Shown here: piece by piece, positions 1 to 64,000 of the stretch
How positions within the stretch are numbered: position 1 is the stretch's first letter
Layout of the letters: each line of letters starts with the position of its first letter
IMG/VR virus record: IMGVR_UViG_3300021375_000026
DNA: 64,000 nt
Source of the DNA: an uncultured virus (IMG/VR IMGVR_UViG_3300021375_000026)
Taxonomy: Duplodnaviria; Heunggongvirae; Uroviricota; Caudoviricetes
Reading direction: 5' to 3' (one strand)
The notes under the pieces: generated by a model
What the model was told of the DNA's origin: nothing
The model's database searches: none
Seen by the model: only the letters and a program-made list of their open reading frames with translations
Made by a program: the position numbers and the translations under genes

Positions 1-1
1 A

Positions 2-772
2 CTAACTTTGTCCCAAAGGAAACAGAATGTTTCCGGTAAAGTAACTCCACAGGTTCATTCTCTAATGATGAGAGCAGTAGGTAGTAGACTTACTGCCTGC
101 TCTCTTGTCAAAGATGGGTTGTCGTCATTGACATTATTATCTATACCTTGTTCCGGTGCAGGAAACTTTGCTATATCTGATATAGAGGCTTTCTTAGGGG
201 CTTTGAAATATCACGGTGGTGTTATCAAATTAGAAATAGGTGAAGATAAAATTATCTTAAAATCATCTAACAAACAGACCACTATGACTTCATCAGATAA
301 GGCTTTAGCATTCCCTCATACATCTTCTAATGTTAATGAGTGGGAAGCAAAATCTGTAAGATTGGCTACTAAGATAGACTTACAAGATATTACTTATCAA
401 TTAAATAGTGGTGGTAAAAGAAAGCCTTTTGCTTCTTGGCTAGAGGTAGACACTACTACTTTATATGAAGCCTTTAGGTGTGATAATATGAACAACCAAA
501 GATACAACCTATACACAGTAACTTCTGATGAAAGAGGATTATGTGTGGAAGTAGGTAAGAACCTTAAAGGTAAAACTATCTCTCAAATTGACCCAAAACC
601 ACAGACTGTTTTTGAAGCAGTCTATATGGGTGGTTTAGAATATGTTTTTAAGGAGTTAACAGGTACAGCAAGCATACACTTCTTTGATTTCAGACCCGAA
701 GGGCAGGGTATCAGAATGCTAATTACATTAGGTGATGGCGACTTTATTTTCCAAGCAAGTAACTTGGGGTGA
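2..772 (+). CDS. Probable DNA sliding clamp (PCNA-like), likely 5'-truncated by the window edge
   Basis: Frame is open from base 2. About 255 aa with a beta-strand-rich pattern, directly upstream of PolB. Fold is inferred from size and context only. Confidence 0.45.
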   Translation, partial: LTLSQRKQNVSGKVTPQVHSLMMRAVGSRLTACSLVKDGLSSLTLLSIPCSGAGNFAISDIEAFLGALKYHGGVIKLEIGEDKIILKSSNKQTTMTSSDKALAFPHTSSNVNEWEAKSVRLATKIDLQDITYQLNSGGKRKPFASWLEVDTTTLYEAFRCDNMNNQRYNLYTVTSDERGLCVEVGKNLKGKTISQIDPKPQTVFEAVYMGGLEYVFKELTGTASIHFFDFRPEGQGIRMLITLGDGDFIFQASNLG

Positions 773-776
773 TTAA

Positions 777-1037
777 ATGGATTTAGAAATGACAGATTTA
801 GAATTAGGAAAAAACAAAAGAACGATTGATGGGTATGACGTAACTGTTACTATCATACCAACAGACACACAGCCTTTGTATAAAGACTACGAGTGGTTAA
901 GCGCACAGTACGTAAAGCATGGTAAAAATATGCAGACTATCGCTACTGAATGCGGCGTTACACCAATGTGTATCAATAATTGGCTACGCCGCCACAACAT
1001 TGATACCCGTAGTAGGGGCGCAAGAAAGGTGAATTGA
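777..1037 (+). CDS. Small HTH DNA-binding protein
   Basis: LYKDYEWLSAQYVKHGKNMQTIATECGVTPMCINNWLRRHNI is a helix-turn-helix pattern common in archaeal tailed viruses. GGGGTGA SD. Confidence 0.7.
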   Translation: MDLEMTDLELGKNKRTIDGYDVTVTIIPTDTQPLYKDYEWLSAQYVKHGKNMQTIATECGVTPMCINNWLRRHNIDTRSRGARKVN

Positions 1038-1038
1038 T

Positions 1039-1185
1039 ATGGTTAATTACACACAACGATGGCCTTCATGCGAAAGATGCGGCGCAACTTTCTCTTGGGT
1101 TTTCGTGGAACATATAGACAACGCAGAAATATATGAGTGTGAACATTGTAATGACCTTAAGATGTTTAGGCATGATGCAGAATGA
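1039..1185 (+). CDS. 48-aa 4-Cys zinc-finger micro-protein (not in ORF track)
   Basis: MVNYTQRWPSCERCGATF...YECEHCNDLKMFRHDAE*. GGTGA SD; ATGA overlap with the polB start. Confidence 0.7.
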   Translation: MVNYTQRWPSCERCGATFSWVFVEHIDNAEIYECEHCNDLKMFRHDAE

Positions 1186-3419
1186 TAGTTGAAAAGACTA
1201 ACGGAAGAAATGTTCTCATAAGGGCTAGAGATAAAAACGGTAAAAGATACGAGAAAACTATTAGTGGGTATTGGCCTTACTGCTATATGGAAGATGAGAA
1301 TGTACCATACGTAGCGGAAGCAGTTAGAACCGAAGCAGGTTACACAGGTCTGTATGGTGAATCTTTGACTAAAGTTTATTGTGCTACCCCTCACGATGTA
1401 AGGCAATTGTCTTATGCCGGTTCAACATGGGAGGCTAACGTACCATACACCAACAAGGTTCTTTGTGATTACATAAACGATGGTAATGAACCTATACCTA
1501 ACTATAAACATAGGACATGGTATTTAGATTGTGAATGGTCGCCAACGACAGGACACATGAGAGTTATTGTGGCCTATGATAATTTTACCGGAAAAGAATA
1601 TGTATGGTTCGTTGAGTCAACGCTTGCGACACAGGATTTGAAAGACGGTGAAGGAGTACCTTATTCTGAATTAGGTGAATATAAGTATGAAACTCCTGCT
1701 ATGGGATTCGCTAATGAGCGTTCAATGCTCATACATTTTATGAGAATACTAAAGAATTGCGACCCCGATATTATTACAGGGTGGTATGTGGTAGGTGCTG
1801 ACATAAAGCAGATAGTCGAGCGTACTAGAGCGTGTGGGCTACCTTCCTATGCCCTATCACCACTTAGGCGATTAAGGTATGAGTATGGTGATTGGGAACA
1901 ACCAATAGTGGGTAGGAATTGTATAGACTTGATGCTTGCTGTTTCTAAACTATGGGAAATGAAGAATGGAAAACTACCCTCTTACAAACTAAACGATGTA
2001 GCGGAAGAAATATTAGGAGAAAAGAAAGTAGAGTTAGAGAAAGGACACGATGAATCTTGGTATGAAGATAGAGATTTATACATACACTATTGTAGACAAG
2101 ACGTAAGACTACTACCTAAGTTAGACGATGCAGTAAATGCGTTAGATTACTATACTGCTTTACAACACATAGTACAATGTGAGATTAAGAGTACACCATT
2201 CATAACTAAGATGTTTACTAACTTAGTTTTAAGAGATAAAGACTTCGATAGAAAAATACCTACTCAACCTCAATTCGCTAAGGTGGATTATGAAGGCGCT
2301 GAGATTCTTAAGGTGGAAGCAGGAGTGTACGACAACGTAGGCATCCTAGACATACGTGCTATGTACCACTCTAATGCCGCTAAGTATAATATCAGTTGGG
2401 ATAGTTTAGACCCCGAAGGTGTGGACTGCGGCAACGGCTCTAAGTTTAGACAGGGTGAGAAAGGTTTACTTGTAAGACAAATGGAATTGATGACTAAGTT
2501 TAGAAATGAGTTTAAGATGAAAATGTTTCTGACGGAAGGTGATGAAAAGAAGAAGTGGGATTGTATGCAGTTTGCCGCTAAGACTTTGGTTGCATCTATG
2601 TACGGTGTGGCAGGAGATGCTAAGTTTGGTATGTATCACCCCGAAATAGCGGCGGCTATCACATACACATCGAGAGAGACACTAGGTCAACTTATGGAGA
2701 ATGCTAGAGATGTAGGATTCGATGTCATCTATGGACATACTGATTCTGTATTTTGTGTCATACCTACACCCGAAGAAGGGTTAGAAAAGTTAGGGTTGAT
2801 TAATGAGAGAATGCACCCTATCGTAACCGAGTTTGAGAAGTGGTGTTCTCGTATAATAATGGTGGCTAAGAATAGATATACAGGTATGGTTACTTGGACT
2901 GATGGTGAGTATCACGAACCAAACATTTACGTTAAAGGTATTGAGATGAAACAAAGCAGGATGCCACCTGTTATGAAGGCGGCTATGTTAGATACTATTA
3001 CCGGAATATTAACTAATGAACAAGAGTCTGCTGTAACTGATAGACTATCTACTATGGTGGATTCAGTAATCAAGGGAGAAACAGACCCAATAGACCTATG
3101 TATGAAGGGTAAATTAGAAAGAGATATAAGCCAATATAAGGTATTGTCCGGCTCATCAGCAGGTGCGGCTTGGGCTAACGAATATCTAGGTAAAGGATAT
3201 AGAAAAGGCTCATTCTTTTTAGTTACCTTAAATGAAAATGGTAAGTATATAGCATTCGATAATCCGAAAGATGTCGAGGATATAGAAACCATAGGTACTA
3301 AGGTTATGGTAGATAGATTTGTCATAAAAAAAATAAAGCCATACTTTGATTTGGCAGGATGGAGTACTCAACCCATAGAAAATGCTAGGAATGGTTTAGC
3401 AGATATGAGTTGGGTGTAA
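1182..3419 (+). CDS. polB: Family B DNA polymerase
   Basis: ExoI YLDCEW, ExoII-like GWYVVGAD, ExoIII YCRQDV, motif A ILDIRAMYHS, motif B KTLVASMYG, motif C YGHTDS, KNRY, VKGIE. Confidence 0.95.
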   Translation: MIVEKTNGRNVLIRARDKNGKRYEKTISGYWPYCYMEDENVPYVAEAVRTEAGYTGLYGESLTKVYCATPHDVRQLSYAGSTWEANVPYTNKVLCDYINDGNEPIPNYKHRTWYLDCEWSPTTGHMRVIVAYDNFTGKEYVWFVESTLATQDLKDGEGVPYSELGEYKYETPAMGFANERSMLIHFMRILKNCDPDIITGWYVVGADIKQIVERTRACGLPSYALSPLRRLRYEYGDWEQPIVGRNCIDLMLAVSKLWEMKNGKLPSYKLNDVAEEILGEKKVELEKGHDESWYEDRDLYIHYCRQDVRLLPKLDDAVNALDYYTALQHIVQCEIKSTPFITKMFTNLVLRDKDFDRKIPTQPQFAKVDYEGAEILKVEAGVYDNVGILDIRAMYHSNAAKYNISWDSLDPEGVDCGNGSKFRQGEKGLLVRQMELMTKFRNEFKMKMFLTEGDEKKKWDCMQFAAKTLVASMYGVAGDAKFGMYHPEIAAAITYTSRETLGQLMENARDVGFDVIYGHTDSVFCVIPTPEEGLEKLGLINERMHPIVTEFEKWCSRIIMVAKNRYTGMVTWTDGEYHEPNIYVKGIEMKQSRMPPVMKAAMLDTITGILTNEQESAVTDRLSTMVDSVIKGETDPIDLCMKGKLERDISQYKVLSGSSAGAAWANEYLGKGYRKGSFFLVTLNENGKYIAFDNPKDVEDIETIGTKVMVDRFVIKKIKPYFDLAGWSTQPIENARNGLADMSWV

Positions 3420-3452
3420 AGTTTATAACGGTAATACAAGGGTGAAAATAAT

Positions 3453-3737
3453 ATGAAAGACGAAGATTTAGAGATGTTTATGCGAGAAACGGTAAAGGTG
3501 ATTCAATACATGGGTAACGATGTAATGAAATTACAGATGATGTTCTATAATTTATTAGATGACATGGGTAAAATGGATAGGGTAATCTGTCCTTCATGCA
3601 ACGAAGAAGTTATCAGACCTATACTACCTAACATACCACTAGAAGATGTTTGCCCGTCATGCGGTGAAGGTTTGTTTGACAAAAACCAAATGTCTATTGA
3701 CGATTGGGATAACGGAATAACAAGAGAAGAAGAGTGA
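3453..3737 (+). CDS. Zn-ribbon protein (CPSC...CPSCG)
   Basis: Two CPxC motifs; GGTGA SD. Confidence 0.7.
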   Translation: MKDEDLEMFMRETVKVIQYMGNDVMKLQMMFYNLLDDMGKMDRVICPSCNEEVIRPILPNIPLEDVCPSCGEGLFDKNQMSIDDWDNGITREEE

Positions 3738-3741
3738 AACT

Positions 3742-4569
3742 ATGCTTTCTTCATATAACCCTGCTGATGAAGGCGCACTAAGAGTTAGTAAGTCATCGTT
3801 TATGACATACAAGATGTGTCCACGACAATTCTATTGGAGATACATAGCAGATATACCTACTGTGCCGCCAACGGAAGAAATGATTCGTGGTGTCGCCATA
3901 CATAATGTTATGGAGAGAGGTTTATTAGACGGTGCAGATGTGCTGATGGAAGCGGCGAAACAAGAAGGTGTAGCAGACGATGATGGAGTTGATTCATTAA
4001 ACCTTCTATTGCATCAGATAGCACACGACATGGGTGGCTTGGAAGTAGTAGAGGCAGAAGTGAAGCACGAAGTCTATGAAGAATTGAACGGGCAACCTAT
4101 TGTATGGGTCGGTCTTATAGATGGTGTGTTAAAGCATCCCGAAACAGGAAAACTAATCTTGGTGGAATTAAAGACGGGTAATATGTCTATGTCTAAACTA
4201 GGTAGGACTAGAAAGGAATTAGTGTATTATACTAGGTTGTTGAGAAAGTTAGATTACGAAGAGGTATCGCACTTCTTATACATTAGCCCCGACTACGAAT
4301 ATGACGTAGAAGATAAATTAATACTAGAGGGTAATAAAAGAGGAAAGACCATGTGGATTGGTGCTGAGAAGGGCTTCGCTCTTTTAGAGCCATTTAGAGA
4401 GAGGTCGTATAAAATATTTGAGGAATCATTATATGACACTATTGAGTCTCTTACTTCCCAACAATGGCCTATGAATTGGAATGATTACTTCTGTCCAATG
4501 TGGTGTGATTTTTCACTAGATTGTGAGGCAGAATTGAACGGCATTAAGGAGTGGAATATAGATGAATAA
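3742..4569 (+). CDS. Cas4/RecB-like PD-(D/E)xK exonuclease with Fe-S cluster
   Basis: N-terminal CPRQF, G.AIH, GLIDG, VELKTG, C-terminal CPMWCDFSLDC. Confidence 0.85.
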   Translation: MLSSYNPADEGALRVSKSSFMTYKMCPRQFYWRYIADIPTVPPTEEMIRGVAIHNVMERGLLDGADVLMEAAKQEGVADDDGVDSLNLLLHQIAHDMGGLEVVEAEVKHEVYEELNGQPIVWVGLIDGVLKHPETGKLILVELKTGNMSMSKLGRTRKELVYYTRLLRKLDYEEVSHFLYISPDYEYDVEDKLILEGNKRGKTMWIGAEKGFALLEPFRERSYKIFEESLYDTIESLTSQQWPMNWNDYFCPMWCDFSLDCEAELNGIKEWNIDE

Positions 4570-4729
4570 ACCGGAAATTATATGTCAATCATGCGGTAAA
4601 ATGGATGCTTGGGAAGGCGAGGAAGAAGTTTGGAGAGTAACAGGACAGGAAGGACACAAGCCGGAATTAATGCTTCTATTGGCTTGTTCCTGTGGTGCTA
4701 CCTATACTTTTGCGGTAAAAGAAGAGTGA
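4562..4729 (+). CDS. 55-aa 4-Cys zinc-finger micro-protein (not in ORF track)
   Basis: MNKPEIICQSCGKMDAWEG...LLACSCGATYTFAVKEE*. Fills the gap between the nuclease and primase genes. Confidence 0.7.
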   Translation: MNKPEIICQSCGKMDAWEGEEEVWRVTGQEGHKPELMLLLACSCGATYTFAVKEE

Positions 4730-4734
4730 TTATT

Positions 4735-5742
4735 ATGCTTCTGTTTCCGAGAGAGATTGGGCTTCGCCGTTCTCAATGCTTTTCCCGTAAAACTTTTGAT
4801 GATTACATAGATAAAGTAAACGGTAAAGCGTCTTGCTACACATCTTTGTATGCTTTTCAAAGAAAAGACCCTACTAGACCTTGGAAATATGACGTTGAGA
4901 GCGTCATTATGGATAGAGCATGGTGGGATTTTGATATTGAAGAGGGCGGCTCTATGGATGATGTAAAGAATGATGTTGCTACGCTCATATCTCGTTTAGA
5001 CGGTGATGTGAGGACTGTCTTTACAGGTAGGGGGTTTCATATACATCAGATGTTTAAGCGGCCTGTAATCGGTACAAGTATTGCTAGGCACATAGACAGG
5101 TATGAAAGAAGCGTGGCTAGTGATTTGGCTACTTTAGACGGCGTAGGGCATCCACAAAAATTAACAAGAATACCCAACACATATAATACAAAAAGAAGTA
5201 AGTGGGCTGTAAATATACCTACGTTAGATTTCATCAAAGACCCGTTGAATTACGACATACCTACCACACCTAATAGGGAGTATGATATATATGACCCGTT
5301 TAGAGGTAGGGCTGTGGATAGCGAGTTTGATATAGTCAAATGGATTTCTAATAACCCTATACCTAAAGACCTACATAGTAATGTATTTCATGGTGAGATA
5401 ACTTCTTCCGGCCAAATACCTATACCACCGTGTATAGCCTCGGCCATGACGCATGAGAACCCAAAACACCCTGTTAGGTTGGCTCTAGGGTATCATCTAG
5501 TCGAGAATCTTAGGTTGTTTGCCGACCCAAAAACATTGACTACAACAGACAAAAGAAAGATAGTTGATGAAGCAGTTGCTTTTATCGAAAAATTAAATTG
5601 GAGAGATTTCAAACCTAGTATGTCTAGGATGCAATTGTTTTCTATTATAGACCACGAACAGCCACCGTCTTGTTCTTGGCTATCCGCTAACGTAGGATGT
5701 AAAGGTTCTTGTTGGAGAGATGACGGTACAAGGAGAGTATAA
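4735..5742 (+). CDS. Archaeo-eukaryotic primase; PriS catalytic domain fused to a PriL-like C-terminal Fe-S domain (start reassigned to ATG 4735)
   Basis: WWDFD, FTGRGFH, LTRIPNT catalytic motifs. C-terminal IPPCI...H..RLAL...PPSC...GCKGSC. Confidence 0.85.
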   Translation: MLLFPREIGLRRSQCFSRKTFDDYIDKVNGKASCYTSLYAFQRKDPTRPWKYDVESVIMDRAWWDFDIEEGGSMDDVKNDVATLISRLDGDVRTVFTGRGFHIHQMFKRPVIGTSIARHIDRYERSVASDLATLDGVGHPQKLTRIPNTYNTKRSKWAVNIPTLDFIKDPLNYDIPTTPNREYDIYDPFRGRAVDSEFDIVKWISNNPIPKDLHSNVFHGEITSSGQIPIPPCIASAMTHENPKHPVRLALGYHLVENLRLFADPKTLTTTDKRKIVDEAVAFIEKLNWRDFKPSMSRMQLFSIIDHEQPPSCSWLSANVGCKGSCWRDDGTRRV

Positions 5743-5744
5743 AA

Positions 5745-5903
5745 ATGATGAACCTAATTAGTTTAACCGAAAAAGAAATGGAAGCCTGCACTATATGTCA
5801 TAACGCTTGGACACTAAAAACTTCAAGAGAAAAGTACTGTGGTGATTGTAATTCACACATCATTATATTAGAGGATGAGGTTTACCATACACTAGGATGG
5901 TAG
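5745..5903 (+). CDS. 52-aa 4-Cys micro-protein (not in ORF track)
   Basis: MMNLISLTEKEMEACTICHNAW...YCGDCNSH...GW*. AGGAG SD; fills the intergenic gap. Confidence 0.6.
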   Translation: MMNLISLTEKEMEACTICHNAWTLKTSREKYCGDCNSHIIILEDEVYHTLGW

Positions 5904-5904
5904 G

Positions 5905-6612
5905 ATGTTACTAGTCGATGATAGAGAAAACCCCAAAGTAATTAACAAGTTGTTAATGCGTATGGGAGAAAATAACGTAAAAGTATGTAGAATGGTGAGT
6001 GCAGATTATGCTATGGGTACTTGGGGTGTTGAGGCTAAAGAAATTAACGACCTTTTTCGTTCCATTCTTGGTATTGGTCGCAATAGAACTATCGTTTCTC
6101 AGTTGAGAGACTTACAGGATAACTACGACAACCCCGTACTAGTAGTCTATGGTGCAAAGTTAAAACCTTGGGTAGCCACCGGAAGGCCATCAGCGAAACA
6201 AATTGCTACCGAAATGTCTCGTATGAAAAAAGTAAATACACAATTCAAAATGACATTTCATCAAAGATTCCCTAAAATTAAGTATATGGAATTGAATACT
6301 ATGGATGAGTTTGTTGAGTGGTTGGTAGTAAATCACACCCAACTAGGCATGGCTTTCTCAAATCACGATTCAGACACACAACGGGCTATAAAAAAAGGAG
6401 AATTAGACCCTCGTATCGCATTTCTTTCTTCCGTAAAAGGAGTTACACCCACTATGGCTCAAGATTTACTAGAAGAGTTTGGTAGCATACCTAAACTACT
6501 TAGGCTTAGGACTACACAAAAAGCAGTTATGGCTGTCAAAGGTGTGGGTAGACAAAGAGCGCAGGATATACTAGCCCTAAGAGATAACCTAGAAGATGTA
6601 CCACTCAAGTGA
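5905..6612 (+). CDS. ERCC4/XPF-type structure-specific nuclease with C-terminal HhH
   Basis: LLVDDRE, ADY, VEAKEINDL, then VKGVTP...LLEEFGS...VKGVG HhH pair. Confidence 0.85.
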   Translation: MLLVDDRENPKVINKLLMRMGENNVKVCRMVSADYAMGTWGVEAKEINDLFRSILGIGRNRTIVSQLRDLQDNYDNPVLVVYGAKLKPWVATGRPSAKQIATEMSRMKKVNTQFKMTFHQRFPKIKYMELNTMDEFVEWLVVNHTQLGMAFSNHDSDTQRAIKKGELDPRIAFLSSVKGVTPTMAQDLLEEFGSIPKLLRLRTTQKAVMAVKGVGRQRAQDILALRDNLEDVPLK

Positions 6613-9600
6613 GAGTAGAAAACTTAGCGGAAGAAGAAGAGGTGTGTGCAGAAGCACGTTCCATTTTAACATCCAAATTATGTAGTATTATAGATGTCTC
6701 GTTGGCTGTATCTTTTCCTGTATTGGGTTTTCTAGTTAGTGTTACCCTAATATTATTACCAATAGTATTGAGTCCTTTTAGTGGGGTAGTTGGTATTAGG
6801 GTAATTGTTTTTCTATCTATGCCTCTACTTATATTTACCGTATTACTTATAGTACTACCACTTTCTATACAATGTACATCTATGTATAATATACCATAGT
6901 CTGTATTAGATAAAAACTCACCATGACTAACTGATGCAGTTATTTTTACCCTGTTACTTAATACATCTTGAGGTACTACAAATGATGTTTGAATAGATAC
7001 TTCTTGACTTTTAATTGACGAACTATCGCTGTTTTGTAAACCCACACCCGCAAAAACATACCCTTCCGATACCATTGAGGCAGTACCACTTATTGCACTT
7101 ACATTCATGCTACTCATACCTCTCATAGACGAAGGGGTTGGGGGTATTGGTGTTTGGCCTAATATACTAAACCTAGAGTCTCCCGATAACATATCGCTTA
7201 CGAGATTCATTCTATTATTATTAGTTAATGATGGGGTATTTTTCCTCTTAGAAAAACTTGCCGTTGCTTCTTCGCTACCATCTTCTTTACCACCTTCTGT
7301 TTTTTGGTTGTCATCGTTTATATCTTCATTAGGTGGGTTGGTAGGTATAGGTACATAACCTCCTTGTCCATAAACCCCTTGACTAACGCCTGTTGATTGG
7401 CCTTGAGATTGAGAAGTACCTACTTGTAAGTTTTGGTTAACTTCGGGAAAGAGAGAAGAGATTAAGCCATTAACAGCAATAGACTCATCTCTCTCTAAAT
7501 CCATACTTACTTCTTCTGTTCTACCGGCAGAAATATTCCAATTTACTTTTTGTATAATTAGATTTTCAGAAGTTAATCCTAAACCTAAATCAGTAAACGA
7601 AACGTAAGTAGCGGGGGTGTAAGAAACATCTCTTGTTATCAAAACTTTAGGTGCATACCATTCTGCCCTAGTAGTTTTGAAACCACCCATTTCAGTATAT
7701 TCTCTCATACCTAGAGGAAATATGGAGTTTGTATTTGTTGTAACTACTTTTAGAATATTTACACTAGTAGGGTTGCCACATCTATGACGCAACAAAGCCC
7801 TACAATATTCTGCGTTAAAACTAACTACCATATTACCTACGCTTGTGTCGCTATATGTCGAAGGTAAAGCCAACTCATAAAAACCACTATGTTTTACATT
7901 TACACTTGCAGCACTTTTGTTTGTTGGGTGAATTGCCCTAGTTTCACCGACAAAAGAATAATCCGCTACGTGTATAGTGAACTCAGCATTGTCTATATCT
8001 GTTCCTGTTTGAGTGCTTTTTAAGTCTACCCACATACGCATAGGCTCTCCATAATTGTCGCTAACAAATGGTGTGTTATCGGGTATATGCACTATTTGTA
8101 CGGCGTTAGATATAGACCCACTACCGTACCAATAATAGTTATCTTCCCAAGGAATATCACCACTTGTAGCGGGAGATTTGCTTATACCATATCTTGAATA
8201 CAAATTAGTAGATGTTTTTTGGTTGCCGTCTAAAGCATTTACCATACCATTAAACAAAGCCCCACCTGTACCTAATCTACTCCAATTACATACCTTAGTA
8301 TAGTCATCATCTGTACCTTCTAAGGCAACGTAAGAATCTGCTATGTAACCATACCTACCCGTACCTATCATTTTGTATTTTTCATGTGGTTCTAATATAG
8401 GCTCAACATTTATTTTTAGTGGGCTATTTTTGTATGTGTTATATTGTTGTTTTGCTAAAACTTGTGCTTCAAAACTTTGAGTTATGGTAGGGTGTTCTAA
8501 TATTTTCCATCTAGTAGTATCTGTCATATTTGGGTTAGGATAATCAACAAAACTTTTACCATTATTATAATATACCCTAACATTAGTAATTTGGGCGCTA
8601 GACGTTGTCTGTAAATTATTTACTTTCATGTTACTTCTAGTTAAACTCTTACTACTATTATACTTAGGTCTAAACTCTAATCTATTATCTCTACCAATAA
8701 GATAAGAAAAAGATATGTTATTATTATTTTCTGTGCCTATGCCACTATTTGTCTTAATTGTTTTTATAGTACTTAAAAATGTTTTTCCCCTACTGTCTAC
8801 TATTGACCCATAACCATCATTATTATTAATAGAATTGTAAGTAGTCATCGTAGAAGTTATAGGTATATTATTAATATCGTAAATTGATTTTACTGTTGTT
8901 GGTGGCAACCAAGTGTCCATAATTGCAGCATTCCATAATGTTCTAAACTTATCGCTTTCCCAAAAAGTACCACTATTTTTGTTTTTTATGTCACCTCTTA
9001 CGTGCATTAACAAACGCAACATAAATTGGCTGTGGACAGTAGCATGAACTTCGTAAGAGTCGGGTGTAGTACTATCATCTGTTAAATCATAATCAGTAAT
9101 AATTCCGTAATCATCCCAAGTTTGGCCGGTTGCTGAATGTGCATCCCAAATAGCCTGTTCTAAAGATGTTAAGTCCGTTTCTGCGCTTACGCTTATATTA
9201 TCTTCTTCTATCATAAATATTTTACCTAATTGTATAGGTACTTCGTATGTATCTCCGGCAGCCCATGTACCACTTACGTTTAGATTTTCTTCGTCAACTA
9301 CATCTATAATATATTCTCTTGTATACACACCACCTGTTATTTTTTTAATTAACATACCGTTTTTTAATCCGGCAGTAACATGACCTGCACTAGCATTTGT
9401 AATTTTTGTTCCGTCTGTTATTGATGTTATTGAATCTACCGAAGATGGAGAAGTGTATTTTGTGCCTAATTTATTATTCCAAACAAAGTAAAAAGTATCT
9501 TTTTTATTTGGGAAAACAGTAATTAATTTACCTACCCCCGTGTCATCAAACTTACTTACATCATCAACAGGTATTCCTTTATCACCTTTTATAAATCCTT

Positions 9601-12600
9601 CGTTTGCTAGGGTAGCATCCGACAATAATCTATATTGAGCCGGATGTTCACCTGCAATATCTCCTGTTGTTTGATATGAAGAGATTGCTTCCGCCCAATA
9701 ATTATCTATTAGTGCAGGGAAACCCTGTCTTACTTGTACGTAATCTCCTAAATCAGTACCTAAACCGGAAGCCTGTCCTGTTCTACCCCCATTTGTGTGA
9801 GTATTAAGGTTAAAGAAAGGAGAAGAGTCTATAATTAATAAAGCACCCCCCTTATCTTCCCAATCGTGATAGTGTGAAAAGTCTTGTTCACTTCCTGTTG
9901 TTGTGTAAAAATAACCTTTAGAATTACTACCGCCTGTAATAGACATAGTAGCACTAGAAAAGGCAGTAGACGTAACTAAATATCCGCTTTGTGTATCTGT
10001 TATAGTATGGTAGCCATCGTGAGATGCAGTACCTACTAAGTAAACTAAATCACCATTAGCAAATCCTGTAATTGGTGTTGATGCGCTGTTAATTCTTAGT
10101 TTTCCGTTTCCGTCATTCTGTATAGGATTTGTGATTGCTAAGTTTTTAGGGTCAGAATAATTTACAGGTTTGGAAAAGGGTTTGTTTGTAATTGGTTCAG
10201 TAGTAGTATCAAGATTCCATATATTTATATCTTTATTTACCTCTAAACTACCAAAAGTATCTACATTACCATTTTCATCAAATTGGTCTGCGTAGTACAT
10301 TTGTATATCATAGTTATCTTCTAGTGGGTATTGTAAACCAAATGATTGTTTTCTTTGTGAACCATCTGCGTCTGCTAAACCATTGTTTCTCATGTCAGCC
10401 CAAAGTAACCAAAGGTGTTTATAGTCATCACTTATATTTTGAAACTTAATTTTATGACCCGAACCACTCATTTTAAAGTTTATGTATTTACACCCTATTA
10501 GATAATATTTACTATTGGTATTTATTTTACCTTCATAAACAAACTTACCTTTAAACGCATCAACATTTCTATTAGGCATAAAAGTACTATTATCCCATAT
10601 TTCCGCTACCCCACTACTAGGGGCATTAGAATAAGCAGTAGAACTTATTTCTATTATTTTAGTTGAGGGGGTTACAGAAGTGTCTAGTACTAATTGATTA
10701 TCATAATTACTACCTATTTGTAATTCACCTATTTTACCAAACTGATACCTAAACCATAATGAGTTAGGTAAATCTCTCATCCATCGTGCGTGTATAGCCC
10801 TGTTTAATAACGGCAATCCATTAGTTGTTACAAAAGCGTTGGGTACAGTACCACTATCTTTAGACCATTCAAATCTGTCGTTGTTAGTGAGTAATGAGTC
10901 TTGTTCGGCTACGGCATCAAATACAGAACTTCCTGCTGCAAAATTAGTGGAAACACCACTAACGCCTGTTAAAGTGTTACTACTTTTTCCTGTCCATGTA
11001 AAAGTATTATTTGTTGCTGCGCTATTTGCTGTTCCTAATCTACCTGTACCACTAGTAGAAAATAAACTAGCATCTGTTAAAACTAAACTAGATGCGCCCG
11101 AAGAAGCGGCATTTGCTAACGTAGTTTCGGGAGAATATAATCCATGTTCCGCTAATGATGATGGGTATTCTGTAAAAGTTTGTACTACCCAAACAGGTGT
11201 TGCCGACCAAGACCCAACAGAAGTTACGGTACTATTATAGTTGTTAAAATAACCCATAATTTTATGTACGCTTTTCACTTTATGTCTATTTAAATATGCG
11301 GAGTTAAGTGCTGTTGTATTATCCATAGCCTCTTTATTAATGTAAAAATAATCACCAACTTCTAAAGACGGGTCTGCATCATAATATACATTCATATACC
11401 AAGGCCCATTATGAGGTGTTAAATCACTATATACAGGCCGATGACTATTCCAATTAGCCCAAGCACTAGCCATTTGTGCTTGTACTCCCGCAGCACTAAG
11501 TCCACTAAAATTAATTCTTCTATCATAATCGGGTAAAGCACTTTGGTGTTTTCCGATATATATTATTTTAGCAGTTTCAGCAGAAAAAGCCAAATCACCG
11601 GAAGCAAAAGTTAAGGTAGCACCACTAACTGCTGTTGGTGTAATGTTAGTAGCATTATGATTTGTGCTTTTTATAGTAACTGCTGTTGATGTTGTTATAG
11701 TATGAGTGCTACTATTTAAATACACTAAAGTATTGCCGGAAGTATCTTTTTGAAAACCTAAAATATTTATACCCTCATAATTATCTTCGATATTATTTGG
11801 GCCATATACTGTGTTTTCATTATTATACATTTGTATAGGCAAACCGGAGTTTTGTTGCGTTCTTTGTGTTGACGTTTCTAAATAACTACTATCACTATCA
11901 AACCCAACATCACTACCTGTAAGTTTTAATTTTGTAGCCCCTAGATTCATTATTTCTTGAAACCCTTGAGCGTCATACAACCAATAAGGGGTTTCTGATA
12001 TTTCGGTATCTAAAGACTCTTGACCTATTTCCCAAAGTGGTACTTGTCTATCTAAAAACGATAAAGAATCTTTTGCGGTAAAACTTAAATCTCTTTTTCT
12101 CCCTTGTTGGTTTATTTTAAAGTTATCTATTTCCCCCCTCCAAATAGGTCTATCTATTCTACTGTCAATATCAGCAAAAAATAAAACTTGCCAATCTAAA
12201 GGAGTACTGTTAGTAAATAAAGAAGTTATATTTTCTATGTAATCACTAGTGTTAGTACCCGTAGAACCATTAAATCTTTTTGGGTCATCGGATATATTTA
12301 CCTTAAAAACACTAATACCGTTATTACTTTTACTAAGTTGTGCGTTATTAATTTGTACTTCTTCGGTAGTAGTTATATCATTAGTAAGATACCTTACCAT
12401 ACCTACTCGGTCTAACATTAAATATGATACGTAACCAAAATTACCGTCTGTTGTTTCTTGGCTATTGACAGTCATTTGCCACCCATACATATCTGATGGG
12501 TCAACTCCTGTACCACTAGCGAGAGAGCCGTTTAGTACAACCCTAGTACCATTAACATAAACATCGTATTTACCTGTTGAGTATTTCATTACAAAATCAA

Positions 12601-13666
12601 TATCTAACCAAGCATCATCATTACTATATGATTGTAAATTAGAGCCATCATACAAAAGACCATAAGAATCATACGCATTTATTATTCCCGAAAAAGTATT
12701 ACTTAAGTCTAAAGTATAATCTATTTCCGGTGTACCGGAATGACCTGCATCAGATGTTAATAAAGTAGATGTAGGGCTAGGAAAACCTATCTCAAACTTT
12801 ATACCTACTTCATCCCATTGGGTAGAACCTTCTGCAATAAAACTTCTTAATGCTAGTCTAGTAGTAAAAACATCCCTATCTAAGCGCGAGTTTAATTTAC
12901 CATCATATATAATAGTTGGTACATTAGGAGAGTCATTATCAATGTGTTTTCTAACTGTTTGAACACATAAAAAAGGTTGTTTTGAAGGGGAAGTAACTTC
13001 GGCAAATACTTTAGGTGGAGAGGTAGTAATGTCATTGTATTCGGCTGTGCTTTGCGTTAATTTTTCTCCCATCCAAGAGCCTGTAAGATGCGCTCTTTGT
13101 ACGAAGTTTCCTGTGGTAGAAATAAATCCTGCGTTTTCTGCTGCGTAGTTTGTAGCCGTAAATCTTTTCATATCTGCTCTACCAAATGTTGCGTCATTAT
13201 CACCGACAGATACTATGTAAGACCCACTAGTGTCATGTCCGTTTACAAATCTTTGATAACCTACATTTCCTTCGGATGTACTACCGCCAAATCTATACCT
13301 GTTAGCAACGTGTCCATCGGGATATTGTAATTGTATTCTACCCTCCCAATCTGATGCGTTATTTCTTTTGGTGTCTAAACTTAGCCACTCAAAAACTCCG
13401 TTGTTACGTAAATATTGATTTACGTCGTTTGTACCTAAAAGTGTAGTATCGTAGTTAGTTTTTTTTGCCCTTTCTACAATAGACCAACGATAACGAGGGT
13501 TGAGAGAAGCCTCGCCGTTCATAGGATTTCCAAAATGACTTACCGTTACTGCGTATGATGTATCGGAAGGTTGTTGTAGGTTATCGGGAATAGCCCTAGC
13601 GCCGTTAAAATCATCGTAATAACCTGCTATCCATATCTGATATTTTTTCGATACTGTTCTTACCAT
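6605..13666 (-). CDS. Very large tail-tip/baseplate-hub-like virion protein (2353 aa)
   Basis: Immediately follows the tape measure gene; S/T/N/G-rich, beta-strand-like composition. Confidence 0.65.
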   Translation of the reverse strand: MVRTVSKKYQIWIAGYYDDFNGARAIPDNLQQPSDTSYAVTVSHFGNPMNGEASLNPRYRWSIVERAKKTNYDTTLLGTNDVNQYLRNNGVFEWLSLDTKRNNASDWEGRIQLQYPDGHVANRYRFGGSTSEGNVGYQRFVNGHDTSGSYIVSVGDNDATFGRADMKRFTATNYAAENAGFISTTGNFVQRAHLTGSWMGEKLTQSTAEYNDITTSPPKVFAEVTSPSKQPFLCVQTVRKHIDNDSPNVPTIIYDGKLNSRLDRDVFTTRLALRSFIAEGSTQWDEVGIKFEIGFPSPTSTLLTSDAGHSGTPEIDYTLDLSNTFSGIINAYDSYGLLYDGSNLQSYSNDDAWLDIDFVMKYSTGKYDVYVNGTRVVLNGSLASGTGVDPSDMYGWQMTVNSQETTDGNFGYVSYLMLDRVGMVRYLTNDITTTEEVQINNAQLSKSNNGISVFKVNISDDPKRFNGSTGTNTSDYIENITSLFTNSTPLDWQVLFFADIDSRIDRPIWRGEIDNFKINQQGRKRDLSFTAKDSLSFLDRQVPLWEIGQESLDTEISETPYWLYDAQGFQEIMNLGATKLKLTGSDVGFDSDSSYLETSTQRTQQNSGLPIQMYNNENTVYGPNNIEDNYEGINILGFQKDTSGNTLVYLNSSTHTITTSTAVTIKSTNHNATNITPTAVSGATLTFASGDLAFSAETAKIIYIGKHQSALPDYDRRINFSGLSAAGVQAQMASAWANWNSHRPVYSDLTPHNGPWYMNVYYDADPSLEVGDYFYINKEAMDNTTALNSAYLNRHKVKSVHKIMGYFNNYNSTVTSVGSWSATPVWVVQTFTEYPSSLAEHGLYSPETTLANAASSGASSLVLTDASLFSTSGTGRLGTANSAATNNTFTWTGKSSNTLTGVSGVSTNFAAGSSVFDAVAEQDSLLTNNDRFEWSKDSGTVPNAFVTTNGLPLLNRAIHARWMRDLPNSLWFRYQFGKIGELQIGSNYDNQLVLDTSVTPSTKIIEISSTAYSNAPSSGVAEIWDNSTFMPNRNVDAFKGKFVYEGKINTNSKYYLIGCKYINFKMSGSGHKIKFQNISDDYKHLWLLWADMRNNGLADADGSQRKQSFGLQYPLEDNYDIQMYYADQFDENGNVDTFGSLEVNKDINIWNLDTTTEPITNKPFSKPVNYSDPKNLAITNPIQNDGNGKLRINSASTPITGFANGDLVYLVGTASHDGYHTITDTQSGYLVTSTAFSSATMSITGGSNSKGYFYTTTGSEQDFSHYHDWEDKGGALLIIDSSPFFNLNTHTNGGRTGQASGLGTDLGDYVQVRQGFPALIDNYWAEAISSYQTTGDIAGEHPAQYRLLSDATLANEGFIKGDKGIPVDDVSKFDDTGVGKLITVFPNKKDTFYFVWNNKLGTKYTSPSSVDSITSITDGTKITNASAGHVTAGLKNGMLIKKITGGVYTREYIIDVVDEENLNVSGTWAAGDTYEVPIQLGKIFMIEEDNISVSAETDLTSLEQAIWDAHSATGQTWDDYGIITDYDLTDDSTTPDSYEVHATVHSQFMLRLLMHVRGDIKNKNSGTFWESDKFRTLWNAAIMDTWLPPTTVKSIYDINNIPITSTMTTYNSINNNDGYGSIVDSRGKTFLSTIKTIKTNSGIGTENNNNISFSYLIGRDNRLEFRPKYNSSKSLTRSNMKVNNLQTTSSAQITNVRVYYNNGKSFVDYPNPNMTDTTRWKILEHPTITQSFEAQVLAKQQYNTYKNSPLKINVEPILEPHEKYKMIGTGRYGYIADSYVALEGTDDDYTKVCNWSRLGTGGALFNGMVNALDGNQKTSTNLYSRYGISKSPATSGDIPWEDNYYWYGSGSISNAVQIVHIPDNTPFVSDNYGEPMRMWVDLKSTQTGTDIDNAEFTIHVADYSFVGETRAIHPTNKSAASVNVKHSGFYELALPSTYSDTSVGNMVVSFNAEYCRALLRHRCGNPTSVNILKVVTTNTNSIFPLGMREYTEMGGFKTTRAEWYAPKVLITRDVSYTPATYVSFTDLGLGLTSENLIIQKVNWNISAGRTEEVSMDLERDESIAVNGLISSLFPEVNQNLQVGTSQSQGQSTGVSQGVYGQGGYVPIPTNPPNEDINDDNQKTEGGKEDGSEEATASFSKRKNTPSLTNNNRMNLVSDMLSGDSRFSILGQTPIPPTPSSMRGMSSMNVSAISGTASMVSEGYVFAGVGLQNSDSSSIKSQEVSIQTSFVVPQDVLSNRVKITASVSHGEFLSNTDYGILYIDVHCIESGSTISNTVNISRGIDRKTITLIPTTPLKGLNTIGNNIRVTLTRKPNTGKDTANETSIILHNLDVKMERASAHTSSSSAKFSTLT

Positions 13667-13674
13667 GCTCTCAC

Positions 13675-16600
13675 CTACGTTGTTGAGAGATTGTAACCTC
13701 TTAGGTTTCCTCTTCCCTCTATCTCTTCTATAATCATGTCTGCTACCTGTGGTACGGTCATACCATTAAAGTTATTTGTCATTATAACTTCGGTAGTAGT
13801 AACTAATGTTTCAACTCCTTGTTGAGTAACCTGTCTAACCAAGTCTCCTGTCAAATTATTTCTATCAAAACCATAGAACATTTCTTCTCTAGTATTAGCA
13901 AAGCCTTGTAATTCATCGTTTAAAACTGAATATTCTTGCGCCAAATTACTTACACCTTCTGCTTCCACACCCATTAATTCATTTATGCTTGTCTTATATG
14001 ATTCAGCAGTAGTTTCTAATTCTTCATAGGTTGTAATTTTATGTAATTCTATAAACGCAACTAAATCTGAATATTCTTCTCTAAACTCCCTAACATCATC
14101 TGTTGCTGTCGCAAAAGCACCGTAACCCTTAAACTCTTTGTCATTTATTCGGAAAATATTTCCGAGTTGATTTAAGAATCTTGTATTAGAGTTATTAATA
14201 GTATCTACTGTTCCCATACTAAAAAAGTTATGTCCATCACTAGTTATGCCTTTGTTTATACTTTCATACATTTTTAAATCATCAAAATATTTTTTAGATG
14301 CTTCCATATTTTCTTTCATATCAGTATTTTGGAAATTAGTAATTCTTCTAACTTGCATCAATGCCGCTATTTCACTTTCTATTGCCGTTATTCTTGCTTG
14401 CGACATTTTATCTTGCGTATCATCTAATCCGTTTAATTCTTTAGTTAATTTTTGTATTTCAGATTCTACATCCATAGTACCGTCTTTCATTATTTCTAAA
14501 ACTCTACCTGTATCTAAAGAAATGCTATTAAATCTTTCTTGTTCATCTGCTGCTTTTTTGGCTTTTTCAGTCCATTTATCAAAAACCCACCATCCGGCCA
14601 TAATTGCGACAACTGCTGCAATACCAATAATACTTTTCTTTAATGCAGCATTAGAAATACCTATGGCCTTTGCTAATTTTATATGAGCAGCACTATATAC
14701 TTCGGTAGTAGCAATACCTACTAATTGTGAAGCATTTTTAACATTATTTGCTTCAAGATGCGCTATTATCTGCGTATTAGTAAGACCTATTGCGGCCGCC
14801 TCTTGTATAAATGCCTTAGTTAACGCCCTCTTAACAAACATTTGTTTTACTGAAATTATTGAGTTATACATCATTTTACCTGTTTGGTAAGCCATAGCCC
14901 CACTAGTCAACGTCATACCTATTCTCATTTCCGTCTGTTGTTTCATAAATGGAACATTAAACATCATAAAGGATGAACCCAATGCGGCTATTCCCATTGT
15001 TATTGTCTGCATACGTTTAGCCTGTTGTTTAGTACCCATCTCTACTGCTTCTTGTAGCATTACTTCTTTTCTTAATTCTCTATCTTTTGCTTCGGCTACT
15101 ACATCATCATAAACTTGTTTTCTTGCTGATATTTCTGCGGCATTTGCGAGAATAATATCTTTCTTTAAATAAGTATTATCTATTTCTTTTTGTATTTCTT
15201 CTTGTCTTTTTGCATGAAACGCTCTAGCCTCTACATCAATTTTTTTCCTACTAGTACCAAGAGATAATTTTGCATCTCTATGTCTTTCCTCTAAATAAAT
15301 TAATTTTGCTTGTTCTCTACTTATTTCTTTTAGACCGGCAAGTTCGGTTTTTCTGAGTTTTTCCAGATTTTTAGACCTAGTCCTAGCGTAGTTTACATTT
15401 CTTGTTCCTAAACCTTTACCTTTTGTTGACTCTTGCCTTCTTTTTCTTTCTGTTATTAATGCTTCTTCTTGATTTCTTCTATTTAATTCTTTTTGTAAAG
15501 CAATCTCATTTGTCATTAAAACAAGACCTTCTTTAGTATGTTCCATACCGGCTATTTTTTCACCATTCAACGCTCTTGTAATTGCTGCTTGTGTTTTTAA
15601 AGCAATATTCATATTTTGTAAAGCCATTATTATACCAAGAGCAGGCCCAACAAAACTTTGTGATAGTTTCGTAAAGGTAACGATAGAATTGATAGCAAAA
15701 CCAAAAAACTTATTTTGCGACAATTGTTCTATTTGTTTTAAAAATACAGTTTGTGCTTCTGTTGCTTTTGTTAAAGCAGGTAATAAATTATCACCTATTG
15801 AACCGGCTACATTTTTATAAGCCGCTTCCGCTTTTTGTAACTTAAATAATTCTGTATCTCTTCTTCTATCTATTTCATCCATAGCAGGGAACATAGCAAT
15901 TGTTGCTTCAAACTCCAACTCCTTTACCCTATCCACGTTTTCAAGTAATTTAATAAGACGGGTATAGTGTCTATTACCCGCTACTTGTTGAGCCAAAGCA
16001 GTCTGTTGTTCACCATTCATTTTTTGATACTCAACCGACAAATCTGATAACACCCTTGACAAAGGTCGCATATTTCCTTCTGAATCTGCTACGGCTATCC
16101 CTAAATCTTCAACCGCTTTTCTTGAGCCGTTAATATCAGCACCAAGCCTAGCATACATCATACGCAAAGCACGACCGCCCTTACCTTGTTCTTCACCCGC
16201 CTCAATAAGAGTAGCGGATAAGGCAGCCATACTTGCTATGCTTTCGTTAGTCAAATCAGCCTGTGATGCGAATTGATTCATAACGAAAGTAATCTGTTCC
16301 ATCGTAGCAACCGACCTGTTTTCAACCGTGTTAAGTTGATTTAATATCCTTATAGAATCTCTACGTATTATATTAGCCTGTTCTTCGGCATTCATACCTT
16401 CTTCGATATTTTTAGTCATAAACTTAGTTTGTTGTTGTAAGTTAATTAATCTTTGCATGGCTGCGTCAGTTTCCATACCACTTATTAGACCAAACATCAT
16501 ACCTATTTCTGTACCCACATCCATAGTAGATGCCCCTAAAACACCACTCAATTGAGCCATTTTAGCACCTGCTAACATAGCCTCATCAGAAGCAAAACCA

Positions 16601-16971
16601 AGAGCAAGACCTATGTCGGTTATACTTTGGGCTACCTCATCCATTTCATCAGTAGGAACATCTAAAAACTTTTCTAATTGTATTCTTGCTTCTTCTATTT
16701 CTTCGGTAAGAGGCATTATTTCTTCTACTACATTGGTAAACATTTCACCTATTTCTTGACCTGCTTCTTGAATACCCATAAAAGTATCTAAGTATAAAGA
16801 CTCAAAAACTGTTTGTGCTGCTTGCGCATCTTGAATTAATCTTCCTGCTTGGAAAGTACCTACGATGTCGAAGAAAACCCTAGACGCACCGGCACGTAAA
16901 ACTAGTAAAGTAATAGCGCATATTATTGGAAATAGACCTGTGAAAAAAGGAAGAATTGTTGCATCAATCAT
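13675..16971 (-). CDS. Tail tape measure protein
   Basis: 1098 aa, helical and Ala-rich. EAGEEQGKGGRALRMMYARL...LGIAVADSEGNMRPL is a TP901-type motif. Follows the chaperone genes. Confidence 0.9.
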   Translation of the reverse strand: MIDATILPFFTGLFPIICAITLLVLRAGASRVFFDIVGTFQAGRLIQDAQAAQTVFESLYLDTFMGIQEAGQEIGEMFTNVVEEIMPLTEEIEEARIQLEKFLDVPTDEMDEVAQSITDIGLALGFASDEAMLAGAKMAQLSGVLGASTMDVGTEIGMMFGLISGMETDAAMQRLINLQQQTKFMTKNIEEGMNAEEQANIIRRDSIRILNQLNTVENRSVATMEQITFVMNQFASQADLTNESIASMAALSATLIEAGEEQGKGGRALRMMYARLGADINGSRKAVEDLGIAVADSEGNMRPLSRVLSDLSVEYQKMNGEQQTALAQQVAGNRHYTRLIKLLENVDRVKELEFEATIAMFPAMDEIDRRRDTELFKLQKAEAAYKNVAGSIGDNLLPALTKATEAQTVFLKQIEQLSQNKFFGFAINSIVTFTKLSQSFVGPALGIIMALQNMNIALKTQAAITRALNGEKIAGMEHTKEGLVLMTNEIALQKELNRRNQEEALITERKRRQESTKGKGLGTRNVNYARTRSKNLEKLRKTELAGLKEISREQAKLIYLEERHRDAKLSLGTSRKKIDVEARAFHAKRQEEIQKEIDNTYLKKDIILANAAEISARKQVYDDVVAEAKDRELRKEVMLQEAVEMGTKQQAKRMQTITMGIAALGSSFMMFNVPFMKQQTEMRIGMTLTSGAMAYQTGKMMYNSIISVKQMFVKRALTKAFIQEAAAIGLTNTQIIAHLEANNVKNASQLVGIATTEVYSAAHIKLAKAIGISNAALKKSIIGIAAVVAIMAGWWVFDKWTEKAKKAADEQERFNSISLDTGRVLEIMKDGTMDVESEIQKLTKELNGLDDTQDKMSQARITAIESEIAALMQVRRITNFQNTDMKENMEASKKYFDDLKMYESINKGITSDGHNFFSMGTVDTINNSNTRFLNQLGNIFRINDKEFKGYGAFATATDDVREFREEYSDLVAFIELHKITTYEELETTAESYKTSINELMGVEAEGVSNLAQEYSVLNDELQGFANTREEMFYGFDRNNLTGDLVRQVTQQGVETLVTTTEVIMTNNFNGMTVPQVADMIIEEIEGRGNLRGYNLSTT

Positions 16972-16973
16972 AT

Positions 16974-17620
16974 TTAATCATCACTACTCTTGCCCTCAAC
17001 AGGCACTCCGCTATCTCTCAATATATCGAGTAGGTCATTGTTGTTGTTTAATAGTTTGCGTTTTTCCCTTCTTTGGTCGCGTCTAGCGACTGCACCTTTA
17101 GCGTCTTTACTCTTTGCTTTTGTAGTTGCTTCATTTATACTATCATTAATATTAGCCGCTATAAGAAGGTCTAAGTCCATTAAATGCTTACCGCCTTCTA
17201 CATTATATTTTAACCATAAATCTGAGGGTAAAACCCCCTTGAAGGCCATACATAGAGAGGGGGCTACTCTAATAAAATCTATAAAGGGATAGCGCCATCC
17301 TTTTCATCCCCTCTTACAAAGGATAATATATTCATTAACTCTTCCGAAGTTAAAATATTTATGTCTATTTCTTCATCTAATATACAATTAGGAATCCACT
17401 CTTCAATTTGTTTTTGAATGCCTGCCCCATATTCATCAATATAATTAGCAAACTCTTCGTTTTGTTCGTCTGTCCAATTTTCTACTTCACCCGCATGACG
17501 CATTTTTCTAAATGCTTTTCCTTGCGCATTAGTAATTGCTAGTTTTTCCATACCGGAAACTTGCCTAACCCAAATCTTTGTTCCATCTTCTAATTCTATT
17601 TCTTTCTTCATTACCGGCAT
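16974..17620 (-). CDS. Tail assembly chaperone G (17279-17620) and G-T fusion (~215 aa) via -1 frameshift
   Basis: Lies between tail tube and TMP. Slippery heptamer C CCU UUA just before the stop; the -1 frame is open into ORF 16974-17249. Confidence 0.8.
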
Positions 17621-17677
17621 AATACCACACTCTCGCTCTCGCTAATACTATGTAAAAGGTATTCCTTTAATAAAGAA

Positions 17678-17872
17678 TTACTCTTCTTCGTCTATTTTTA
17701 CGGGAACAATAACTTTTGCTTTAGTAATTTTAGGTGTGGGTTTTGTCGCCAAAGGAAATCTTCGGCAGTATTTTTTTATCCTTAATTTATTACCGATAGC
17801 AATAATACTCTCCATCTGTTCAGCAGGTATTTCCCTACCTAATGATTTAATGAAATCTTTCAAGTTAAACAC
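17678..17872 (-). CDS. Small basic hypothetical protein
   Basis: 64-aa ORF packed between the tail tube and chaperone genes. Confidence 0.5.
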   Translation of the reverse strand: MFNLKDFIKSLGREIPAEQMESIIAIGNKLRIKKYCRRFPLATKPTPKITKAKVIVPVKIDEEE

Positions 17873-17873
17873 C

Positions 17874-18902
17874 TCATAGCGGGAAGGCAGTAGAGCCTAA
17901 TGCGCCGCCTTTTGCTGTAATGTCCATACAACCTTTGTTGTTATCATATAGTGCTACGAAACCAACAGACATTGTTTGTGAATCTCTTCCACTTACGTTA
18001 GAAGTAGGCGTTTCCCAACGAATATTGTAAAAGTTAAACTTTATGTAATTATCCGCAGGTGTATCTTCTTCTGTAAAATGTAGTGTCATAACAGGGTTAG
18101 TACCGTCATTATATGCAAGACCTTTTGATGTTACTAAAGATGTGTAATCCGGCTCGTCTAATGCTTGGTCGCCATAAAGTACTTTGTTAAACTCTACTGT
18201 TCCTGTAACTTCTCTACGCTGCATTTTTGGTTTGCTGCTGTATGTGCTGTCTCCTAAAGCCATAGCGTTATCTGTATCGGGGTTAAGGCTAATTTGGAAA
18301 TCAATTGATTTAACACTTGCTGATGCCGCCGGTGCATCACCTGTTCCATCGTCAAACAATACTGTTCCGTTAGAAAAGTAAAGAGCGTCTAATGCGTCTC
18401 CCTCAAAAACAATTGCTGTGTCTGAAATAGCGGCTTGTGTTGCTTTTTCTCTACAACCTACGAAATCAGCACTCATCATAACGTATTCTCCTACGGATGC
18501 TGTTAGTGATAAGGTATTTGCTACCATACCTGTGTAAGTGTGTATTTTCTCTTCTCTTCCTACGTCAATAGTAAAGGAATCATACTCATCTGCCGCTACC
18601 GCAGGCTCTTTAAATGTATGAATGCTATTAGCAAAAGTTGCTTTTGGGAAAAATGCCGCTAAGGTATTACCTAAAAACTCATCTAGTTGAACGGCCATAT
18701 TATAGCCTCCTTCTGAATATTCTTTGCCTGTTACTGATTTACCAACAATTGCCCTACTCATATCTTGTCTTGTAAGTAAATCCATTCTTGTTGCGAATGA
18801 TTCATCATCAACTTCTCCAAAAGTAGTTGGGGCTACTTCTGTGCCGTATGCGCTTGCGCTTTCTTTTCCTAATGCTACGTATCTATTTAAGAACTCTACC
18901 AT
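17874..18902 (-). CDS. Major tail tube protein
   Basis: YVALGKES..YGT, SFTIDVG...YTGM...L.LTASVGE, REVTGTVEF; canonical position. Confidence 0.85.
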   Translation of the reverse strand: MVEFLNRYVALGKESASAYGTEVAPTTFGEVDDESFATRMDLLTRQDMSRAIVGKSVTGKEYSEGGYNMAVQLDEFLGNTLAAFFPKATFANSIHTFKEPAVAADEYDSFTIDVGREEKIHTYTGMVANTLSLTASVGEYVMMSADFVGCREKATQAAISDTAIVFEGDALDALYFSNGTVLFDDGTGDAPAASASVKSIDFQISLNPDTDNAMALGDSTYSSKPKMQRREVTGTVEFNKVLYGDQALDEPDYTSLVTSKGLAYNDGTNPVMTLHFTEEDTPADNYIKFNFYNIRWETPTSNVSGRDSQTMSVGFVALYDNNKGCMDITAKGGALGSTAFPL

Positions 18903-18954
18903 ATAAATGCCTCTAGTATAGTACGTTCAGGAGATGACTGCCTTATCAATATTA

Positions 18955-20016
18955 TTATCGGTGTCTCATATCTATTCTTCTCATATAAGTAAGAGTTAAG
19001 ACATGAACACAAACAGTCTCGTCATCATCCATTTTTGAGTCTAACTTAGCATCATAAGAAACAATGCTGTCTGTTGTACCCGAAACGCCTGTATTTGTGT
19101 ATAACTCATCGAATACTTCTCCCATAATATTAAGTCCTGCTCGGTAAGCATCTTCATAATTAGTACCCCTAACAGTAATAAACACTCTAACATCATACTC
19201 TTGTGTTATTTTAGCACCTCCCAATGACTCAAAATTAGGTGAGTTTAACTCGGATATTAAAACGTGTATGCTTGGTACAGGTATTCTGTTAAGCATTTGT
19301 GAAGATATGTCGTAGCCATATACTATTGATGAGTCCGGTACTTGTGTTTTTAGATACATCCTATTACTATCTTTTAGTTGTTGGACTATACCAAGACCCA
19401 TTCTTGCTAAAGTATCTTGTGCAAAGTCAGATATTAGTAATTCTTCGGGAGAAAAAGCACCAAACTTAGAGTAGTGTATAGCCGCCCATTTTACGCTGCC
19501 GCTAGTGTTACCCCATTTGACTGCTGCGCTGCTTCCTGTCGCGCCTGTGACACTATAATAGGCTATTGCACCACTAAAGTCGTTGACTATTTCGTGGGTG
19601 TATAGTTTTGCCGCCCCTCCTGCTGCTAAAGTTAGTCTTAAGATTAAAGTAACCGGATTCTCTTCTTCTTTTTTCATGTCTAAATCACTAATAGTAACTG
19701 TGCTAGCACCCACTAAACTTAATGATGAATTATTACCTGTTGATTTTACCTCAACTTTATGTGTACCATTATCTAAAGACATAAGAATAGCACCGGAGTC
19801 CGGTGCAGTAGTATATTCAAAGGCCGCAACTAATGTGTAAGACCCACCTGCTTCGGGAGTAATTGTGTATGTTCCGTTAGTAACTACCCAATCACCACCG
19901 GATGCTGAACCGCTACCACTAGCCGACCAACTATCATTAAATGTACCTGTTAACGCAGTAGGGTCTGAACCTGTCATCCTACTATTCCAATACTGTGTTT
20001 TTGTTGCTATACTCAT
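18955..20016 (-). CDS. Tail terminator-like protein with an extra N-terminal beta-sandwich domain
   Basis: C-terminal ~150 aa (PSIHV...YDVRVFITVRG...LTLTY) fits a tail completion protein. Directly upstream of the tail tube; ATG 20016 has a GGTGG SD. Confidence 0.55.
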   Translation of the reverse strand: MSIATKTQYWNSRMTGSDPTALTGTFNDSWSASGSGSASGGDWVVTNGTYTITPEAGGSYTLVAAFEYTTAPDSGAILMSLDNGTHKVEVKSTGNNSSLSLVGASTVTISDLDMKKEEENPVTLILRLTLAAGGAAKLYTHEIVNDFSGAIAYYSVTGATGSSAAVKWGNTSGSVKWAAIHYSKFGAFSPEELLISDFAQDTLARMGLGIVQQLKDSNRMYLKTQVPDSSIVYGYDISSQMLNRIPVPSIHVLISELNSPNFESLGGAKITQEYDVRVFITVRGTNYEDAYRAGLNIMGEVFDELYTNTGVSGTTDSIVSYDAKLDSKMDDDETVCVHVLTLTYMRRIDMRHR

Positions 20017-20017
20017 A

Positions 20018-20683
20018 CTAACCACCTCTTGCATTCTTTAAGTGATTAACTAATCTTTTTGTTCCACCTAAAGGGTGCGAATCTATCTTAAATCCATCTG
20101 TTCCTTCGGCTGTTAATTCAGTTAAGTTTGCCCCCCTACTTCCTATAACACCCGTAGGTTCTTCTTCAAATGATTGACCGTCTGCATAAGAACCTGCGTT
20201 AAATGAAATAAATTGGTTTGAGCCTTTACTTTTCTTTCTCCCATAAAACAAAGAATTACCTACCTTATCATACAAGTCTCCACTCGTTCTTTGACTAGGG
20301 CTGTGTTCTCCCTTGAATGCCCTACGCATATTTACAATTTCATTAGTAGTTTTAAAAGTAGCCTCGGCCAATGCAATTTCCATAGCCTCGACCATTTTTA
20401 TTTTTATTTCTTTACTAATGTTTTTTGTTAATTTATTATACCCGCTTTTGTCTAAATAAGCCTCAAAGTTTAAAGGACTATTTTTATTGTTTTTAACCCT
20501 TAATGAATTAGTTGGTGTTTGTATATTAGATTTTCCAATATATGCTTTCATATCTTTTACTTCTCTATTTAATACAGCCTGTTGTTGGTCTAACTCATTT
20601 ACAATATTTGCCCTAAACTTACCTACGGCATCTATTCTAGGAAATCCCGCATGAATATAAGGTACTTTTGTAAATCCTTTCAT
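20018..20683 (-). CDS. Putative neck/tail completion protein (HK97 gp10-like position)
   Basis: Basic protein with RTSGDLY motif; position in the neck cluster. Confidence 0.45.
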   Translation of the reverse strand: MKGFTKVPYIHAGFPRIDAVGKFRANIVNELDQQQAVLNREVKDMKAYIGKSNIQTPTNSLRVKNNKNSPLNFEAYLDKSGYNKLTKNISKEIKIKMVEAMEIALAEATFKTTNEIVNMRRAFKGEHSPSQRTSGDLYDKVGNSLFYGRKKSKGSNQFISFNAGSYADGQSFEEEPTGVIGSRGANLTELTAEGTDGFKIDSHPLGGTKRLVNHLKNARGG

Positions 20684-20691
20684 ACCCTCAC

Positions 20692-21225
20692 CTAATCAAC
20701 ACTACCCAAATGGGCTAGCCTAGTTAGGTTAAATGTACCTCTTTCTCTCAACACACCACCACGCATAGAGTTTTCTTGAAATGTACCTTCATCTTCCATG
20801 TAATAAGCGGCTGCTATATCCGCACATATTTCTCTAAGAACGTGAGCAAACTCGCCCGATTGAATAGTAACTCCTGTGGCATGGTCTGCACTAATACCAC
20901 TAACACCTGTTAGTATGTTAGAGTTACTAGCATCTTTACCTGTCCAAACAAAGGAATCTCCATCTATATTACCATTACCCGTTGTAGTAAAGGAAGCGGC
21001 GCTTGTTAGGGTCATAGTAGTAGCACCTGCACTTACCGCCCCATTAGCAGTAGTTTCTGCTATTGATTTACTAGGTACGTTTCTACCGTAATCTCTAAAC
21101 ACTTGGTCTATATCTATGGTAGCCCTGCGTATAGCAAGAGTAAGTTTAGATGCTGCTTGTGTACGCTGTGCGCTGTTTAGACCTAAACGCATACCAACGT
21201 CGCTAGAACTGCAATAATAAACCAT
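20692..21225 (-). CDS. Head-tail connector-like protein with inserted beta domain
   Basis: YCSSSDV...IRRATIDIDQ...LREICADIAAAYY fits a gp6/gp36-like helical connector; Thr/Gly-rich insertion. Confidence 0.6.
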   Translation of the reverse strand: MVYYCSSSDVGMRLGLNSAQRTQAASKLTLAIRRATIDIDQVFRDYGRNVPSKSIAETTANGAVSAGATTMTLTSAASFTTTGNGNIDGDSFVWTGKDASNSNILTGVSGISADHATGVTIQSGEFAHVLREICADIAAAYYMEDEGTFQENSMRGGVLRERGTFNLTRLAHLGSVD

Positions 21226-21367
21226 ACCCTAAACCACCTGTCAAAATTAATATAATACTAAAAAGCATACGCTTCTGTGTTTTATGACAGGAGTTAAGTG
21301 TCTTTTCAAGGTTTGTAAGTCTGTCGGTAACATCTCTACACCAAATATGCCACTCTTCTTGGTTCAT
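21203..21367 (-). CDS. 54-aa coiled-coil plus C-terminal TM protein (not in ORF track)
   Basis: MNQEEWHIWCRDVTDRLTNLEKTL...MLFSIILILTGGLGYGLLLQF*. Confidence 0.6.
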   Translation of the reverse strand: MNQEEWHIWCRDVTDRLTNLEKTLNSCHKTQKRMLFSIILILTGGLGYGLLLQF

Positions 21368-21371
21368 AATA

Positions 21372-21617
21372 TCACATCTGTGTCGAAATACCCATAGCCC
21401 CTGCTACAATTGCTATTAGGGTAAAAATAATTTTTTGCATATTACCCATGTATGTGCCTATAAGACCATTAGTTATCTCTAACTCAGTAGCCACTTTAGC
21501 AAGACCTGTCTGCATACTTACTTGAGATTGAACCAATTGTTCAATTAACCTTTCGTGTCTTTTTACAGACTCTTCTAAATTGTCTAATCTTATTGAGACA
21601 ACATCAGCATCGGCCAC
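21372..21617 (-). CDS. Coiled-coil plus C-terminal TM protein (XhlA-like architecture)
   Basis: RLDNLEESVKRHERLIEQL... followed by a hydrophobic tail. Confidence 0.6.
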   Translation of the reverse strand: MADADVVSIRLDNLEESVKRHERLIEQLVQSQVSMQTGLAKVATELEITNGLIGTYMGNMQKIIFTLIAIVAGAMGISTQM

Positions 21618-22006
21618 TAAGCCTCACCCATGTGTGCTTCTAATCGAGCCACAAGGTCTGCTTTTTTGCCTTTAACTGAAAGACCTGCTTCTTTTAGCAT
21701 TTCTTTTAATTCAGCAACATTGTGAGAATCAAGAGTTTTTTCTATTTTCTCAATCTCTTCTTTTGCTTCTTCGGCTTTCTCTTTTACCTCGTCAATGGAA
21801 TCTATAATCTCATCGAGAGTTATTTTTCCGTCTGCATTTAACACTTGGTATTTTTTGTAAGCCCATGCTGCTATACCTAATAATGCAGCACCCGCAAGAA
21901 GTATAACTTCTATGTCATCAAACAAAGAAGAGGAATCTAGCGGTATGCAATCTATTGTTTCATTTAGTGCATTAATGCACGTTTCTGCTGTTGTATTATT
22001 ACTCAT
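21617..22006 (-). CDS. Membrane protein with EF-hand-like loop and C-terminal SAP domain
   Basis: TM segment, NADGKITLDEI, then LDSHNVAELKEMLKEAGLSVKGKKADLVARL (SAP consensus). Confidence 0.75.
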   Translation of the reverse strand: MSNNTTAETCINALNETIDCIPLDSSSLFDDIEVILLAGAALLGIAAWAYKKYQVLNADGKITLDEIIDSIDEVKEKAEEAKEEIEKIEKTLDSHNVAELKEMLKEAGLSVKGKKADLVARLEAHMGEA

Positions 22007-22007
22007 T

Positions 22008-22196
22008 TTATTCGCCTCTATCGTATATTATTTGTTTGACTGCGGAAGTAGGTATTACTGTAAAGTGTCTAGTTGCGCCCTCTCGATATAACTTGAAGCC
22101 AAAGGGTGTCTCTTCAATGTTTATGTTAGTATATGCTTTATCGGGAGGAATGTAAACAATTTTTCCTAGTCTTTTGACTCTTTCGCCGTCAACCAT
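22008..22196 (-). CDS. Small hypothetical protein
   Basis: 62 aa; has its own late-type promoter. Confidence 0.6.
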   Translation of the reverse strand: MVDGERVKRLGKIVYIPPDKAYTNINIEETPFGFKLYREGATRHFTVIPTSAVKQIIYDRGE

Positions 22197-22231
22197 GATT
22201 ACACATTATACGTGTCTCTTATAAGAAGTTA

Positions 22232-22576
22232 CTAATCTAGTATTCCGCTTTCTAACAACGCATCAATTATTTCTTTATAGTATTCGTAATCAGTAAGAGT
22301 ACATATTTGTTCTATATGCGTATCGCCTATACTATAATTAGAGTAGGCTTCGGGAGAAACATATACGTTATAAGTTTTTATTTCATTTGAAACTTGGTCG
22401 TTAACTGTTACTATTATAGTTACGGGCGCTTCTTTTTCTATTATTTCGCCACTTACTTCTCTACAAGTTATAGTACCGTCTCTTTCAAAATCTTGTATTG
22501 AAGGTGTGCCTGTCGTTGCTAAAATTAATGCTAAGATTACTATTCCTACTAATACGCCTTCTCCACCATCACGCAT
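22232..22576 (-). CDS. N-terminally anchored membrane protein
   Basis: Hydrophobic N-terminus; own promoter. Confidence 0.65.
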   Translation of the reverse strand: MRDGGEGVLVGIVILALILATTGTPSIQDFERDGTITCREVSGEIIEKEAPVTIIVTVNDQVSNEIKTYNVYVSPEAYSNYSIGDTHIEQICTLTDYEYYKEIIDALLESGILD

Positions 22577-22610
22577 GATATTAAGTCAACGTAGTGTCGT
22601 ATAGGTATAT

Positions 22611-23309
22611 CTAAGCGCCAAGTAACTCAACCACATACCAATCAGTACCTCTAGTATATTTACCACCTAAACCAAAGGTGGAATGAATATCATAAACACC
22701 ATTTGTTACATTTTCTAATGTAATATTGACATAATCCCACGCTGAACCTTGTGTTTCATATGTAAGAGAATCTTGTGAAGTAAAGTTACCCGTTGCATTC
22801 TCATAGACAGTCCAATATACAGTAAGATTGAATGCTTCATCTTCACAAGATATATCAGCATCCCATGTAATAGTTAAGTTTGTTTCGTTATAATCTAAAA
22901 TATATGCGTCATACATCATAGCCATACAGTCATCTTCAACAGTTTCATTATTAGTATTATTACTAGGTGGATTTACAATTACAGTAGTATTATTAGTAGG
23001 TTGATTCACATTAGGTTCATCCGGTTCATCCGAACCATCACGACAATTCTTGTAACCATCATTTACTAAAGAAGCCTGTATAATAGAACCATCGCCACAT
23101 TCAAAGTCATCACCCATTTCCCAATCATCATCAGTAACCCATTCGTCATCCCCTTCACCGTATGGTGTAAGGTCGAGAATGCCTACTGCTTCCATGCCGG
23201 GCATTACAAGGGCTATAATAGAGGCTAAAGTAATCATTAAAGAGCGTAATTCTTGCGCTCGCTCATTTACTGTTTCAATAATAGAATCGGCTTCTTCCTG
23301 TGTCAACAC
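22611..23309 (-). CDS. Membrane-anchored protein with LDL-receptor class A repeat and Ig-like C-terminus
   Basis: TM segment, FECGDGSIIQASLVNDGYKNCRDGSDE, Asn/Thr-rich linker with many N-x-S/T sequons. Confidence 0.75.
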   Translation of the reverse strand: MLTQEEADSIIETVNERAQELRSLMITLASIIALVMPGMEAVGILDLTPYGEGDDEWVTDDDWEMGDDFECGDGSIIQASLVNDGYKNCRDGSDEPDEPNVNQPTNNTTVIVNPPSNNTNNETVEDDCMAMMYDAYILDYNETNLTITWDADISCEDEAFNLTVYWTVYENATGNFTSQDSLTYETQGSAWDYVNITLENVTNGVYDIHSTFGLGGKYTRGTDWYVVELLGA

Positions 23310-23353
23310 TTACCCCTCACTCCTAGATGAGTAGTAGTGTCGTATAGATATAT

Positions 23354-23659
23354 CTAAGCGTCAACTGCATCAGTAAAAGGTGTTTGTGTTTTTAGGTTAA
23401 GATAACATTGTTTTAGTAAGTTTTCTTGGTCTGCGCCATCTGTTACATCTAGTGGGAATTGATAATTAAATCCGGTAATTGCTGATTTATCACCTGTGTA
23501 TGCGCTTGCATTCATAAACACTAAACCACCATAGGTTACTGTAAAAGACTTACTACCATCTTCGGCTACTTCTTTTTCCATTCTAAACTCTTTAATTACT
23601 GCGTGTGCTTCTGCACAACTCAATCCAAACGCTGTTTCTATTGATAGGGTTAAAGCCAT
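23354..23659 (-). CDS. Putative tail-fibre-associated/chaperone protein
   Basis: C-terminal NLLKQCYLNLKTQTPFTDAVDA resembles small proteins encoded next to phage fibres. Confidence 0.45.
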   Translation of the reverse strand: MALTLSIETAFGLSCAEAHAVIKEFRMEKEVAEDGSKSFTVTYGGLVFMNASAYTGDKSAITGFNYQFPLDVTDGADQENLLKQCYLNLKTQTPFTDAVDA

Positions 23660-23702
23660 ATTACTTCCACTACATAAGAGTTTAATAAAGATTTACGTTA
23701 AT

Positions 23703-24254
23703 CTAATTAAAATTAAGTTGAATTGTTAATTCGGGTGCGGCTGTTGAGCCGTGAGCATTAGTAGCCGTACAATTTACTTTCATTACTAATACCGTACCAC
23801 TAGGGGGATATGTTACTCCACTTTTACCACCTGCAAACTCCCAATACACCTTTTCACCTGCACCGTCTGTACCTGTTGCATCTTGGCTTGTTGATGCTGT
23901 ACCTATAACTGAATAAGTACCATTTGCATCTGAACCCGAATCAATTGATACATCCCATAAAAATGACGTTGCACCTGTGGCTCTACAATATCCTTTGAAT
24001 ATAAATGTCTCAGTAACAGCAGTATTATTGTACGCACTTGCCATGTGATTTGTTTGGAAAAAATCGGCATAAGCCCTTGAATTGAAACTCGAACCATCAT
24101 CTTCAAAGAAAGTAACTCCTGTTAAACAATCAACCACAACTGCATCATCGTAATTACCACTAGAAGATGTTGCTATACTTACACCTGTGGGCGCTACTGC
24201 GGTTTGACCCGCTTGTGCAACTGTTCCTATAATACCTAAATTATTTGGCGGCAT
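23703..24254 (-). CDS. Virion-associated Ig-like protein
   Basis: Thr/Gly/Ser-rich; VNCTATNAHGST Ig-like terminal strand; follows the fibre gene. Confidence 0.5.
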   Translation of the reverse strand: MPPNNLGIIGTVAQAGQTAVAPTGVSIATSSSGNYDDAVVVDCLTGVTFFEDDGSSFNSRAYADFFQTNHMASAYNNTAVTETFIFKGYCRATGATSFLWDVSIDSGSDANGTYSVIGTASTSQDATGTDGAGEKVYWEFAGGKSGVTYPPSGTVLVMKVNCTATNAHGSTAAPELTIQLNFN

Positions 24255-24258
24255 ATTA

Positions 24259-27200
24259 TTAACCTATACCCCACCAATCAGGACTACCCCCACCTGTATT
24301 AGCGGCGGCTAAACAAACATAAGTCCTTGAGTTTTTATCATCTATATTACCGTGTGTTCCATTTAAGAAATCACCATTAGTATTCAAACTAGGTTTAGCG
24401 GCACTACCCGTATTATTAATTATAGTATATTGTGTGCCTACTGTTGCGTTATAAGGTAAAGTTAATGTTCCACCTGTCCAATAAATAATAGCACCGCTTT
24501 GTTCCACTTGCCCTTCACCTACATTACTTAGTGTTGTATTACTACTTATTGCGACTACATTTACTTTTGAGTTTACTTGTGATAAATCATTACCAAGAAT
24601 CCATGTCCTACCACCAAATGATGTTTGTTTAGCATTACTAATAACAAGTTGATTATCACCTGTATTAGAAGCGGGGTCGTGTCTGCCGATTACTACATTT
24701 CCGCTACCTGTTGTTAAATTATCACCCGATAAATAACCTAATGTTATATTATGTGAGCCTGTGGTTATTGCCCCACCTGCTGTATGACCTAGTAAAGTAT
24801 TCCCATCACCCGAAGTAACTGCATCTCCGGCATAATTACCAATAACTACGTTCATTTCTCCACCTGCAACAGCACCACCTAAAGCATCGTAACCTATTGC
24901 TATGTTATCTGATTCTGTATCAAAACCATCTCCGGCATTTCTTCCAATACCGATGTTTCTATTACCTGTTGTTACATCATTTAATGCACCTGAACCTAAT
25001 GCGACATTGTAAAGACCACTTGTAGCGGCTTGCCCCGCTTGATAACCAACAAATACTGAATCAGAACTTGTTATGTTATAACCCGATGAAGAACCAACCA
25101 TAACATTTCTCCAACCTGTTGCAGAAGCACCTGCTTGGTCGCCTATTGCTGTATTATAACTAGATGTTGTAGCCGTTTGTAGCGAAAAAGCACCTACTGA
25201 TATGTTTCCATCTCCGGTAGTTATTGCTTTACCCGATTCTTCACCTACTGCTACATTCTGATTAGCACCACTTACCCAAGCCACACCTGCGTTAGTACCA
25301 AGACCTAAGTTTCTGCTAGAAAGTGTAATTGCATCTGATAAATCGTTAATTTCAGAAGCACCGCCACCTGCTTCCGCCCATGTTAAGCCACCTGTGTTGC
25401 CGGATTGTGCGGTTAAAACATATCCGTTAGTAGGGTTGTTTGAAACTTGTAATTTTGCTTCATTAATTGCTTGGTCTGCTATGTAAGCCTGTGCAATTGC
25501 AGTTCCTTGCCATGTTCCTGTTCCGATAGTGCCTAGTGTAGTAATACTTGTAGTACCTGCTGCTGCAATTGCAGTTCCGCCAATAGTAATTGCATCTGCT
25601 TCTAATGTACCATCAATATCTGCATCTCCCGATATATCTAAACTAGCAGCATCTACTTCACCTGTTACAGTTATTGAATCTACAAATGTATCTTTGAATC
25701 TTAGACTTGTAGTACCCAAATCAACATCACTATCAACAGGTGGATAAATTGCACCATCTGAGATATGTAATTGAGTTGCTTGGTTAGCGTCAAATCTTAC
25801 TGTGTTATCAGCGTGGAAGTATTTTACTGCCCCTGCGTATTGGTCTGAACCATTAATGAAATAGATAGCATCATTATTCACATTTCCATTACTATCCTTT
25901 TTGAAATTAATACGACCATACAAAGAAGAAATATCTATGTCACCCGTTTCGTCAAGTGTTCCTGTTATTGTTGGGGTTGCTATTGTCGGTGAAGTTAGAG
26001 TTTTGTTAGTGAGGGTTTGAGTACCTGTTAATGTAACATCACCTGTACCATAACTGTAAGACTCAATCTTTTCTTTAATAGCACCGGATGACATCAAGTG
26101 GTCGTCAGTATCAACAAACTCAGTTCCTATGTCAATATCATTGAAAGTATGACCACCTAAAGTAATAGAACCTGTCGTTGAAAAACCTGCCGCAGTAATA
26201 GTGCCTGTTGTAGCATCATTAGCATTATTCTTTAGGAAAGCATCATCGACATTGAAAGTAGTGCCACTCAATGAAATGTTAGTTCCTGCTGAGTAAGTGG
26301 TGTTTGTATTTGTATCAGTAGAAGCAATAGTTATGTTGTTAGCATCAGTATGTGTTAATGTAACATTAGAACCCGCTACAAACATAATATCTTGAGTGCC
26401 TGAACCTGCGCCACTTTCTGTTAATCGTAATCTTATATCGTTAGAAGCATCTACAAAAGAGATAGCATATTCATTTTGAGTATTAGTATCAGTATTAGTA
26501 ATAGCACCTGTTGCCGCACCGAGATAACCCCATTGAGCATTAGAAATTGTTACTGAACCAATGTTTTCTAATTGCTCTCCTTCTGCTGCTGTCAAATTAG
26601 AAAGTTCAGTTACTTGTGATACAGCAATTGTTTTGTTGCTTAAGGTCTGAGAACCCGATAGTGTAGCAACCGTTGAATCAATAGCAACTGTTACTGTATC
26701 AGTATTACCGACTACTGTATCTATTCCTGTTCCACCTGCAATATCTAATGTATTACCATGTGCAATAGTTTGATTAGTGCCGGAATCTCCTGTTAAGGTA
26801 AAAGTAGTTAATTGATTTGTATTAGTGTTAGCCGTCATATCGTCAACAACTAAATCAATTGTCCCATCCCCATCTTCATAGGTAGCCGATATTCTTGTTT
26901 CAGTATTGCTTGTAAACATAGCCCCTACTATATCTTGAACAGCCTCGGTAGTTAATTGTGTATCTGTATTTAAATCATCAACCACCAAATCAATTGTTCC
27001 ATCCCCGTCTTGATAAGTGGCTGTAATTCTAGTCTCCGTGTTAGAACCAAACATAGCACCTACTATGTCCTGTACTTGTTCGGTACTTAGTTGCGTGTCT
27101 GTATTAGTAATAGCACCGGAAGAAGCACCCAAATATCCCCATTGTGTTGCTGTAATTGTAGTAGCACCTATGTTTTGTAATTGGGTTATTTCACCCGATG

Positions 27201-30200
27201 CAAGGTCGTCTGTAAGAGCATAGTTATTTGCACTAGCCGCTATACCATCTAGTTTACTCTTTAAAGTATTAGTAAAGTTATTTTGTGTAAGACCACCATC
27301 ACCGATAGAATATGTTGTGTTTGTATCAGTAGCGTTTACGTTTGTACCACTTATAGCAAGATTGCTGTTTGCTGTCGCAAATACAATAGCCCCTGCGGAA
27401 TCATCCCATATAAGTAATCTATCACCGTTTGGGTCAGACAAAGATTCTATACCTAAATGACTTAGATTTACGGTTGCATCACCACTTGTAGCACCGCCAC
27501 TTAGACCTGTTCCGGCCACAACGGAAGTAATGTCTCCTGCGCCTGTTCCAAAACCTTGTGCGGCTATGTAATCAAAGACAACATCTCCTGTTACTAAACC
27601 TGCGTTGCCGTTAGCAACTGCACCTGTACCCGATAATGTTGCCGCAGTACCTAAACCTAAATTGGTTCGTGCTGTACCTGCATTGGCTAAATCAGATAAG
27701 TTACTTGTCTTTACTAATTTTTCACCTAATGAAGTAGCGGTTGTTGTAGCAAAGTTAGCATCATCTCCCAAAGCGGCGGCTAATTCATCTAGTGTGTTAA
27801 GTAAAGATGGCGCACCTGTTGTTATCGCTGTTATCGCAGAAGCGTTTGTTGCTACTTTTCCATCCACGTAGGCTTTAATAGATTGTTGACTAGCCACTTT
27901 TGTAGCACTATTAGTAGCCATATTATCTTCGTCTAAAAGGTCGGAAGATATTGCGTAATTATTTGCCGAAGATGCTATACCATCTAGTTTTGATTTAAGG
28001 GTATTAGTAAAATTGTTTTGAGTTAATCCACCATCCCCTACTGAATATTCGGTGTTAGTATCGGTCGATGTAATAGTTACTGCACCACCACTTTCAGAAA
28101 TACTTACATTAGTACCTGCTGTAAATGCTAAGGTTTCACTAGAACCTAGTGTATTGCCACCTGCGGTAATTGTTCTAAAGGTGTTATCATTAGCGGTCAT
28201 ATCGTCAACAACAACATTTATCTTTCCGTTTGTGTCATCATAAGTAGCCGCTACCCTTGTTTCAGTATTGCTAGCGAACATACCACCAACTATGTCTTGC
28301 ACTTGTTCTGTGCTTAACTGAGTATTTGTATTTAAGTCATCCACTACTAAATCTATCGTGCCGTCTCCATCTTGATATGTCGCACTAATTCTAGTTTCTG
28401 TATTAGATGAAAACATAGCACCTACTATATCTTGGACTTGTTCTGTTGATAATTGAGTATTAGTATCTGTTGATGCGATAGTTAGAGTACCCGCAGTATC
28501 GTCGTAAGTAAGTGATACGTTACTACCTGCGGTCAATAAACCATCTATGTAATCTTCAACTTGTTCTTGACTTAACTGTGTATTAGTGTTAGTGTCTGCT
28601 GATGTTATAGTTACTGCACCACCGCTTTCTGTTATCGTTACATTAGAGCCTGCTGTGAAGGCTAATGTTTCTGATGCGCCAAGCGTATTACCGCCTGCTG
28701 TAATGGTTCTAAATGTATTGTCATTTGCAGTCATGTCATCAACGACAACATTTATTTTACCGTTAGTATCATCGTATGTTGCTGCTACCCTAGTTTCGGT
28801 GTTAGAAGCAAACATACCACCCACAATATCTTGTACTGCTTCCGTTGTAAGTGGTTGTGTATCTGCTGTCATGTCATCGACTACAAAGTTAATTCTTCCA
28901 TTAGTATCATCATAGGTTACTCCTATCCTAGTCTCCGTACCTACTAACATAGCCCCAACAATGTCTTGTACCTCTTCGGTACTTAATTGAGTGTTAGTAT
29001 CACTAGAAGAAAGTGTTAATGTTCCTGCACCATCATCATAAGTAGCAGTAACATTTGTTCCGCCTACTATAAGACCGTTGACAAAATCTTCAACCTGTTC
29101 TTGAGTTAATTGAGTGTTAGTATCAGCAGACGCAAAAGTAATTGTGTCGCTTCCTGCTGTTGTAGTAATAGTTACGTTAGAACCTGCTGCAAACGTAAGT
29201 GTATCAGTAGCGGCATCTGCAACTACGTTATCTTGCCCCGATACTGCTACGGTACTGAAAGCATTTTGGTTATTCTCACCACCTGCACCTGCGGCTATCC
29301 AAGTAAAACCTGTTGTTGCTTGGTCATAACTAAGTAAATAATTATCAGTAGGAGAATTAGTCGCTTTAAGATTTGCTTCATCTATTACATTGTCTGCTAT
29401 AACAGTAGCACCATCAGCAGAAGATGTTACTTCACCACTATGGTTAGGGTGAACATAATTATTTGCAGAAGTAGCGATATTATCTAACTTTGTTTTTAAG
29501 GTATTAGTAAAGTTATTTTGTGTTAACCCTCCGTCTCCTACGCTGTATTCAGTATTTGTCGAAACAAAGTTTAGTTTACCGTTGGTGTCATCGTAAGTTA
29601 CAGAAATGTTAGTTTCAGTTCCACCATCGACCATAGCACCAATTATATCTTGCACTTGTTCATCAGATAGTTGAGTATTTGTATTAGTATCGGTTGATGC
29701 AATTGTTACTGCACCTGCATTCTCACTAATAGTAACATTAGAACCTGCGGTAAACGCTAAAGTTTCGCTTGCGCCAAGAGTGTTGCCCCCCGCAGTAATG
29801 GTTCTAAAAGTATTTGTATCAGTAGTCATATCATCGACTACAATATCTATTTTTCCATTTGTATCGTCATAAGTTGCCGCTACTCTAGTTTCTGTATTTG
29901 AGGCGAACATAGCGCCTATAATATCTTGTACTTGTTCAGTAGTTAATTGTGTGTTGGTATCGGTTACTGTATTGGTAAAAGTAATTTTATCTCCGCTACG
30001 TGCAATAGATAAACCCGTACCTGCTTCAAGCACTATATCGTCAGTACCACTAGCACTATCAGTTAATCGAATCTTCTCTTCATCAGCATTGTCGCCATCA
30101 ACAGCAGAAATGCTGTAAGTAGTATTGTTATCTGATGATTGGTCGTCAACTACTAAGTCTATTGTTCCATCACCATCTTGATAAGTTGCAGTTATGCGTG

Positions 30201-32328
30201 TTTCAGTATTTGAAGTGAACATAGCCCCTACAATATCCTGCACCTGTTCTGTGGAAAGTTGCGTGTTGTCGTTGGCTGTCATATCGTCAACTACAAAATC
30301 AATCCTACCATTTGTGTCATCGTATGTTACGCCGATTCTTGTTTCTGTTCCAACAAGCATAGCCCCCACTATATCTTGTACCGCTTCTGTTGTTAACTGC
30401 GTGTTTGTATCTGTTGAAGCAATAGTTAATGTTCCTGCTGCGTCATCATAAGTAACACTTACATTTGTACCTGCTGTGATTACCCCTGCTACGAAATCCT
30501 CAACTTGTTCTTGTGTTAATTGAGTATTTGTATCTGTATCTGTTGGAACAGCCCATGTAAAAGAACCATCACCATCTGAACGTAAAAATTGTGTAGCAGA
30601 ACCGTCTCCGGTTACATTTAATTTACCTGCTGTGATTGCATCATCAGCGATTCTTGCTGTTGCGAATGTACCGCTTGTAATCTTACTTGCCGCTAGGCTT
30701 GGAATATCACTTGCAGAAAGACCATCATCGAGAATGTTTATTTCTGCTTTAGTAGCAGTAATACCTAAGTTTGTTAGAGCGTTGCCCTGTTGTGTAGAAG
30801 TAAGTCCTTGACTATCGGTATCTGTTCTTAATCTGTTGCCTAAAGCAGTAGAAGTTGTTGTCGCATAGTTAGCGTCGTCTCCCAATGCTGCTGCTAATTC
30901 GTTAAGTGTGTTTAATGCTGCCGGTGCAGAATCTACAACCCCTGCAACCTCAGAATCTACATACGCCTTTATTGACTGTTGACTAGCAACCTTAGTTGCC
31001 GAGTTAGAAGCCATATTATCTTCGTCTAGTAAATCTGATGAGATAGCGTAATTGTTAGCACTTGCAGCAACTCCGTCTAGTTTGCTATGGTCTGCATCCG
31101 TAAACACATTTGAATCTGATGCTGATTCTACTAAAGTCCTAATTTCAGCAGCAGTTTGGTCTGCTGTCGCACTTGCTTCTATGGCGTTTAATTTAGTATG
31201 GTCGTCATCAGTAAAGACATTAGAATCAGTAGCAGACTCTACTAATGTTCGTATTTCTGCTGCTGTTTGGTCTGCGGTTGCAGATGCCTCAATAGCATTT
31301 AACTTACTGTGGTCTGCGTCTGTAAATACATTAGAATCAGTAGCGGCTTCGACTAACGCTCTTATTTCTGCCGCAGTTTGGTCGGCAGTAGCACTAGCCT
31401 CTATACCATCTAATTTATTTTTTAATGTTGTCGTAAAACTATTTTCTGTTTGGCTTGCTACTGAAAGGTCTAGTTTACCATTAGTATCATCGTATGTTAC
31501 GGTTATACCACTCTCGGTATTACCTGCAATCATAGCACCAATAATATCTTGCACTTCTTCGGTAGTTAACTGTGTATTAGCAGTCATGTCATCGACAACA
31601 AAATTAATCCTTCCGTTTGTATCGTCATAAGAAACACCAATGCGTGTTTCAGTACCTACAAGCATATCTCCTACTATGTCCTGCACTTGTTCTGTTGTAA
31701 GTTGTGTATTCGTATCTGTACCTGTTATTGTTACTGCGCCCGTAGCACCACTTATAGAAATATTAGTACCTGCTACTATGGATGTTACGCCTGTGTTTGT
31801 TAGTGTTACTGTGCCGGAAGTACCACCACCACCTAAACCTGTTCCTGCTGTTACTCCTTCGATGTCTCCTGTTGCCGCCGCTACTGATGCTAAAACTACC
31901 CAAGCATCTGTACCTGTTTTTCTAATAGTTGCTTTAGCATATTGCGCTAAAGAAGTAGTACCACTAACTGTTACGCCGGATGCACCGGAGAGTGTTATTG
32001 CACCCGCACCTATATTTAGTACGTGTATTTCAGTTAAACCATTTACGAAAGGAACATTAGCATTAGTGGGTATAGTAAGTGTTAATCCACTACCCGAATT
32101 AAAAACAATTAACCTACCTTCATCTTTACGAAGTAGTGTGTAGTCAGCAGTTTTAGTTGTTGCCGGTCTAACGTCAACAGAAGTACCGCCGACAGTCGAA
32201 CCGTCTCCATAGAATAAAAATCCTGCATCTGCATCTTTATACAAATGTTGTGTATGAGGCGTTACTGCTAGTCTTTCACTTTCAGTAGTTAGAAAGATAT
32301 TTTTATTGTCTGTTAATTTTTCTGCCAT
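24259..32328 (-). CDS. Giant repetitive tail/head fibre (2689 aa)
   Basis: About 15 TQLxxEQVQD repeats, three ASATADQTAAEIR repeats, two (L)NTLxELAAALGDDAN fibre motifs, and C-terminal NxAIG-type beta-roll repeats. Confidence 0.85.
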   Translation of the reverse strand: MAEKLTDNKNIFLTTESERLAVTPHTQHLYKDADAGFLFYGDGSTVGGTSVDVRPATTKTADYTLLRKDEGRLIVFNSGSGLTLTIPTNANVPFVNGLTEIHVLNIGAGAITLSGASGVTVSGTTSLAQYAKATIRKTGTDAWVVLASVAAATGDIEGVTAGTGLGGGGTSGTVTLTNTGVTSIVAGTNISISGATGAVTITGTDTNTQLTTEQVQDIVGDMLVGTETRIGVSYDDTNGRINFVVDDMTANTQLTTEEVQDIIGAMIAGNTESGITVTYDDTNGKLDLSVASQTENSFTTTLKNKLDGIEASATADQTAAEIRALVEAATDSNVFTDADHSKLNAIEASATADQTAAEIRTLVESATDSNVFTDDDHTKLNAIEASATADQTAAEIRTLVESASDSNVFTDADHSKLDGVAASANNYAISSDLLDEDNMASNSATKVASQQSIKAYVDSEVAGVVDSAPAALNTLNELAAALGDDANYATTTSTALGNRLRTDTDSQGLTSTQQGNALTNLGITATKAEINILDDGLSASDIPSLAASKITSGTFATARIADDAITAGKLNVTGDGSATQFLRSDGDGSFTWAVPTDTDTNTQLTQEQVEDFVAGVITAGTNVSVTYDDAAGTLTIASTDTNTQLTTEAVQDIVGAMLVGTETRIGVTYDDTNGRIDFVVDDMTANDNTQLSTEQVQDIVGAMFTSNTETRITATYQDGDGTIDLVVDDQSSDNNTTYSISAVDGDNADEEKIRLTDSASGTDDIVLEAGTGLSIARSGDKITFTNTVTDTNTQLTTEQVQDIIGAMFASNTETRVAATYDDTNGKIDIVVDDMTTDTNTFRTITAGGNTLGASETLAFTAGSNVTISENAGAVTIASTDTNTNTQLSDEQVQDIIGAMVDGGTETNISVTYDDTNGKLNFVSTNTEYSVGDGGLTQNNFTNTLKTKLDNIATSANNYVHPNHSGEVTSSADGATVIADNVIDEANLKATNSPTDNYLLSYDQATTGFTWIAAGAGGENNQNAFSTVAVSGQDNVVADAATDTLTFAAGSNVTITTTAGSDTITFASADTNTQLTQEQVEDFVNGLIVGGTNVTATYDDGAGTLTLSSSDTNTQLSTEEVQDIVGAMLVGTETRIGVTYDDTNGRINFVVDDMTADTQPLTTEAVQDIVGGMFASNTETRVAATYDDTNGKINVVVDDMTANDNTFRTITAGGNTLGASETLAFTAGSNVTITESGGAVTITSADTNTNTQLSQEQVEDYIDGLLTAGSNVSLTYDDTAGTLTIASTDTNTQLSTEQVQDIVGAMFSSNTETRISATYQDGDGTIDLVVDDLNTNTQLSTEQVQDIVGGMFASNTETRVAATYDDTNGKINVVVDDMTANDNTFRTITAGGNTLGSSETLAFTAGTNVSISESGGAVTITSTDTNTEYSVGDGGLTQNNFTNTLKSKLDGIASSANNYAISSDLLDEDNMATNSATKVASQQSIKAYVDGKVATNASAITAITTGAPSLLNTLDELAAALGDDANFATTTATSLGEKLVKTSNLSDLANAGTARTNLGLGTAATLSGTGAVANGNAGLVTGDVVFDYIAAQGFGTGAGDITSVVAGTGLSGGATSGDATVNLSHLGIESLSDPNGDRLLIWDDSAGAIVFATANSNLAISGTNVNATDTNTTYSIGDGGLTQNNFTNTLKSKLDGIAASANNYALTDDLASGEITQLQNIGATTITATQWGYLGASSGAITNTDTQLSTEQVQDIVGAMFGSNTETRITATYQDGDGTIDLVVDDLNTDTQLTTEAVQDIVGAMFTSNTETRISATYEDGDGTIDLVVDDMTANTNTNQLTTFTLTGDSGTNQTIAHGNTLDIAGGTGIDTVVGNTDTVTVAIDSTVATLSGSQTLSNKTIAVSQVTELSNLTAAEGEQLENIGSVTISNAQWGYLGAATGAITNTDTNTQNEYAISFVDASNDIRLRLTESGAGSGTQDIMFVAGSNVTLTHTDANNITIASTDTNTNTTYSAGTNISLSGTTFNVDDAFLKNNANDATTGTITAAGFSTTGSITLGGHTFNDIDIGTEFVDTDDHLMSSGAIKEKIESYSYGTGDVTLTGTQTLTNKTLTSPTIATPTITGTLDETGDIDISSLYGRINFKKDSNGNVNNDAIYFINGSDQYAGAVKYFHADNTVRFDANQATQLHISDGAIYPPVDSDVDLGTTSLRFKDTFVDSITVTGEVDAASLDISGDADIDGTLEADAITIGGTAIAAAGTTSITTLGTIGTGTWQGTAIAQAYIADQAINEAKLQVSNNPTNGYVLTAQSGNTGGLTWAEAGGGASEINDLSDAITLSSRNLGLGTNAGVAWVSGANQNVAVGEESGKAITTGDGNISVGAFSLQTATTSSYNTAIGDQAGASATGWRNVMVGSSSGYNITSSDSVFVGYQAGQAATSGLYNVALGSGALNDVTTGNRNIGIGRNAGDGFDTESDNIAIGYDALGGAVAGGEMNVVIGNYAGDAVTSGDGNTLLGHTAGGAITTGSHNITLGYLSGDNLTTGSGNVVIGRHDPASNTGDNQLVISNAKQTSFGGRTWILGNDLSQVNSKVNVVAISSNTTLSNVGEGQVEQSGAIIYWTGGTLTLPYNATVGTQYTIINNTGSAAKPSLNTNGDFLNGTHGNIDDKNSRTYVCLAAANTGGGSPDWWGIG

Positions 32329-32374
32329 GCTACACGCCCCCTGTTTTTATTCAATACCGTGTGTCCTATTAATC

Positions 32375-33583
32375 TTATGCGTTCTCCCACGAAGGCACAC
32401 CACTTACTAATTTTAAGACCTGTCCATTACTGCCCGGATTTAATACGGATATTGTACCATTACCATTACCATAAAGTATTGCGCCAACAGGAATTGTTTG
32501 TAGCCCTGTACCCCCATGATAAACAGGGGTATTACTAATAGCACCTATGGTTTCATAAACACCATCTGCTATTTGTCTAAAGTTCCAATCGCCTCTAATA
32601 GTAGGTCTTTTTACGCATTTTATAGTGGCGGCTTTAACATCTACACCAACTTCCCCATAAATCCTACCACCATCTTTTATTACTAACTCATTACATTCTA
32701 TTGTAAGCCCCGCAGGGATTAGCCAATAGTTATCTATAACGTCATTTGCTTCAATTACTAACTTATGATATTGAGCGTAAAAGTTTTTTGTGGTGGAATC
32801 TAAGAAATGTGAAGAACCCGTAACGGGAAAATCAAGTTTACCATAAGATGATGATTTAGATGTCTTAAATCTAACAGTAGTATGACCGAATCTAAAGGTG
32901 TCGCCAATGGCCGTTAAAGTACCTTCAAACAAAAACTCCTTACTATAATCGTATATATCGTAACTACTAGAATTAACATCGTTAGCATTCATGTCTCCTA
33001 TATCGACAGAACCATAATTGTTAAACTCGGTACGTGAAGCATCGGAGTATATTTTCTTTGCTTTTAGTGTTCCCGTAAAAGTAAACTTAGGATATACACC
33101 ATCCACCATACTAAATGAATGGCTTGGGAAAATAAATGCCGTCCTATCTCTACCTGTGTTCCAAACACTAGTGTCTGCGCCAAAACTAACTAAGGCTTTA
33201 GTGTATGCTGTACCTGCACCATCGTATGTAGCAATACCTACTGATGCGGGGTCGCCCGAAAAAGTTACTGTGTTTGTACCATCAAACTTAAGACAGTCTG
33301 CTCTATTTATTGTCAAAGCGCCCGATAACCTAATATGTATAGTATTATTAGTAGTTAGTTTTCCCGTATAATTAGATGCAATAGTAATATTACCTAATAT
33401 CTCAGTAGTGTAGTTACCGGCATTACCTAAAACACAATTAACTTGACCCCCATCAGAAGTGTTGTCAAAAACTAAATCATCACCTGCTTCGGGTTCATTA
33501 TTATTTGCACCGTTACTAGGTGTCCAATTAGCAGGAGTTTCAAAATCTTCCGATTGACTTCCGTTCCATGTTTTCGTTCCCAT
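32375..33583 (-). CDS. Virion structural/fibre-like protein
   Basis: Beta-helix-like N-terminus; C-terminal PVYHGGTG...GAILYGNG...GQVLK..SGVPSW fibre motif. Confidence 0.6.
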   Translation of the reverse strand: MGTKTWNGSQSEDFETPANWTPSNGANNNEPEAGDDLVFDNTSDGGQVNCVLGNAGNYTTEILGNITIASNYTGKLTTNNTIHIRLSGALTINRADCLKFDGTNTVTFSGDPASVGIATYDGAGTAYTKALVSFGADTSVWNTGRDRTAFIFPSHSFSMVDGVYPKFTFTGTLKAKKIYSDASRTEFNNYGSVDIGDMNANDVNSSSYDIYDYSKEFLFEGTLTAIGDTFRFGHTTVRFKTSKSSSYGKLDFPVTGSSHFLDSTTKNFYAQYHKLVIEANDVIDNYWLIPAGLTIECNELVIKDGGRIYGEVGVDVKAATIKCVKRPTIRGDWNFRQIADGVYETIGAISNTPVYHGGTGLQTIPVGAILYGNGNGTISVLNPGSNGQVLKLVSGVPSWENA

Positions 33584-33594
33584 TTACCTCACCT

Positions 33595-34080
33595 CTATTG
33601 CGAAGAGAGAGAACCGGACAACTCGCCACTTTTTGTACCGCTTGTTTTTGCGGCTGTGGCCTTTGTATAAAATGCTGTGCCGCCCTTCTCTTCTATTGCA
33701 CTTAATAGCGACTTCGCTTGCCTCTCGAATGAGGCTAACTGTTGATTATAACGAATATCTGCTGTACCCTGTTCTTTTTCGGGAACAACAGAAGGTATGG
33801 TATCTATGAGTACTCTTAAGCAATCAACACATACCATAAACTTAATTGCACCTTCTATGTGTGCAGTAAGTGGTGCATTTGTAGAGTTAACCCCTACATA
33901 ATTTGCTCTACGTACTTTCTTTTGTACTTCGGGAATACGTATGTTAAGATACTCGACAATAGTAGCCCCGTTCAAACCTCTTGGTCTGTTAAGTAAGTCT
34001 CTTATTTGTCTTGCAGATATATTAGTGTCGAGTACGGTTGCTTCTTCGTCTACTACTAATTCTCCTACATCAAATGACAT
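33595..34080 (-). CDS. Putative head completion/adaptor protein
   Basis: Helical, 161 aa, two genes downstream of the capsid gene. Confidence 0.45.
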   Translation of the reverse strand: MSFDVGELVVDEEATVLDTNISARQIRDLLNRPRGLNGATIVEYLNIRIPEVQKKVRRANYVGVNSTNAPLTAHIEGAIKFMVCVDCLRVLIDTIPSVVPEKEQGTADIRYNQQLASFERQAKSLLSAIEEKGGTAFYTKATAAKTSGTKSGELSGSLSSQ

Positions 34081-34090
34081 TCATACACCT

Positions 34091-34486
34091 CTACTCATAG
34101 TCCAATGGTACGTCTATGAATACGGTGTTTGATGAAGGTTTCTCCGACCGACCAACTATTACTACTCTTTGTGTAGCAATTATCCTATCAGTCATGTCGC
34201 TTGGTGGAAGCCAATACAATGCCTTTCTAGGTGAATCTAGTAATGCTAGAGGATGCCCTACATATCTTGAGCCTGCGTTACGATGAACTCTCACCAAGTA
34301 ACCCTTTCCGGCTTTCCAATGTTTCAAACGGTGTTCCATTTCTTTTACATCTGCTGATTCGGGCAACAATATACCTGCATCCTTTAGTTGGGTAGCAAGG
34401 TTAGCCTTAGACGGCTGCTTTTTCTTTGCAGCCGCCTTTGGCTTTGTAGCCTTCTTAGTAGAAGTCTTTTTAGTTTCTTTAGGCAA
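34091..34486 (-). CDS. Basic Lys-rich hypothetical protein
   Basis: KETKKTSTKKATKPKAAAKKK N-terminus; directly after the capsid gene. Confidence 0.6.
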   Translation of the reverse strand: MPKETKKTSTKKATKPKAAAKKKQPSKANLATQLKDAGILLPESADVKEMEHRLKHWKAGKGYLVRVHRNAGSRYVGHPLALLDSPRKALYWLPPSDMTDRIIATQRVVIVGRSEKPSSNTVFIDVPLDYE

Positions 34487-34503
34487 TTAACCACCGCCCG
34501 TAT

Positions 34504-35424
34504 TTAAGCACGGACTCCGGTTAACTTTAGAATCCTTCTGTTAGTACCGGATGATGCGCCATCTTGGTGTTCGTGGATAACGCTACCCATGTAAGAAGTA
34601 AGAAGCCAATCGTAACCTACGCCCGGCAATCTTGTTAATTCTGTTTCTGTGAAACCTTCACCGTTGTATGTGAAGAACTCGGCTGTATCTGCGCCCGGAA
34701 TTAGCATTAGTGCATCGTTTCCGATTGCGTTGCCGCTTCCGTAATCTCTTGTGTAAGAGATAGACATAGATGCGATTCTAGCCAAGTGGTCGCCTAGTGA
34801 TTCTACTACGTTTCCGTATAGTGTTGTATTTAGGATAGCACTTCTTACGTCAGCAGGTAATACTAGTGCAAGTGGCTCGTTACCGCTTACTCTACCTTCT
34901 GCGAAGATGTTGTCCATACAGTTTAGTATGTCGCCTTCTTCATCAGCAGATGCGTGTCCGAATACTTGTGTGCAAGCAACTGATGTTGCGCCTGCGCCAC
35001 CGTAAAGTTTTGCTAAGATGTGGTTGTCGATTGTGTCAGCCCTTGCTCTTACGATAGCAAGTTGTTGACGGTCGATGTTCTCGAAAGATTCACCACGTAG
35101 TCTTACTGCGTCTAGGAAAGTAACACGACCTTGACCCTTTTCGAGTTTGGTTGTGTAGTTTGCTGTTCCTAGGTTGGTTGGGTCTGTTAGTGCGACATCA
35201 TCGAGTGGGTAACTAAATGTACCTACTACTCCTGTGTACCACTTAAACTCTAACCAAGGTACGCTACGAACACCGACTAAATCGGTTGCGATAGCGATTG
35301 TGTTAGATTGTAGTTGGATAAAGTCTCTTAGAGTTTGCTCTAAGACTGCATCTCCAACTGAAAATGGGCCGACTGCTGCTGTTGGGTTTAATATTTCTTC
35401 TAATGTATTGTTCATATCATTCAT
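34504..35424 (-). CDS. Major capsid protein (HK97 fold)
   Basis: 306 aa; follows protease/scaffold and decoration genes; backbone helix IDRQQLAIVRARADTIDNHIL; strong GGAG SD. Confidence 0.8.
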   Translation of the reverse strand: MNDMNNTLEEILNPTAAVGPFSVGDAVLEQTLRDFIQLQSNTIAIATDLVGVRSVPWLEFKWYTGVVGTFSYPLDDVALTDPTNLGTANYTTKLEKGQGRVTFLDAVRLRGESFENIDRQQLAIVRARADTIDNHILAKLYGGAGATSVACTQVFGHASADEEGDILNCMDNIFAEGRVSGNEPLALVLPADVRSAILNTTLYGNVVESLGDHLARIASMSISYTRDYGSGNAIGNDALMLIPGADTAEFFTYNGEGFTETELTRLPGVGYDWLLTSYMGSVIHEHQDGASSGTNRRILKLTGVRA

Positions 35425-35446
35425 CTCCTATAATTTACTACTATAT

Positions 35447-35857
35447 CTAACAAGATACAGGTATGTAATCTCCTGCTGCAATAGCGCCTTCTCCACCGAA
35501 GTAGTAACCTACTAAGGTTGCTGAGTTAGATGCGTCGTCATCAACACATCCATCTAATCCTGCTGTTTGTGTAAGGTAGATAGGTAATCCAAACTTAGGT
35601 GAAGCAATTGCTGCACCTGCTTTAAGATAGCAAATACCGTCAAGAGGAAGGATTGATACTGTTCCTGTTCCTGCTGCTTCCAATGCTGAATCTGCATCTC
35701 TACTTGATTCTGCCATTGTGTAGCCGATTGGTGTATCGTCTACTGATGCAGTCATTAGAATACCACTTGCGTGATATTTAACTACTAGTCCTTTGCTTGC
35801 GAATGTTTCTTGTATGTCAACTACGTGTACGGGGTCGTTTCCTGAATATGCTACCAT
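35447..35857 (-). CDS. Capsid decoration/cement protein
   Basis: 136 aa Gly/Ala-rich beta protein between scaffold and capsid genes (PIG...ES...GTVSI...GICYL.A..AI). Confidence 0.6.
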   Translation of the reverse strand: MVAYSGNDPVHVVDIQETFASKGLVVKYHASGILMTASVDDTPIGYTMAESSRDADSALEAAGTGTVSILPLDGICYLKAGAAIASPKFGLPIYLTQTAGLDGCVDDDASNSATLVGYYFGGEGAIAAGDYIPVSC

Positions 35858-35858
35858 T

Positions 35859-37532
35859 TTATCTCATCTCCTTGATGTCATTGTACGAAGGTGCAGACAT
35901 TCTTGTTCTTTCTGCCCCTGCGAGTGTTTTGTTCCATGTGTTAGCCCAAAGGTTAAATGCCTTTGCGTAAACTGCTTCATCGTTTGCGACCATTCTTCCA
36001 TTCAAGTAGTTTGCTACTTGTGGCGCTTCTGATGCTTCTACTGCTTCGACAGGTTTTGTCTCAGATGCAATAGGTGTCATCTCAACAGGAGTTGGCGCAG
36101 GGTGCGCTTCTTCCCAAGATGCGATAAGTGTTTCTAGTGTAGGAGTAGAAAGGTCATCATGGCCGGACATTCCTAACTCAGATGCTTTAGTAACTAAAGT
36201 CATTCTTTCTTCTTCTGCTTTTGCGGCCACTTGAGCCTCGAACTCAGCGACACGGCTGTTAGCCAAAACTAACTCAGCCTGCATAGCCTCGATTTGTGCT
36301 TCATAATTTGTTTCTATGTTTTCTTCTTCGGTCATACTTTTCACCGTTGGTTGATTAACGTCAGCAATTGAATGACCTATAAAGGTTGGCTCACTTGCTA
36401 TCATTTCTTCTTCGATTACTATTTTTTCGATAGATTCTACATTTGCTCGCTCATAAGCGGGTTTTACTACCAATGCTAAGTGGTCGAAAGTGAAATCTTC
36501 ACCGAATACAAGTCCGTTTTCGTCTGCTGATACAGGAATACCCGAACCACCAATGCTTACGCCGTACCCATCTTCTTTCCATAGACCGGATGCTAAACTT
36601 GGGAATAATTCTGTTTGAGTAACGTGTGCTACATATCTTACTTCGTAGCCATTATCTGTTTTGAAGAAAGAAGCGCCAACTATCCTACCGACGTTAGATT
36701 CTTCTATTCCTTCTTCATTTCTTGTAAATCCCGCACCGTTTTCATTTGCTGCCGGATGATATAGTGTCAAATCTGAATCTTTCATTTGTTGTGCAACACT
36801 TCTTGCACCTTCTTCGGTTAAAGACCAATTGTTTTTATTCATACCTTCGTGGAATGCTATACCTCTTATTTCATAAACGGTTTTTCCTGTTTCTGCGATA
36901 AGTTTTGCTTCGACATCTTCTAAAGTTAATTCTAAGGTAACTGCAACTCTTTTACACTCACCATCTATCATCTTTTCACCATAACCACACTCTGCCGCTT
37001 TTTTCTTATCGTCATCGTAGTATGCTTTTTCTGAAAACTCATGTCCTTCATGTGCTTTCATACATTGTTCTTTAGAGTAACCTGCTTCTTGACATCGTGT
37101 CATGTATTCATCGTGTGATTCTGTATCGTTAGGTCTAGGTTCAGCCGCTTCTGCATTTTCATCATTACAACCGCAACCGCATGGGCTACCATCTTCTGCT
37201 TCTACTTTTTTACCGCCTCGCCATTGTCTACAAGACCAATAACGTGCCTTCCATTTTGGGCCGGGACTTTGACAATTATGCCTAGACCTAAACGCTTTTC
37301 TTCTAGCAGGGTCGTCTCTTTTTATTTCCATGTTAGGGTCGCCAAATCTTACTATGACTACATTACCGCTACCATTTTTAGTATAAACTGCGAACTTTTT
37401 AGCACCGCCTTTTGTACGAAAAGGCTTATTGAGCGTAACGCTACGCCCTTGATACTCGGCAGCCGTAACATCTTCTTCATCCCATTCTTCGTATGCCACT
37501 ACTTCGCCACTACAACCGCATCCACACGACAT
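35859..37532 (-). CDS. Prohead protease with N-terminal accessory modules and C-terminal scaffold
   Basis: GIAFHEGMNKN, YH, GVSIGG, FDHLALV..PAY (HK97/herpes-type protease); coiled-coil acidic C-terminus. Confidence 0.85.
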   Translation of the reverse strand: MSCGCGCSGEVVAYEEWDEEDVTAAEYQGRSVTLNKPFRTKGGAKKFAVYTKNGSGNVVIVRFGDPNMEIKRDDPARRKAFRSRHNCQSPGPKWKARYWSCRQWRGGKKVEAEDGSPCGCGCNDENAEAAEPRPNDTESHDEYMTRCQEAGYSKEQCMKAHEGHEFSEKAYYDDDKKKAAECGYGEKMIDGECKRVAVTLELTLEDVEAKLIAETGKTVYEIRGIAFHEGMNKNNWSLTEEGARSVAQQMKDSDLTLYHPAANENGAGFTRNEEGIEESNVGRIVGASFFKTDNGYEVRYVAHVTQTELFPSLASGLWKEDGYGVSIGGSGIPVSADENGLVFGEDFTFDHLALVVKPAYERANVESIEKIVIEEEMIASEPTFIGHSIADVNQPTVKSMTEEENIETNYEAQIEAMQAELVLANSRVAEFEAQVAAKAEEERMTLVTKASELGMSGHDDLSTPTLETLIASWEEAHPAPTPVEMTPIASETKPVEAVEASEAPQVANYLNGRMVANDEAVYAKAFNLWANTWNKTLAGAERTRMSAPSYNDIKEMR

Positions 37533-37564
37533 GATATGTTTCAGTTAAGGAATGTCTTATTAAC

Positions 37565-37636
37565 CTACTCTTGACCTTCGGGGCATTCCCAACAATTACC
37601 TAGAGTACAAAAGCCGCACCAAATGCTACTATTCAT
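37565..37636 (-). CDS. 23-aa 4-Cys peptide (not in ORF track)
   Basis: MNSSIWCGFCTLGNCWECPEGQE*. ATGA overlap with the upstream stop; GGAGG SD. Confidence 0.45.
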   Translation of the reverse strand: MNSSIWCGFCTLGNCWECPEGQE

Positions 37637-38049
37637 TTCTTTGCCTCCTTTGTTTTTCCGTTAGTAATTTGAAACGCTTCCATATCTAAAGTATGTTTTT
37701 GCTGCATGGCTTCCATATCCAAATCGTGTTGTAGTTTTAATTCCTCTAGTTTTCTAGTATGATTTTTAGTTGCGTCAGTATCATTAATATCTGCATTTAG
37801 TCTATCCGGCAATACTGCAATTTTAGCACTTTCTTTACCCTTAAATAAATCTAAGACACTTGTTATAATCAAAAGTGCAGGCCCACCTAGCAGACCAATT
37901 ACTGTCAATTGTGAATCTGATATATCACGTTGTTCAACTACGCTGAAATATGAAGCAGCCGCAGCGATTATAACCCACGCCATAACTACTCCCATACCAA
38001 AAGTTAGCATTAGAGTCTCATTTGGATTAGTCATTTTCATCTGAGCCAT
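37633..38049 (-). CDS. Two-TM membrane protein, possibly holin-like (start reassigned to ATG 38049)
   Basis: Two hydrophobic helices and a charged coiled-coil tail; TTAATAAGACA promoter ~20 nt upstream of ATG 38049. Confidence 0.6.
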   Translation of the reverse strand: MAQMKMTNPNETLMLTFGMGVVMAWVIIAAAASYFSVVEQRDISDSQLTVIGLLGGPALLIITSVLDLFKGKESAKIAVLPDRLNADINDTDATKNHTRKLEELKLQHDLDMEAMQQKHTLDMEAFQITNGKTKEAKK

Positions 38050-38143
38050 GTTATTACCACCACCCGTATGTCTTATTAATACTTTGCTTAATATAATACC
38101 TAGTACACCACAAAAGAAATATATTAAGCCTAAAATTAAACTA

Positions 38144-39541
38144 TCAGTCAACAAGGTCGCTCGCACCATCCTGTGAGTTTTCTCTTGGTAAATCCCCTAC
38201 TTGCTTTGGTGCTTCTGTCATTTTTCTTTCATCACCCTCTTTACCTATGGTTGGTAGGTTAAGCAAATCAAAAGATTGGTTTAGTGTAAGAAGTCCTGCA
38301 TTGTAACCCATAACGGTTCTTTGCATTATATTTAGTGGCGTTTCGCTATCCATAGCCTCAAACTTAATTGTAGGCAAATCTTGTTTGCGGTAAGAGATAC
38401 CTAACAAGTCTAAGTGTATCATAAACATTTTTGTTGCTGATTCACTCAAGATTCTGTGCATACGGCTGATTGCTTGGACAGCCCAAAGATTAGCGTTGAA
38501 TGTTGCAGCAAAGGTAGAACCTTTCTCTTGACCTGCTGCTACTCTTGGTACTTGTAGTACAGCCGCTATGTCTGCGTTAATTGTGTCGAGGAAGCCTGTA
38601 TTGTTTGGCAAACTGTTGCCTACATCTACGTGATGTAATTCTACGTAATGAGGAAGAACAGGTATTTGGTCGCCTCGCAGCCCCTCGAATAGAGTAATTA
38701 CTTCATCCATAATATGTTGAAGTCTTTGTGCCTGTTCAGCAGGGTCTTGTATGTGTTCGATAGCAGATTTGTCAATTGTAATAAACTGCTTTGTCATTGA
38801 GTCCTCTAAAGAAACTCGATTGTTCATACTGTTATATTTCATGCGTATTGGTTGCTTTAGCGACGTAAATCTACTTGCGCCCCACACACCATACGTTCTG
38901 CGTAGTTTATTATCGGTAAACCAATTAGAACGATAATCTATCCTTATGTGTAGTATTTCATTTCTAGGAATAGCACGTTCATAAGAAGTAGCCTCTCTAA
39001 GCATATACGTCTTAGCCTCGATAACGGGGTTATCTTCATCAGCAACGAAGTAAGAACCTAGGCCACCTCTTTCATCAACGATTGTTATTTGTTTTATCGG
39101 TAAACTTTGTATGTCTGTGATACCTACACCCTCTTTACCTACTATTTTGTTGATGTCATTACCGTAGACCATAAGACTTCGCATAGCATTTATCATAATG
39201 TCATCAAAGTCGAGAGTATCTTCTACTAACTCACGTATAGATTCTCTTATTTGTGAGTTTTTACCATTAGAGTAATTTATTTCATAGTTATTGGCCGTAA
39301 GAGATACCGCACGAACCGCACCGTTCAATTCGGGGTCTAACTTTAACATACTATCGTAAAGGTCAAACTCATTATCGTGGTTGCTGTCTTTTCTCAATCT
39401 TTCAGTATCACGTACAATATCGGGTACACCTGCTACTTGATTGAAAGGCTCAATCATCATACCTGCTCTTTGTATAATTGGATTAGGATTCTCTTTTTTG
39501 GTGTTACCACGAAATATATTCCACCTGCTACGCTCGGCCAT
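38144..39541 (-). CDS. Portal protein
   Basis: 465 aa; YDSM...DPEL.GAV, LMVYGND, EILHIR, YG.WGAS, IAAVLQVP; first gene of the head module. Confidence 0.85.
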   Translation of the reverse strand: MAERSRWNIFRGNTKKENPNPIIQRAGMMIEPFNQVAGVPDIVRDTERLRKDSNHDNEFDLYDSMLKLDPELNGAVRAVSLTANNYEINYSNGKNSQIRESIRELVEDTLDFDDIMINAMRSLMVYGNDINKIVGKEGVGITDIQSLPIKQITIVDERGGLGSYFVADEDNPVIEAKTYMLREATSYERAIPRNEILHIRIDYRSNWFTDNKLRRTYGVWGASRFTSLKQPIRMKYNSMNNRVSLEDSMTKQFITIDKSAIEHIQDPAEQAQRLQHIMDEVITLFEGLRGDQIPVLPHYVELHHVDVGNSLPNNTGFLDTINADIAAVLQVPRVAAGQEKGSTFAATFNANLWAVQAISRMHRILSESATKMFMIHLDLLGISYRKQDLPTIKFEAMDSETPLNIMQRTVMGYNAGLLTLNQSFDLLNLPTIGKEGDERKMTEAPKQVGDLPRENSQDGASDLVD

Positions 39542-39610
39542 ATCATATCGAGGGTATAATTGACGTTTAATACTTCGTTTTTATTTTTTTTAATGTTTTT
39601 GTGATTTACT

Positions 39611-39782
39611 GAAAGAATAAAACGCTTTACTGCTCTATTTTTTTTTATTTTTTTATTTTTTTCTTTAATGTAGAGAAGTTAACTACGTTAACTAATAGAG
39701 GGTAAGGGGGTTTACCAAACATATTATAGAAGAAATAAAAATAATTACAGACAGCCTAGCAGTCTAGCGGTTTATTTATTTT
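39611..39782. repeat. AT-rich long imperfect inverted repeat, copy 1 (candidate origin or packaging element)
   Basis: AAAGAATAAAACGCTTTACTG...T-tract / A-tract...CAGTCTAGCGGTTTATTT; shares sequence with 57859-58003. Confidence 0.6.
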
Positions 39783-39849
39783 GTAAAAGACCAAAACAAT
39801 AGAAATTATTATGCTAATACTTATATATCCCTTCAATTTATCCTTGTTT

Positions 39850-41283
39850 ATGCGAAGGGTGCATGGAGGCAAAGACCTCATCGAGAAGTTTGCGAAAGAT
39901 AGAAGTTTTAGTAATATTAGTGAGTTTGCTGAGTTTCTACACGAAGTTGAACCAAAGCGTTCAAAGAATGCTTGGCGTTCTGCCATCCAAAGGTGGATGA
40001 AGGAAGGAAATAGCCCATTTAAGGATAAAGAAGAGTATCATAATGTTGTTAACAACCGAACAAAGGTATATCACGATGAAGCGGCAGATAAATACTTAGT
40101 AGTGATGGAAGCGATAGATGGATTCTATGTAGTGGAGGGTGAAAAACACCGAGCCATGAAAAAAGCATATTCTGAGGCGGGAGGTAACTTAACAATTGAA
40201 GAAATGGCTAGAGAGTTTGAAATGCCGCCTGCTTGGGTAAGTGAATACGTTAGAGTTAACAAATGGACTCACGGTATGCAACCATTTACGGATAAAGAGA
40301 TAGAAGGTAACACCGTTGATGATTTGGTTGACGAAATACTAGCCATGCGTAAAATTGAAATTATTAAGAAGGCAGAAGGTAAAAGATGGAGACAAGTTGA
40401 GAAAGATGCTATGAAATATAACTACTTTAACGAGACAGTCAAAAAAGATTTCTTGGAAATAGCACAAAAGTGGAAACCTGCTTCCGTAAAGCGTACTAAG
40501 GCACAAAAAGAAGGTGATTTTGCCGTCGTACTTTCCCCAACTGACTTACATTTTGGTAAATATGGTTGGGTTGATGAAGTTGGACAAAGTTATGACTTAG
40601 AAGAGGCACGACATAGAGTTTTGACAAAGACCGAAGAGTTATTGAAGAGACTACCTAGTAAACCCGAAAGATTCTACGTTGGTGTGGGGTCTGATTGGTT
40701 TCATGTAGATAACGACGTTGGTACAACCACAAAGGGTACGGCACAAGATATGGCCGCTACGCCTGCACAAATATTGATGGAAGGTTGTGATTTGGCTAGA
40801 CAACATATTGACCTTTTGAGGACTGTTTCTGATGTTGAGTTAATATTTATGGGTGGTAATCACGATAGACATACAAGTATTATGTTAATGATGTACCTTG
40901 ACGCTTATTACAAAGATTGTGAGGATGTAAACGTAGTAGTTTCTCCCGAAATTAGACAATATGTTACATACGGTAATAATTTGATTGGATTTACTCACGG
41001 TGATGGTAAAGTTATGAATAAACTAAATGCTTTGATGGCTCACGAAGAAAGAAGTGCGTGGGGTAAAACATCTCACAAACTTTGGTTTCATGGACATCTA
41101 CATCATCAACAAATGCGAGAAGCGGGTGGTTGTTTGATTATACAACTTCCTAGTCTTGCAGGTGAAGATAGATACCATAGTCGTAACGGATATGTTATGG
41201 CTAAAGCAGGGTTGTCTGCATATATTATAGATAAAGAAGAAGGGTTAATTGGTAGCCTGTTTGCGCCGGTGGTACATGAATGA
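39850..41283 (+). CDS. Calcineurin-like metallophosphoesterase with N-terminal HTH region (start probably 39850)
   Basis: PTDLHFG, GSDWFH, GGNHD, FTHGD, HGHLHH; TATA box CTTATATA ~25 nt upstream. Confidence 0.85.
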   Translation: MRRVHGGKDLIEKFAKDRSFSNISEFAEFLHEVEPKRSKNAWRSAIQRWMKEGNSPFKDKEEYHNVVNNRTKVYHDEAADKYLVVMEAIDGFYVVEGEKHRAMKKAYSEAGGNLTIEEMAREFEMPPAWVSEYVRVNKWTHGMQPFTDKEIEGNTVDDLVDEILAMRKIEIIKKAEGKRWRQVEKDAMKYNYFNETVKKDFLEIAQKWKPASVKRTKAQKEGDFAVVLSPTDLHFGKYGWVDEVGQSYDLEEARHRVLTKTEELLKRLPSKPERFYVGVGSDWFHVDNDVGTTTKGTAQDMAATPAQILMEGCDLARQHIDLLRTVSDVELIFMGGNHDRHTSIMLMMYLDAYYKDCEDVNVVVSPEIRQYVTYGNNLIGFTHGDGKVMNKLNALMAHEERSAWGKTSHKLWFHGHLHHQQMREAGGCLIIQLPSLAGEDRYHSRNGYVMAKAGLSAYIIDKEEGLIGSLFAPVVHE

Positions 41284-41399
41284 GATGGACTTCTGCTAAG
41301 TGTTGGTCGTGTGGGTGGGAAGCCCCACGTATGCAAATGCACTTGGCGGTTGAAGGTAAGTGTCCTTACTGTGGAAAGAAAGATTTACATCCGAGGTGA
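41280..41399 (+). CDS. 39-aa CxxCG/CPxCG zinc-finger micro-protein (not in ORF track)
   Basis: MRWTSAKCWSCGWEAPRMQMHLAVEGKCPYCGKKDLHPR*; ATGA-coupled to the upstream gene. Confidence 0.7.
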   Translation: MRWTSAKCWSCGWEAPRMQMHLAVEGKCPYCGKKDLHPR

Positions 41400-41403
41400 T
41401 ATT

Positions 41404-42912
41404 ATGGGTTTTATGCAAGATTTTTCTATGGAACGTAGTCGAAAAGACATTAAGTATTTCTACCAATGGTTAGGTTATACTTGGGGCGACCACATAGGAG
41501 AATGGATGGAAATGTACGGTGATAGAAAGGGTGCAGAAGTGCATCGTGTTTGTATTATTGCACCACGCGACCATAGTAAGTCTACTACTCTTAGGGTAAA
41601 ACTATTACATCAATGTTTGTTTGAAAAGAAGGCAAATGGTAAACCCTTTACTTGTTGGTTGATTTCTGCGAGTAAAGATACTGCTATTAGAAGATTACAA
41701 GAGATTAGAGAGGACATGAAACAACATCCTCAGTTGTCTAGGTATCTCGACCCGAAAAGAGGTAATAAAACTGAAATGTATTTTACCAATGGGTCTTGGA
41801 TAATGGCTACATCGGTAGGTTCAGCGATTCGTGGTGAACACCCTGCTTGTGTAGCATTTGACGATGTGTTAGTTGATTCTGATGAAATGAATCCTCACAC
41901 TTTACAACAATGGTTTAGGAAGGCAATTTCCCCTATGCTTTCGCCCGGAAGTACGTTTTACGTGGTTGGTACACCTATGTCTATGACTGATTTGTACCAT
42001 ACTGAAATGTTAAGTAAAAAGACTTGGAAAAGTGGTACTTGGGGCAGTATAGTAAACTATGATGAATGGAAATCTAGTGATGGGGATATTGAGCCTAAAG
42101 CACTTTGGCCGGAATACCGTAGTGTAAAGTTTTTGTTAGAACAGAAAGAAGCGATAGGAGACTTGGAGTTTTCGCAGGAATACCTGTGTAGGGTTGTTGA
42201 CGATGACGCTTCGGTATACCCTAACAACTTAATTCGTAAGAATCTTATCATGGAACACACTATACAAACTGATAGGTTAGATAACAACAGATATATTATA
42301 GGATTTGACCCTGCACATGGTCTTGGTAAAGATTACAGCGTAATGATATGTCTTAGACAAGACGAACAAGGATTTATTCATTTTGTAAATATGTGGAGGC
42401 GTAACGATTTCCCACCGGATAAGCAAGCGGATATGTTAATCGAATGGTCTAAGAGATATGGTAACTGTGGAGTAGCAGTTGAGGATGTGGGTTTTCAACA
42501 GATGTACGAAAGTTTGCTTGCACAAAAAGGTGCGGTAGTGGATTATAGACCTAGTAAGGTAGGCAACAGAACACTCAAGCAAGGATTACTAAACAGGCTT
42601 AGAGTTTGGTTTGAGAGAGAGATGATTGCATTTCCTTATGGTGATGATGAAACCCGTAGGATGGTTGAGATTATCCTAGAAGAATTAAGACTTCACGCTT
42701 GGCGTGATGGCGTGATAGTGGACTTAGGTGTTCACAACGATACAGTAATGGCTCTTGCACACGCAATAGACCAATTTACATATAAGATTCCCGATATGCC
42801 GGTAGTTATGAAAACTATGACGGGTGGACAATGGTTAGGTGGTAAAGCCAAAATCAATAGACCCTCTAATACAGGTGTTGGTGGAAGAGTAATGGAGAGA
42901 AGAAGATTATGA
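41404..42912 (+). CDS. terL: Terminase large subunit (start reassigned to 41404)
   Basis: Walker A APRDHSKS, IRGEHP..VAFDD (Walker B), VVGTP, FSQEY, nuclease GFDPA...DYS, HNDTVMALA; GAGGTGA SD. Confidence 0.95.
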   Translation: MGFMQDFSMERSRKDIKYFYQWLGYTWGDHIGEWMEMYGDRKGAEVHRVCIIAPRDHSKSTTLRVKLLHQCLFEKKANGKPFTCWLISASKDTAIRRLQEIREDMKQHPQLSRYLDPKRGNKTEMYFTNGSWIMATSVGSAIRGEHPACVAFDDVLVDSDEMNPHTLQQWFRKAISPMLSPGSTFYVVGTPMSMTDLYHTEMLSKKTWKSGTWGSIVNYDEWKSSDGDIEPKALWPEYRSVKFLLEQKEAIGDLEFSQEYLCRVVDDDASVYPNNLIRKNLIMEHTIQTDRLDNNRYIIGFDPAHGLGKDYSVMICLRQDEQGFIHFVNMWRRNDFPPDKQADMLIEWSKRYGNCGVAVEDVGFQQMYESLLAQKGAVVDYRPSKVGNRTLKQGLLNRLRVWFEREMIAFPYGDDETRRMVEIILEELRLHAWRDGVIVDLGVHNDTVMALAHAIDQFTYKIPDMPVVMKTMTGGQWLGGKAKINRPSNTGVGGRVMERRRL

Positions 42913-43175
42913 GAACAGTATTTGGCCCAAAAAGTAAAAAGACATTATATTTAGACCGTTTGCAGGAGTTAGCAGACTCGGACTATTTCGACGAATGGAG
43001 AACTAACGAGGAAGTTATGTGGAAGGTAAACGAAGTTGTACCTGCCCGATGGACTCAATTGCATTCTTGCGGGGTGCATAAGTATATGCGTAAAATTAAA
43101 CAAGCAGATTCAATGGAAGATAAATACAAAAAGGTCATGGGTAAGAGAGTACGCTATTGGCGCAAAAGGTTATAA
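42909..43175 (+). CDS. Small winged-helix-like hypothetical protein
   Basis: 88 aa, coupled to terL; wHTH-like helix pattern. Confidence 0.55.
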   Translation: MRTVFGPKSKKTLYLDRLQELADSDYFDEWRTNEEVMWKVNEVVPARWTQLHSCGVHKYMRKIKQADSMEDKYKKVMGKRVRYWRKRL

Positions 43176-43337
43176 ATATTTTTTTTCAAAAAAATTGTAA
43201 AAAATTGTTCGTGGTGCTAGGCGGGTATAGGTACGTATATCGGTGTATTTTTGGAACTAAGTGCATAAACTACACTAGGTGTTATACACTACACTTGGTG
43301 TAAAAAACTCACCAAAAAAGAGCCAGGGAATGCTAGA

Positions 43338-43356
43338 CCGAAAACCTTAATAAGGG
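43338..43356 (+). promoter_or_regulatory. Archaeal BRE+TATA promoter for the 43.4-45.2 kb transcript
   Basis: CCGAAAACCTTAATAAGGG is a purine-rich BRE plus TTAATAAG; the first hairpin starts ~25 nt downstream. Confidence 0.6.
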
Positions 43357-43375
43357 GTATGCTAACCGAGGCTTA

Positions 43376-43590
43376 GAGCAGCGTGGCTGCTTGGACTAGG
43401 CGGTAAAAGCGACTTAGTGCGGGAACGGCGAAGCATTGAAAAATGCTTTGATGTAAGATACTGTTCAACCTTGAGTGTGATAGCATTCATCGAGTCGTGG
43501 CTAAAAATATTAGCCCAAGACGAAAAAATGAAAAATGGCCGGAGTCAATCTAGTTATCTAAATTGATAATGACACGCCAAGAAGTAATAA
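43376..43590 (+). ncRNA. Multi-hairpin structured RNA or long 5' leader
   Basis: Consecutive stems: AGCAGC/GCTGCT; ACTAGG/CTTAGT; GAACGG/CTGTTC enclosing CGAAGCATT-GAAA-AATGCTTTG; TTCAT..GTC.TGGCTAA/TTAGCC..GAC..ATGAA; TTATC/GATAA. No substantial ORF. Confidence 0.5.
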
Positions 43591-43664
43591 CCCTTTAATT
43601 AGGTAAGATGTAAGGAATCTCGGAACGCATCTATAAATAAGAAATTGAAAAGGGAGGTATATTT

Positions 43665-43946
43665 ATTTCAGTAATAGAGATAACTATATCACATGACACA
43701 CCTCACGATTTTTTCAGAAGCCTCATTGTTCTGTACCCAACAGGTACATACAAGAGGCCAATTGAAAGTTCAGAGGTGCGAGACTCAAATTGGTTTGTCC
43801 TTACGGTTAGTTCTGAAACATTCGTAAAGCAATTTACAAATGTGGAAGAGCAAACCCCCAAGGTTAAATTAGTTTGGTTCGCTAGGGAAAACGATGCCGG
43901 TCTTATGAAAGATTGGCGTTCTGACCCTGCAAACTACACCCCTTAA
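43665..43946 (+). CDS. 93-aa hypothetical protein with probable non-canonical ATT start (not in ORF track)
   Basis: AGGGAGGT SD 6 nt before an in-frame ATT. Open frame (M)SVIEITISHDTPHDFFRSLIVLYP...WRSDPANYTP*. Stop lies in the palindrome CACCCCTTAAGGGGTG. Confidence 0.6.
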   Translation: MSVIEITISHDTPHDFFRSLIVLYPTGTYKRPIESSEVRDSNWFVLTVSSETFVKQFTNVEEQTPKVKLVWFARENDAGLMKDWRSDPANYTP

Positions 43947-44103
43947 GGGGTGGTCATGTGGTTGTTGTAGTCACAAAGTCTTGTGGCCTTAGCACTAGAA
44001 CATCGGTTAAGTCTAAGCGTAAAAGGGAAAGCGTCTGATTACACAAAGCCCACCCCTCTACATGGGGGGTGTGGCCTAATATCAATAATAGGATGGACAT
44101 ATA

Positions 44104-44187
44104 ATGAATATGAGAGATGAATTAAAGATACTTATAATCACGGATGAATACGAGTATTCTGAGTGGATTATTGACGCTAACTGTTAG
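44104..44187 (+). CDS. 27-aa acidic peptide (not in ORF track)
   Basis: MNMRDELKILIITDEYEYSEWIIDANC*; occupies a cassette slot between two hairpin elements. Confidence 0.45.
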   Translation: MNMRDELKILIITDEYEYSEWIIDANC

Positions 44188-44269
44188 AGTTAGCCGAGAC
44201 GGAAATACGTAAAACTCTAGGGGGGCAGTAATGCCTCCCTAGTAGTAATAATAAAAGGAAGTTAATAAT

Positions 44270-44434
44270 ATGAAGAATGGTAATATAATTCGCTGTATCT
44301 TATGCAATCATTTCATCATGCCTAACTTTGGTTGGACATTAGGTAATAATGCTCAGCCTTTAGCACAAGGCCGATGCTGTGATGAATGCAATAAGTTAGT
44401 TATTGAAGAGAGACTTAGAATTGTCTTAGAGTAA
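44270..44434 (+). CDS. 54-aa zinc-finger protein (not in ORF track)
   Basis: CILC...GNNAQPLAQGRCCDECNKLVIEER, a pattern seen in small phage proteins; AAAGGA SD. Confidence 0.75.
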   Translation: MKNGNIIRCILCNHFIMPNFGWTLGNNAQPLAQGRCCDECNKLVIEERLRIVLE

Positions 44435-44547
44435 ATAATTAATGAGACGGACTAACATAAAATTGTGGGGGGGTAGTGCTGCAACACTACCGCCTCACTC
44501 TTAACTTAACAAGAACACCACATAATTACTAAAGGAGGTAATAAAAT

Positions 44548-44787
44548 ATGTCAACAATGAAGATATATGTATATGGTAAGAGCAAGAATGACATCAACGG
44601 TAGACTAGCAAATGGTGAAGAAGTATTAGGATATAACTTCTCCATCTTTGGCGGTGGCGGTTGGTATCATTTGGACAACACCTTAGAAGTAGGGACGATA
44701 ATAGCAACCTATACTAAGAAAGGTTCAGATGATTATTCACCTATTGCTCGATATTGGTATACTTGGAATGGTACTGCCTTAGTATAA
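44548..44787 (+). CDS. Hypothetical protein (79 aa)
   Basis: AAAGGAGGT SD; cassette slot. Confidence 0.75.
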   Translation: MSTMKIYVYGKSKNDINGRLANGEEVLGYNFSIFGGGGWYHLDNTLEVGTIIATYTKKGSDDYSPIARYWYTWNGTALV

Positions 44788-44896
44788 GGTAGTATTAGAC
44801 GGACTAACACAAAATTGTATAGGGGTAGGGTTTGCATCCTACCTCTATACTCTTAACTAAACAAGATAAATAATTATAATAAAGGAGATAATAAAT

Positions 44897-45160
44897 ATGA
44901 CAGATAAATTAGAAGATGCAATTAAAATCATAAACACCTGTATTCAAGAGGCGGCTACTAGTAATAATGCCTTTACTAAACTAAAGGTACTTAATGCTAG
45001 AATGAGCAATCAGTTAGATGATTGCTTTGGTTTAATAGCCGATTACATGGATGCTATAAGTGAAGCAGAGGCTTATGCTTCACTAGACGGTCATCATTGG
45101 GAAGAACACGATGATACACCAGATAGTATTCCATGCAACCAATTGAACGGTGAATGGTAA
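44897..45160 (+). CDS. Hypothetical acidic helical protein (87 aa)
   Basis: AAAGGAG SD; cassette slot; followed by hairpin plus T-tract. Confidence 0.75.
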   Translation: MTDKLEDAIKIINTCIQEAATSNNAFTKLKVLNARMSNQLDDCFGLIADYMDAISEAEAYASLDGHHWEEHDDTPDSIPCNQLNGEW

Positions 45161-45190
45161 GATTAAACAAGTTAGATAGAAACACGTAAA

Positions 45191-45236
45191 CCCCTCATGG
45201 GATGTCGGCAGGCATCTCATGGGGCGGCCCTTTTTT
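45191..45236 (+). terminator. Hairpin plus T6 terminator closing the mini-gene array
   Basis: CCCCTCATGGGATGTC-GGCA-GGCATCTCATGGGG followed by TTTTTT. Confidence 0.6.
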
Positions 45237-45433
45237 AATTTGTTTTATCTCTATTATAATATCCTGTTATATTAGAAAAAGAAAAAACCTATTAGAATCC
45301 AAATCCAATTATTATTTAACACTAGTGTATATATTACAAAAAAGAAAGGGATTTCAAAATCCAAATCCAAATATTATTTTAGACTCCTGCCCCATTTAGA
45401 GGCAGGAGTTTTATGTATATCCGTCAATATTAA

Positions 45434-45613
45434 TTATATTTCAAAGATTTTTTTATATGGCTTACATAATAATTTTGTATCATCAACAATAATTATCATA
45501 CAATTAATAACATTACCATCATCACTTATACTATGATAACTGACATTATAATGTGCGCCATAATTAGCATATCCATGAAAACAATATTTTGTGAAATCTA
45601 TTTTCGGCCTCAT
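45434..45613 (-). CDS. 59-aa hypothetical protein (not in ORF track)
   Basis: MRPKIDFTKYCFHGYANYGAHY...KKIFEI*; CAGGAGG SD and CTATATATA TATA box upstream. Confidence 0.65.
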   Translation of the reverse strand: MRPKIDFTKYCFHGYANYGAHYNVSYHSISDDGNVINCMIIIVDDTKLLCKPYKKIFEI

Positions 45614-45897
45614 TTTTCCTCCTGTATCTCTACAATATTTCGGAGTAGTAGTCAGTATATATAGTTATTGATTGAGCAATTTCTATTAATATTATAGTAA
45701 TTATTAATATTATTATTACTTATATTAAGAAAACAAAAAACTATTTTAGAATCCAAATCCAATTATTATTTAACACGTGTTAAAAATAAAAAAAAGAAAA
45801 CAAATCCAAATCCAAATCCAAATATTTTATTTTGACAGATTGAGGGAGATATACCCCCTCAATCCTTACGTAAATAATTTATATAATCGATCGAGAT

Positions 45898-46236
45898 TTA
45901 TAAATCAGTTTTTTTCAAGTCGCCATTTTGGTACAATATATCTGCTTCTTCTATTGTCAATTTACTTTTGTTCTGATATTTAGACAACGCTCTATTATAC
46001 AGTGCATCTGAAATACATTCATTATCAAACTCAATTATATCTGAAATATAGGCATAATTTTCATTGGATAACTTTGCTTGTGGTGTTGTATTAACTTGTT
46101 CTTCTAATGCTTCTTCAGACATAGCCGTTATTGGTCTAACATTATTCAAGGGTACATATTCAACGCCGTCTATTTCAATTACTGAACGGTAATAATCTCT
46201 TATTTTTAAGCCCCAATATATTTTATCATAATCCAT
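45898..46236 (-). CDS. Hypothetical protein (likely start MDYDKIYWG)
   Basis: Same CAGGAGGAAAAATG leader and a promoter similar to the 45434-45613 unit. Confidence 0.7.
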   Translation of the reverse strand: MDYDKIYWGLKIRDYYRSVIEIDGVEYVPLNNVRPITAMSEEALEEQVNTTPQAKLSNENYAYISDIIEFDNECISDALYNRALSKYQNKSKLTIEEADILYQNGDLKKTDL

Positions 46237-46613
46237 ACATTTTTCCTCCTGCATCTTCACTATCTCTACGGTTCTACAATTTCTGAGAGTAGGGTTCAGT
46301 ACTTAATACTTTTGATAATGGATTCTTGACAATATAACAGACCCGTAGGGCGGAAAGACTATAAGCCTGCATCTCATATCATAACCCCCACATACACTTT
46401 TTTGTGGTACATAGTGAGAATAGTAGTACCGAAAGACTATATACCCCCATCCCATGTCATAACCCCCCGATAACCTCCTTTATGCGACAAATAACACCTT
46501 TCCCCTAGTGTATAAAAAATAAAAACAAAAATTGAATCCAAAATCCAAATCCAAATTATTTATACTAGGGGGTATATACCCCCCTAGTTTTTACATCTCC
46601 TTTTTCTTAGGGC

Positions 46614-46844
46614 TTATTCTTCTTGTGTTAGACCAAACTCTTCATCGGTCATATATAGGCGGTCTACACGACCACACATATAATTGATGACCCATATAGG
46701 GGGTGCATCTTTACCTAGGCTGTATAGTGTCTCTAAGACACCTGTCATAAATGAGTCTAGTTCTTCTTCACTAGCCCCACTTACATACAATGCTCGCATT
46801 CGTTCTTCAATATATTCTTTCATGGTTTTTGCCTCCATGACCAT
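46614..46844 (-). CDS. Hypothetical protein (leaderless, MVMEAKTMKEY...)
   Basis: GTATATATA TATA box ~20-25 nt upstream of the Met codons. Confidence 0.65.
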   Translation of the reverse strand: MVMEAKTMKEYIEERMRALYVSGASEEELDSFMTGVLETLYSLGKDAPPIWVINYMCGRVDRLYMTDEEFGLTQEE

Positions 46845-47075
46845 GCTAGCAGGGGTTAGTATATATACCCTTCGGTTAAGCAATCTTGATATGATGAAGA
46901 GGTTCGTAGAACGCAACCTTTATAGACCTACTGTGGTACGTTGAGGATGATTAGGATAGGCCGAAGAGAGACACAATTTGCAGTATATTGAAAAGAAAAA
47001 CATAAAGAATAAAAATCCAAATATGAAGAGGGAGGCCGTTGCAGCGACCTCACCTCAACATAATATGGTGGCAAT

Positions 47076-47222
47076 TTATAGTTGTTGTAAATATTCTTTG
47101 AATGCTTTTTCATCCATAAATATTTTTAGTACCTCTTTATGATGAGCATCTAATAACTCGTTCAATTCTCTTATTTCTTTTTCGGTATTTTTAATCTTCT
47201 CTTGTAGGTCGCTTCTGTCCAT
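47076..47222 (-). CDS. 48-aa coiled-coil protein (not in ORF track), leaderless
   Basis: MDRSDLQEKIKNTEKEIRELNELL...YLQQL*; AAGTATATATACCG promoter ~25 nt upstream. Confidence 0.7.
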   Translation of the reverse strand: MDRSDLQEKIKNTEKEIRELNELLDAHHKEVLKIFMDEKAFKEYLQQL

Positions 47223-47253
47223 GTTCTATCGTAGACGGGGTCGGTATATATAC

Positions 47254-47520
47254 TTATTCTTCTTCTTCTCTACATAAATATTGTATATAATTACTAACAA
47301 TTGGTAATTTACCTCTATTTATCCTATTCCAACCATTACCATCTAAAGCATCTAAAAACTTTTCTCTATCAAATCTAGGGTTATCGGCTGATAAATATTG
47401 TATAAAATTACTAACAATTTGATAGTAAAAGTCTTGAGTATTTTCATCTATTATACTATCTTTAGATACTGATGTTAGGCATTCTACTATCATTTCATAA
47501 TCGCTTCTTGTTAGGCTCAT
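47254..47520 (-). CDS. Conserved-looking small phage protein (DNPRFDREKF motif), leaderless
   Basis: MSLTRSDYEMI...ADNPRFDREKFLDA; AAGTATATATACCG promoter. Confidence 0.75.
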   Translation of the reverse strand: MSLTRSDYEMIVECLTSVSKDSIIDENTQDFYYQIVSNFIQYLSADNPRFDREKFLDALDGNGWNRINRGKLPIVSNYIQYLCREEEE

Positions 47521-47764
47521 ATATCTCGGACTGTATGCCGGTATATATACTTATGGTTTTAGTAATCTCGGGCTTATTTGTTATGCAGGCAGGCAGGCAA
47601 AAAAAAGAAAAAATCTCAAAATCCAAAAATCCAAAAAAGATTCAAAATCCAAAAATCCAAAAACCACACTCTAGTGTATATACACAAAAGACAAAGCGTA
47701 CGCTCTAAATCCAAATCCAAAATTATAATTTTTTTGTGGGGTGTAAGACCCCCATGTTTTAGAT

Positions 47765-48349
47765 TTAATATTCTAATATTTCACCCGTCTTAGTGCATCG
47801 GCATTTCATTATCGACCAATCCCATATACTCTCTTGATTGTATTTCTTCCCTAGTGTTAAAGCCGCGTCTAAGTCTTGAACCCATGTTGAAGCATCAACG
47901 TGAATCTGTTCTTTTTCATCTTCCCATATTCCGCCGAATACGTTCAAAGCACAGCCGCCGCCATCGGGCAAGTTATACAATAAGTCGCGGCTTCCTTGAG
48001 AGCCTCGGTAATCATTGAAGTTAGAAGCACTAAACAGTTCATGTTTAACGTCGTTACTCATGTATAAATCATTCAAAAGGTTGTCTTTATAATTCCACTC
48101 TTCTGATAGTCCTATTCTCGGGTAATTATTAGGGTTCTGTATTGCGTCCTCTATTTCATCTGAGGCTACTGAAAATATGTTGCCGACTACACTCATTAGT
48201 GTATCTTCATTCATCGATTTCAATACATCACTTTGTATCTTATCGAATAAGAAGAATGTGGGGCGTTTAACATAAACCCCCACTTGATAGCCCCATCTAA
48301 ATGAGACGCGTTCGTTGTTGTGCATTAGGTAAGTCCCGTCTAACTCCAT
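47765..48349 (-). CDS. Hypothetical protein (194 aa), leaderless
   Basis: GGIWED...DAS.W...LDAAL.LGKKYNQESIWDW; AAAGACTATAAG promoter. Confidence 0.75.
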   Translation of the reverse strand: MELDGTYLMHNNERVSFRWGYQVGVYVKRPTFFLFDKIQSDVLKSMNEDTLMSVVGNIFSVASDEIEDAIQNPNNYPRIGLSEEWNYKDNLLNDLYMSNDVKHELFSASNFNDYRGSQGSRDLLYNLPDGGGCALNVFGGIWEDEKEQIHVDASTWVQDLDAALTLGKKYNQESIWDWSIMKCRCTKTGEILEY

Positions 48350-49135
48350 AACCTTACGACGTATAGGGGGCTTATAGTCTTTTTGTTTTTATATAATACG
48401 TTGAAATTAGTCGGAAAATCAACGAAAAAAAAAGAAAATAAAGAAAATCCAAAAAATAATGAAAATCCAAAATCCAAATGAAAATCCAAAATCTAAAAGA
48501 TTATAAACCCCCATCTCATCTCAAACACGGGGTTGGGTACGGCATAACACACACACTCTAGTGTGTACTATACAAAAATAAAAACGTGTGTCCGAATCCA
48601 AATCCAAATATGCTTATATACTTATGGGTGTAGCATTCTCACTTGATTTGTGAATGTAATATAACAAAGTATATATACCGCCATCTCATCTCAGGCACGG
48701 GGTGGACTGCGATTACCTCCCAACCCCGTTATTATTATTCGTGTCTAAGACGGGCTGCGGGTTTATAGTCTTTGCGAGGTGGTACTCTCTCGACGCTTGT
48801 GATTCACGATTCATAATGATTATAAACCCCCATCTCATCTCAGATTAGGCTAGGTCATGGCGGCTATTGAATAATCGTAAAGGGAGGTTTGTATTAGGGT
48901 TAAAGTAAATGCGATTCTATCTCTATTATACAGGTAAGTCAATCAACAGATTTCGACTTTGACGCTTGTGATGCGTAGATGGCAACCTTTTTACGTGTGG
49001 GTGTCCTCAGAGGCCTTGATAGGTATGTTAGAGGGTCAATATCATAGGCGACTTATTTCAACCGTAATAACAACCCCATCAATCGAGGTTACTTTTCCCA
49101 TAACTATAAGTACCGAACCCGCGTATCACGGCTTA

Positions 49136-49324
49136 ATGGACAACAACGCGAACCCTAGCCCGATGAAGATTAACAACCAAATATGTCCCGATTGCGGATG
49201 TATCATTCGATACCCTTGTGATACACCTTCGGGTCGTGGTAAATTAGGTACTCAATGGGGCGTATGTAGCCCCGATTGTAGCCCGTTTGGTGATTTGATT
49301 AAGGATTTACAGGAGATGAGTTAA
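49136..49324 (+). CDS. Small Cys-rich protein (start reassigned to 49136)
   Basis: CPDCGC...CSPDC; CTATAAG TATA ~25 nt upstream. Confidence 0.6.
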   Translation: MDNNANPSPMKINNQICPDCGCIIRYPCDTPSGRGKLGTQWGVCSPDCSPFGDLIKDLQEMS

Positions 49325-49981
49325 TTGAGCGATATTTTAGCACGTATCGAGGCTAAGAAGGCCGATATGGAAACGGCTCGAAATAACATGGCTCTAGGCA
49401 TCAAATATTCATCTAGGTCACTAGGCGGCCACACTACTCAATATCGAAAACTGATGAGAGAAGCAGGTCTTGAAATCGTAGTTATTTCTACGCCAAAAGT
49501 AACCCCTCAAGTCGGCAAACCATGCCGTTACAAAGCCTGTAAAGGTCGCAACCACAAGGCACACGGTGAGAAGTGTCCGGTTGCATCTAGTAGAGGCAAA
49601 ACAGGCGGCCAAAACGGTCAAGGTGAAGTCAAGGCAAGAGTCGGTTCATTGAATGGCCGATTTACAGGATTCCGTGAATGCGGTTGTCCTCAAAGGCAAC
49701 ATCTTCCAACCTGCCCGAAAGCGGGATTATCAGCCGCTAAAATTGCCCTCATCAATGAGGCTGTTAGTATTAAGAAAATAATAAATATCAGTCCGGTAAC
49801 ATGGAGACATTCAGCCGATTGTATCACTACCGAGGCAGTTAGTTTTATGCTAAAAGGAATAACAGGCGTATGCTCGGGCTGTAAGATTGAGATGCCTGCT
49901 ATCAAGGCGGCAAAGGTTCACAAGAACGATATTAGAGAGGCTAAGATGCGGGTAATATGCGACGCTTGCGATACACAATAA
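49325..49981 (+). CDS. Basic multi-zinc-knuckle protein
   Basis: CRYKAC...H...CP, CGC...H..TCP, CSGC...CDAC. Confidence 0.65.
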   Translation: MSDILARIEAKKADMETARNNMALGIKYSSRSLGGHTTQYRKLMREAGLEIVVISTPKVTPQVGKPCRYKACKGRNHKAHGEKCPVASSRGKTGGQNGQGEVKARVGSLNGRFTGFRECGCPQRQHLPTCPKAGLSAAKIALINEAVSIKKIINISPVTWRHSADCITTEAVSFMLKGITGVCSGCKIEMPAIKAAKVHKNDIREAKMRVICDACDTQ

Positions 49982-50017
49982 GATAGTTTTAAGAGTAAAG
50001 GATAAGGAGAGAGATAT

Positions 50018-50440
50018 ATGACAAGAACGAGACACGGCAGACACGGAGAAATATGCAAGAGACAAAACGGAAGAATAATGATGACTGTAAGACCGACACC
50101 ATCGGTTTTAGATGATACAGATATAGCCATGCTTATCGGTTATATTACTAGTGTACGCAGACCGGATTATTATAGTGAAGAAGTTATATCCAAATCTGAT
50201 GCTAAACAGGCAATACACGATTGGGAATATAATACAGGTAGTATTACACCTTTGACAAAGAAAATGCTTATGAATTATCTAACAAGTAATTATTACTTAG
50301 CACAAATTGAAGAACAAACCGATTTGATTGATACCTATGATGAAGATTGTGGGGTATGTCAAGCATTGTTAGAAAGAGTACATCAGATATTCCCTTCTTT
50401 TGTGGTAAAAGAAATAAATGACGCTTGTGAGGCGGAATAA
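50018..50440 (+). CDS. Hypothetical protein
   Basis: AAGGAG SD; GACGCTTG-type promoter. Confidence 0.65.
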   Translation: MTRTRHGRHGEICKRQNGRIMMTVRPTPSVLDDTDIAMLIGYITSVRRPDYYSEEVISKSDAKQAIHDWEYNTGSITPLTKKMLMNYLTSNYYLAQIEEQTDLIDTYDEDCGVCQALLERVHQIFPSFVVKEINDACEAE

Positions 50441-50492
50441 GATAGGTTTAAGAGCAAAGTACGTTTAGAGACAAATACAAGGAGAGAGAAAA

Positions 50493-50843
50493 ATGATATA
50501 CACAAGAATAGGAAAATACGGAATGATAGACGCATTTAGAAAATACGGGCGATTGAAAACTAGTGAGACGCATGGTAATTTTACCGAAGAAGCAATTGAG
50601 GCGTTATTCGATTATTATGATGAGATGGTTGGAGAGCATTATGAAATATCGCAGGCTTATGAATTAGACGTTATAGGTATTTGCTGCGAGTGGACTCAAT
50701 ATGATGACATAGACGAAGTTAAAGAAACGTACCTAGATACAAAGCAAGAGACATACGATTCTGACGATGTTTTTGAGTACCTAGAAGATAACACCTATCA
50801 CATCGTTTTAGACGATGATTCAATATTAGTGAGGGGTTTTTGA
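50493..50843 (+). CDS. Acidic conserved phage protein
   Basis: DAFRKYGR...NFT.EAIEALFDY...ELDVIGICCEW.QY pattern; very acidic C-terminus. Confidence 0.7.
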   Translation: MIYTRIGKYGMIDAFRKYGRLKTSETHGNFTEEAIEALFDYYDEMVGEHYEISQAYELDVIGICCEWTQYDDIDEVKETYLDTKQETYDSDDVFEYLEDNTYHIVLDDDSILVRGF

Positions 50844-51182
50844 ATGTATGGAGAATCCTCGCCTCAACACAAAGAGGGCTTCACACCAATAGGTGTTTAT
50901 GATGTTGAAGGTGTAGGTCTATGTACGGGTGTATCATTCGCAGAAAGACAGACCGCTTCTTTCACAGGAAAACCACCTGTATTCTATGAATGGGCATACA
51001 TTTGCGACACTTGCACTTACGAAGAAGATGAATGTAAATGCGGTGATGATAATTCACCTTTAATTAGGGCTAAAACTAACTATTCAAAAGCGAAATATAC
51101 GACGCTTGAGAAGCAGGAGGCGACACCTTTAAGAGTGGAAGCCTCGAGGACAATTCACCCAACAAACAGGGAGGAACAATAA
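50844..51182 (+). CDS. Hypothetical Cys-containing protein
   Basis: CDTC...CKC; translationally coupled. Confidence 0.55.
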   Translation: MYGESSPQHKEGFTPIGVYDVEGVGLCTGVSFAERQTASFTGKPPVFYEWAYICDTCTYEEDECKCGDDNSPLIRAKTNYSKAKYTTLEKQEATPLRVEASRTIHPTNREEQ

Positions 51183-51183
51183 C

Positions 51184-52161
51184 ATGACAATGAGAAACAT
51201 GATGGCGGCAATTGGCCGCTTTGGAAATGACGCACAAGGAACGACTGCCGAAGAGGTCTTGGCTAACGCCGGACTAAACTTCGATGTGGCAATAGAGCCA
51301 CTATATACCTCTAAAGGTAAACCGATTAGGTCTAAGTTTAATCGTATCTTTAGAACTGACAATGACACAACACTAGGTGTTGTCGGTAAAACGTATGTAC
51401 CAATGCAAAATGATAGATTATTAGGTATTGCTAACGAATTAGTACAACGTGGAAAGATTGATTGGGATAGAATTGGTATGGTTGGAGAAGGAGAGAAATT
51501 ATTCGCTTCTTTCAAACTGCCGGAAGGATTTACAATTAGCGGTTGGGATGATGTAGACCAATACATTTACCTTACAAATACGCACGACGGTAGCGGTGGA
51601 ATTAGAGTAATTCCTAGCAACGTAATTATCGGATGCTCTAACCAATTCAGTCATCTAATGGCAGGTATCAAGAGAGCAGGCATTGACCCTAAGAAATTAG
51701 TAATACGCCATTCAGCAAAGCAAGAAGAGAGAGTAGCGGAATTAGTCGAGGCATTAAAAGTAGTGGATATGCTCAACCAACAATTCGTCTTAGACGCTCA
51801 AGAATTAGTTAACATTGAGATGACTCAAGAAGAGAGAGTATCTTTTTACCTAGATACTTTTGGGATAAAACAAAATGAAGAGTTAGTGGATGCGGCTAAT
51901 CCTCTAGGGCTTACTACAAGAGGCAACAACACACTAGAGAAATTACTAGAGGTCGAAGCACACCCTACCAACAACCACAACGGCAACGGTTCTAGTGCCT
52001 TCGCTGCCTTCAATACAGCAACGTACTACATAGACCACGAATGGACATTCGACCGTAAAGGTGAGAAGTCTAACGACAAGAGAGTCGAGTCGGCAATCAT
52101 GGGTACAGGCTCAAGAATGAAAGCAAAGGCGTGGGAGTCTCTAGTAGGAGATTACCTATAA
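51184..52161 (+). CDS. DUF932/TIGR03299-like phage/plasmid protein
   Basis: AGLNFDV, RTDN...LGVVG..Y.P.QN, LTNTHDGSG, CSNQ, IRHS, AFNTATYYIDH. Confidence 0.85.
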   Translation: MTMRNMMAAIGRFGNDAQGTTAEEVLANAGLNFDVAIEPLYTSKGKPIRSKFNRIFRTDNDTTLGVVGKTYVPMQNDRLLGIANELVQRGKIDWDRIGMVGEGEKLFASFKLPEGFTISGWDDVDQYIYLTNTHDGSGGIRVIPSNVIIGCSNQFSHLMAGIKRAGIDPKKLVIRHSAKQEERVAELVEALKVVDMLNQQFVLDAQELVNIEMTQEERVSFYLDTFGIKQNEELVDAANPLGLTTRGNNTLEKLLEVEAHPTNNHNGNGSSAFAAFNTATYYIDHEWTFDRKGEKSNDKRVESAIMGTGSRMKAKAWESLVGDYL

Positions 52162-52168
52162 GCATAAA

Positions 52169-52335
52169 CTCAAGTGAGGTTGGCGAGGCTACATAAACAG
52201 GTGGTAGTCCAAAACCGTAACCGATATGCACAGGGAAGGAGTAAAGACACGATGATTAAGAGTCACACGTTCTGATAAACGAGTCACTGATAATAAATAG
52301 AGCATTAAGAAGTCGGATAAGCCAACACGCTTGAG
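52169..52335 (+). ncRNA. Possible structured intergenic RNA (~165 nt)
   Basis: Closing stem CTCAAGTG..GTTGGC / GCCAAC.CGCTTGAG with internal hairpins; no ORF. Confidence 0.4.
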
Positions 52336-52381
52336 AAGCATACTACTACAACCTTAAAAGTAAAGTCGGAGTCGAAGTACC

Positions 52382-52596
52382 ATGAGATACAATAAAATGT
52401 CATGCAAACAATCCGGTTGCCCTAGAGTTATAGGCGAACAAAAATGTAGAGTATGTGGTAAAAATTACGGAACAGGAAGGAGTGAAGAAGAATGAATATA
52501 AAAGAAAAGATTTTTCATATTGCTATGTGTATGGAAGCGGCTGATGGTGAATACATGAGAGGATTTATTGACGATTTATTAGAGGTGATTGAATGA
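52382..52596 (+). CDS. Two coupled micro-ORFs (37-aa 4-Cys 52382-52495; 34-aa 52492-52596)
   Basis: ATGA overlaps chain into the gene at 52593; the first is leaderless behind a TATA box. Confidence 0.55.
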
Positions 52597-53162
52597 ATAT
52601 TTTTATCCTAAATGAAAACCCCGAATTAGCGGCGAGAGATTACTGTAATAAACACCTACCAAAAATGACTGTCGAGATGCTTCAAATGCTAGGTAGTGCC
52701 GTGATTAGGCACGGTGCTACACCCGACATGATGCCACTTACTAAGAAAGGTACACCTCTCAAGGGTGGCTATCATAATCATCCGTGTACTCGATGGGTAG
52801 GCGACAGTAGCGATAATTACGTTTGGACTGTACGTCATGCCCTAGAGATATGTAAAGAATACACTAACAAGTATAACAAAATACATTTTTGCGAGGCAGG
52901 TATTCGACACCTTAGTAATATGGTAAAAGTAATTCCCGAAGGCAATCGTACACATTTTGCTCTTGCTATGCCCGATGAGTATAGACCCGATTATATGACT
53001 GCTGTAAGTAAGCCCTTTGCTGTAATAACAGACGATGAAAAAGGTGTCATCAGTCATGCAAGAGGCGAAGAAGCAATACAGGCTTATAGACGCTATTATC
53101 ACAGTAAAGAGTTTGCTACGTGGGATGACCGTAAAGTACCTCATTGGTGGGTGATTAAATGA
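52593..53162 (+). CDS. Pyrimidine-dimer DNA glycosylase (T4 endonuclease V-like superfamily)
   Basis: MNIFIL...AA...CNKH..KM.VE..QML, HNHPCTRW, EY..KY.KIH, AMPDEY, AYRRYY..K. Confidence 0.8.
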   Translation: MNIFILNENPELAARDYCNKHLPKMTVEMLQMLGSAVIRHGATPDMMPLTKKGTPLKGGYHNHPCTRWVGDSSDNYVWTVRHALEICKEYTNKYNKIHFCEAGIRHLSNMVKVIPEGNRTHFALAMPDEYRPDYMTAVSKPFAVITDDEKGVISHARGEEAIQAYRRYYHSKEFATWDDRKVPHWWVIK

Positions 53163-53660
53163 CTAATGAATTAGCAATTAAAATTGCTGAGGCTGATTTG
53201 ACCCTTGAACAATTACAATTTTTGAAAATCATTGTTGATTTGAAACTTGAGGTGATTGAATGAGAGACGATGACTTCTCACAAACTATTATCTTAATAGT
53301 ATTATCATTAGTATGTATATTAGTAGGTGTATTATTATGATAAAAGAAAAGTGTGAACATCCGGCAAGTGGTACTTGTGTTTGGTCTGTAATAAGAGTTT
53401 TTTCAGTAAGTGCGGTATCAGACAATAGATTATTGACCGAATGTGATGTTGAATGTCTCAAGTGTGGTACAAAAAAATATGTAGTATCAAGTGGTAATAT
53501 ATTAGAAGATGGAGTGACATACGATGAGTAGTTTTTTCTTAAATAAAACTCAAGATGAGGGGGCGGCTATATTTTCCTCCTTTTTCAATAGCCGTCGCCC
53601 TCTCACACGCTTGCGTAGCGTAGTGAAAACCCTTATAAAAAAAGACATGGAGGACTAGAT

Positions 53661-53924
53661 ATGAGAAATACAGACATAACAACACACGGCATAAAAGAGA
53701 TACGAATAGCGGCAGTTAATCGCGACATACCCAATTTAGTGAAGATTCATATAATGGGTATAGATGGTAAAAAAAGTAAAATCTGTTTATTCTTTGAGGA
53801 CAAAATTGATATTGGCTTAGATGCCGAATTACCTATCGAGTGGGTTGGAAACATGAATGTTCTAGGTGATACAGAAGTGCGTGGTGAATCCGTACATTGG
53901 ACATTGGAGGATGAGGAAGAATGA
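53661..53924 (+). CDS. Hypothetical protein
   Basis: GGAGG SD; box promoter. Confidence 0.6.
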   Translation: MRNTDITTHGIKEIRIAAVNRDIPNLVKIHIMGIDGKKSKICLFFEDKIDIGLDAELPIEWVGNMNVLGDTEVRGESVHWTLEDEEE

Positions 53925-54220
53925 ATGAACATACATGGGAAAAACTAGACGCTGATATGAGAAGCGACATGGCTGAGGAATACATACAAGAAAAATGTGA
54001 ACACGAAGATTTGTACCTTAATAATATAACGGTAAAAATACAATCAAAGCCCGTTGGCGATTTAGATACTTGGAAAAGATACTTAGCAAAAAATGGTACA
54101 GAATTATTTGAAGTATATGTCGAATTAGTGTGTGAAGAGTGCGGTGCTACTCAAGAGCAATACATAGACATAGGTGAGATAATGTATGATTGGACAGAAC
54201 CTTGGGAGTGGGAAGAATGA
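53921..54220 (+). CDS. Acidic Zn-ribbon-like hypothetical protein
   Basis: CEH...CEECG; coupled. Confidence 0.6.
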   Translation: MNEHTWEKLDADMRSDMAEEYIQEKCEHEDLYLNNITVKIQSKPVGDLDTWKRYLAKNGTELFEVYVELVCEECGATQEQYIDIGEIMYDWTEPWEWEE

Positions 54221-54355
54221 AGCAGTCAGAAGTGAATAAAATTGTAGCCCAACATTATCAAAGTTTTCTTTTAGGGAAAGAGTATGATGTGCTTCAAGAT
54301 TCATGGCGTGGCTTCTTACTTCATGTCAATCAGATAGTAAAGGAGATGACTGAAA

Positions 54356-54760
54356 ATGGGGAGTAGGCGACCACGAAAGCAAATGCTTGACTTCTGTTAT
54401 AGATACATACAGGACAATGGTATTCAGACAAGTAAAGAATTACTTTCGGCTTACGAAAAACAGGATTGTACCACAAAGAAAACAGGCCATTGTAGTATCA
54501 AAGAATTGAGTATGACTCTATCCAAAAATAAACTTTTCTTTAGGACAAAAGAAAGTTTTGGGGTAGACCATAATAAAAATAAGATTTACAAATATGACAT
54601 ACGTGATGTTAATGAAGTAGCCCGTAAGTTAGCCTCATTAACTCATATGCAAACCGAGCCTAAACATTTTCCTAGAATACTGAAAGACGCATACGACGCT
54701 TGCATAGCAGAACAGAAGTCTTTAAGACCTATGGGCGTTTCGGTAGGAATAAGGGAGTGA
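54356..54760 (+). CDS. Winged-helix protein (paralogue of 58062-58433)
   Basis: wHTH pattern; YDIR...FPRILKDA matches WDVR...FPKFLRDA. Confidence 0.6.
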   Translation: MGSRRPRKQMLDFCYRYIQDNGIQTSKELLSAYEKQDCTTKKTGHCSIKELSMTLSKNKLFFRTKESFGVDHNKNKIYKYDIRDVNEVARKLASLTHMQTEPKHFPRILKDAYDACIAEQKSLRPMGVSVGIRE

Positions 54761-54855
54761 AGCAGAATGCCTAACAAACAACAAAACAAAGCAAGAAAAT
54801 ATAGATACAATATGAAATACAAAGTCCGTAAGGCAAATGTAGGAAGTGAAGAAGA

Positions 54856-56304
54856 GTGAATAAAGAAGAAATAAGATTAAAAAATAAAGAATTAAGAACG
54901 AATGCCCCTATACCCGATGGTGTGGAAGATATTAGAGGTGTAACCTTTAGCAACATACACAATCTTGTTACAATGACAATTGTAAGTAGTTGGGTTGGAG
55001 ATGAAGGCGTAGTACTATGGACTTCCGAAGCGGGAGAAATATACTCGACTAGAAATATTAAAGCACATTGGTTAAGGATAGGTGAGGTAGAATGAATAGT
55101 GATGAATTAGATTATATATGCACGTTTATATGGTACGTCCACCATCGAGAGCCTCTTGATGGTGATGACATTGAAGATATAATGAGAGCCTTGAAAGAAT
55201 GGAATGGAGATGAGTAAGATGGGTAGTATAACGATAAAAGTAAAAATAGAAATTGAAGAAGAAATAGAGATTGACGCAGATGATTTGATACACCAAAGCA
55301 TTGATGATTACATGGAAGATGTAATAGATAATCCATCGGATTACGTAGACATTATGAATGGTATTGATTGGGAGTTGGCTTAGATGAGTAAAAAATTGTT
55401 AGTAAGATATGAAGTTATGGTGACTGTAAAAGATGAAAGAGAAGCAGATGAATTGGGTGATGATATTTGGTTGCTTGTTGAAGATAAATTAGGTTATGAT
55501 TGTGCTATTGAAGTTATAAACAGTGAGACTGAACAATTAATACATTCTTACCGAACAGATGTGGTGGTCGAATGAGTGAATTAAAAAGAGATTATTGGTC
55601 GGAAACATTAGTTTGTCTTACCGGAAAAGTAAAGATAGACAGACGAGAGATTGCGGCAATAGTAGAATTAAAAGAGCCTACTACCACTAAAAATGGTGCT
55701 TTGTGGTGTTTAGATATACACCTAAAGTCCGGTACTATTTTTACCGTATCAGAATGGGATATAAATACCATAGCAAATCTATACTTGACAGAATCACCAC
55801 ACGAAGAAGTCAAGGTAGTACCTAATACTTTTACCATGAGAGAAGGTAAAGCACCGGAGGCACAAGAATGAAACAATGCGATTGTGAAGGTAGGGTTATT
55901 GATTACCCTAAGCCTGCGTACCCTAGTATATGTGGTAAATGTGGAGGTTGGTTCTGATGAGTAGTATAGAGAAAAAAGTAATTGATAACAAAGACATAAA
56001 GAAAATTGAATTAACCTATGAAACACATTGTTGTATAGATTTGGATTATTTATTTAACCCCGAAGATGGTGAAACAAACCCATTTGCCGAAGGTAGGGTA
56101 AAAAGATGGTGGATTAAACACGCAACATTATATATGGAATTAGATGATGATACTACAATAGAAAGAGATGTATCTTGGTGGGTAGGAGATGCCTACGAGA
56201 ACGTGGACACAAAGTGGCCTACTGTTATTATGGTTGAAGATGAAGAAGGTAGTTGGCATAAATCTAAGTTTCCAAAATCGAAAGTGAGGTGGTTTAATGA
56301 GTAG
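54856..56304 (+). other. Run of short coupled hypothetical ORFs (54856-55095, 55384-55575, 55572-55871, ~55957-56304 and <60-aa ORFs between them)
   Basis: ATGA/TGAATG overlaps with GGTGA/GGAGG SDs. Confidence 0.55.
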
Positions 56305-56485
56305 TATTGAGGAAAAAGTAATTGCTGAGATTAGACAACGTGCTGAAAAAGGTGAGGTCAAATACGGTACTACAATGGATAGAGACGACCTATCTCTAAA
56401 GGAATGGCTACAACACCTCAAAGAAGAATTGATGGATGGTGTAATTTACACACAAAAAATAATTGATTTGTTGGGGATGAATTAA
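56297..56485 (+). CDS. Small all-alpha phage protein (KYGTT..R.DL...WL.H..EE..D motif; MazG-like fold possible)
   Basis: Recognisable recurrent phage motif. Confidence 0.6.
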   Translation: MSSIEEKVIAEIRQRAEKGEVKYGTTMDRDDLSLKEWLQHLKEELMDGVIYTQKIIDLLGMN

Positions 56486-56547
56486 GATGATTGACGCTTG
56501 CGACACCGATACGAACCCTTTAAGTGATAAGAAGGAGACGGAGTAAT

Positions 56548-56811
56548 ATGAAAAGACACGCAAACACTAGAGCCGCAATCACTAAGGCTCTCAAAGAAAA
56601 AGGTGAGCCAATGACTGCGGAAGAAATATACCGAAGCATTGATGTAAAAAGAAGAGGAAAAAAAGTTAGTAACAGCAAAGCAGTTAGTAACCTACTAAAA
56701 GGAATGAAGAATATTAAAGTCATAAAGGCAGGCTTCACGGTCAAAGGTGATGTCGCTTCTGAATACAAAGTACATAGTTATGTGTATGATGATGAGGGGG
56801 CAGAAATATGA
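56548..56811 (+). CDS. Winged-helix protein
   Basis: ITKALKEKGEPMTAEEIY...VSNLLK; AGGAG SD before ATG 56548. Confidence 0.65.
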   Translation: MKRHANTRAAITKALKEKGEPMTAEEIYRSIDVKRRGKKVSNSKAVSNLLKGMKNIKVIKAGFTVKGDVASEYKVHSYVYDDEGAEI

Positions 56812-57059
56812 GAAAGTACAGCGAAGTTTTAGCGGAAAAGAAAGCGGCAGCAGAAGCAGAAAAGGCTAGAGTTGAGAATATGACTGATGAAGATAAAATG
56901 CACGAATACCGCATCTTAATTAGTGATATGCGTAAGTACATGAGTATAGGTTCATGGGGTAAAAAGACTCCACAGAAAGTAACAAACGAGTTTAGAAGTT
57001 TGATGAGTAAAGCCAATGCGGTTCATGTTGAGAGGATGCTATATGAGTCAGAAGAGTGA
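56808..57059 (+). CDS. Hypothetical helical protein
   Basis: ATGA-coupled. Confidence 0.6.
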   Translation: MRKYSEVLAEKKAAAEAEKARVENMTDEDKMHEYRILISDMRKYMSIGSWGKKTPQKVTNEFRSLMSKANAVHVERMLYESEE

Positions 57060-57843
57060 TTACTTTATCCTAAAAGTAAAAGACTTAGAGTTATTAGAAG
57101 CGACTCCATACACAAGAGCAGCCGAAGGTAATAGAAGTAAACCATTTTACAAAAAACCTACAATACTTTTAAGGGATAAAAAAGTAGATAAATATTTTGC
57201 TATACTTGATACAAGTATGTTCTCAAGATTTATCATGGCTATGGATAGTGAAGTATCATTTTTAGATTGTAACCATTGGCTCTCTTTATCCATAGATGGT
57301 GAGTTAGACTTCTATGATTTGATATTATCATTCATACAAGATTATCCCGATTCATCTTTTGGTGTATGGGTTACTTCGGGTATCATACACGGTATTGATG
57401 ACGGGGCATGGGATAGTAAAAGTAAATATCTTGTGGAATTATACGAGCAGTTGCCCGCTTATCTGATGCACAAACCTGCTGATTGGGATTCATACATGAG
57501 GATGAGTAAGATAGATGGTAAAATGTACCCGACGCTTGCGTATCATAGCGGAAAAAAACACATAGAAATAGTGTGTGCTACACAGCGTACTTACATCGTT
57601 GGTAGGTATGAGGTAGGTGATGGGTTTATTCAGCCTGTACGTGCTTCTATACTACCATTTTGGGCACATCTAGTACCCCTAGAGACATTCCATAAACAGG
57701 TCGAAAAACATTTAGACCTACTAAATACTATTGGGGAAAAAGAATTACCCGAACAACCATTCACTAAAGCAAGGGCTAATAGTATAGACTTTGCAGATAG
57801 AAATAGACTAGAACATGAGAATTATTTATTAATTTTTCAATAG
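57043..57843 (+). CDS. Hypothetical protein
   Basis: Long ORF; GAGGA SD before MSQKSDY. Confidence 0.7.
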   Translation: MSQKSDYFILKVKDLELLEATPYTRAAEGNRSKPFYKKPTILLRDKKVDKYFAILDTSMFSRFIMAMDSEVSFLDCNHWLSLSIDGELDFYDLILSFIQDYPDSSFGVWVTSGIIHGIDDGAWDSKSKYLVELYEQLPAYLMHKPADWDSYMRMSKIDGKMYPTLAYHSGKKHIEIVCATQRTYIVGRYEVGDGFIQPVRASILPFWAHLVPLETFHKQVEKHLDLLNTIGEKELPEQPFTKARANSIDFADRNRLEHENYLLIFQ

Positions 57844-57858
57844 TTAGGGAGGCCGCAA

Positions 57859-58003
57859 AAAGAATTAATCGTGGTACTGCGGCTTTATTTTTTAATTTTT
57901 TAATTTCTTCAATAGTATGTATGGTAATAGGTTAGTCTCTTAACCATTATAGAAGAAATAAAATAAATAAATAATAGGCTCTCAGTACAGCGTTTTATTC
58001 TTT
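57859..58003. repeat. AT-rich long imperfect inverted repeat, copy 2 (candidate origin)
   Basis: AAAGAATTAATCGTGGTACTG ... CAGTACAGCGTTTTATTCTTT; upstream of the helicase operon. Confidence 0.6.
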
Positions 58004-58061
58004 TGACGCTTGCGGTAATAAAAGAAAATAATTAAAAGCGTAATACATAGGTGGAAAAAAT

Positions 58062-58433
58062 ATGAGTAAGAGAAGCGGTGCTTTGAATAAAAGATTTCAA
58101 ACAGAAGTCTATAATTATTTGAGCGAAGAAGGGATGAAGAACACTAGAGAAATAACCGATTGGTATAATGAGAGGTTGAATAAGAAGGGTATGAAGGCTA
58201 AAGACACCATTTCTTGTATAAGGGCGGCAGCAGTATTGAATAGAAGCATATTGTTTGAAAAGAAAGGCAACATACCACACCAATATACTTCGGCTAATAA
58301 TATTATATCTCTATGGGATGTAAGACCGATTGAAACAGCAGTTGATAAAGTAATATTATCGAAAAAGCAATTACATAGATTCCCTAAGTTTCTTAGAGAT
58401 GCAGTAACAAGGAGGGTTGAAAATGCTGAGTGA
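58062..58433 (+). CDS. Winged-helix protein
   Basis: VYNYLSEEGMKNTREITDWY... wHTH pattern. Confidence 0.6.
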   Translation: MSKRSGALNKRFQTEVYNYLSEEGMKNTREITDWYNERLNKKGMKAKDTISCIRAAAVLNRSILFEKKGNIPHQYTSANNIISLWDVRPIETAVDKVILSKKQLHRFPKFLRDAVTRRVENAE

Positions 58434-59202
58434 AAAAATGATACAACAAATGAACGACACAGATTTAGTATGGTGTAAAAACGTGTCAGTCGAGCCTACG
58501 TCTTTGTTAGTGTATTTTCAAGGAGAACAGGGCTTCGCATCCTTTGTAGCGTGTAGCGGTCTTGTAGGTGAGGCTAAACCAATCTGTAAGATATTTTCTA
58601 AACTACACAACGTAGAGCCAATTAATACTGTACCTAACCCAAGTTTTGCCGAGTGGAGATTGTATGAAGCATACAATAATATCGGCAGAAGATATTTTAT
58701 CTTACGTATGTCTCACACGTATGTAGTAAATCAAGATAAAACTAAAGCATGGTTGTATAACTATCCTGTAATGAGAGATATAGTTTTATCCTTAAACAAA
58801 CTAGGTGTTGATGAGATGACATATCTTACTACGAATATTATGCAGGAGTTTATGTATCAAGATACATTACAGATACCCGATAACGACCTGTTGATTTATG
58901 ACTACCAAGAAAAACCCGACTACTCATTCTTCCATGACAGCGTTGAGGAAACAAAAAAACAATTGATAGTACCTCCGCCTGCGTGGATGTTTTCAGAAGT
59001 CTTTGAAAACTTTTCCCTTAATAATAAAGGTAATTACTTAGTGGTTTGTAGCAATACAAAAAATACTTTTGTGAATATCAAATCCGTTGATACAATAGTC
59101 AAGTTTTTAACCGAGACGCATTTACTGTCTATTGATGCAGACTATATGTTGAAAGTTGAAGAGGCACTATTAGATATAGAAGGACATACGGCAGGTGAAT
59201 AA
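58423..59202 (+). CDS. Possible PAC2 (proteasome assembly chaperone PbaA/PbaB)-like protein
   Basis: LLVYFQGEQGFASFVA, DIVLSLNKLGVDEMTYLT and a C-terminal LSIDADYML..EE helix follow the PAC2 layout; divergent. Confidence 0.45.
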   Translation: MLSEKMIQQMNDTDLVWCKNVSVEPTSLLVYFQGEQGFASFVACSGLVGEAKPICKIFSKLHNVEPINTVPNPSFAEWRLYEAYNNIGRRYFILRMSHTYVVNQDKTKAWLYNYPVMRDIVLSLNKLGVDEMTYLTTNIMQEFMYQDTLQIPDNDLLIYDYQEKPDYSFFHDSVEETKKQLIVPPPAWMFSEVFENFSLNNKGNYLVVCSNTKNTFVNIKSVDTIVKFLTETHLLSIDADYMLKVEEALLDIEGHTAGE

Positions 59203-60552
59203 ATGAGTACGCAGATAAGGAGGTTTAATGTCTTTGAAAAGACAATAGAGTTTGCACAAAAAAATCATTTTGTGGGAGTCGAAGATAAGATACCTATATT
59301 CTTATGTAGTGTCGGAGGACATCTTTTTAATACCTTAAATAAATGTAGTCGCTGCGACTTCGACCCCGATAGCCCATTGGTGAATGAAGAAGATGGTGAT
59401 TTCGTCATAGAAAATTGTCCACTAAGACATGACAATATGCCCTTCTATACACCTATGTCTCAATTGCCCGATACACGTATTCACATACTAATGAGGGGTG
59501 CTAAGGGTAGCGGTAAATCGGTTCTAATTCTTATGTTCCTAGCAGAAGGTACAGGTTTACTATACAATACTAACCAAGACTTAGGGCAGGGCATGAGAAC
59601 AATGATGGGTGCTAACTCTATTACAGAAGCAGGTATGTTCGGCTCGGTTGATGAAGAGGGCAACATAGCAGGTCGCCCTATTGCTAGAGAGATGTGTGGT
59701 GGCTTCTTAGGGTTTGAAGAGTTTAGTAGTATGTCTGATGCGTCTAAAAAAGACCACAGCCTAGATATGAAAAACCAATTACTTACATCCTTAGATAATG
59801 GTAGGGTACAAAAAGCCATGAGAAACGGTTGGGTAAATTACACTACTAGGTATTCTATTTGGGCGGGTACACAGCCTGCTAGGTTTGAGTTAGACTCCGG
59901 TTTGGATAGACGTTTCTTTATCATAGATATAGAGATGACACCGGAAAAAGAGAGAGCATACAAAATTGCACAGCATCGTCAAGCAAATATGCAGGCAGAA
60001 GAAAGGGCAATCTTAGCAAACCTAAACCTAGAGATTAGAACGTGGATTAGACAACGTGTAGAAACTGCGGTGGCAAATCCTCCTTCGGGAATAATCTTTG
60101 ATGATGACATTATGGAATGGATTGACAGGCCGGATGTACGTTCTTTTGAGGCAGATTTATTCAGAAGATTGTGTATTGGTTATGCTATGATGCAACCGGA
60201 ATATCGTGGTGGAGAGCCTTTAATAATTAGACTTGATGATACTTTAACGGGAATACTAAACCAATCGCTAGCCATGAGAAGAACCGTTATGGATGCAGAC
60301 CTAGACTTAATACGCTCGGCATTTTGGATGAAGGATATTCCTAAGAGTCAATTGTTGAAGGAGATTTCTAGGATGATTACTAATGGAGATTATCAATCCG
60401 CTAAGAGATGGCTCATAGAAAACCTTGAGTCGCAAACGTGGTACACCGAGCATGAGCCTGCTGTAAAAAGGCGTGGTCGTAAAGGTGTTATATGTCGTTT
60501 TGGTAATCTTAGTGAGAGTGCCGAGAACCTACAATGGGGGAATAAAGCATGA
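59203..60552 (+). CDS. MCM-like AAA+ helicase
   Basis: IHILMRGAKGSGKS (Walker A), SITEAGMFG, GFLGFEEF (Walker B), AGTQP, GLDRRFF (Arg finger). Confidence 0.8.
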   Translation: MSTQIRRFNVFEKTIEFAQKNHFVGVEDKIPIFLCSVGGHLFNTLNKCSRCDFDPDSPLVNEEDGDFVIENCPLRHDNMPFYTPMSQLPDTRIHILMRGAKGSGKSVLILMFLAEGTGLLYNTNQDLGQGMRTMMGANSITEAGMFGSVDEEGNIAGRPIAREMCGGFLGFEEFSSMSDASKKDHSLDMKNQLLTSLDNGRVQKAMRNGWVNYTTRYSIWAGTQPARFELDSGLDRRFFIIDIEMTPEKERAYKIAQHRQANMQAEERAILANLNLEIRTWIRQRVETAVANPPSGIIFDDDIMEWIDRPDVRSFEADLFRRLCIGYAMMQPEYRGGEPLIIRLDDTLTGILNQSLAMRRTVMDADLDLIRSAFWMKDIPKSQLLKEISRMITNGDYQSAKRWLIENLESQTWYTEHEPAVKRRGRKGVICRFGNLSESAENLQWGNKA

Positions 60553-60920
60553 GAAAATTAGAAGGTAGATTAAGTCGTCGTACTATGAGTAAACAAAACG
60601 ACGCTATCAAATGTGCTGCTAGGTATCTTTTAGATAAAAGTACACCACGTACTGCTGCTGAGTGTTTTGAACATATGACTTTCAAAAGCGGTAGGTTGTA
60701 TAGAATTAGTGCTAGGGCTACTACATTAAGGAGACTAGAAAGTAGAATGGCTAGACACCCCGTACTCACTAAACATAATACTAACCCAAAAACATATACT
60801 TGTACCTTAAAAGAATATGAAGAATATTTTGATTGCGACCCATTTTATGACTACACCGACCAAACTGTTAAAAATAAACAATCACACGATAAACCATCAA
60901 GGAGACAGAATAATGGGTAA
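60549..60920 (+). CDS. Winged-helix-like protein
   Basis: ARYLLDKSTPRTAAECF...LESRMARHP. Confidence 0.5.
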   Translation: MRKLEGRLSRRTMSKQNDAIKCAARYLLDKSTPRTAAECFEHMTFKSGRLYRISARATTLRRLESRMARHPVLTKHNTNPKTYTCTLKEYEEYFDCDPFYDYTDQTVKNKQSHDKPSRRQNNG

Positions 60921-61668
60921 AATTGTCTGTTGGTTTAGTGGTGGTGTTACTTCAACCGTTGCTACTAAATTAGCGTTAGAGAGATATGATGATGTAGAGA
61001 TTATATTTTTCGAGACAGGAAGCCATCATCCCGACAATGATAGGTATTTTGCTGAGTGTGAAAAATGGTTCGGGCAACCAATCATAGTTTTACAAGATGA
61101 AAAACATGAAGATATTTATTCTATTTTTGAGGAAAAAAGATTTATCAACTCTCCTTATGGCTCACCTTGTACTCAAATATTAAAGAGAAAAGTTAGGCAG
61201 AAGTGGGAAGATGAAGTTGACTACAAAAATAATTATGACGGTCAAGTGTTCGGCTTCGATTGTTCACCAAGAGAATACAAAAGAGCAGAAAGATTTCACA
61301 AAGAATATCCGTACACTAAACCACTATTCCCACTAATCGGTTGTAATTTAACAAAGGAAGATTGCTTCGATATAATGGAGAGAAACGGTATAGAGATACC
61401 AAAAATGTATAGGTTAGGTTACGGTAATAATAACTGTATAGGCTGCGTCAAAGGTGGTATGGGTTATTGGAATAAGATAAGAATAGATTTTCCCGAAGTG
61501 TTTGAAAAGACTGCTTCTTTGGAGAGAGAGATAGGTGCTACTTGTATCACAGATAGAAACGGTAATCGTGTATATCTTGATGAGTTAGACCCGAATAGGG
61601 GATGGGAGTTAAAACCCTACGTTGAGCCTTGTGGCTCATTTTGTGATGATTTAGATGGAGTTGAATAA
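60913..61668 (+). CDS. PAPS-reductase-like / PP-loop adenine nucleotide alpha-hydrolase (start 60913)
   Basis: WFSGGVTS, HHPDN.R, PCT..LKR, FPLI, MY.LGY.NNNCIGCVKGG.GYW. Confidence 0.8.
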   Translation: MGKIVCWFSGGVTSTVATKLALERYDDVEIIFFETGSHHPDNDRYFAECEKWFGQPIIVLQDEKHEDIYSIFEEKRFINSPYGSPCTQILKRKVRQKWEDEVDYKNNYDGQVFGFDCSPREYKRAERFHKEYPYTKPLFPLIGCNLTKEDCFDIMERNGIEIPKMYRLGYGNNNCIGCVKGGMGYWNKIRIDFPEVFEKTASLEREIGATCITDRNGNRVYLDELDPNRGWELKPYVEPCGSFCDDLDGVE

Positions 61669-62289
61669 ATGAGGACTAAGAGAGAGATTGAATTAAGATT
61701 GCATAACGAGAATGATGCTTTTGTGATAGAAGTATTACGGTGGGTGCTACAAGGGTCTTGTGATTTTTGCGAACACAAAAACCGTAAAGAGATGGAGTTA
61801 GAAGTACACACAGGAGATTCTTCCCCTGCGTATCTTGAAGGTAAATATAATTGGGCTGATGGAACGGTTATGCACCACATGGATTATCACATGGAGTACG
61901 ACCCTGCCGAAGCCAAACACGTTGAAGAAGCACGTTCTCAATCTATCAATACATTAGATGCTGCGGAGGATATTGTTCTTAGGATTCAGTCTTACTTAGA
62001 TGAGTTAGAGATACGAAAAGAAGAAGAAGGTGGTATTACTTCTGAGTTTGTAACAGATGCCGCTAGACTTATCGGACAGGCTAATACTTCCTTAAAACTA
62101 GTCGGTCAATTGAAGAAAGAGATAGGTGTAGATTCACAATTACTTTTAGCCCAATTACAAATGTCGGATGTTAGTAGAATCTTAGTAGATGTTCTCGGAC
62201 ACGACCACTTGTTATTGGATAGTGTAGAAAAGAAACTTAATGCTTTATCTGCACCTGTTATAGATGTAGAATATAAGGAGGTTGAATGA
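61669..62289 (+). CDS. Zn-binding HTH plus coiled-coil protein; candidate terminase small subunit
   Basis: CDFCEH..R.EME...HHMDYH, then a long helix and LKLVGQLKKEI. Confidence 0.4.
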   Translation: MRTKREIELRLHNENDAFVIEVLRWVLQGSCDFCEHKNRKEMELEVHTGDSSPAYLEGKYNWADGTVMHHMDYHMEYDPAEAKHVEEARSQSINTLDAAEDIVLRIQSYLDELEIRKEEEGGITSEFVTDAARLIGQANTSLKLVGQLKKEIGVDSQLLLAQLQMSDVSRILVDVLGHDHLLLDSVEKKLNALSAPVIDVEYKEVE

Positions 62290-62585
62290 TGCCTAAGAAG
62301 TGGAGAAATAAACCTACACGTATGATGATAAACCGTACTTTAGAGAAAAAAGAAATACCTGATTTGCTTATGGCTATGGCCGAAGATGGCGTTAGTGCGT
62401 ACATAACTAAAAATGGTATAGCGTGGTATCATGCTGAATACAAAGTAGCCAAGAATGTTATAGGTGATGTTTGGGGTTTATCCTCAACGCAGATGGACAG
62501 GGTAAATAATTACATATATGGTAATGACCCCTTTGTAAGTAGCGGTACTAATCTTTATAAACATGAATATGAAAAAAATGACTAA
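62286..62585 (+). CDS. Hypothetical protein
   Basis: Coupled ORF with GGAGG SD. Confidence 0.6.
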   Translation: MMPKKWRNKPTRMMINRTLEKKEIPDLLMAMAEDGVSAYITKNGIAWYHAEYKVAKNVIGDVWGLSSTQMDRVNNYIYGNDPFVSSGTNLYKHEYEKND

Positions 62586-62590
62586 AAAAA

Positions 62591-63238
62591 TTGAAAGGGG
62601 GTATAGGCATTATAATTTTTACAAAAGACCCTACACCATTTATGACAGGAGATTATCTTGTCATGTATAGGACATTAGATACTGCACCTACACAGGCTAA
62701 TGTTACTTATATTTTACACACAGATAAGTTTGGGGTAAAAGAAATAGAGAAATGGTCGCCTATTATACAGAATAAGTTAGTTATTGTTACCGAAAAAGCA
62801 CCTAAGATAACAAAAAAGATAGAGGATTTAGTTGTCGTTGATGACAAGTTGCTCATAAAAAATAAGGATAATTATTTCGGTGCTATCAAATCTTTACTTA
62901 CATGGAATGATAGAAAAAGAGTGAGCAAGGTGTTGCACGACACACCACTACCACTAGTTATTGCTTTCTTAAAACAAAATGATGTGGATATAGAAGTGTG
63001 GCGTAGTCTAGCGAAAACACATCAAATATTACCGGAAAAATACTCTAGGGCTTTGTTGACTTACAAGATTAAACCTAAAACTATGAGAGTTAATTGGCCT
63101 AAAAAGAAAACAAAGAAAAAAGAACGACCCAATGTGTTTGAATATGACGATGAACATTGGGAGATTATAAAGGATAACTCTATAACCGTAGCCAATACCT
63201 TACGCAAGCGTAAGAAGGTGTCGGATGAATGGGTGTAA
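62591..63238 (+). CDS. Hypothetical protein
   Basis: 215-aa ORF with a TTG start. Confidence 0.6.
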   Translation: MKGGIGIIIFTKDPTPFMTGDYLVMYRTLDTAPTQANVTYILHTDKFGVKEIEKWSPIIQNKLVIVTEKAPKITKKIEDLVVVDDKLLIKNKDNYFGAIKSLLTWNDRKRVSKVLHDTPLPLVIAFLKQNDVDIEVWRSLAKTHQILPEKYSRALLTYKIKPKTMRVNWPKKKTKKKERPNVFEYDDEHWEIIKDNSITVANTLRKRKKVSDEWV

Positions 63239-63438
63239 TAGGTTTATTAATAATATTACTATATATATATGTGTCTTTTTGGGCTATTTCCATCTTCTTC
63301 GATATGGATATGTATGAGATGTTAACAGATACTACTAAAGAATACACAAACGCTTGCGAAGCAAAAAGACAAGGTATAAATGAAGGGGATAATTCCTTCG
63401 CTGATGCTATTTTTTGGTCGGATTTAGGAAACCATTAA
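63229..63438 (+). CDS. Small membrane protein
   Basis: N-terminal hydrophobic helix. Confidence 0.55.
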   Translation: MGVIGLLIILLYIYVSFWAISIFFDMDMYEMLTDTTKEYTNACEAKRQGINEGDNSFADAIFWSDLGNH

Positions 63439-63465
63439 TAAGAAGCATAGCGACAACCTTTATAC

Positions 63466-63867
63466 ATGAGTGCGAACAACCGCCGAGTAAGGCGGCTTAT
63501 AGTCGATATACTATGGAAACATGGTGCTATGACTAAAGAGGCAGTCGCACAAAGACTCTCTAGCGATAAAAACGTGAGAGCAGTACCTTCACCGCACAGT
63601 TTATCGGCTCTCTTATCTAAGAATCCTCAAATTGTACCTGTCGGTAGTGAGAAGGTGGAGAATGCCGTAGGATTAAAGGCTAGCCATCTTATCTATGACA
63701 TAAATAGAGACTTAATTAAGTCCACCGATGATATAGTTTATAGCCGAACTCCAACCGTGATGACACCTACACAAAGGAGAGAAGCAGTACAATGCAAGTG
63801 CGGAAGAATAAGAGTATTTCCACCGGATTCGGATGTTTGTCTACATTGTGTAAGGAATAATTCATAA
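63466..63867 (+). CDS. Winged-helix protein with C-terminal Zn ribbon
   Basis: IVDILWKHGAMTKEAVA...LSALLSKNP; CKCG...CLHC. Confidence 0.7.
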   Translation: MSANNRRVRRLIVDILWKHGAMTKEAVAQRLSSDKNVRAVPSPHSLSALLSKNPQIVPVGSEKVENAVGLKASHLIYDINRDLIKSTDDIVYSRTPTVMTPTQRREAVQCKCGRIRVFPPDSDVCLHCVRNNS

Positions 63868-63889
63868 CACACTAACGGAGTAGATACAC

Positions 63890-64000
63890 ATGGGGGAGAT
63901 GATGCGAGAGGATATTAGTAGCATTCTGTCAGCCATGTATCATACCCACCATAATTACGACCTATCGTATTTACTCTCTCCCGCCCACATTTCCGAAGGT
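63890..64000 (+). CDS. Partial ORF running off the window end
   Basis: GGAG SD and ATG; no stop before 64000. Confidence 0.5.
   Translation, partial: MGEMMREDISSILSAMYHTHHNYDLSYLLSPAHISEG

Follow-up and report, generated by a model that had tools for sequence, protein, structure and literature searches.

The put RNAs of phage HK022 and EAR are bacterial processive antitermination leaders, and we know of no such leader for an archaeal RNA polymerase. The ompA 5′ UTR and the RNase III sites of T7 early RNA provide, respectively, a stabilising 5′ stem-loop and hairpins at which early transcripts are processed, while GOLLD and ROOL are orphan ncRNAs of large size from phages and bacteria. OLE, another of these, is described with a kink-turn/OapC pair in the available portion of PMC9723947. 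Archaeal L7Ae regulates mRNAs through k-turns in their 5′ UTRs, the l7ae and nop5-fibrillarin mRNAs being the cases given in the available text of Daume et al. 2017 (PMC5539422). Among archaeal viruses, hardly any regulatory RNAs with structure are known.

The locus examined here belongs to an uncultured marine tailed virus, probably magrovirus-like and with an archaeal host, of which 64,000 nucleotides were analysed (hereafter the window). The best full-length matches of its PolB are haloarchaeal tailed viruses, and the widest terL match is phiH. Genes recognised in the window encode PolB, an ERCC4+HhH nuclease, a Pyr_excise DNA glycosylase, portal, terL, tail tube and tape measure; a ligase was not recognised. 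According to the accessible part of PMC10160649, almost all magroviruses carry four listed replication genes, three of which are the PolB, ERCC4 nuclease and DNA glycosylase found here. Sigma-70-like sites are not enriched in the window. No relative of terL was present in 185,579 species genomes, portal had no tblastn match among phage records, and a protein atlas look-up of the ERCC4 nuclease returned viral clusters only, with no clue to the host. A literature search retrieved no paper on magroviruses that dealt with non-coding RNA, nor any on such an RNA.

Immediately 3′ of terL, the DNA-packaging gene, a gene-less stretch of roughly 260 bases forms a chain of RNA hairpins (Table 1). An initial annotation had read this place as a viral ncRNA of a novel kind or as a regulatory leader, and the folding energy, a conserved structure with compensatory changes and an empty Rfam scan support that interpretation. 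When the sequence was read directly, all of the listed hairpins were found, including GGCTAA-AAATA-TTAGCC at 43499-43515, which caps a longer interrupted stem, and TTATC/GATAA at 43554-43569. The plus strand of 43338-43660 folds with an MFE of −84.2 kcal/mol, compared with −69.2 ± 5.0 for shuffled sequences (z −3.01; 0 of 100 shuffles as good). The minus strand gives a weaker z of −2.27, in agreement with plus-strand folding, and the refined interval 43375-43637 gives −2.54 (2 of 200 shuffles as good). The claim that the stretch is free of open reading frames holds where it counts: in 17/17 full-length relatives each of the six frames has at least one stop, so that none stays open from end to end. 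In the window, short table-11 ORFs (37-49 aa) do overlap the region.

A scan with Rfam 15 (4227 models, including tRNA, SRP, RNase P, riboswitches, ribozymes, pRNA, IMES and GOLLD) gave no match at gathering score in the whole window and none within 43338-43660 at E ≤ 10, and ARAGORN detected neither tRNA nor tmRNA, bearing out the earlier view that this is not a tRNA, SRP RNA, RNase P RNA or known ribozyme. The phi29-type pRNA accompanies the phi29-like packaging ATPase, which lacks a nuclease domain. A pRNA of that type was rejected here, given the absence of an Rfam match and the Terminase_6C RNaseH-like nuclease domain of the adjoining terminase.

Table 1. Features of the hairpin chain and its flanks, in window positions.
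Feature	Position	Strand	Basis and remarks
Conserved block after the T8 run ending the terL operon (GGTGCTAGGCGGG ... TATTTTTGG)	43184..43260	+	blastn, alignment A1
Two direct repeats ACTACACTnGGTGT	43269-43282 and 43288-43301		sequence
Putative BRE/TATA-like promoter, CCGAAAA + CCTTAATAA (full CCGAAAACCTTAATAAG)	43338..43354	+	sequence
Predicted transcription start	43375..43376	+	~26 nt from TATA-box centre
Ha, 5′-terminal hairpin GAGCAGC-GUG-GCUGCUU	43376..43392	+	MFE folds (AGCAGC-GTG-GCTGCT at 43377-43391)
Hb, 7-nt loop GNNAAAG (here GUAAAAG), stem ACTAGG/CTTAGT	43395..43418	+	MFE fold, relatives' folds
Hc, long hairpin GAACGG/CUGUUC around CGAAGCAUU-GAAA-AAUGCUUUG (DNA CGAAGCATT-GAAA-AATGCTTTG)	43423..43466	+	MFE folds
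P1, 7-bp hairpin, UGAUAG loop region	43472..43489	+	covariation
P2, GUC/GAC, internal loop GU / CAA, GGCUAA/UUAGCC	43494..43521	+	covariation
J2/3, A-rich conserved linker GAAAAAAUGAAAAA	43522..43535	+	alignment A6
P3, basal helix UGGC/GCCA + apical helix	43536..43579	+	covariation
P4, short hairpin CCU...AGG after conserved AGAAGU	43592..43603	+	covariation, weak
P5, hairpin AGAUGU...GCAUCU	43606..43632	+	covariation
CUAUAAA, just 5′ of the Shine-Dalgarno site	43631..43637	+	invariant in 17/17; CTAAAAA in L019
Shine-Dalgarno (SD) GGGAGG	43652..43657	+	sequence; similar sites 5-11 nt before other window starts
ORF-A, 93 aa, apparent ATT start	43665..43946	+	relatives compared
Probable operon end, GC-rich hairpin, then T6 and more T-runs	45186..45240	+	inferred from sequence

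To place the element among its relatives (L numbers), a covariance model was searched against candidate loci. Matches came from 16 of the 79 terminase-linked viral loci and from 26 of the 40 metagenome loci picked out by pattern. Together they amount to 22 distinct sequences, of which 17 are full length. Sixty of the 79 terL loci, distant relatives with terL identity of 82% or less, were without a credible match, and one locus (L022) has unrelated sequence at the homologous place; the element occurs only in viruses whose terL is at least 90% identical. Neither the nearest virus record (G001, a 39-kb fragment) nor, by blastn with 43176-44270, any of 50,697 phage records gave a match, and 0 of 28 additional IMG/VR pattern matches proved real. 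None of the 13 cellular genome loci found by RNA pattern matched the model (best E 0.36). Seven of these are Flavobacteriales (four of them Winogradskyella or Algibacter) with the same pattern-match length; we took them for chance or an unrelated conserved site. The element is a new structured RNA family of narrow distribution.

Conservation of the structure is evident from compensatory changes in the alignments. In alignment A6 (17 sequences), 97.2% of 472 cells pair; after sliding the partners by 1-3 columns, only 22.7-40.3% do. Cells here count sequences and not independent events, and the restriction to terL identity of at least 90% makes the sequences closely related. Both-sided changes affect 18 of 28 pairs, with a covariation score that 0 of 500 shuffles reached; an earlier 7-sequence alignment had them in 14 of 29 pairs. 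Among 476 cells, G.U occurs in 60 and A.C in one, and because of this excess the folded molecule is the plus-strand RNA. The same count bears on a DNA-level role for the region, with the hairpins as inverted repeats of the DNA that serve in packaging, as an origin of replication or as a protein-binding array of palindromes. Its position directly downstream of terL, the palindromic repeats just upstream (43269-43301) and the iteron-like AATCCAAATCC repeats 1.6 kb downstream might suggest such a role. DNA palindromes, however, would treat both mismatches alike; moreover, compensatory changes keep the pairing despite sequence drift, and the two strands differ in folding energy to the advantage of the plus strand. 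We disfavour this explanation and consider it highly improbable.

The hairpins of the 5′ domain vary in sequence. Since MAFFT and RNAalifold produced no alignment of Ha, Hb and Hc across types, its description rests on single-sequence folds and inspection and not on a covariation count; a script written to find Ha was noisy. A hairpin at the Ha position was nevertheless seen in most of 21 relatives folded singly, on stems as different as GGCUGC/GCAGUY, CCCUCG/CGAGGG and GAGUGC/GCACUU. L007 and L010 fold differently there. For L002 and L013 the promoter pattern missed, so that their folds began too far upstream, and of these two only L013 has a visible hairpin at the Ha position. Window-type relatives have Hb loops GAUAAAG, GAAAAAG and GAGAAAG on stems such as UUUGC/GCAAA and AAUCCU/AGGAUU, and L013-type relatives have a different, K-loop-like hairpin in its place. 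The part enclosed by Hc has a GNRA loop and a G.U pair, and both L011 and L136 have GACC/GGUC in place of GAAC/GUUC as the outer helix.

From P1 onward the stems vary around fixed loops and linkers. P1 has both-sided changes in 6 of 7 pairs (94.1% of cells pair in A6), with loop positions T8 G9 A10 T11 A12 G13 invariant in 17/17 sequences. Both helices of P2 are 100% paired, with both-sided changes in 3 of 7 pairs; the 5′ side of its internal loop is one base longer in most relatives, and CCCAAG and CGAAAAA are invariant. P4 is likewise 100% paired, with a single both-sided change (L170). In the first six pairs of P5, 100 of 102 cells pair, compared with 20-42% when shifted, and positions 3 and 4 swap AU/UA jointly; its loop contains an invariant CUCGGA (43619-43624). 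A long-range CCGAG/CUCGG pairing proposed by RNAalifold was rejected because CUCGGA is the P5 loop and the 5′ partner, which lies in the promoter-to-start spacer, is not kept (absent in L003, L009, L015 and L136). Kissing of the P1 loop with GUUAUC of the P3 apex or GCUAUC of Hc′ was also discarded, being by eye not conserved across types.

The basal helix of P3 shows both-sided changes in 4 of 4 pairs and its apical helix in four pairs (A6). Between them, CGGAG (43540-43544) faces nAUGACAC (43568-43575): the 3′ strand leaves the apical helix as nAU-GA-CAC, and the 5′ strand enters it as C(G/U)GA-G. The four G/A bases, L2 = A and L3 = U are invariant in 17/17 sequences. As a pattern match, the loop fits the simple kink-turn definition in the available part of PMC5061560, with a 3-nt bulge (nAU) followed by G.A and A.G, and on this footing we call it kink-turn-like. 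The apical (C) helix is Watson-Crick, its pairs 78-99, 79-98 and 80-97 covarying with 5-8 both-sided changes each. The closing pair −1b.−1n (77-100) is an invariant U.G (17/17) and not the C.G of the two k-turns named at that position in the same text (PMC5061560), and the NC helix lacks regularity, with an A.C and an additional C standing between 3b.3n and the basal helix. At 3b.3n there is C-G in 16 of 17 sequences and C.U in L146. By the accounts accessible to us, C-G at 3b.3n prevents k-turn folding in metal ions alone (PMC4382518), and all 3b,3n variants tested folded upon L7Ae binding (PMC5061560). No L7Ae-like domain was found when 70 ORFs of the window were scanned against Pfam. With ~80-110 nt between it and the SD downstream, the loop is a long way off for repression by simple steric hindrance.

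Box C/D sRNAs are ~50-70 nt long, with terminal C (RUGAUGA) and D (CUGA) boxes, internal C′/D′ boxes and 10-12-nt guides. The element is ruled out as one by its length of ~260 nt and by the lack of a second box pair in register; in addition, the P3 loop's non-bulged strand is CGGA (CUGA in L146 only), and the bulged strand is AUGACAC, not RUGAUGA.

Upstream of the hairpins, the conserved block behind terL reaches more distant relatives than the RNA does (blastn matches L020-L041, terL identity ~80-82%) and is possibly a terminator or a protein site. The ACTACACTnGGTGT repeats are candidate operator sites upstream of the promoter because each contains the palindrome ACACnnnGTGT; there is one copy in L009, two in the window, three in L010 and none in L015-type loci. 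The BRE/TATA motif recognised in the initial annotation receives indirect support from the relatives, in which the box is either kept or exchanged for another TATA-like cassette equally far from the first hairpin. Three promoter cassettes with no relation to one another (CCGAAAGCCTTAAKWA, ATATATATATATA repeated in a run, and CCAAAACCTTTAAGTA) all have a TATA-like box ~25-30 nt 5′ of that hairpin. Homology between relatives starts right at the first hairpin, and the sequence common to the window and L146 begins only at TTAGAG (43373). CCGAAAG with a TATA-like box recurs at other places in the window. Promoter function is suggested by sequence, and the predicted start was placed by archaeal promoter geometry.

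Downstream, ORF-A has no Pfam or PHROG family and four homologues only. Its AlphaFold model has a pLDDT of 66.5, and Foldseek against the PDB returned nothing at E ≤ 0.001 (best 0.055); a low-confidence model without a similar solved fold is neutral on RNA binding. In most relatives its place is taken by ORF-B, an acidic protein of 41-45 aa with an ATG start, which is found only on contigs carrying the element. ORF-A or ORF-B lies directly behind the RNA in 17 of 17 carriers of P3-P4 and in 0 of 4 sequences without P3-P4. In the deletion variants L005, L011 and L152, P2 is joined directly to the ribosome site of the next gene, with junctions that differ among the three. A constant head, composed of Ha, the variable Hb/Hc, P1 and P2, is present in every member (Ha being seen in most single folds). 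Judging from these comparisons, P3-P5 is the cassette-specific part, coming and going with the small gene ORF-A or ORF-B.

No T-run occurs between P5 and the SD or ORF, and for this reason a modular structured 5′ leader of the early operon is the best reading. That the RNA heads an mRNA is argued by the TATA-like box before Ha, by the uninterrupted passage to the SD and ORF, and by the joining of P2 to the next gene in the deletion variants. We give roughly even credence to the proposal that this plus-strand RNA is a 5′ leader of roughly 290 nt, acting in cis, on the first cassette operon downstream of terL. Many other early genes had been described as leaderless, making this leader an anomaly. 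This holds for some, such as the minus-strand gene ending at 47520, but genes of the same operon have Shine-Dalgarno sites and upstream hairpins of their own. No RNA sequencing run was found to contain the stretch, and three marine metatranscriptome contig sets (X3-X5) had 0 RNA contigs on it, which is uninformative on expression either way. Contigs of X1, a set of unrecorded kind, covered it.

CUAUAAA, which precedes the start codon by 34-38 nt (hand count in six relatives), could be a motif of the RNA in single-stranded form or an additional TATA box that lacks a BRE and serves the ORF, in which case the ORF mRNA would be independent of the RNA. The latter possibility belongs to a different explanation, a stand-alone, trans-acting ncRNA or RNP of roughly 260 nt (43375 to about 43637) that is processed or ends before the ORF, with CTATAAA as the ORF promoter. 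With proteins bound to it, such an RNA might, for instance, be a decoy or sponge that draws off L7Ae or some other host factor, or it might have the adjoining small protein as its partner. Strictly invariant loops and linkers amid covarying stems are as in RNP-forming ncRNAs, P5 could be a 3′-terminal hairpin, and CUAUAAA resembles other TATA-like boxes of the virus, e.g. GATTATAAACC and GACTATAAGCC. However, the box is without the A-rich BRE found at other promoters of this virus, and the conserved SD would fall outside a transcript started ~26 nt after it. The usual archaeal termination signal is a T-run, which is missing between P5 and the ORF, and in the deletion variants the head runs straight into the ribosome site of the following gene. 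OLE, as far as the consulted portion of PMC9723947 goes, sets a precedent in that the kink-turn of this large ncRNA is recognised by a dedicated protein. On balance we regard the stand-alone ncRNA as rather unlikely.

Two further cis-acting explanations were weighed against the same features. The element sits at the very 5′ end of an operon of small genes of roughly 1.9 kb, whose genes are set apart by conserved elements with a hairpin (GAGACGGA...hairpin), located near 44198, 44442 and 44794. The constant head from Ha to P2 is kept even where the first cassette is deleted. An RNA that modifies RNA polymerase in cis, allowing it to read through the inter-gene hairpins and T-runs, would suit this layout. 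Yet the inter-gene hairpins need not be terminators, because no T-runs stand behind them; the probable operon end, for its part, was not called by a bacterial terminator scan. There is no likeness in sequence or structure to put or EAR and no Rfam match, and we know of no antitermination RNA of this kind in archaea. Processive antitermination is accordingly improbable.

Variable stems with invariant junction and loop nucleotides, directly 5′ of an SD, would also be expected of a riboswitch-like sensor, whose conserved junctions would have a small molecule as ligand and switch ORF expression downstream; by the available text of PMC4316175, at least seven riboswitch structures contain kink-turns. 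Here, though, the helices are in series with no compact multi-helix junction, and no consistent pairing with the SD was found across variants (by eye on the alignments). The downstream genes encode tiny proteins without known family, not metabolic or transport functions, and modules are gained and lost in a way that an aptamer would not tolerate. With the Rfam scan empty as well, a riboswitch is decidedly improbable.

For the cis-acting 5′ leader, we propose the following scheme. After initiation at the predicted start and read-through into the ORF, Ha and the helix chain would protect and organise the early transcript. The kink-turn-like loop of P3, UGAUAG and CUCGGA would be protein-binding sites, host L7Ae being the obvious candidate for the kink-turn. 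Their occupancy would determine how the first ORF is stabilised, processed or translated; in the window this ORF has only a weak AUU start behind its Shine-Dalgarno site. A bolder version, which we find doubtful, is that the early-transcript RNA recruits host L7Ae or other factors and so reprogrammes the archaeal RNA polymerase or ribosome, or titrates L7Ae from host RNPs. If the RNA did reprogramme either machine, it would be a first counterpart, in archaea, of the phage leaders that govern antitermination or translation, and if host factors were recruited, the swappable P3-P5 would be a portable control cassette travelling with small anti-host genes.

The viruses of abundant ocean archaea are known only from metagenomes, and their early gene control is for that reason almost unknown. 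The element offers a concrete handle on archaeal virus gene control, as a cleanly supported new RNA family with testable anatomy and a seed alignment. Its immediate impact is limited by the narrow distribution and the lack of a known function.

Set beside the systems described above, the element resembles put and EAR in being a structured RNA at the start of a multi-gene viral operon, with a possible cis action on the whole operon; it differs in sequence and structure, and the known examples are bacterial. With the ompA and T7 hairpins it shares a hairpin that starts no more than a few nucleotides from the predicted 5′ end and the provision of each operon gene with its own hairpin, but it is far longer and more ornate, its strictly conserved loops would not be needed by a mere stabiliser, and the nucleases involved would be archaeal. 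Like OLE, GOLLD and ROOL, it is a conserved multi-helix RNA with a kink-turn-type site (putative here) and a co-occurring small gene next to it; unlike them it is ~260 nt and not 600-800 nt long, is confined to one narrow viral clade, appears fused to an mRNA and has no homology to any of them. In comparison with the L7Ae-regulated archaeal 5′ UTRs, as presented in the available text of PMC5539422, the motif here is viral, is one part of a chain of eight hairpins of roughly 260 nt, ~80-110 nt 5′ of the SD, precedes a gene for a tiny protein and has U.G as the closing pair of its C helix, and L7Ae binding is putative. The position of the P3 loop between the TATA-like box and the SD fits a 5′-UTR placement, a possible internal TATA box (CUAUAAA) being present as well. 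The likeness lies in a kink-turn-type loop within a putative mRNA leader, in an archaeal setting, with a fold that, given Watson-Crick 3b.3n, is plausibly protein-dependent.

The region 43338-43660, which the initial annotation proposed to be a novel viral non-coding RNA or a regulatory leader, heads a series of very small genes, and inspection of the sequence located every hairpin listed for it. On the plus strand it folds at -84.2 kcal/mol; dinucleotide-shuffled sequences gave -69.2 ± 5.0 kcal/mol, and none of the 100 did as well (z -3.0). Folding of the minus strand yields z -2.3. For the refined RNA, 43375-43637, z is -2.5 and 2 of 200 shuffles are equally good. No Rfam family matched at the gathering score across the whole window, or inside the element at E ≤ 10, ARAGORN found neither tRNA nor tmRNA, and all six frames contain stops in 17 of 17 full-length sequences. 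The better-than-shuffled fold, the covariation and the lack of an Rfam match support the proposed reading.

Features of the element, its operon and the neighbouring genes
Feature	Position	Strand	Remarks
Structural genes	6.6-39.5 kb	minus	tape measure, tail tube, portal
Metallophosphoesterase/exonuclease	39811-41283	plus	
Large terminase (terL)	41311-42912	plus	
88-aa ORF	ends 43175	plus	
Promoter-like sequence	43338-43354	plus	CCGAAAA-CCTTAATAA
Predicted RNA start	~43375	plus	
Ha	43376-43392	plus	hairpin at extreme 5' end
Hb	43395-43418	plus	7-nt GNNAAAG loop
Hc	43423-43466	plus	GAAA loop
P1	43472-43489	plus	UGAUAG loop region invariant
P2	43494-43521	plus	two helices around internal loop; CCCAAG invariant
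A-rich linker	between P2 and P3	plus	
P3	43536-43579	plus	
P4	43592-43603	plus	preceded by AGAAGU; just three pairs, one covariation
P5	43606-43632	plus	CUCGGA invariant in loop
CUAUAAA	43631-43637	plus	invariant
Shine-Dalgarno (SD) site	43652-43657	plus	GGGAGG
ORF-A	ATT 43665 to TAA 43946	plus	
GAGACGGAnnAnACnnAAAA-hairpin inter-gene elements	44198-44243, 44442-44514, 44794-44866		three copies
GC hairpin with T6	45186-45240		probably end of operon

A terminase search gathered 79 viral loci (terL 65-100% identical), in which the region behind terL is mosaic by blastn, being kept whole only by some close relatives and having its middle replaced or deleted in others. A covariance model of the P1-P4 core, covering window positions 43471-43607, recovered the window itself and 16 of the 79 loci (E ≤ 6.5e-7); in all of these loci terL is at least about 90% identical. 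One further locus, L019, matched weakly (20 bits) and is by eye a genuine but incomplete copy in which P5 follows P2 directly; the contigs of L008 and L017 stop short of the element. None of the remaining 60 loci was matched credibly; L031, L053 and L061 alone gave further rows, at E 1.5-4. In IMG/VR, a loose DNA pattern hit 44 stretches, and none of the 28 tested (those not already known) was real. With a stricter pattern, 26 of 40 metagenome stretches were real at E ≤ 5.5e-8, and none of the 13 from 185,579 species genomes was. Once identical copies were removed, 22 distinct sequences were left: 17 full length, which form the core alignment, four without P3-P4 (L005, L011, L152 and L019) and one cut by a contig end (L160). 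Seven Flavobacteriales loci (L174, L175, L177, L179, L180, L181 and L183) were rejected as relatives, the covariance model finding no match there; the 62-nt stretch that a loose RNA pattern matches, of the same length in all seven genomes, is probably an unrelated conserved site. The element is thus far confined to one narrow marine-virus clade, a new RNA family of a general kind already known. In the one literature collection searched, no paper coupled magroviruses with non-coding RNA.

The check for structural conservation among related viruses also bore out the fold. We wrote the P1-P4 pairing by hand on the 17-row alignment and then counted pairs: 97.2% of 472 cells (one base pair in one sequence each) hold standard pairs, falling to 22.7-40.3% when the 3' partners are slid by 1-3 columns. 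Both sides have changed in 18 of 28 pairs (105 cells), although, the viruses being closely related, many cells represent few evolutionary events. The covariation score was 0.573 against 0.186 ± 0.019 for shuffled alignments, a value reached by 0 of 500 shuffles. On the other hand, the count of further pair types gave the structure no support (27, shuffled mean 31.0; 494 of 500 shuffles as high). A first, 7-row alignment had given 96.5% pairing, with both-sided changes in 14 of 29 pairs. P5, which MAFFT misaligned, was counted by script from fixed ends; over six pairs, pairing holds in 100 of 102 cells (20-42% when shifted), and at positions 3 and 4 A-U and U-A are swapped jointly. Among 476 cells there are 60 G.U and one A.C. 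Because the 60 G.U cells would be mismatches on the other strand, the folded molecule is plus-strand RNA and not an array of DNA palindromes, leaving a DNA element highly improbable. The internal loop of P2 is GU/CAA in the window and 3 x 3 in most relatives. The 5' domain, Ha-Hc, takes at least three forms, which could not be aligned with MAFFT and RNAalifold; their support comes from single-sequence folds and from differing stems at the same place.

Upstream of the element the family shows three unrelated cassettes, namely CCGAAAGCCTTAAKWA, a run of ATATATATATATA (L011, L136, L146) and CCAAAACCTTTAAGTA (L170). Each has a TATA-like box about 25-30 nt ahead of Ha, and between the window and L146 similarity starts only at TTAGAG (43373). 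In archaeal promoters the TATA box lies about 26 nt from the transcription start, and the arrangement fits an archaeal-type promoter with a predicted start a few bases ahead of Ha. CCGAAAG with TATA-like boxes recurs at 46.3-46.5 and 48.5-48.8 kb. The 6 sigma-70-like sites found, against 8.7 expected, show no enrichment. Two copies of ACTACACTnGGTGT (43269-43301) precede the promoter by 35-70 nt, and both contain the palindrome ACACnnnGTGT; the copy number is one in L009, three in L010 and zero in the L015 type, and the repeats look like candidate operator sites. A block, GGTGCTAGGCGGG...TATTTTTGG (43184-43260), directly follows the T8 run ending the terL operon and is kept in L020-L041, relatives too distant to retain the RNA. 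Further downstream, the promoter-like unit (CG)AAAG-AYTATAWA-CCCCCATCTCATCTCA occurs five times (46345-46489 and 48483-48852), and two tandem units with no ORF behind them may give short non-coding transcripts. At 45260-48620, a possible origin or early-promoter region, iteron-like AATCCAAATCC repeats are densely spaced (as many as 9 copies in a family), and GTATATATAC-type boxes and small genes of either strand are scattered among them.

The best explanation, to which we give an about even chance, is that the element would act in cis as a modular structured 5' leader with putative protein-binding loops, including a kink-turn-like site. In L005, L011 and L152 everything from P3 through to the next gene is absent, at three different junctions, and P2 leads directly into the ribosome site of the small gene that follows; in L152 this site derives from the CGGAGG of P3. 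In L019 an unrelated ORF follows the P2-P5 fusion. One of two alternative small ORFs, ORF-A (4) or ORF-B (13), stands behind all 17 sequences with P3-P4 and behind none of the four without. Because the deletion variants keep the head, fused to the next gene, we infer that Ha-P2 forms the constant start of the operon and that P3-P5 acts like the untranslated portion of a gene cassette that can be removed. CUAUAAA resembles the virus's TATA-like boxes and lies 34-38 nt ahead of the start codon (hand count, six relatives), so that it could be an internal promoter leaving the element as a separate molecule. We nevertheless consider a released, trans-acting RNP rather unlikely, since no member has a T-run-like sequence between P5 and the SD and since the head is joined straight to a ribosome site in the three deletion variants. 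An antitermination-type leader is improbable, and a riboswitch slightly more so. Later genes of the operon have upstream elements of their own, each consisting of GAGACGGAnnAnACnnAAAA and a 12-14-bp hairpin with arms covarying between copies, 25-45 nt ahead of a small gene's SD; these are candidate processing or stabilising sites.

The protein encoded by ORF-A (93 aa) is shared, at 53-89% identity, by the window, L002, L003 and three database entries. Its start is likely a non-canonical AUU at ATT 43665, 7 nt behind GGGAGG and the sole candidate common to all relatives, because no conserved ATG, GTG or TTG was found among them, gene callers disagreed, assigning three upstream ATGs, and TTT ATT TCA is preserved in one relative despite a 1-base insertion that shifts the upstream frame. 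ORF-B is acidic, 41-45 aa long, and starts with ATG. Neither matched a known protein family; the predicted ORF-A structure is poor (pLDDT 66.5) and found no Foldseek match. A 27-aa micro-ORF (MNMRDELKILIITDEYEYSEWIIDANC, 44104-44187), conserved in L005, L011, L152 and further relatives such as L009, L013 and L007, is the operon's first gene wherever the P3-P5/ORF cassette is deleted.

The virus is an uncultured marine tailed virus, and the window covers most of its genome; behind the 88-aa ORF an ORF-poor stretch precedes the very small genes, which run to about 45.2 kb. The structural module includes two giant minus-strand ORFs, of 2353 aa (6605-13666; no match in Pfam) and 2689 aa (24259-32328). 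At full length, PolB is best matched by tailed viruses of haloarchaea (24% identity, 94-99% coverage), and terL aligns most widely with Halobacterium phage phiH. The window also encodes a pyrimidine-dimer glycosylase and a short nuclease with ERCC4 and HhH. According to PMC10160649, nearly every magrovirus vOTU carries genes for PolB, DNA ligase, an ERCC4-type nuclease and a DNA glycosylase; no DNA ligase was recognised in the window. From the PolB and terL matches, the nuclease and the glycosylase, we label the virus magrovirus-like, with a probably archaeal host. The 185,579 species genomes searched contained no relative of terL.

The apical helix of P3 covaries. After it the 3' strand reads nAU (n is U in 11, G in 4 and A in 2), then invariant G, A, C, A and C; on the strand facing it, C, G (U in L146), G and A precede the helix. 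As outlined in PMC5061560, the bulge of a standard k-turn has three nucleotides; G.A and A.G pairs follow on its 3' side, and the C helix on its 5' side is Watson-Crick paired. The P3 loop matches this pattern in sequence. Its 3b.3n pair is C-G in 16 of 17 sequences. A Watson-Crick pair there blocks folding by metal ions alone, according to PMC4382518, and L7Ae binding folds all 3b.3n variants according to PMC5061560. Unlike the standard k-turn, however, the P3 loop is closed by an invariant U.G and has an irregular NC helix. In relatives of the L013 type, Hb is replaced by GCC-G-GA-UUnGU-GA-A-GGC, which resembles a K-loop; seen in L013, L015, L016, L134, L137, L138, L005 and L152, this hairpin would be a second putative kink-turn-family site besides P3. 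No L7Ae-like domain was found among the 70 window ORFs scanned. Kink-turns in 5' UTRs are reported in PMC5539422 as a means of translation control by archaeal L7Ae; the element likewise has a k-turn-like loop, the L7Ae site of the element being putative.

Follow-up and report, generated by a model that had tools for sequence, protein, structure and literature searches.

The window analyzed here (the whole 64,000-nt stretch of DNA from an uncultured tailed virus) carries, beside its terminase gene, an array of small open reading frames (ORFs) separated by copies of a repeated element (Table 1). The stops at 44187, 44434, 44787, and 45160, all confirmed as ORF ends, are each followed by a bipartite motif, GAC[G/A]GA-N3-AC-RY-AAA, and 2 to 5 nt later by a strong hairpin; when the sequence was re-read, the array, conserved motifs, and stems of the first-pass annotation were found as written. 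The repeating unit extends for ~100 nt from just past the stop codon to the next ATG and comprises, in order, often a hairpin at the stop codon, the single-stranded bipartite motif, a G-rich/C,U-rich RNA hairpin, and a 3' part with either a T-run or a box (TCTTAAC..AACAAGA) plus an A-rich spacer containing a Shine-Dalgarno-like site. The box reads TCTTAACTwAACAAGA where it follows the internal hairpins of elements B and C. The GACGGA and AC of the motif are invariant, the 3-nt spacer between them is free, and the motif lies unpaired on the 5' side of a stem whose letters vary. We note that the two half-sites, as read from the sequence, are spaced by about one helical turn. The hairpins, which contain a G7 run and a CCGCC arm, fold at -14 to -27 kcal/mol. 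There are only five to six copies of the element in the genome, in one region, and in the window, as in an 84%-complete relative, all elements lie next to the terminase gene. The cargo was described as unrelated small ORFs (27, 54, 79, and 87 aa), and these do belong to different families, with no Pfam or PHROG family and no usable Atlas match.

Table 1. Features of the array region, with positions in the window.
Feature	Position	Strand	Remarks
Element 0	44033..44075	+	Variant motif GTCTGATTACACAAAG plus hairpin with invariant apex CCTCTAcATGGGG; in alignment A2
Cargo ORF, 27 aa, family F4	44104..44187	+	No family match
Upstream hairpin HP1, spanning the stop of the 27-aa ORF	44176..44194	+	-8.9 kcal/mol, z = -2.74
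Element A	44196..44242	+	Motif 44196-44214; 11-bp hairpin 44217-44242, GNRA loop (GTAA)
Cargo ORF, 54 aa, family F1, Cys-rich	44270..44434	+	No family match
Element B	44444..44514	+	Motif 44444-44462; hairpin 44465-44498; box TCTTAACTTAACAAGA 44499-44514; R1 82.5 bits
Cargo ORF, 79 aa, family F5	44548..44787	+	No family
Upstream hairpin HP1, 13 bp, containing the stop of the 79-aa ORF	44769..44797	+	-13.5 kcal/mol, z = -3.85
Element C	44796..44866	+	Motif 44796-44814; hairpin 44817-44850; box 44851-44866; R1 65.9 bits
Cargo ORF, 87 aa, singleton	44897..45160	+	No family match
Element D	45173..45236	+	Variant motif 45173-45190; hairpin ~45191-45224; T6 45231-45236; closes the plus-strand unit
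Element E	45381..45426	-	Motif plus 10-bp hairpin, apex CCTCTAAATGGGG; 8 nt past the stop of the 59-aa ORF
Cargo ORF, 59 aa, family F12	45434..45613	-	Last gene of the converging minus-strand ORFan block

A search of the window with the pattern AGACGGANNWACRYAAA at up to two mismatches returns five matches against 0.92 expected, a count reached by none of 100 shuffles. Three of these are units A, B, and C, the fourth is a previously overlooked minus-strand copy (motif 45410-45426, element 45426-45381), and the fifth, at 56536, falls in coding sequence and lacks a hairpin. Sequence variants of the motif are carried by unit D (45173) and by the copy near 44035, and at the position of the latter the full motif is present in relatives. 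The alternative stems once proposed to sequester the motif are not conserved in relatives; at the putative TAGAGTT/AACTCTA stem relatives read TAAAGTT with no compensating change, and the minimum-energy fold places a hairpin GCTAACT/AGTTAGC across the stop codon instead. Also discarded were a three-frame stop-codon design, as inspection shows just two closed frames, and a sigma-70 -35 box (TTGACG in the minus-strand copies), which lacks a suitably spaced -10 box.

The unit is closely associated with stop codons. The distance from the stop to the GAC of the motif is 8 to 16 nt, with a mode of 10, in 41 of 45 distinct contexts, and the motif stands behind at least six different upstream gene families. 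A minus-strand copy closes the converging gene block and has no gene after it. The distance from hairpin to ATG ranges from 21 to 51 nt.

Patterns of substitution among relatives show that selection maintains the pairing of the hairpin on the gene-sense strand. For the hairpin type of elements B and C, aligned as 15 distinct sequences and 13 pairs, nine pairs are changed on both sides and 96.7% of cells are paired (36 to 69% in slid controls of the same alignment), and the covariation score is 0.396 versus 0.156, with none of 500 shuffles as high. The apex-conserved type (alignment A2; 12 sequences, including element 0, and 10 pairs) has four pairs changed on both sides, 95.8% pairing, and likewise no equal among 500 shuffles, while one U-G pair is invariant in all 12 sequences. 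Folding is more stable on the sense than on the antisense strand in 40/40 unique elements (mean of -21.4 versus -15.1 kcal/mol), a comparison biased by the picking of the set on sense-strand folding energy. G-U pairs account for 69 of 518 pairs. The GTAA loop of element A is replaced by GAAA or GCAA in orthologous hairpins as the closing pair changes from A-U to G-C, and distant relatives have CTTCGG loops; because these loops are of the GNRA or UUCG type, the hairpin probably acts as RNA. The first-pass proposal of covarying plus-strand RNA hairpins is borne out. A second hairpin upstream of the motif is less regular: when the 34 nt before the motif were folded in 20 independent contexts, z was -2 or lower in eight and between -1 and -2 in five more, and the hairpin was absent in seven, window units D and E among them. 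Over 43000-49500 the best Rfam match reaches 30.2 bits, where the gathering score is 61, and there are no tRNA genes in the window.

Sequence comparison also shows homology between the unit and the hairpin-plus-T-run terminators found in more distant relatives. At TerL identities of 66 to 82%, the weaker matches to model R1 are hairpins with T5 to T8 directly after them, and T5-T8 runs follow both the operon-end copies and these homologous elements, whereas the internal copies are without one. Overall, a run of at least five Ts lies within 14 nt of the hairpin in 7/45 contexts, and units A, B, C, and E of the window do not combine a GC-rich hairpin with a direct T-run. In archaea a T-run alone is generally held to be sufficient for termination, so that a role for the hairpin in this process can only be proposed. 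Among 24 listed sequencing runs, one RNA run contained 5% of the sampled words; in the reads of three RNA runs and one DNA run, 43484-45632 has no RNA cover, which bears neither way on expression or RNA ends. RNA-read pieces elsewhere in the window are short and derive from relatives.

The units are also the sites of exchange, gain, or loss of ORFan genes between close relatives. The order of the cargo varies among relatives that are 88 to 99% identical to the window over the 212-nt end of the terminase gene (window 42701-42912), and different ORFan genes lie between identical elements, such that neither order nor content is invariant in the cargo comparison that had been suggested. In blastn comparisons, homology stops at the motif and 4 nt short of the next ATG, and the blocks 44794-44897 and 44444-44544 match each other's counterparts in relatives. 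The same 34-nt hairpin (GTGGGGGGGTAGTG..CACTACCGCCTCAC) joins F1 to F5, F1 to F2, F5 to F9, and two other gene pairs; one relative (L009) has a chimeric copy with one U-U mismatch, and element D is 100% identical over 57 nt in another (L010) between unrelated flanks. The break points vary, being at the motif, inside the hairpin, or at the ATG, and together with homology over the whole stop-to-ATG unit this is the pattern of homologous recombination. The idea that the elements serve as joints for cargo swapping is supported by the varying order and by the presence of elements at every joint.

The element seems specific to one lineage, and related viral contigs keep it. Among 58 loci from a pattern scan of IMG/VR, all true elements are in relatives of the window's virus, and most of the contigs that contain them are also among the TerL-based relatives. 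The rejected matches are inside an ORF read as a DNA adenine methyltransferase gene (L090, L092, L094, L114, L116, L118, and L132), at the end of a coding region (L093), or a lone look-alike terminator with 29 bits (L117). A metagenome scan gave 34 loci, 24 with true elements and 10 chance matches, six of which read like a DNA adenine methyltransferase gene. The genome-contig scan returned at least 120 single chance matches, of which 80 were scored with R1 and none exceeded 27 bits, and is uninformative on hosts. The nearest record (G001) is without the array region and the motif. A phage collection has no DNA match to 43900-45450, and its best TerL matches are 21 to 25% identical.

The virus was previously assigned an archaeal character, and its promoters agree with this: TATA-like boxes lie 20 to 21 nt before ATGs, the clade's strong promoters read [T/C]TATA[T/A][A/G], and sigma-70-like sites are in no excess (37 in the scan versus 38 expected). 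The host is apparently archaeal. Because a 99%-complete relative is 68.5 kb, the window is close to a whole genome, and among its genes are those for a family B polymerase, an ERCC4-HhH nuclease, and a phosphoesterase beside TerL. Magroviruses (Magrovirales) have ~100-kb genomes and a near-complete archaeal replisome (MCM, clamp, clamp loader, and primase); the first three are listed for all magroviruses in a 2017 paper. No MCM, clamp, or clamp-loader family was matched by Pfam among the window ORFs scanned.

We favor, with a probability of roughly 55%, the interpretation that the unit is a gene-end RNA cassette derived from a terminator and doubling as a joint for homologous recombination, specific to this lineage and located in an ORFan region of a marine tailed virus with archaeal-type promoters. 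The T-run copies would terminate transcription, and the internal copies would be terminators without their former T-run, through which the polymerase passes. The internal hairpin may attenuate transcription, protect the 3' end of the upstream message, or both, and the motif may provide a docking platform for a host or viral factor. Ordinary homologous recombination between the repeats would shuffle the cassettes, in the way proposed for the promoter-early stem-loop (PeSL) cassettes of T4-type phages.

PeSLs (Arbiol et al. 2010, PMC2839356; Comeau et al. 2014, PMC4122927) are ~100-bp units extending from the upstream stop to the downstream ATG; their polyG/polyC stem-loops act as transcription terminators and contain crossovers, and a Shine-Dalgarno site lies at the 3' end (PMC2839356). 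They also have a strong sigma-70-like early promoter within the unit, and termination or attenuation by their stem-loop is demonstrated by reporter assay. The resemblance is close, as the viral unit is likewise a repeated intergenic segment of ~100 nt from stop to ATG with a stable G-run-then-C-run stem-loop and a 3' Shine-Dalgarno site, the units flank ORFans in a hyperplastic region, and insertions, deletions, and replacements at units between close relatives are accompanied by chimeric units with crossovers in the stem-loop. It differs in that the virus has no sigma-70-type promoter (37 sites versus 38 expected, as above) and uses TATA-box promoters, in that the conserved linear motif is upstream of the stem-loop and locked 8 to 16 nt behind the stop, and in that copies also close converging operons; any terminator or promoter activity of the viral unit is putative. 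A haloarchaeal tailed virus, HGTV-1, has a TATA-box-plus-inverted-repeat motif before many small ORFs, which its authors liken to PeSLs, with suggested roles in regulation and shuffling (PMC3950731). By that description both are repeated motifs with an inverted repeat beside small ORFs in an archaeal tailed virus, but the HGTV-1 motif precedes ORFs and has a TATA-like box, whereas the window motif is tied to the preceding stop and is not TATA-like. The locus had been labeled an undescribed system, but its architecture and behavior match PeSL-type regulatory cassettes (PMC2839356, PMC4122927), already suggested for an archaeal tailed virus (PMC3950731), and on the best reading what is new is an archaeal-virus analogue of the T4-type cassettes.

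The elements also share features with simpler gene-end hairpins. In bacteria, REP-type intercistronic hairpins stabilize the upstream mRNA, and intrinsic terminators consist of a hairpin plus a U-tract. The terminal copies and those of distant relatives resemble the latter in combining an A-rich tract and a T-run with a GC-rich hairpin capped by a stable tetraloop, and the internal hairpins after stops could protect 3' ends as REPs do. The differences are the internal copies without a T-run, the added bipartite motif, the apparently archaeal host, and the restriction of five to six copies to one region. Among the window ORFs scanned, Pfam matched no REP-associated transposase. We note that neither a simple terminator nor a simple stabilizer model accounts for the role of the conserved motif.

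To our knowledge, transcription control and gene uptake in the abundant uncultured marine archaeal-type viruses are almost wholly unexplored. The locus offers a clean case of gene ends marked by a motif at a fixed distance together with a covarying RNA hairpin, with natural recombinants in which accessory genes move as stop-to-ATG modules, and it widens the PeSL principle beyond T4-type phages to include a virus with archaeal promoters. The locus further supplies defined sequences for assays of archaeal termination, read-through, and RNA processing, and for recognizing cassette boundaries in viromes. Should the motif recruit a specific factor, this would bear on how archaeal 3' ends form and how polarity arises.

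The most credible alternative, although an unlikely one, is endonucleolytic punctuation, the main model of the first-pass annotation, in which the single-stranded motif between two hairpins is cut by a sequence-specific host or viral RNase, leaving one hairpin at the 3' end of the upstream mRNA and another at the 5' end of the downstream mRNA. The layout of a hairpin, a single-stranded motif of ~17 nt, and a second hairpin is suggestive, with the upstream folds (z of -2 or lower in 8/20 contexts), the invariance of GACGGA and AC around a free 3-nt spacer, and the internal copies that have no T-run and lead to a Shine-Dalgarno-like site and an ATG. The motif is also placed 8 to 16 nt past the stop, about where the footprint of a terminating ribosome ends. 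However, the upstream hairpin is missing from seven of the contexts, including units D and E, Pfam matched no RNase family among the ORFs scanned and revealed no nuclease gene next to the array, and the motif also precedes plain terminator copies, where cutting would be purposeless. A related but rather unlikely proposal takes the motif, exposed ~10 nt past the stop with a hairpin on either side, as the recognition site of a dedicated host or viral factor (e.g., a beta-CASP-type nuclease or a termination factor) that couples the end of translation to 3'-end formation or cutting; this would constitute, in archaeal viruses, a virus-specific mRNA punctuation code that also standardizes cassette ends for ORFan exchange.

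Decidedly unlikely is a promoter or regulator acting at the DNA level, with the motif as a factor-binding or weak BRE/TATA-like site and the unit as a composite terminator-promoter, as in PeSLs or the repeats of halovirus HF2. The PeSL stem-loop sits inside a promoter, and the HF2 class I/II intergenic repeats are promoters proven by reporter assays and mapped starts, with the TATA box from -26 (Russ, Pfeiffer and Dyall-Smith 2021, PMC8707807). An 82% relative (L022) carries three times a near-identical GAGACGGACTCAC after a terminator T-run and ~25 nt before a TATA box, a placement that hints at a DNA-level, promoter-side role, and the helical-turn spacing of the half-sites would suit a bound factor. 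An AT-rich box also lies 21 to 28 nt before the ATGs of units B and C, where the clade's strong TATA boxes sit, and because of it an internal promoter may exist at these two units. Against this, the motif is unlike the clade's strong promoters, its spacing is fixed to the upstream stop while the distance from hairpin to ATG varies, copies at converging operon ends stand directly before a hairpin and T8 with no gene to drive, and the G-U asymmetry and GNRA/UUCG loops argue for a transcribed hairpin. The HF2 repeats resemble the element as conserved, lineage-specific intergenic repeats of an archaeal tailed virus whose position is kept among relatives, but they are promoters with no described covarying hairpin, whereas the window element behaves as a gene-end signal.

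The comparison to integron cassettes in the first-pass annotation holds for the outcome and fails for the mechanism. One-gene cassettes vary in order among close relatives with elements at every joint, the boundaries conserve structure while the hairpin sequence varies, as in attC sites, and the 57-nt element is identical between otherwise unrelated flanks. Site-specific recombination by some recombinase acting on the motif and a folded single-stranded DNA hairpin as an attC-like site is nonetheless very improbable: integrons have a tyrosine-recombinase integrase gene (IntI) beside the array, but Pfam matched no family of integrases, recombinases, transposases, or HUH proteins among the window ORFs scanned and PHROGs named none in 29 ORFs, the conserved letters are unpaired 5' of the stem with no core/inverse-core pairing, the loop types are RNA-specific, and homology across the whole ~100-nt repeat with differing break points fits homologous recombination. 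Equally remote is processive antitermination, in which a factor loads at a nut-like (boxA/boxB-like) motif and hairpin and the polymerase reads through terminators; the architecture of linear motif plus hairpin and the conserved box after the internal hairpins, which may resemble boxA and which is kept in a relative with 76% TerL identity (L070), fit this model, but the known systems, with a boxA consensus and a boxB hairpin recognized by N and Nus factors, are bacterial while the promoter evidence here is archaeal-type, the site follows every gene and does not occur once near a promoter, and the terminal copies are themselves followed by T-runs.

The motif that the first-pass annotation placed after four stop codons is present there with its stems as described, and it is over-represented in the window (5 matches against 0.92 expected, a number reached in 0 of 100 shuffles). 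It is bipartite, with GAC(G/A)GA, a free 3-nt spacer, and an invariant AC followed by RY and AAA(A). The copy near 44035, previously called degenerate, is indeed a variant in the window; relatives carry the full motif there. A sixth copy, overlooked earlier, is on the minus strand, 8 nt past the stop of the last gene in a converging block. The spacer (e.g., 44204-44206, 44452-44454, and 44804-44806) has at least 11 variants across relatives and varies even between identical flanks, and is either unconstrained or a local mutation hot spot. We found no description in the literature of the motif or of the cassettes of this clade, although subscription-journal papers or supplementary files could contain one.

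The conserved, strand-specific, covarying hairpin and its motif at fixed distance, together the element, mark gene ends. Among 79 related loci retrieved from viral contigs by terminase protein, a motif-plus-fold scan located the element in the close relatives (L002 to L019), on both strands and always 3' of ORFs. An ATG-initiated ORF (at least 24 aa) stops 8 to 16 nt (mode 10) ahead of the GAC in 41 of 45 distinct contexts, regardless of the upstream gene, and the next ATG is 21 to 51 nt past the hairpin in 27 of the 29 copies that lack a T-run and have a downstream ORF within 150 nt. This spacer is A-rich in the window, with a Shine-Dalgarno-like site. T-runs (at least 5 T) lie within 14 nt of the hairpin in seven of the 45 contexts, including the D-type copies of the window and L009 and five minus-strand copies in relatives; the D-type copies of L010 and L013 are without one. 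No element lies outside the terminase-adjacent array region, either in the window or in a relative that is 84% complete.

Covariation, strand bias, G-U pairs, and loop types point to a hairpin acting as RNA on the coding strand, and the earlier claim of covarying plus-strand RNA hairpins is borne out by compensatory pairs, sense-strand folding, and GNRA-type loops. The hairpins with a G7 run (15 distinct sequences) vary in both partners at 9 of 13 pairs, and the share of paired cells is 96.7%, falling to 36 to 69% when partner columns are slid; the covariation score was reached by 0 of 500 shuffles, controls that ignore phylogeny. In a second class, represented by 12 sequences with the apex CCTCTAWATGGGG, both partners vary at 4 of 10 pairs, 95.8% of cells are paired, one U-G pair is invariant (12/12), and 0 of 500 similarly phylogeny-blind shuffles scored as high. 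The gene-sense fold beats the antisense in all 40 unique elements, with means of -21.4 and -15.1 kcal/mol, a gap whose size is biased by preselection on sense-strand energy. G-U pairs make up 69 of 518 in these elements, loops at orthologous hairpins are GTAA, GAAA, and GCAA, and CTTCGG loops occur in distant relatives. Rfam has no family for the element.

The element is related to the terminators of its clade. A covariance model from 15 sequences, scoring true elements at 25 to 82 bits, gives weak matches (15 to 29 bits) in relatives with 66 to 82% terminase identity, where a stop codon, an A-rich stretch, and a G-run hairpin are followed directly by T5-T8, the ordinary terminator layout. The box TCTTAAC..AACAAGA of the internal elements occupies the T-run position of these relatives, and the internal elements look like terminators minus their T-run. 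The terminase operon closes with its own T8, and the array is therefore probably a distinct transcription unit. Other minus-strand ORFans also end in G-rich hairpins (e.g., CTAGGGGGGTATATACCCCCTAG), one with a CTGCAA loop, and carry motif remnants only (TTACGTAAGG and GATGTAAAAA). Repeated copies of AATCCAAATCCAAAT read on the minus strand as TTTGGATTTGGATT plus a T-run, located past 3' hairpins of minus-strand ORFans, and are possibly their termination signal.

Coordinates of features in the window
Feature	Position	Strand	Remark
2353-aa ORF	6605-13666	-	Giant, structural module; no family found
LDL-receptor class A domain protein	22611-23309	-	Structural module; 27 bits
2689-aa ORF	24259-32328	-	Giant, structural module
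Metallophosphoesterase ("DNA repair exonuclease")	39811-41283	+	Immediately upstream of terminase gene
Large terminase	41311-42912
T8 of terminase operon	43179-43186		4 nt past 88-aa ORF
Stretch without convincing gene	43190-44100		~900 nt, after the T8
Perfect palindrome CACCCCTTAAGGGGTG	43937-43952		Across stop of doubtful 56-aa ORF
Variant motif copy	~44035	+
Element A	44196-44242	+
Element B	44444-44514	+
Element C	44796-44866	+
Element D	45173-45236	+
Element E	45381-45426	-	Sixth copy
AATCCAAATCCAAAT after A-run	45264-48616	+	At least 9 copies
G-rich hairpins of other ORFans	~45850-45885, 46564-46588, ~47030-47060, 47735-47756	-
Small genes with visible TATA layout	47076-47222, 47254-47520, 47765-48349	-
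Promoter-like repeat regions	46345-46470, 48420-48850
Promoter-like repeat copies	48496, 48667, 48815	+
Promoter-like repeat copy, inverted	48744-48773

The element is also the joint of natural recombinants. Among close relatives, with 88 to 99% identity to the window over 212 nt at the terminase gene end (42701-42912), cargo order is not invariant: the families run F4-F1-F5-87aa in the window, F4-F1-F2 in L002, F4-F2-F16 in L003, F1-F5-F2-F20 in L005, F4-F5-F9 in L009, and F4-61aa-F9 in L010, and these six are part of a set in which further relatives differ as well. By pairwise blastn, homology between the window and L002 stops 4 nt ahead of an ATG (44544), L009 differs by a one-cassette deletion that has one end in the unit A motif and the other in the unit B motif, and L010 shares the 57-nt D element at 100% identity, with unrelated sequence on either side. 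An identical 34-nt hairpin connects at least five different gene pairs. One L009 hairpin is chimeric, with 5' letters from one variant and the remainder from another, and it thereby holds the sole unpaired cell at that position. In a metagenome scan 24 of 34 loci are true elements, adding compensatory variants and more cargo, and for at least eight downstream and at least six upstream gene families around this hairpin class. The cargo proteins match no family, and none of the window ORFs scanned with Pfam hit an integrase, transposase, RNA polymerase, or RNase family. Relatives differ over the gene-poor stretch that follows the terminase-operon T8 and have a 43-aa ORF (F3) at this place.

We infer that terminal copies end transcription and that internal copies would let it through, their hairpin attenuating it or shielding the upstream 3' end; the motif may be a docking site for a factor, and exchange would proceed by homologous recombination across the ~100-nt unit. 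The promoter-early stem-loop (PeSL) cassettes of T4-type phages are described in the same way (PMC2839356, PMC4122927), and a similar proposal exists for the haloarchaeal virus HGTV-1 (PMC3950731). Strictly speaking, the element falls outside the PeSLs, since it lacks their sigma-70 promoter.

In a less probable but appealing cleavage model, suggested by the hairpin-motif-hairpin frame, the motif would be cut between two hairpins. The 34 nt upstream of the motif often fold into an extra hairpin enclosing the stop codon, with z at or below -2 in 8 of 20 independent contexts, -1 to -2 in 5, and about 0 or above in 7; it is present at window units A and C and absent at B, D, and E. A promoter-side or regulator-site role is also conceivable, at a lower probability, as L022, a relative with 82% terminase identity, has nearly the same 13 letters between terminator and TATA box. 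There (6330-7560), (GAG)ACGGACTCACGGAAGAG occurs three times, past the terminator T-run and ~25 nt upstream of the TATA box, and after it comes a start region, ATGGACTAAATGAG, that is conserved. The letters are those of the window motif, but the module order differs.

The archaeal assignment made earlier is accepted, as archaeal-type, on TATA spacing and the lack of a sigma-70 excess (37 sites seen, 38 expected). Among 532 distinct TATA-like 8-mers, (T/C)TATA(T/A)(A/G)N, in the window and the 79 related loci, 34 end exactly 20 to 21 nt upstream of an ATG (ORFs of at least 35 aa), against 0 to 5 at each of the remaining distances between 0 and 80 nt; archaeal leaderless promoters have this spacing. 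In the HF2 study the TATA box is at -26 relative to mapped starts (PMC8707807). In a pattern scan of genome contigs for the host, the matches listed were swamped by chance ones.

At 64 kb, the window covers most of a tailed double-stranded DNA virus genome; a relative with a completeness rating of 99% measures 68.5 kb. It codes for portal, tail tube, and tape-measure proteins, a family B DNA polymerase, PD-(D/E)XK and ERCC4-HhH nucleases, and a phosphoesterase adjoining the terminase, and has no tRNA gene. There is no DNA match to the phage collection, and the terminase has just 21 to 25% identity to any deposited phage terminase. For its group C, a 2017 magrovirus paper mentions that the structural module contains an inserted PolD-DP1-like exonuclease. 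The 2689-aa ORF matches a PHROG virion protein and has a summed weak THUMP-domain score of 51 bits, although none of its stretches passes individually. The promoter-like repeat AAAGAyTATAwACCCCCATCTCATCTCA has copies inside a 600-nt divergent gap ahead of the replication genes, and this block may serve in early control or as an origin.
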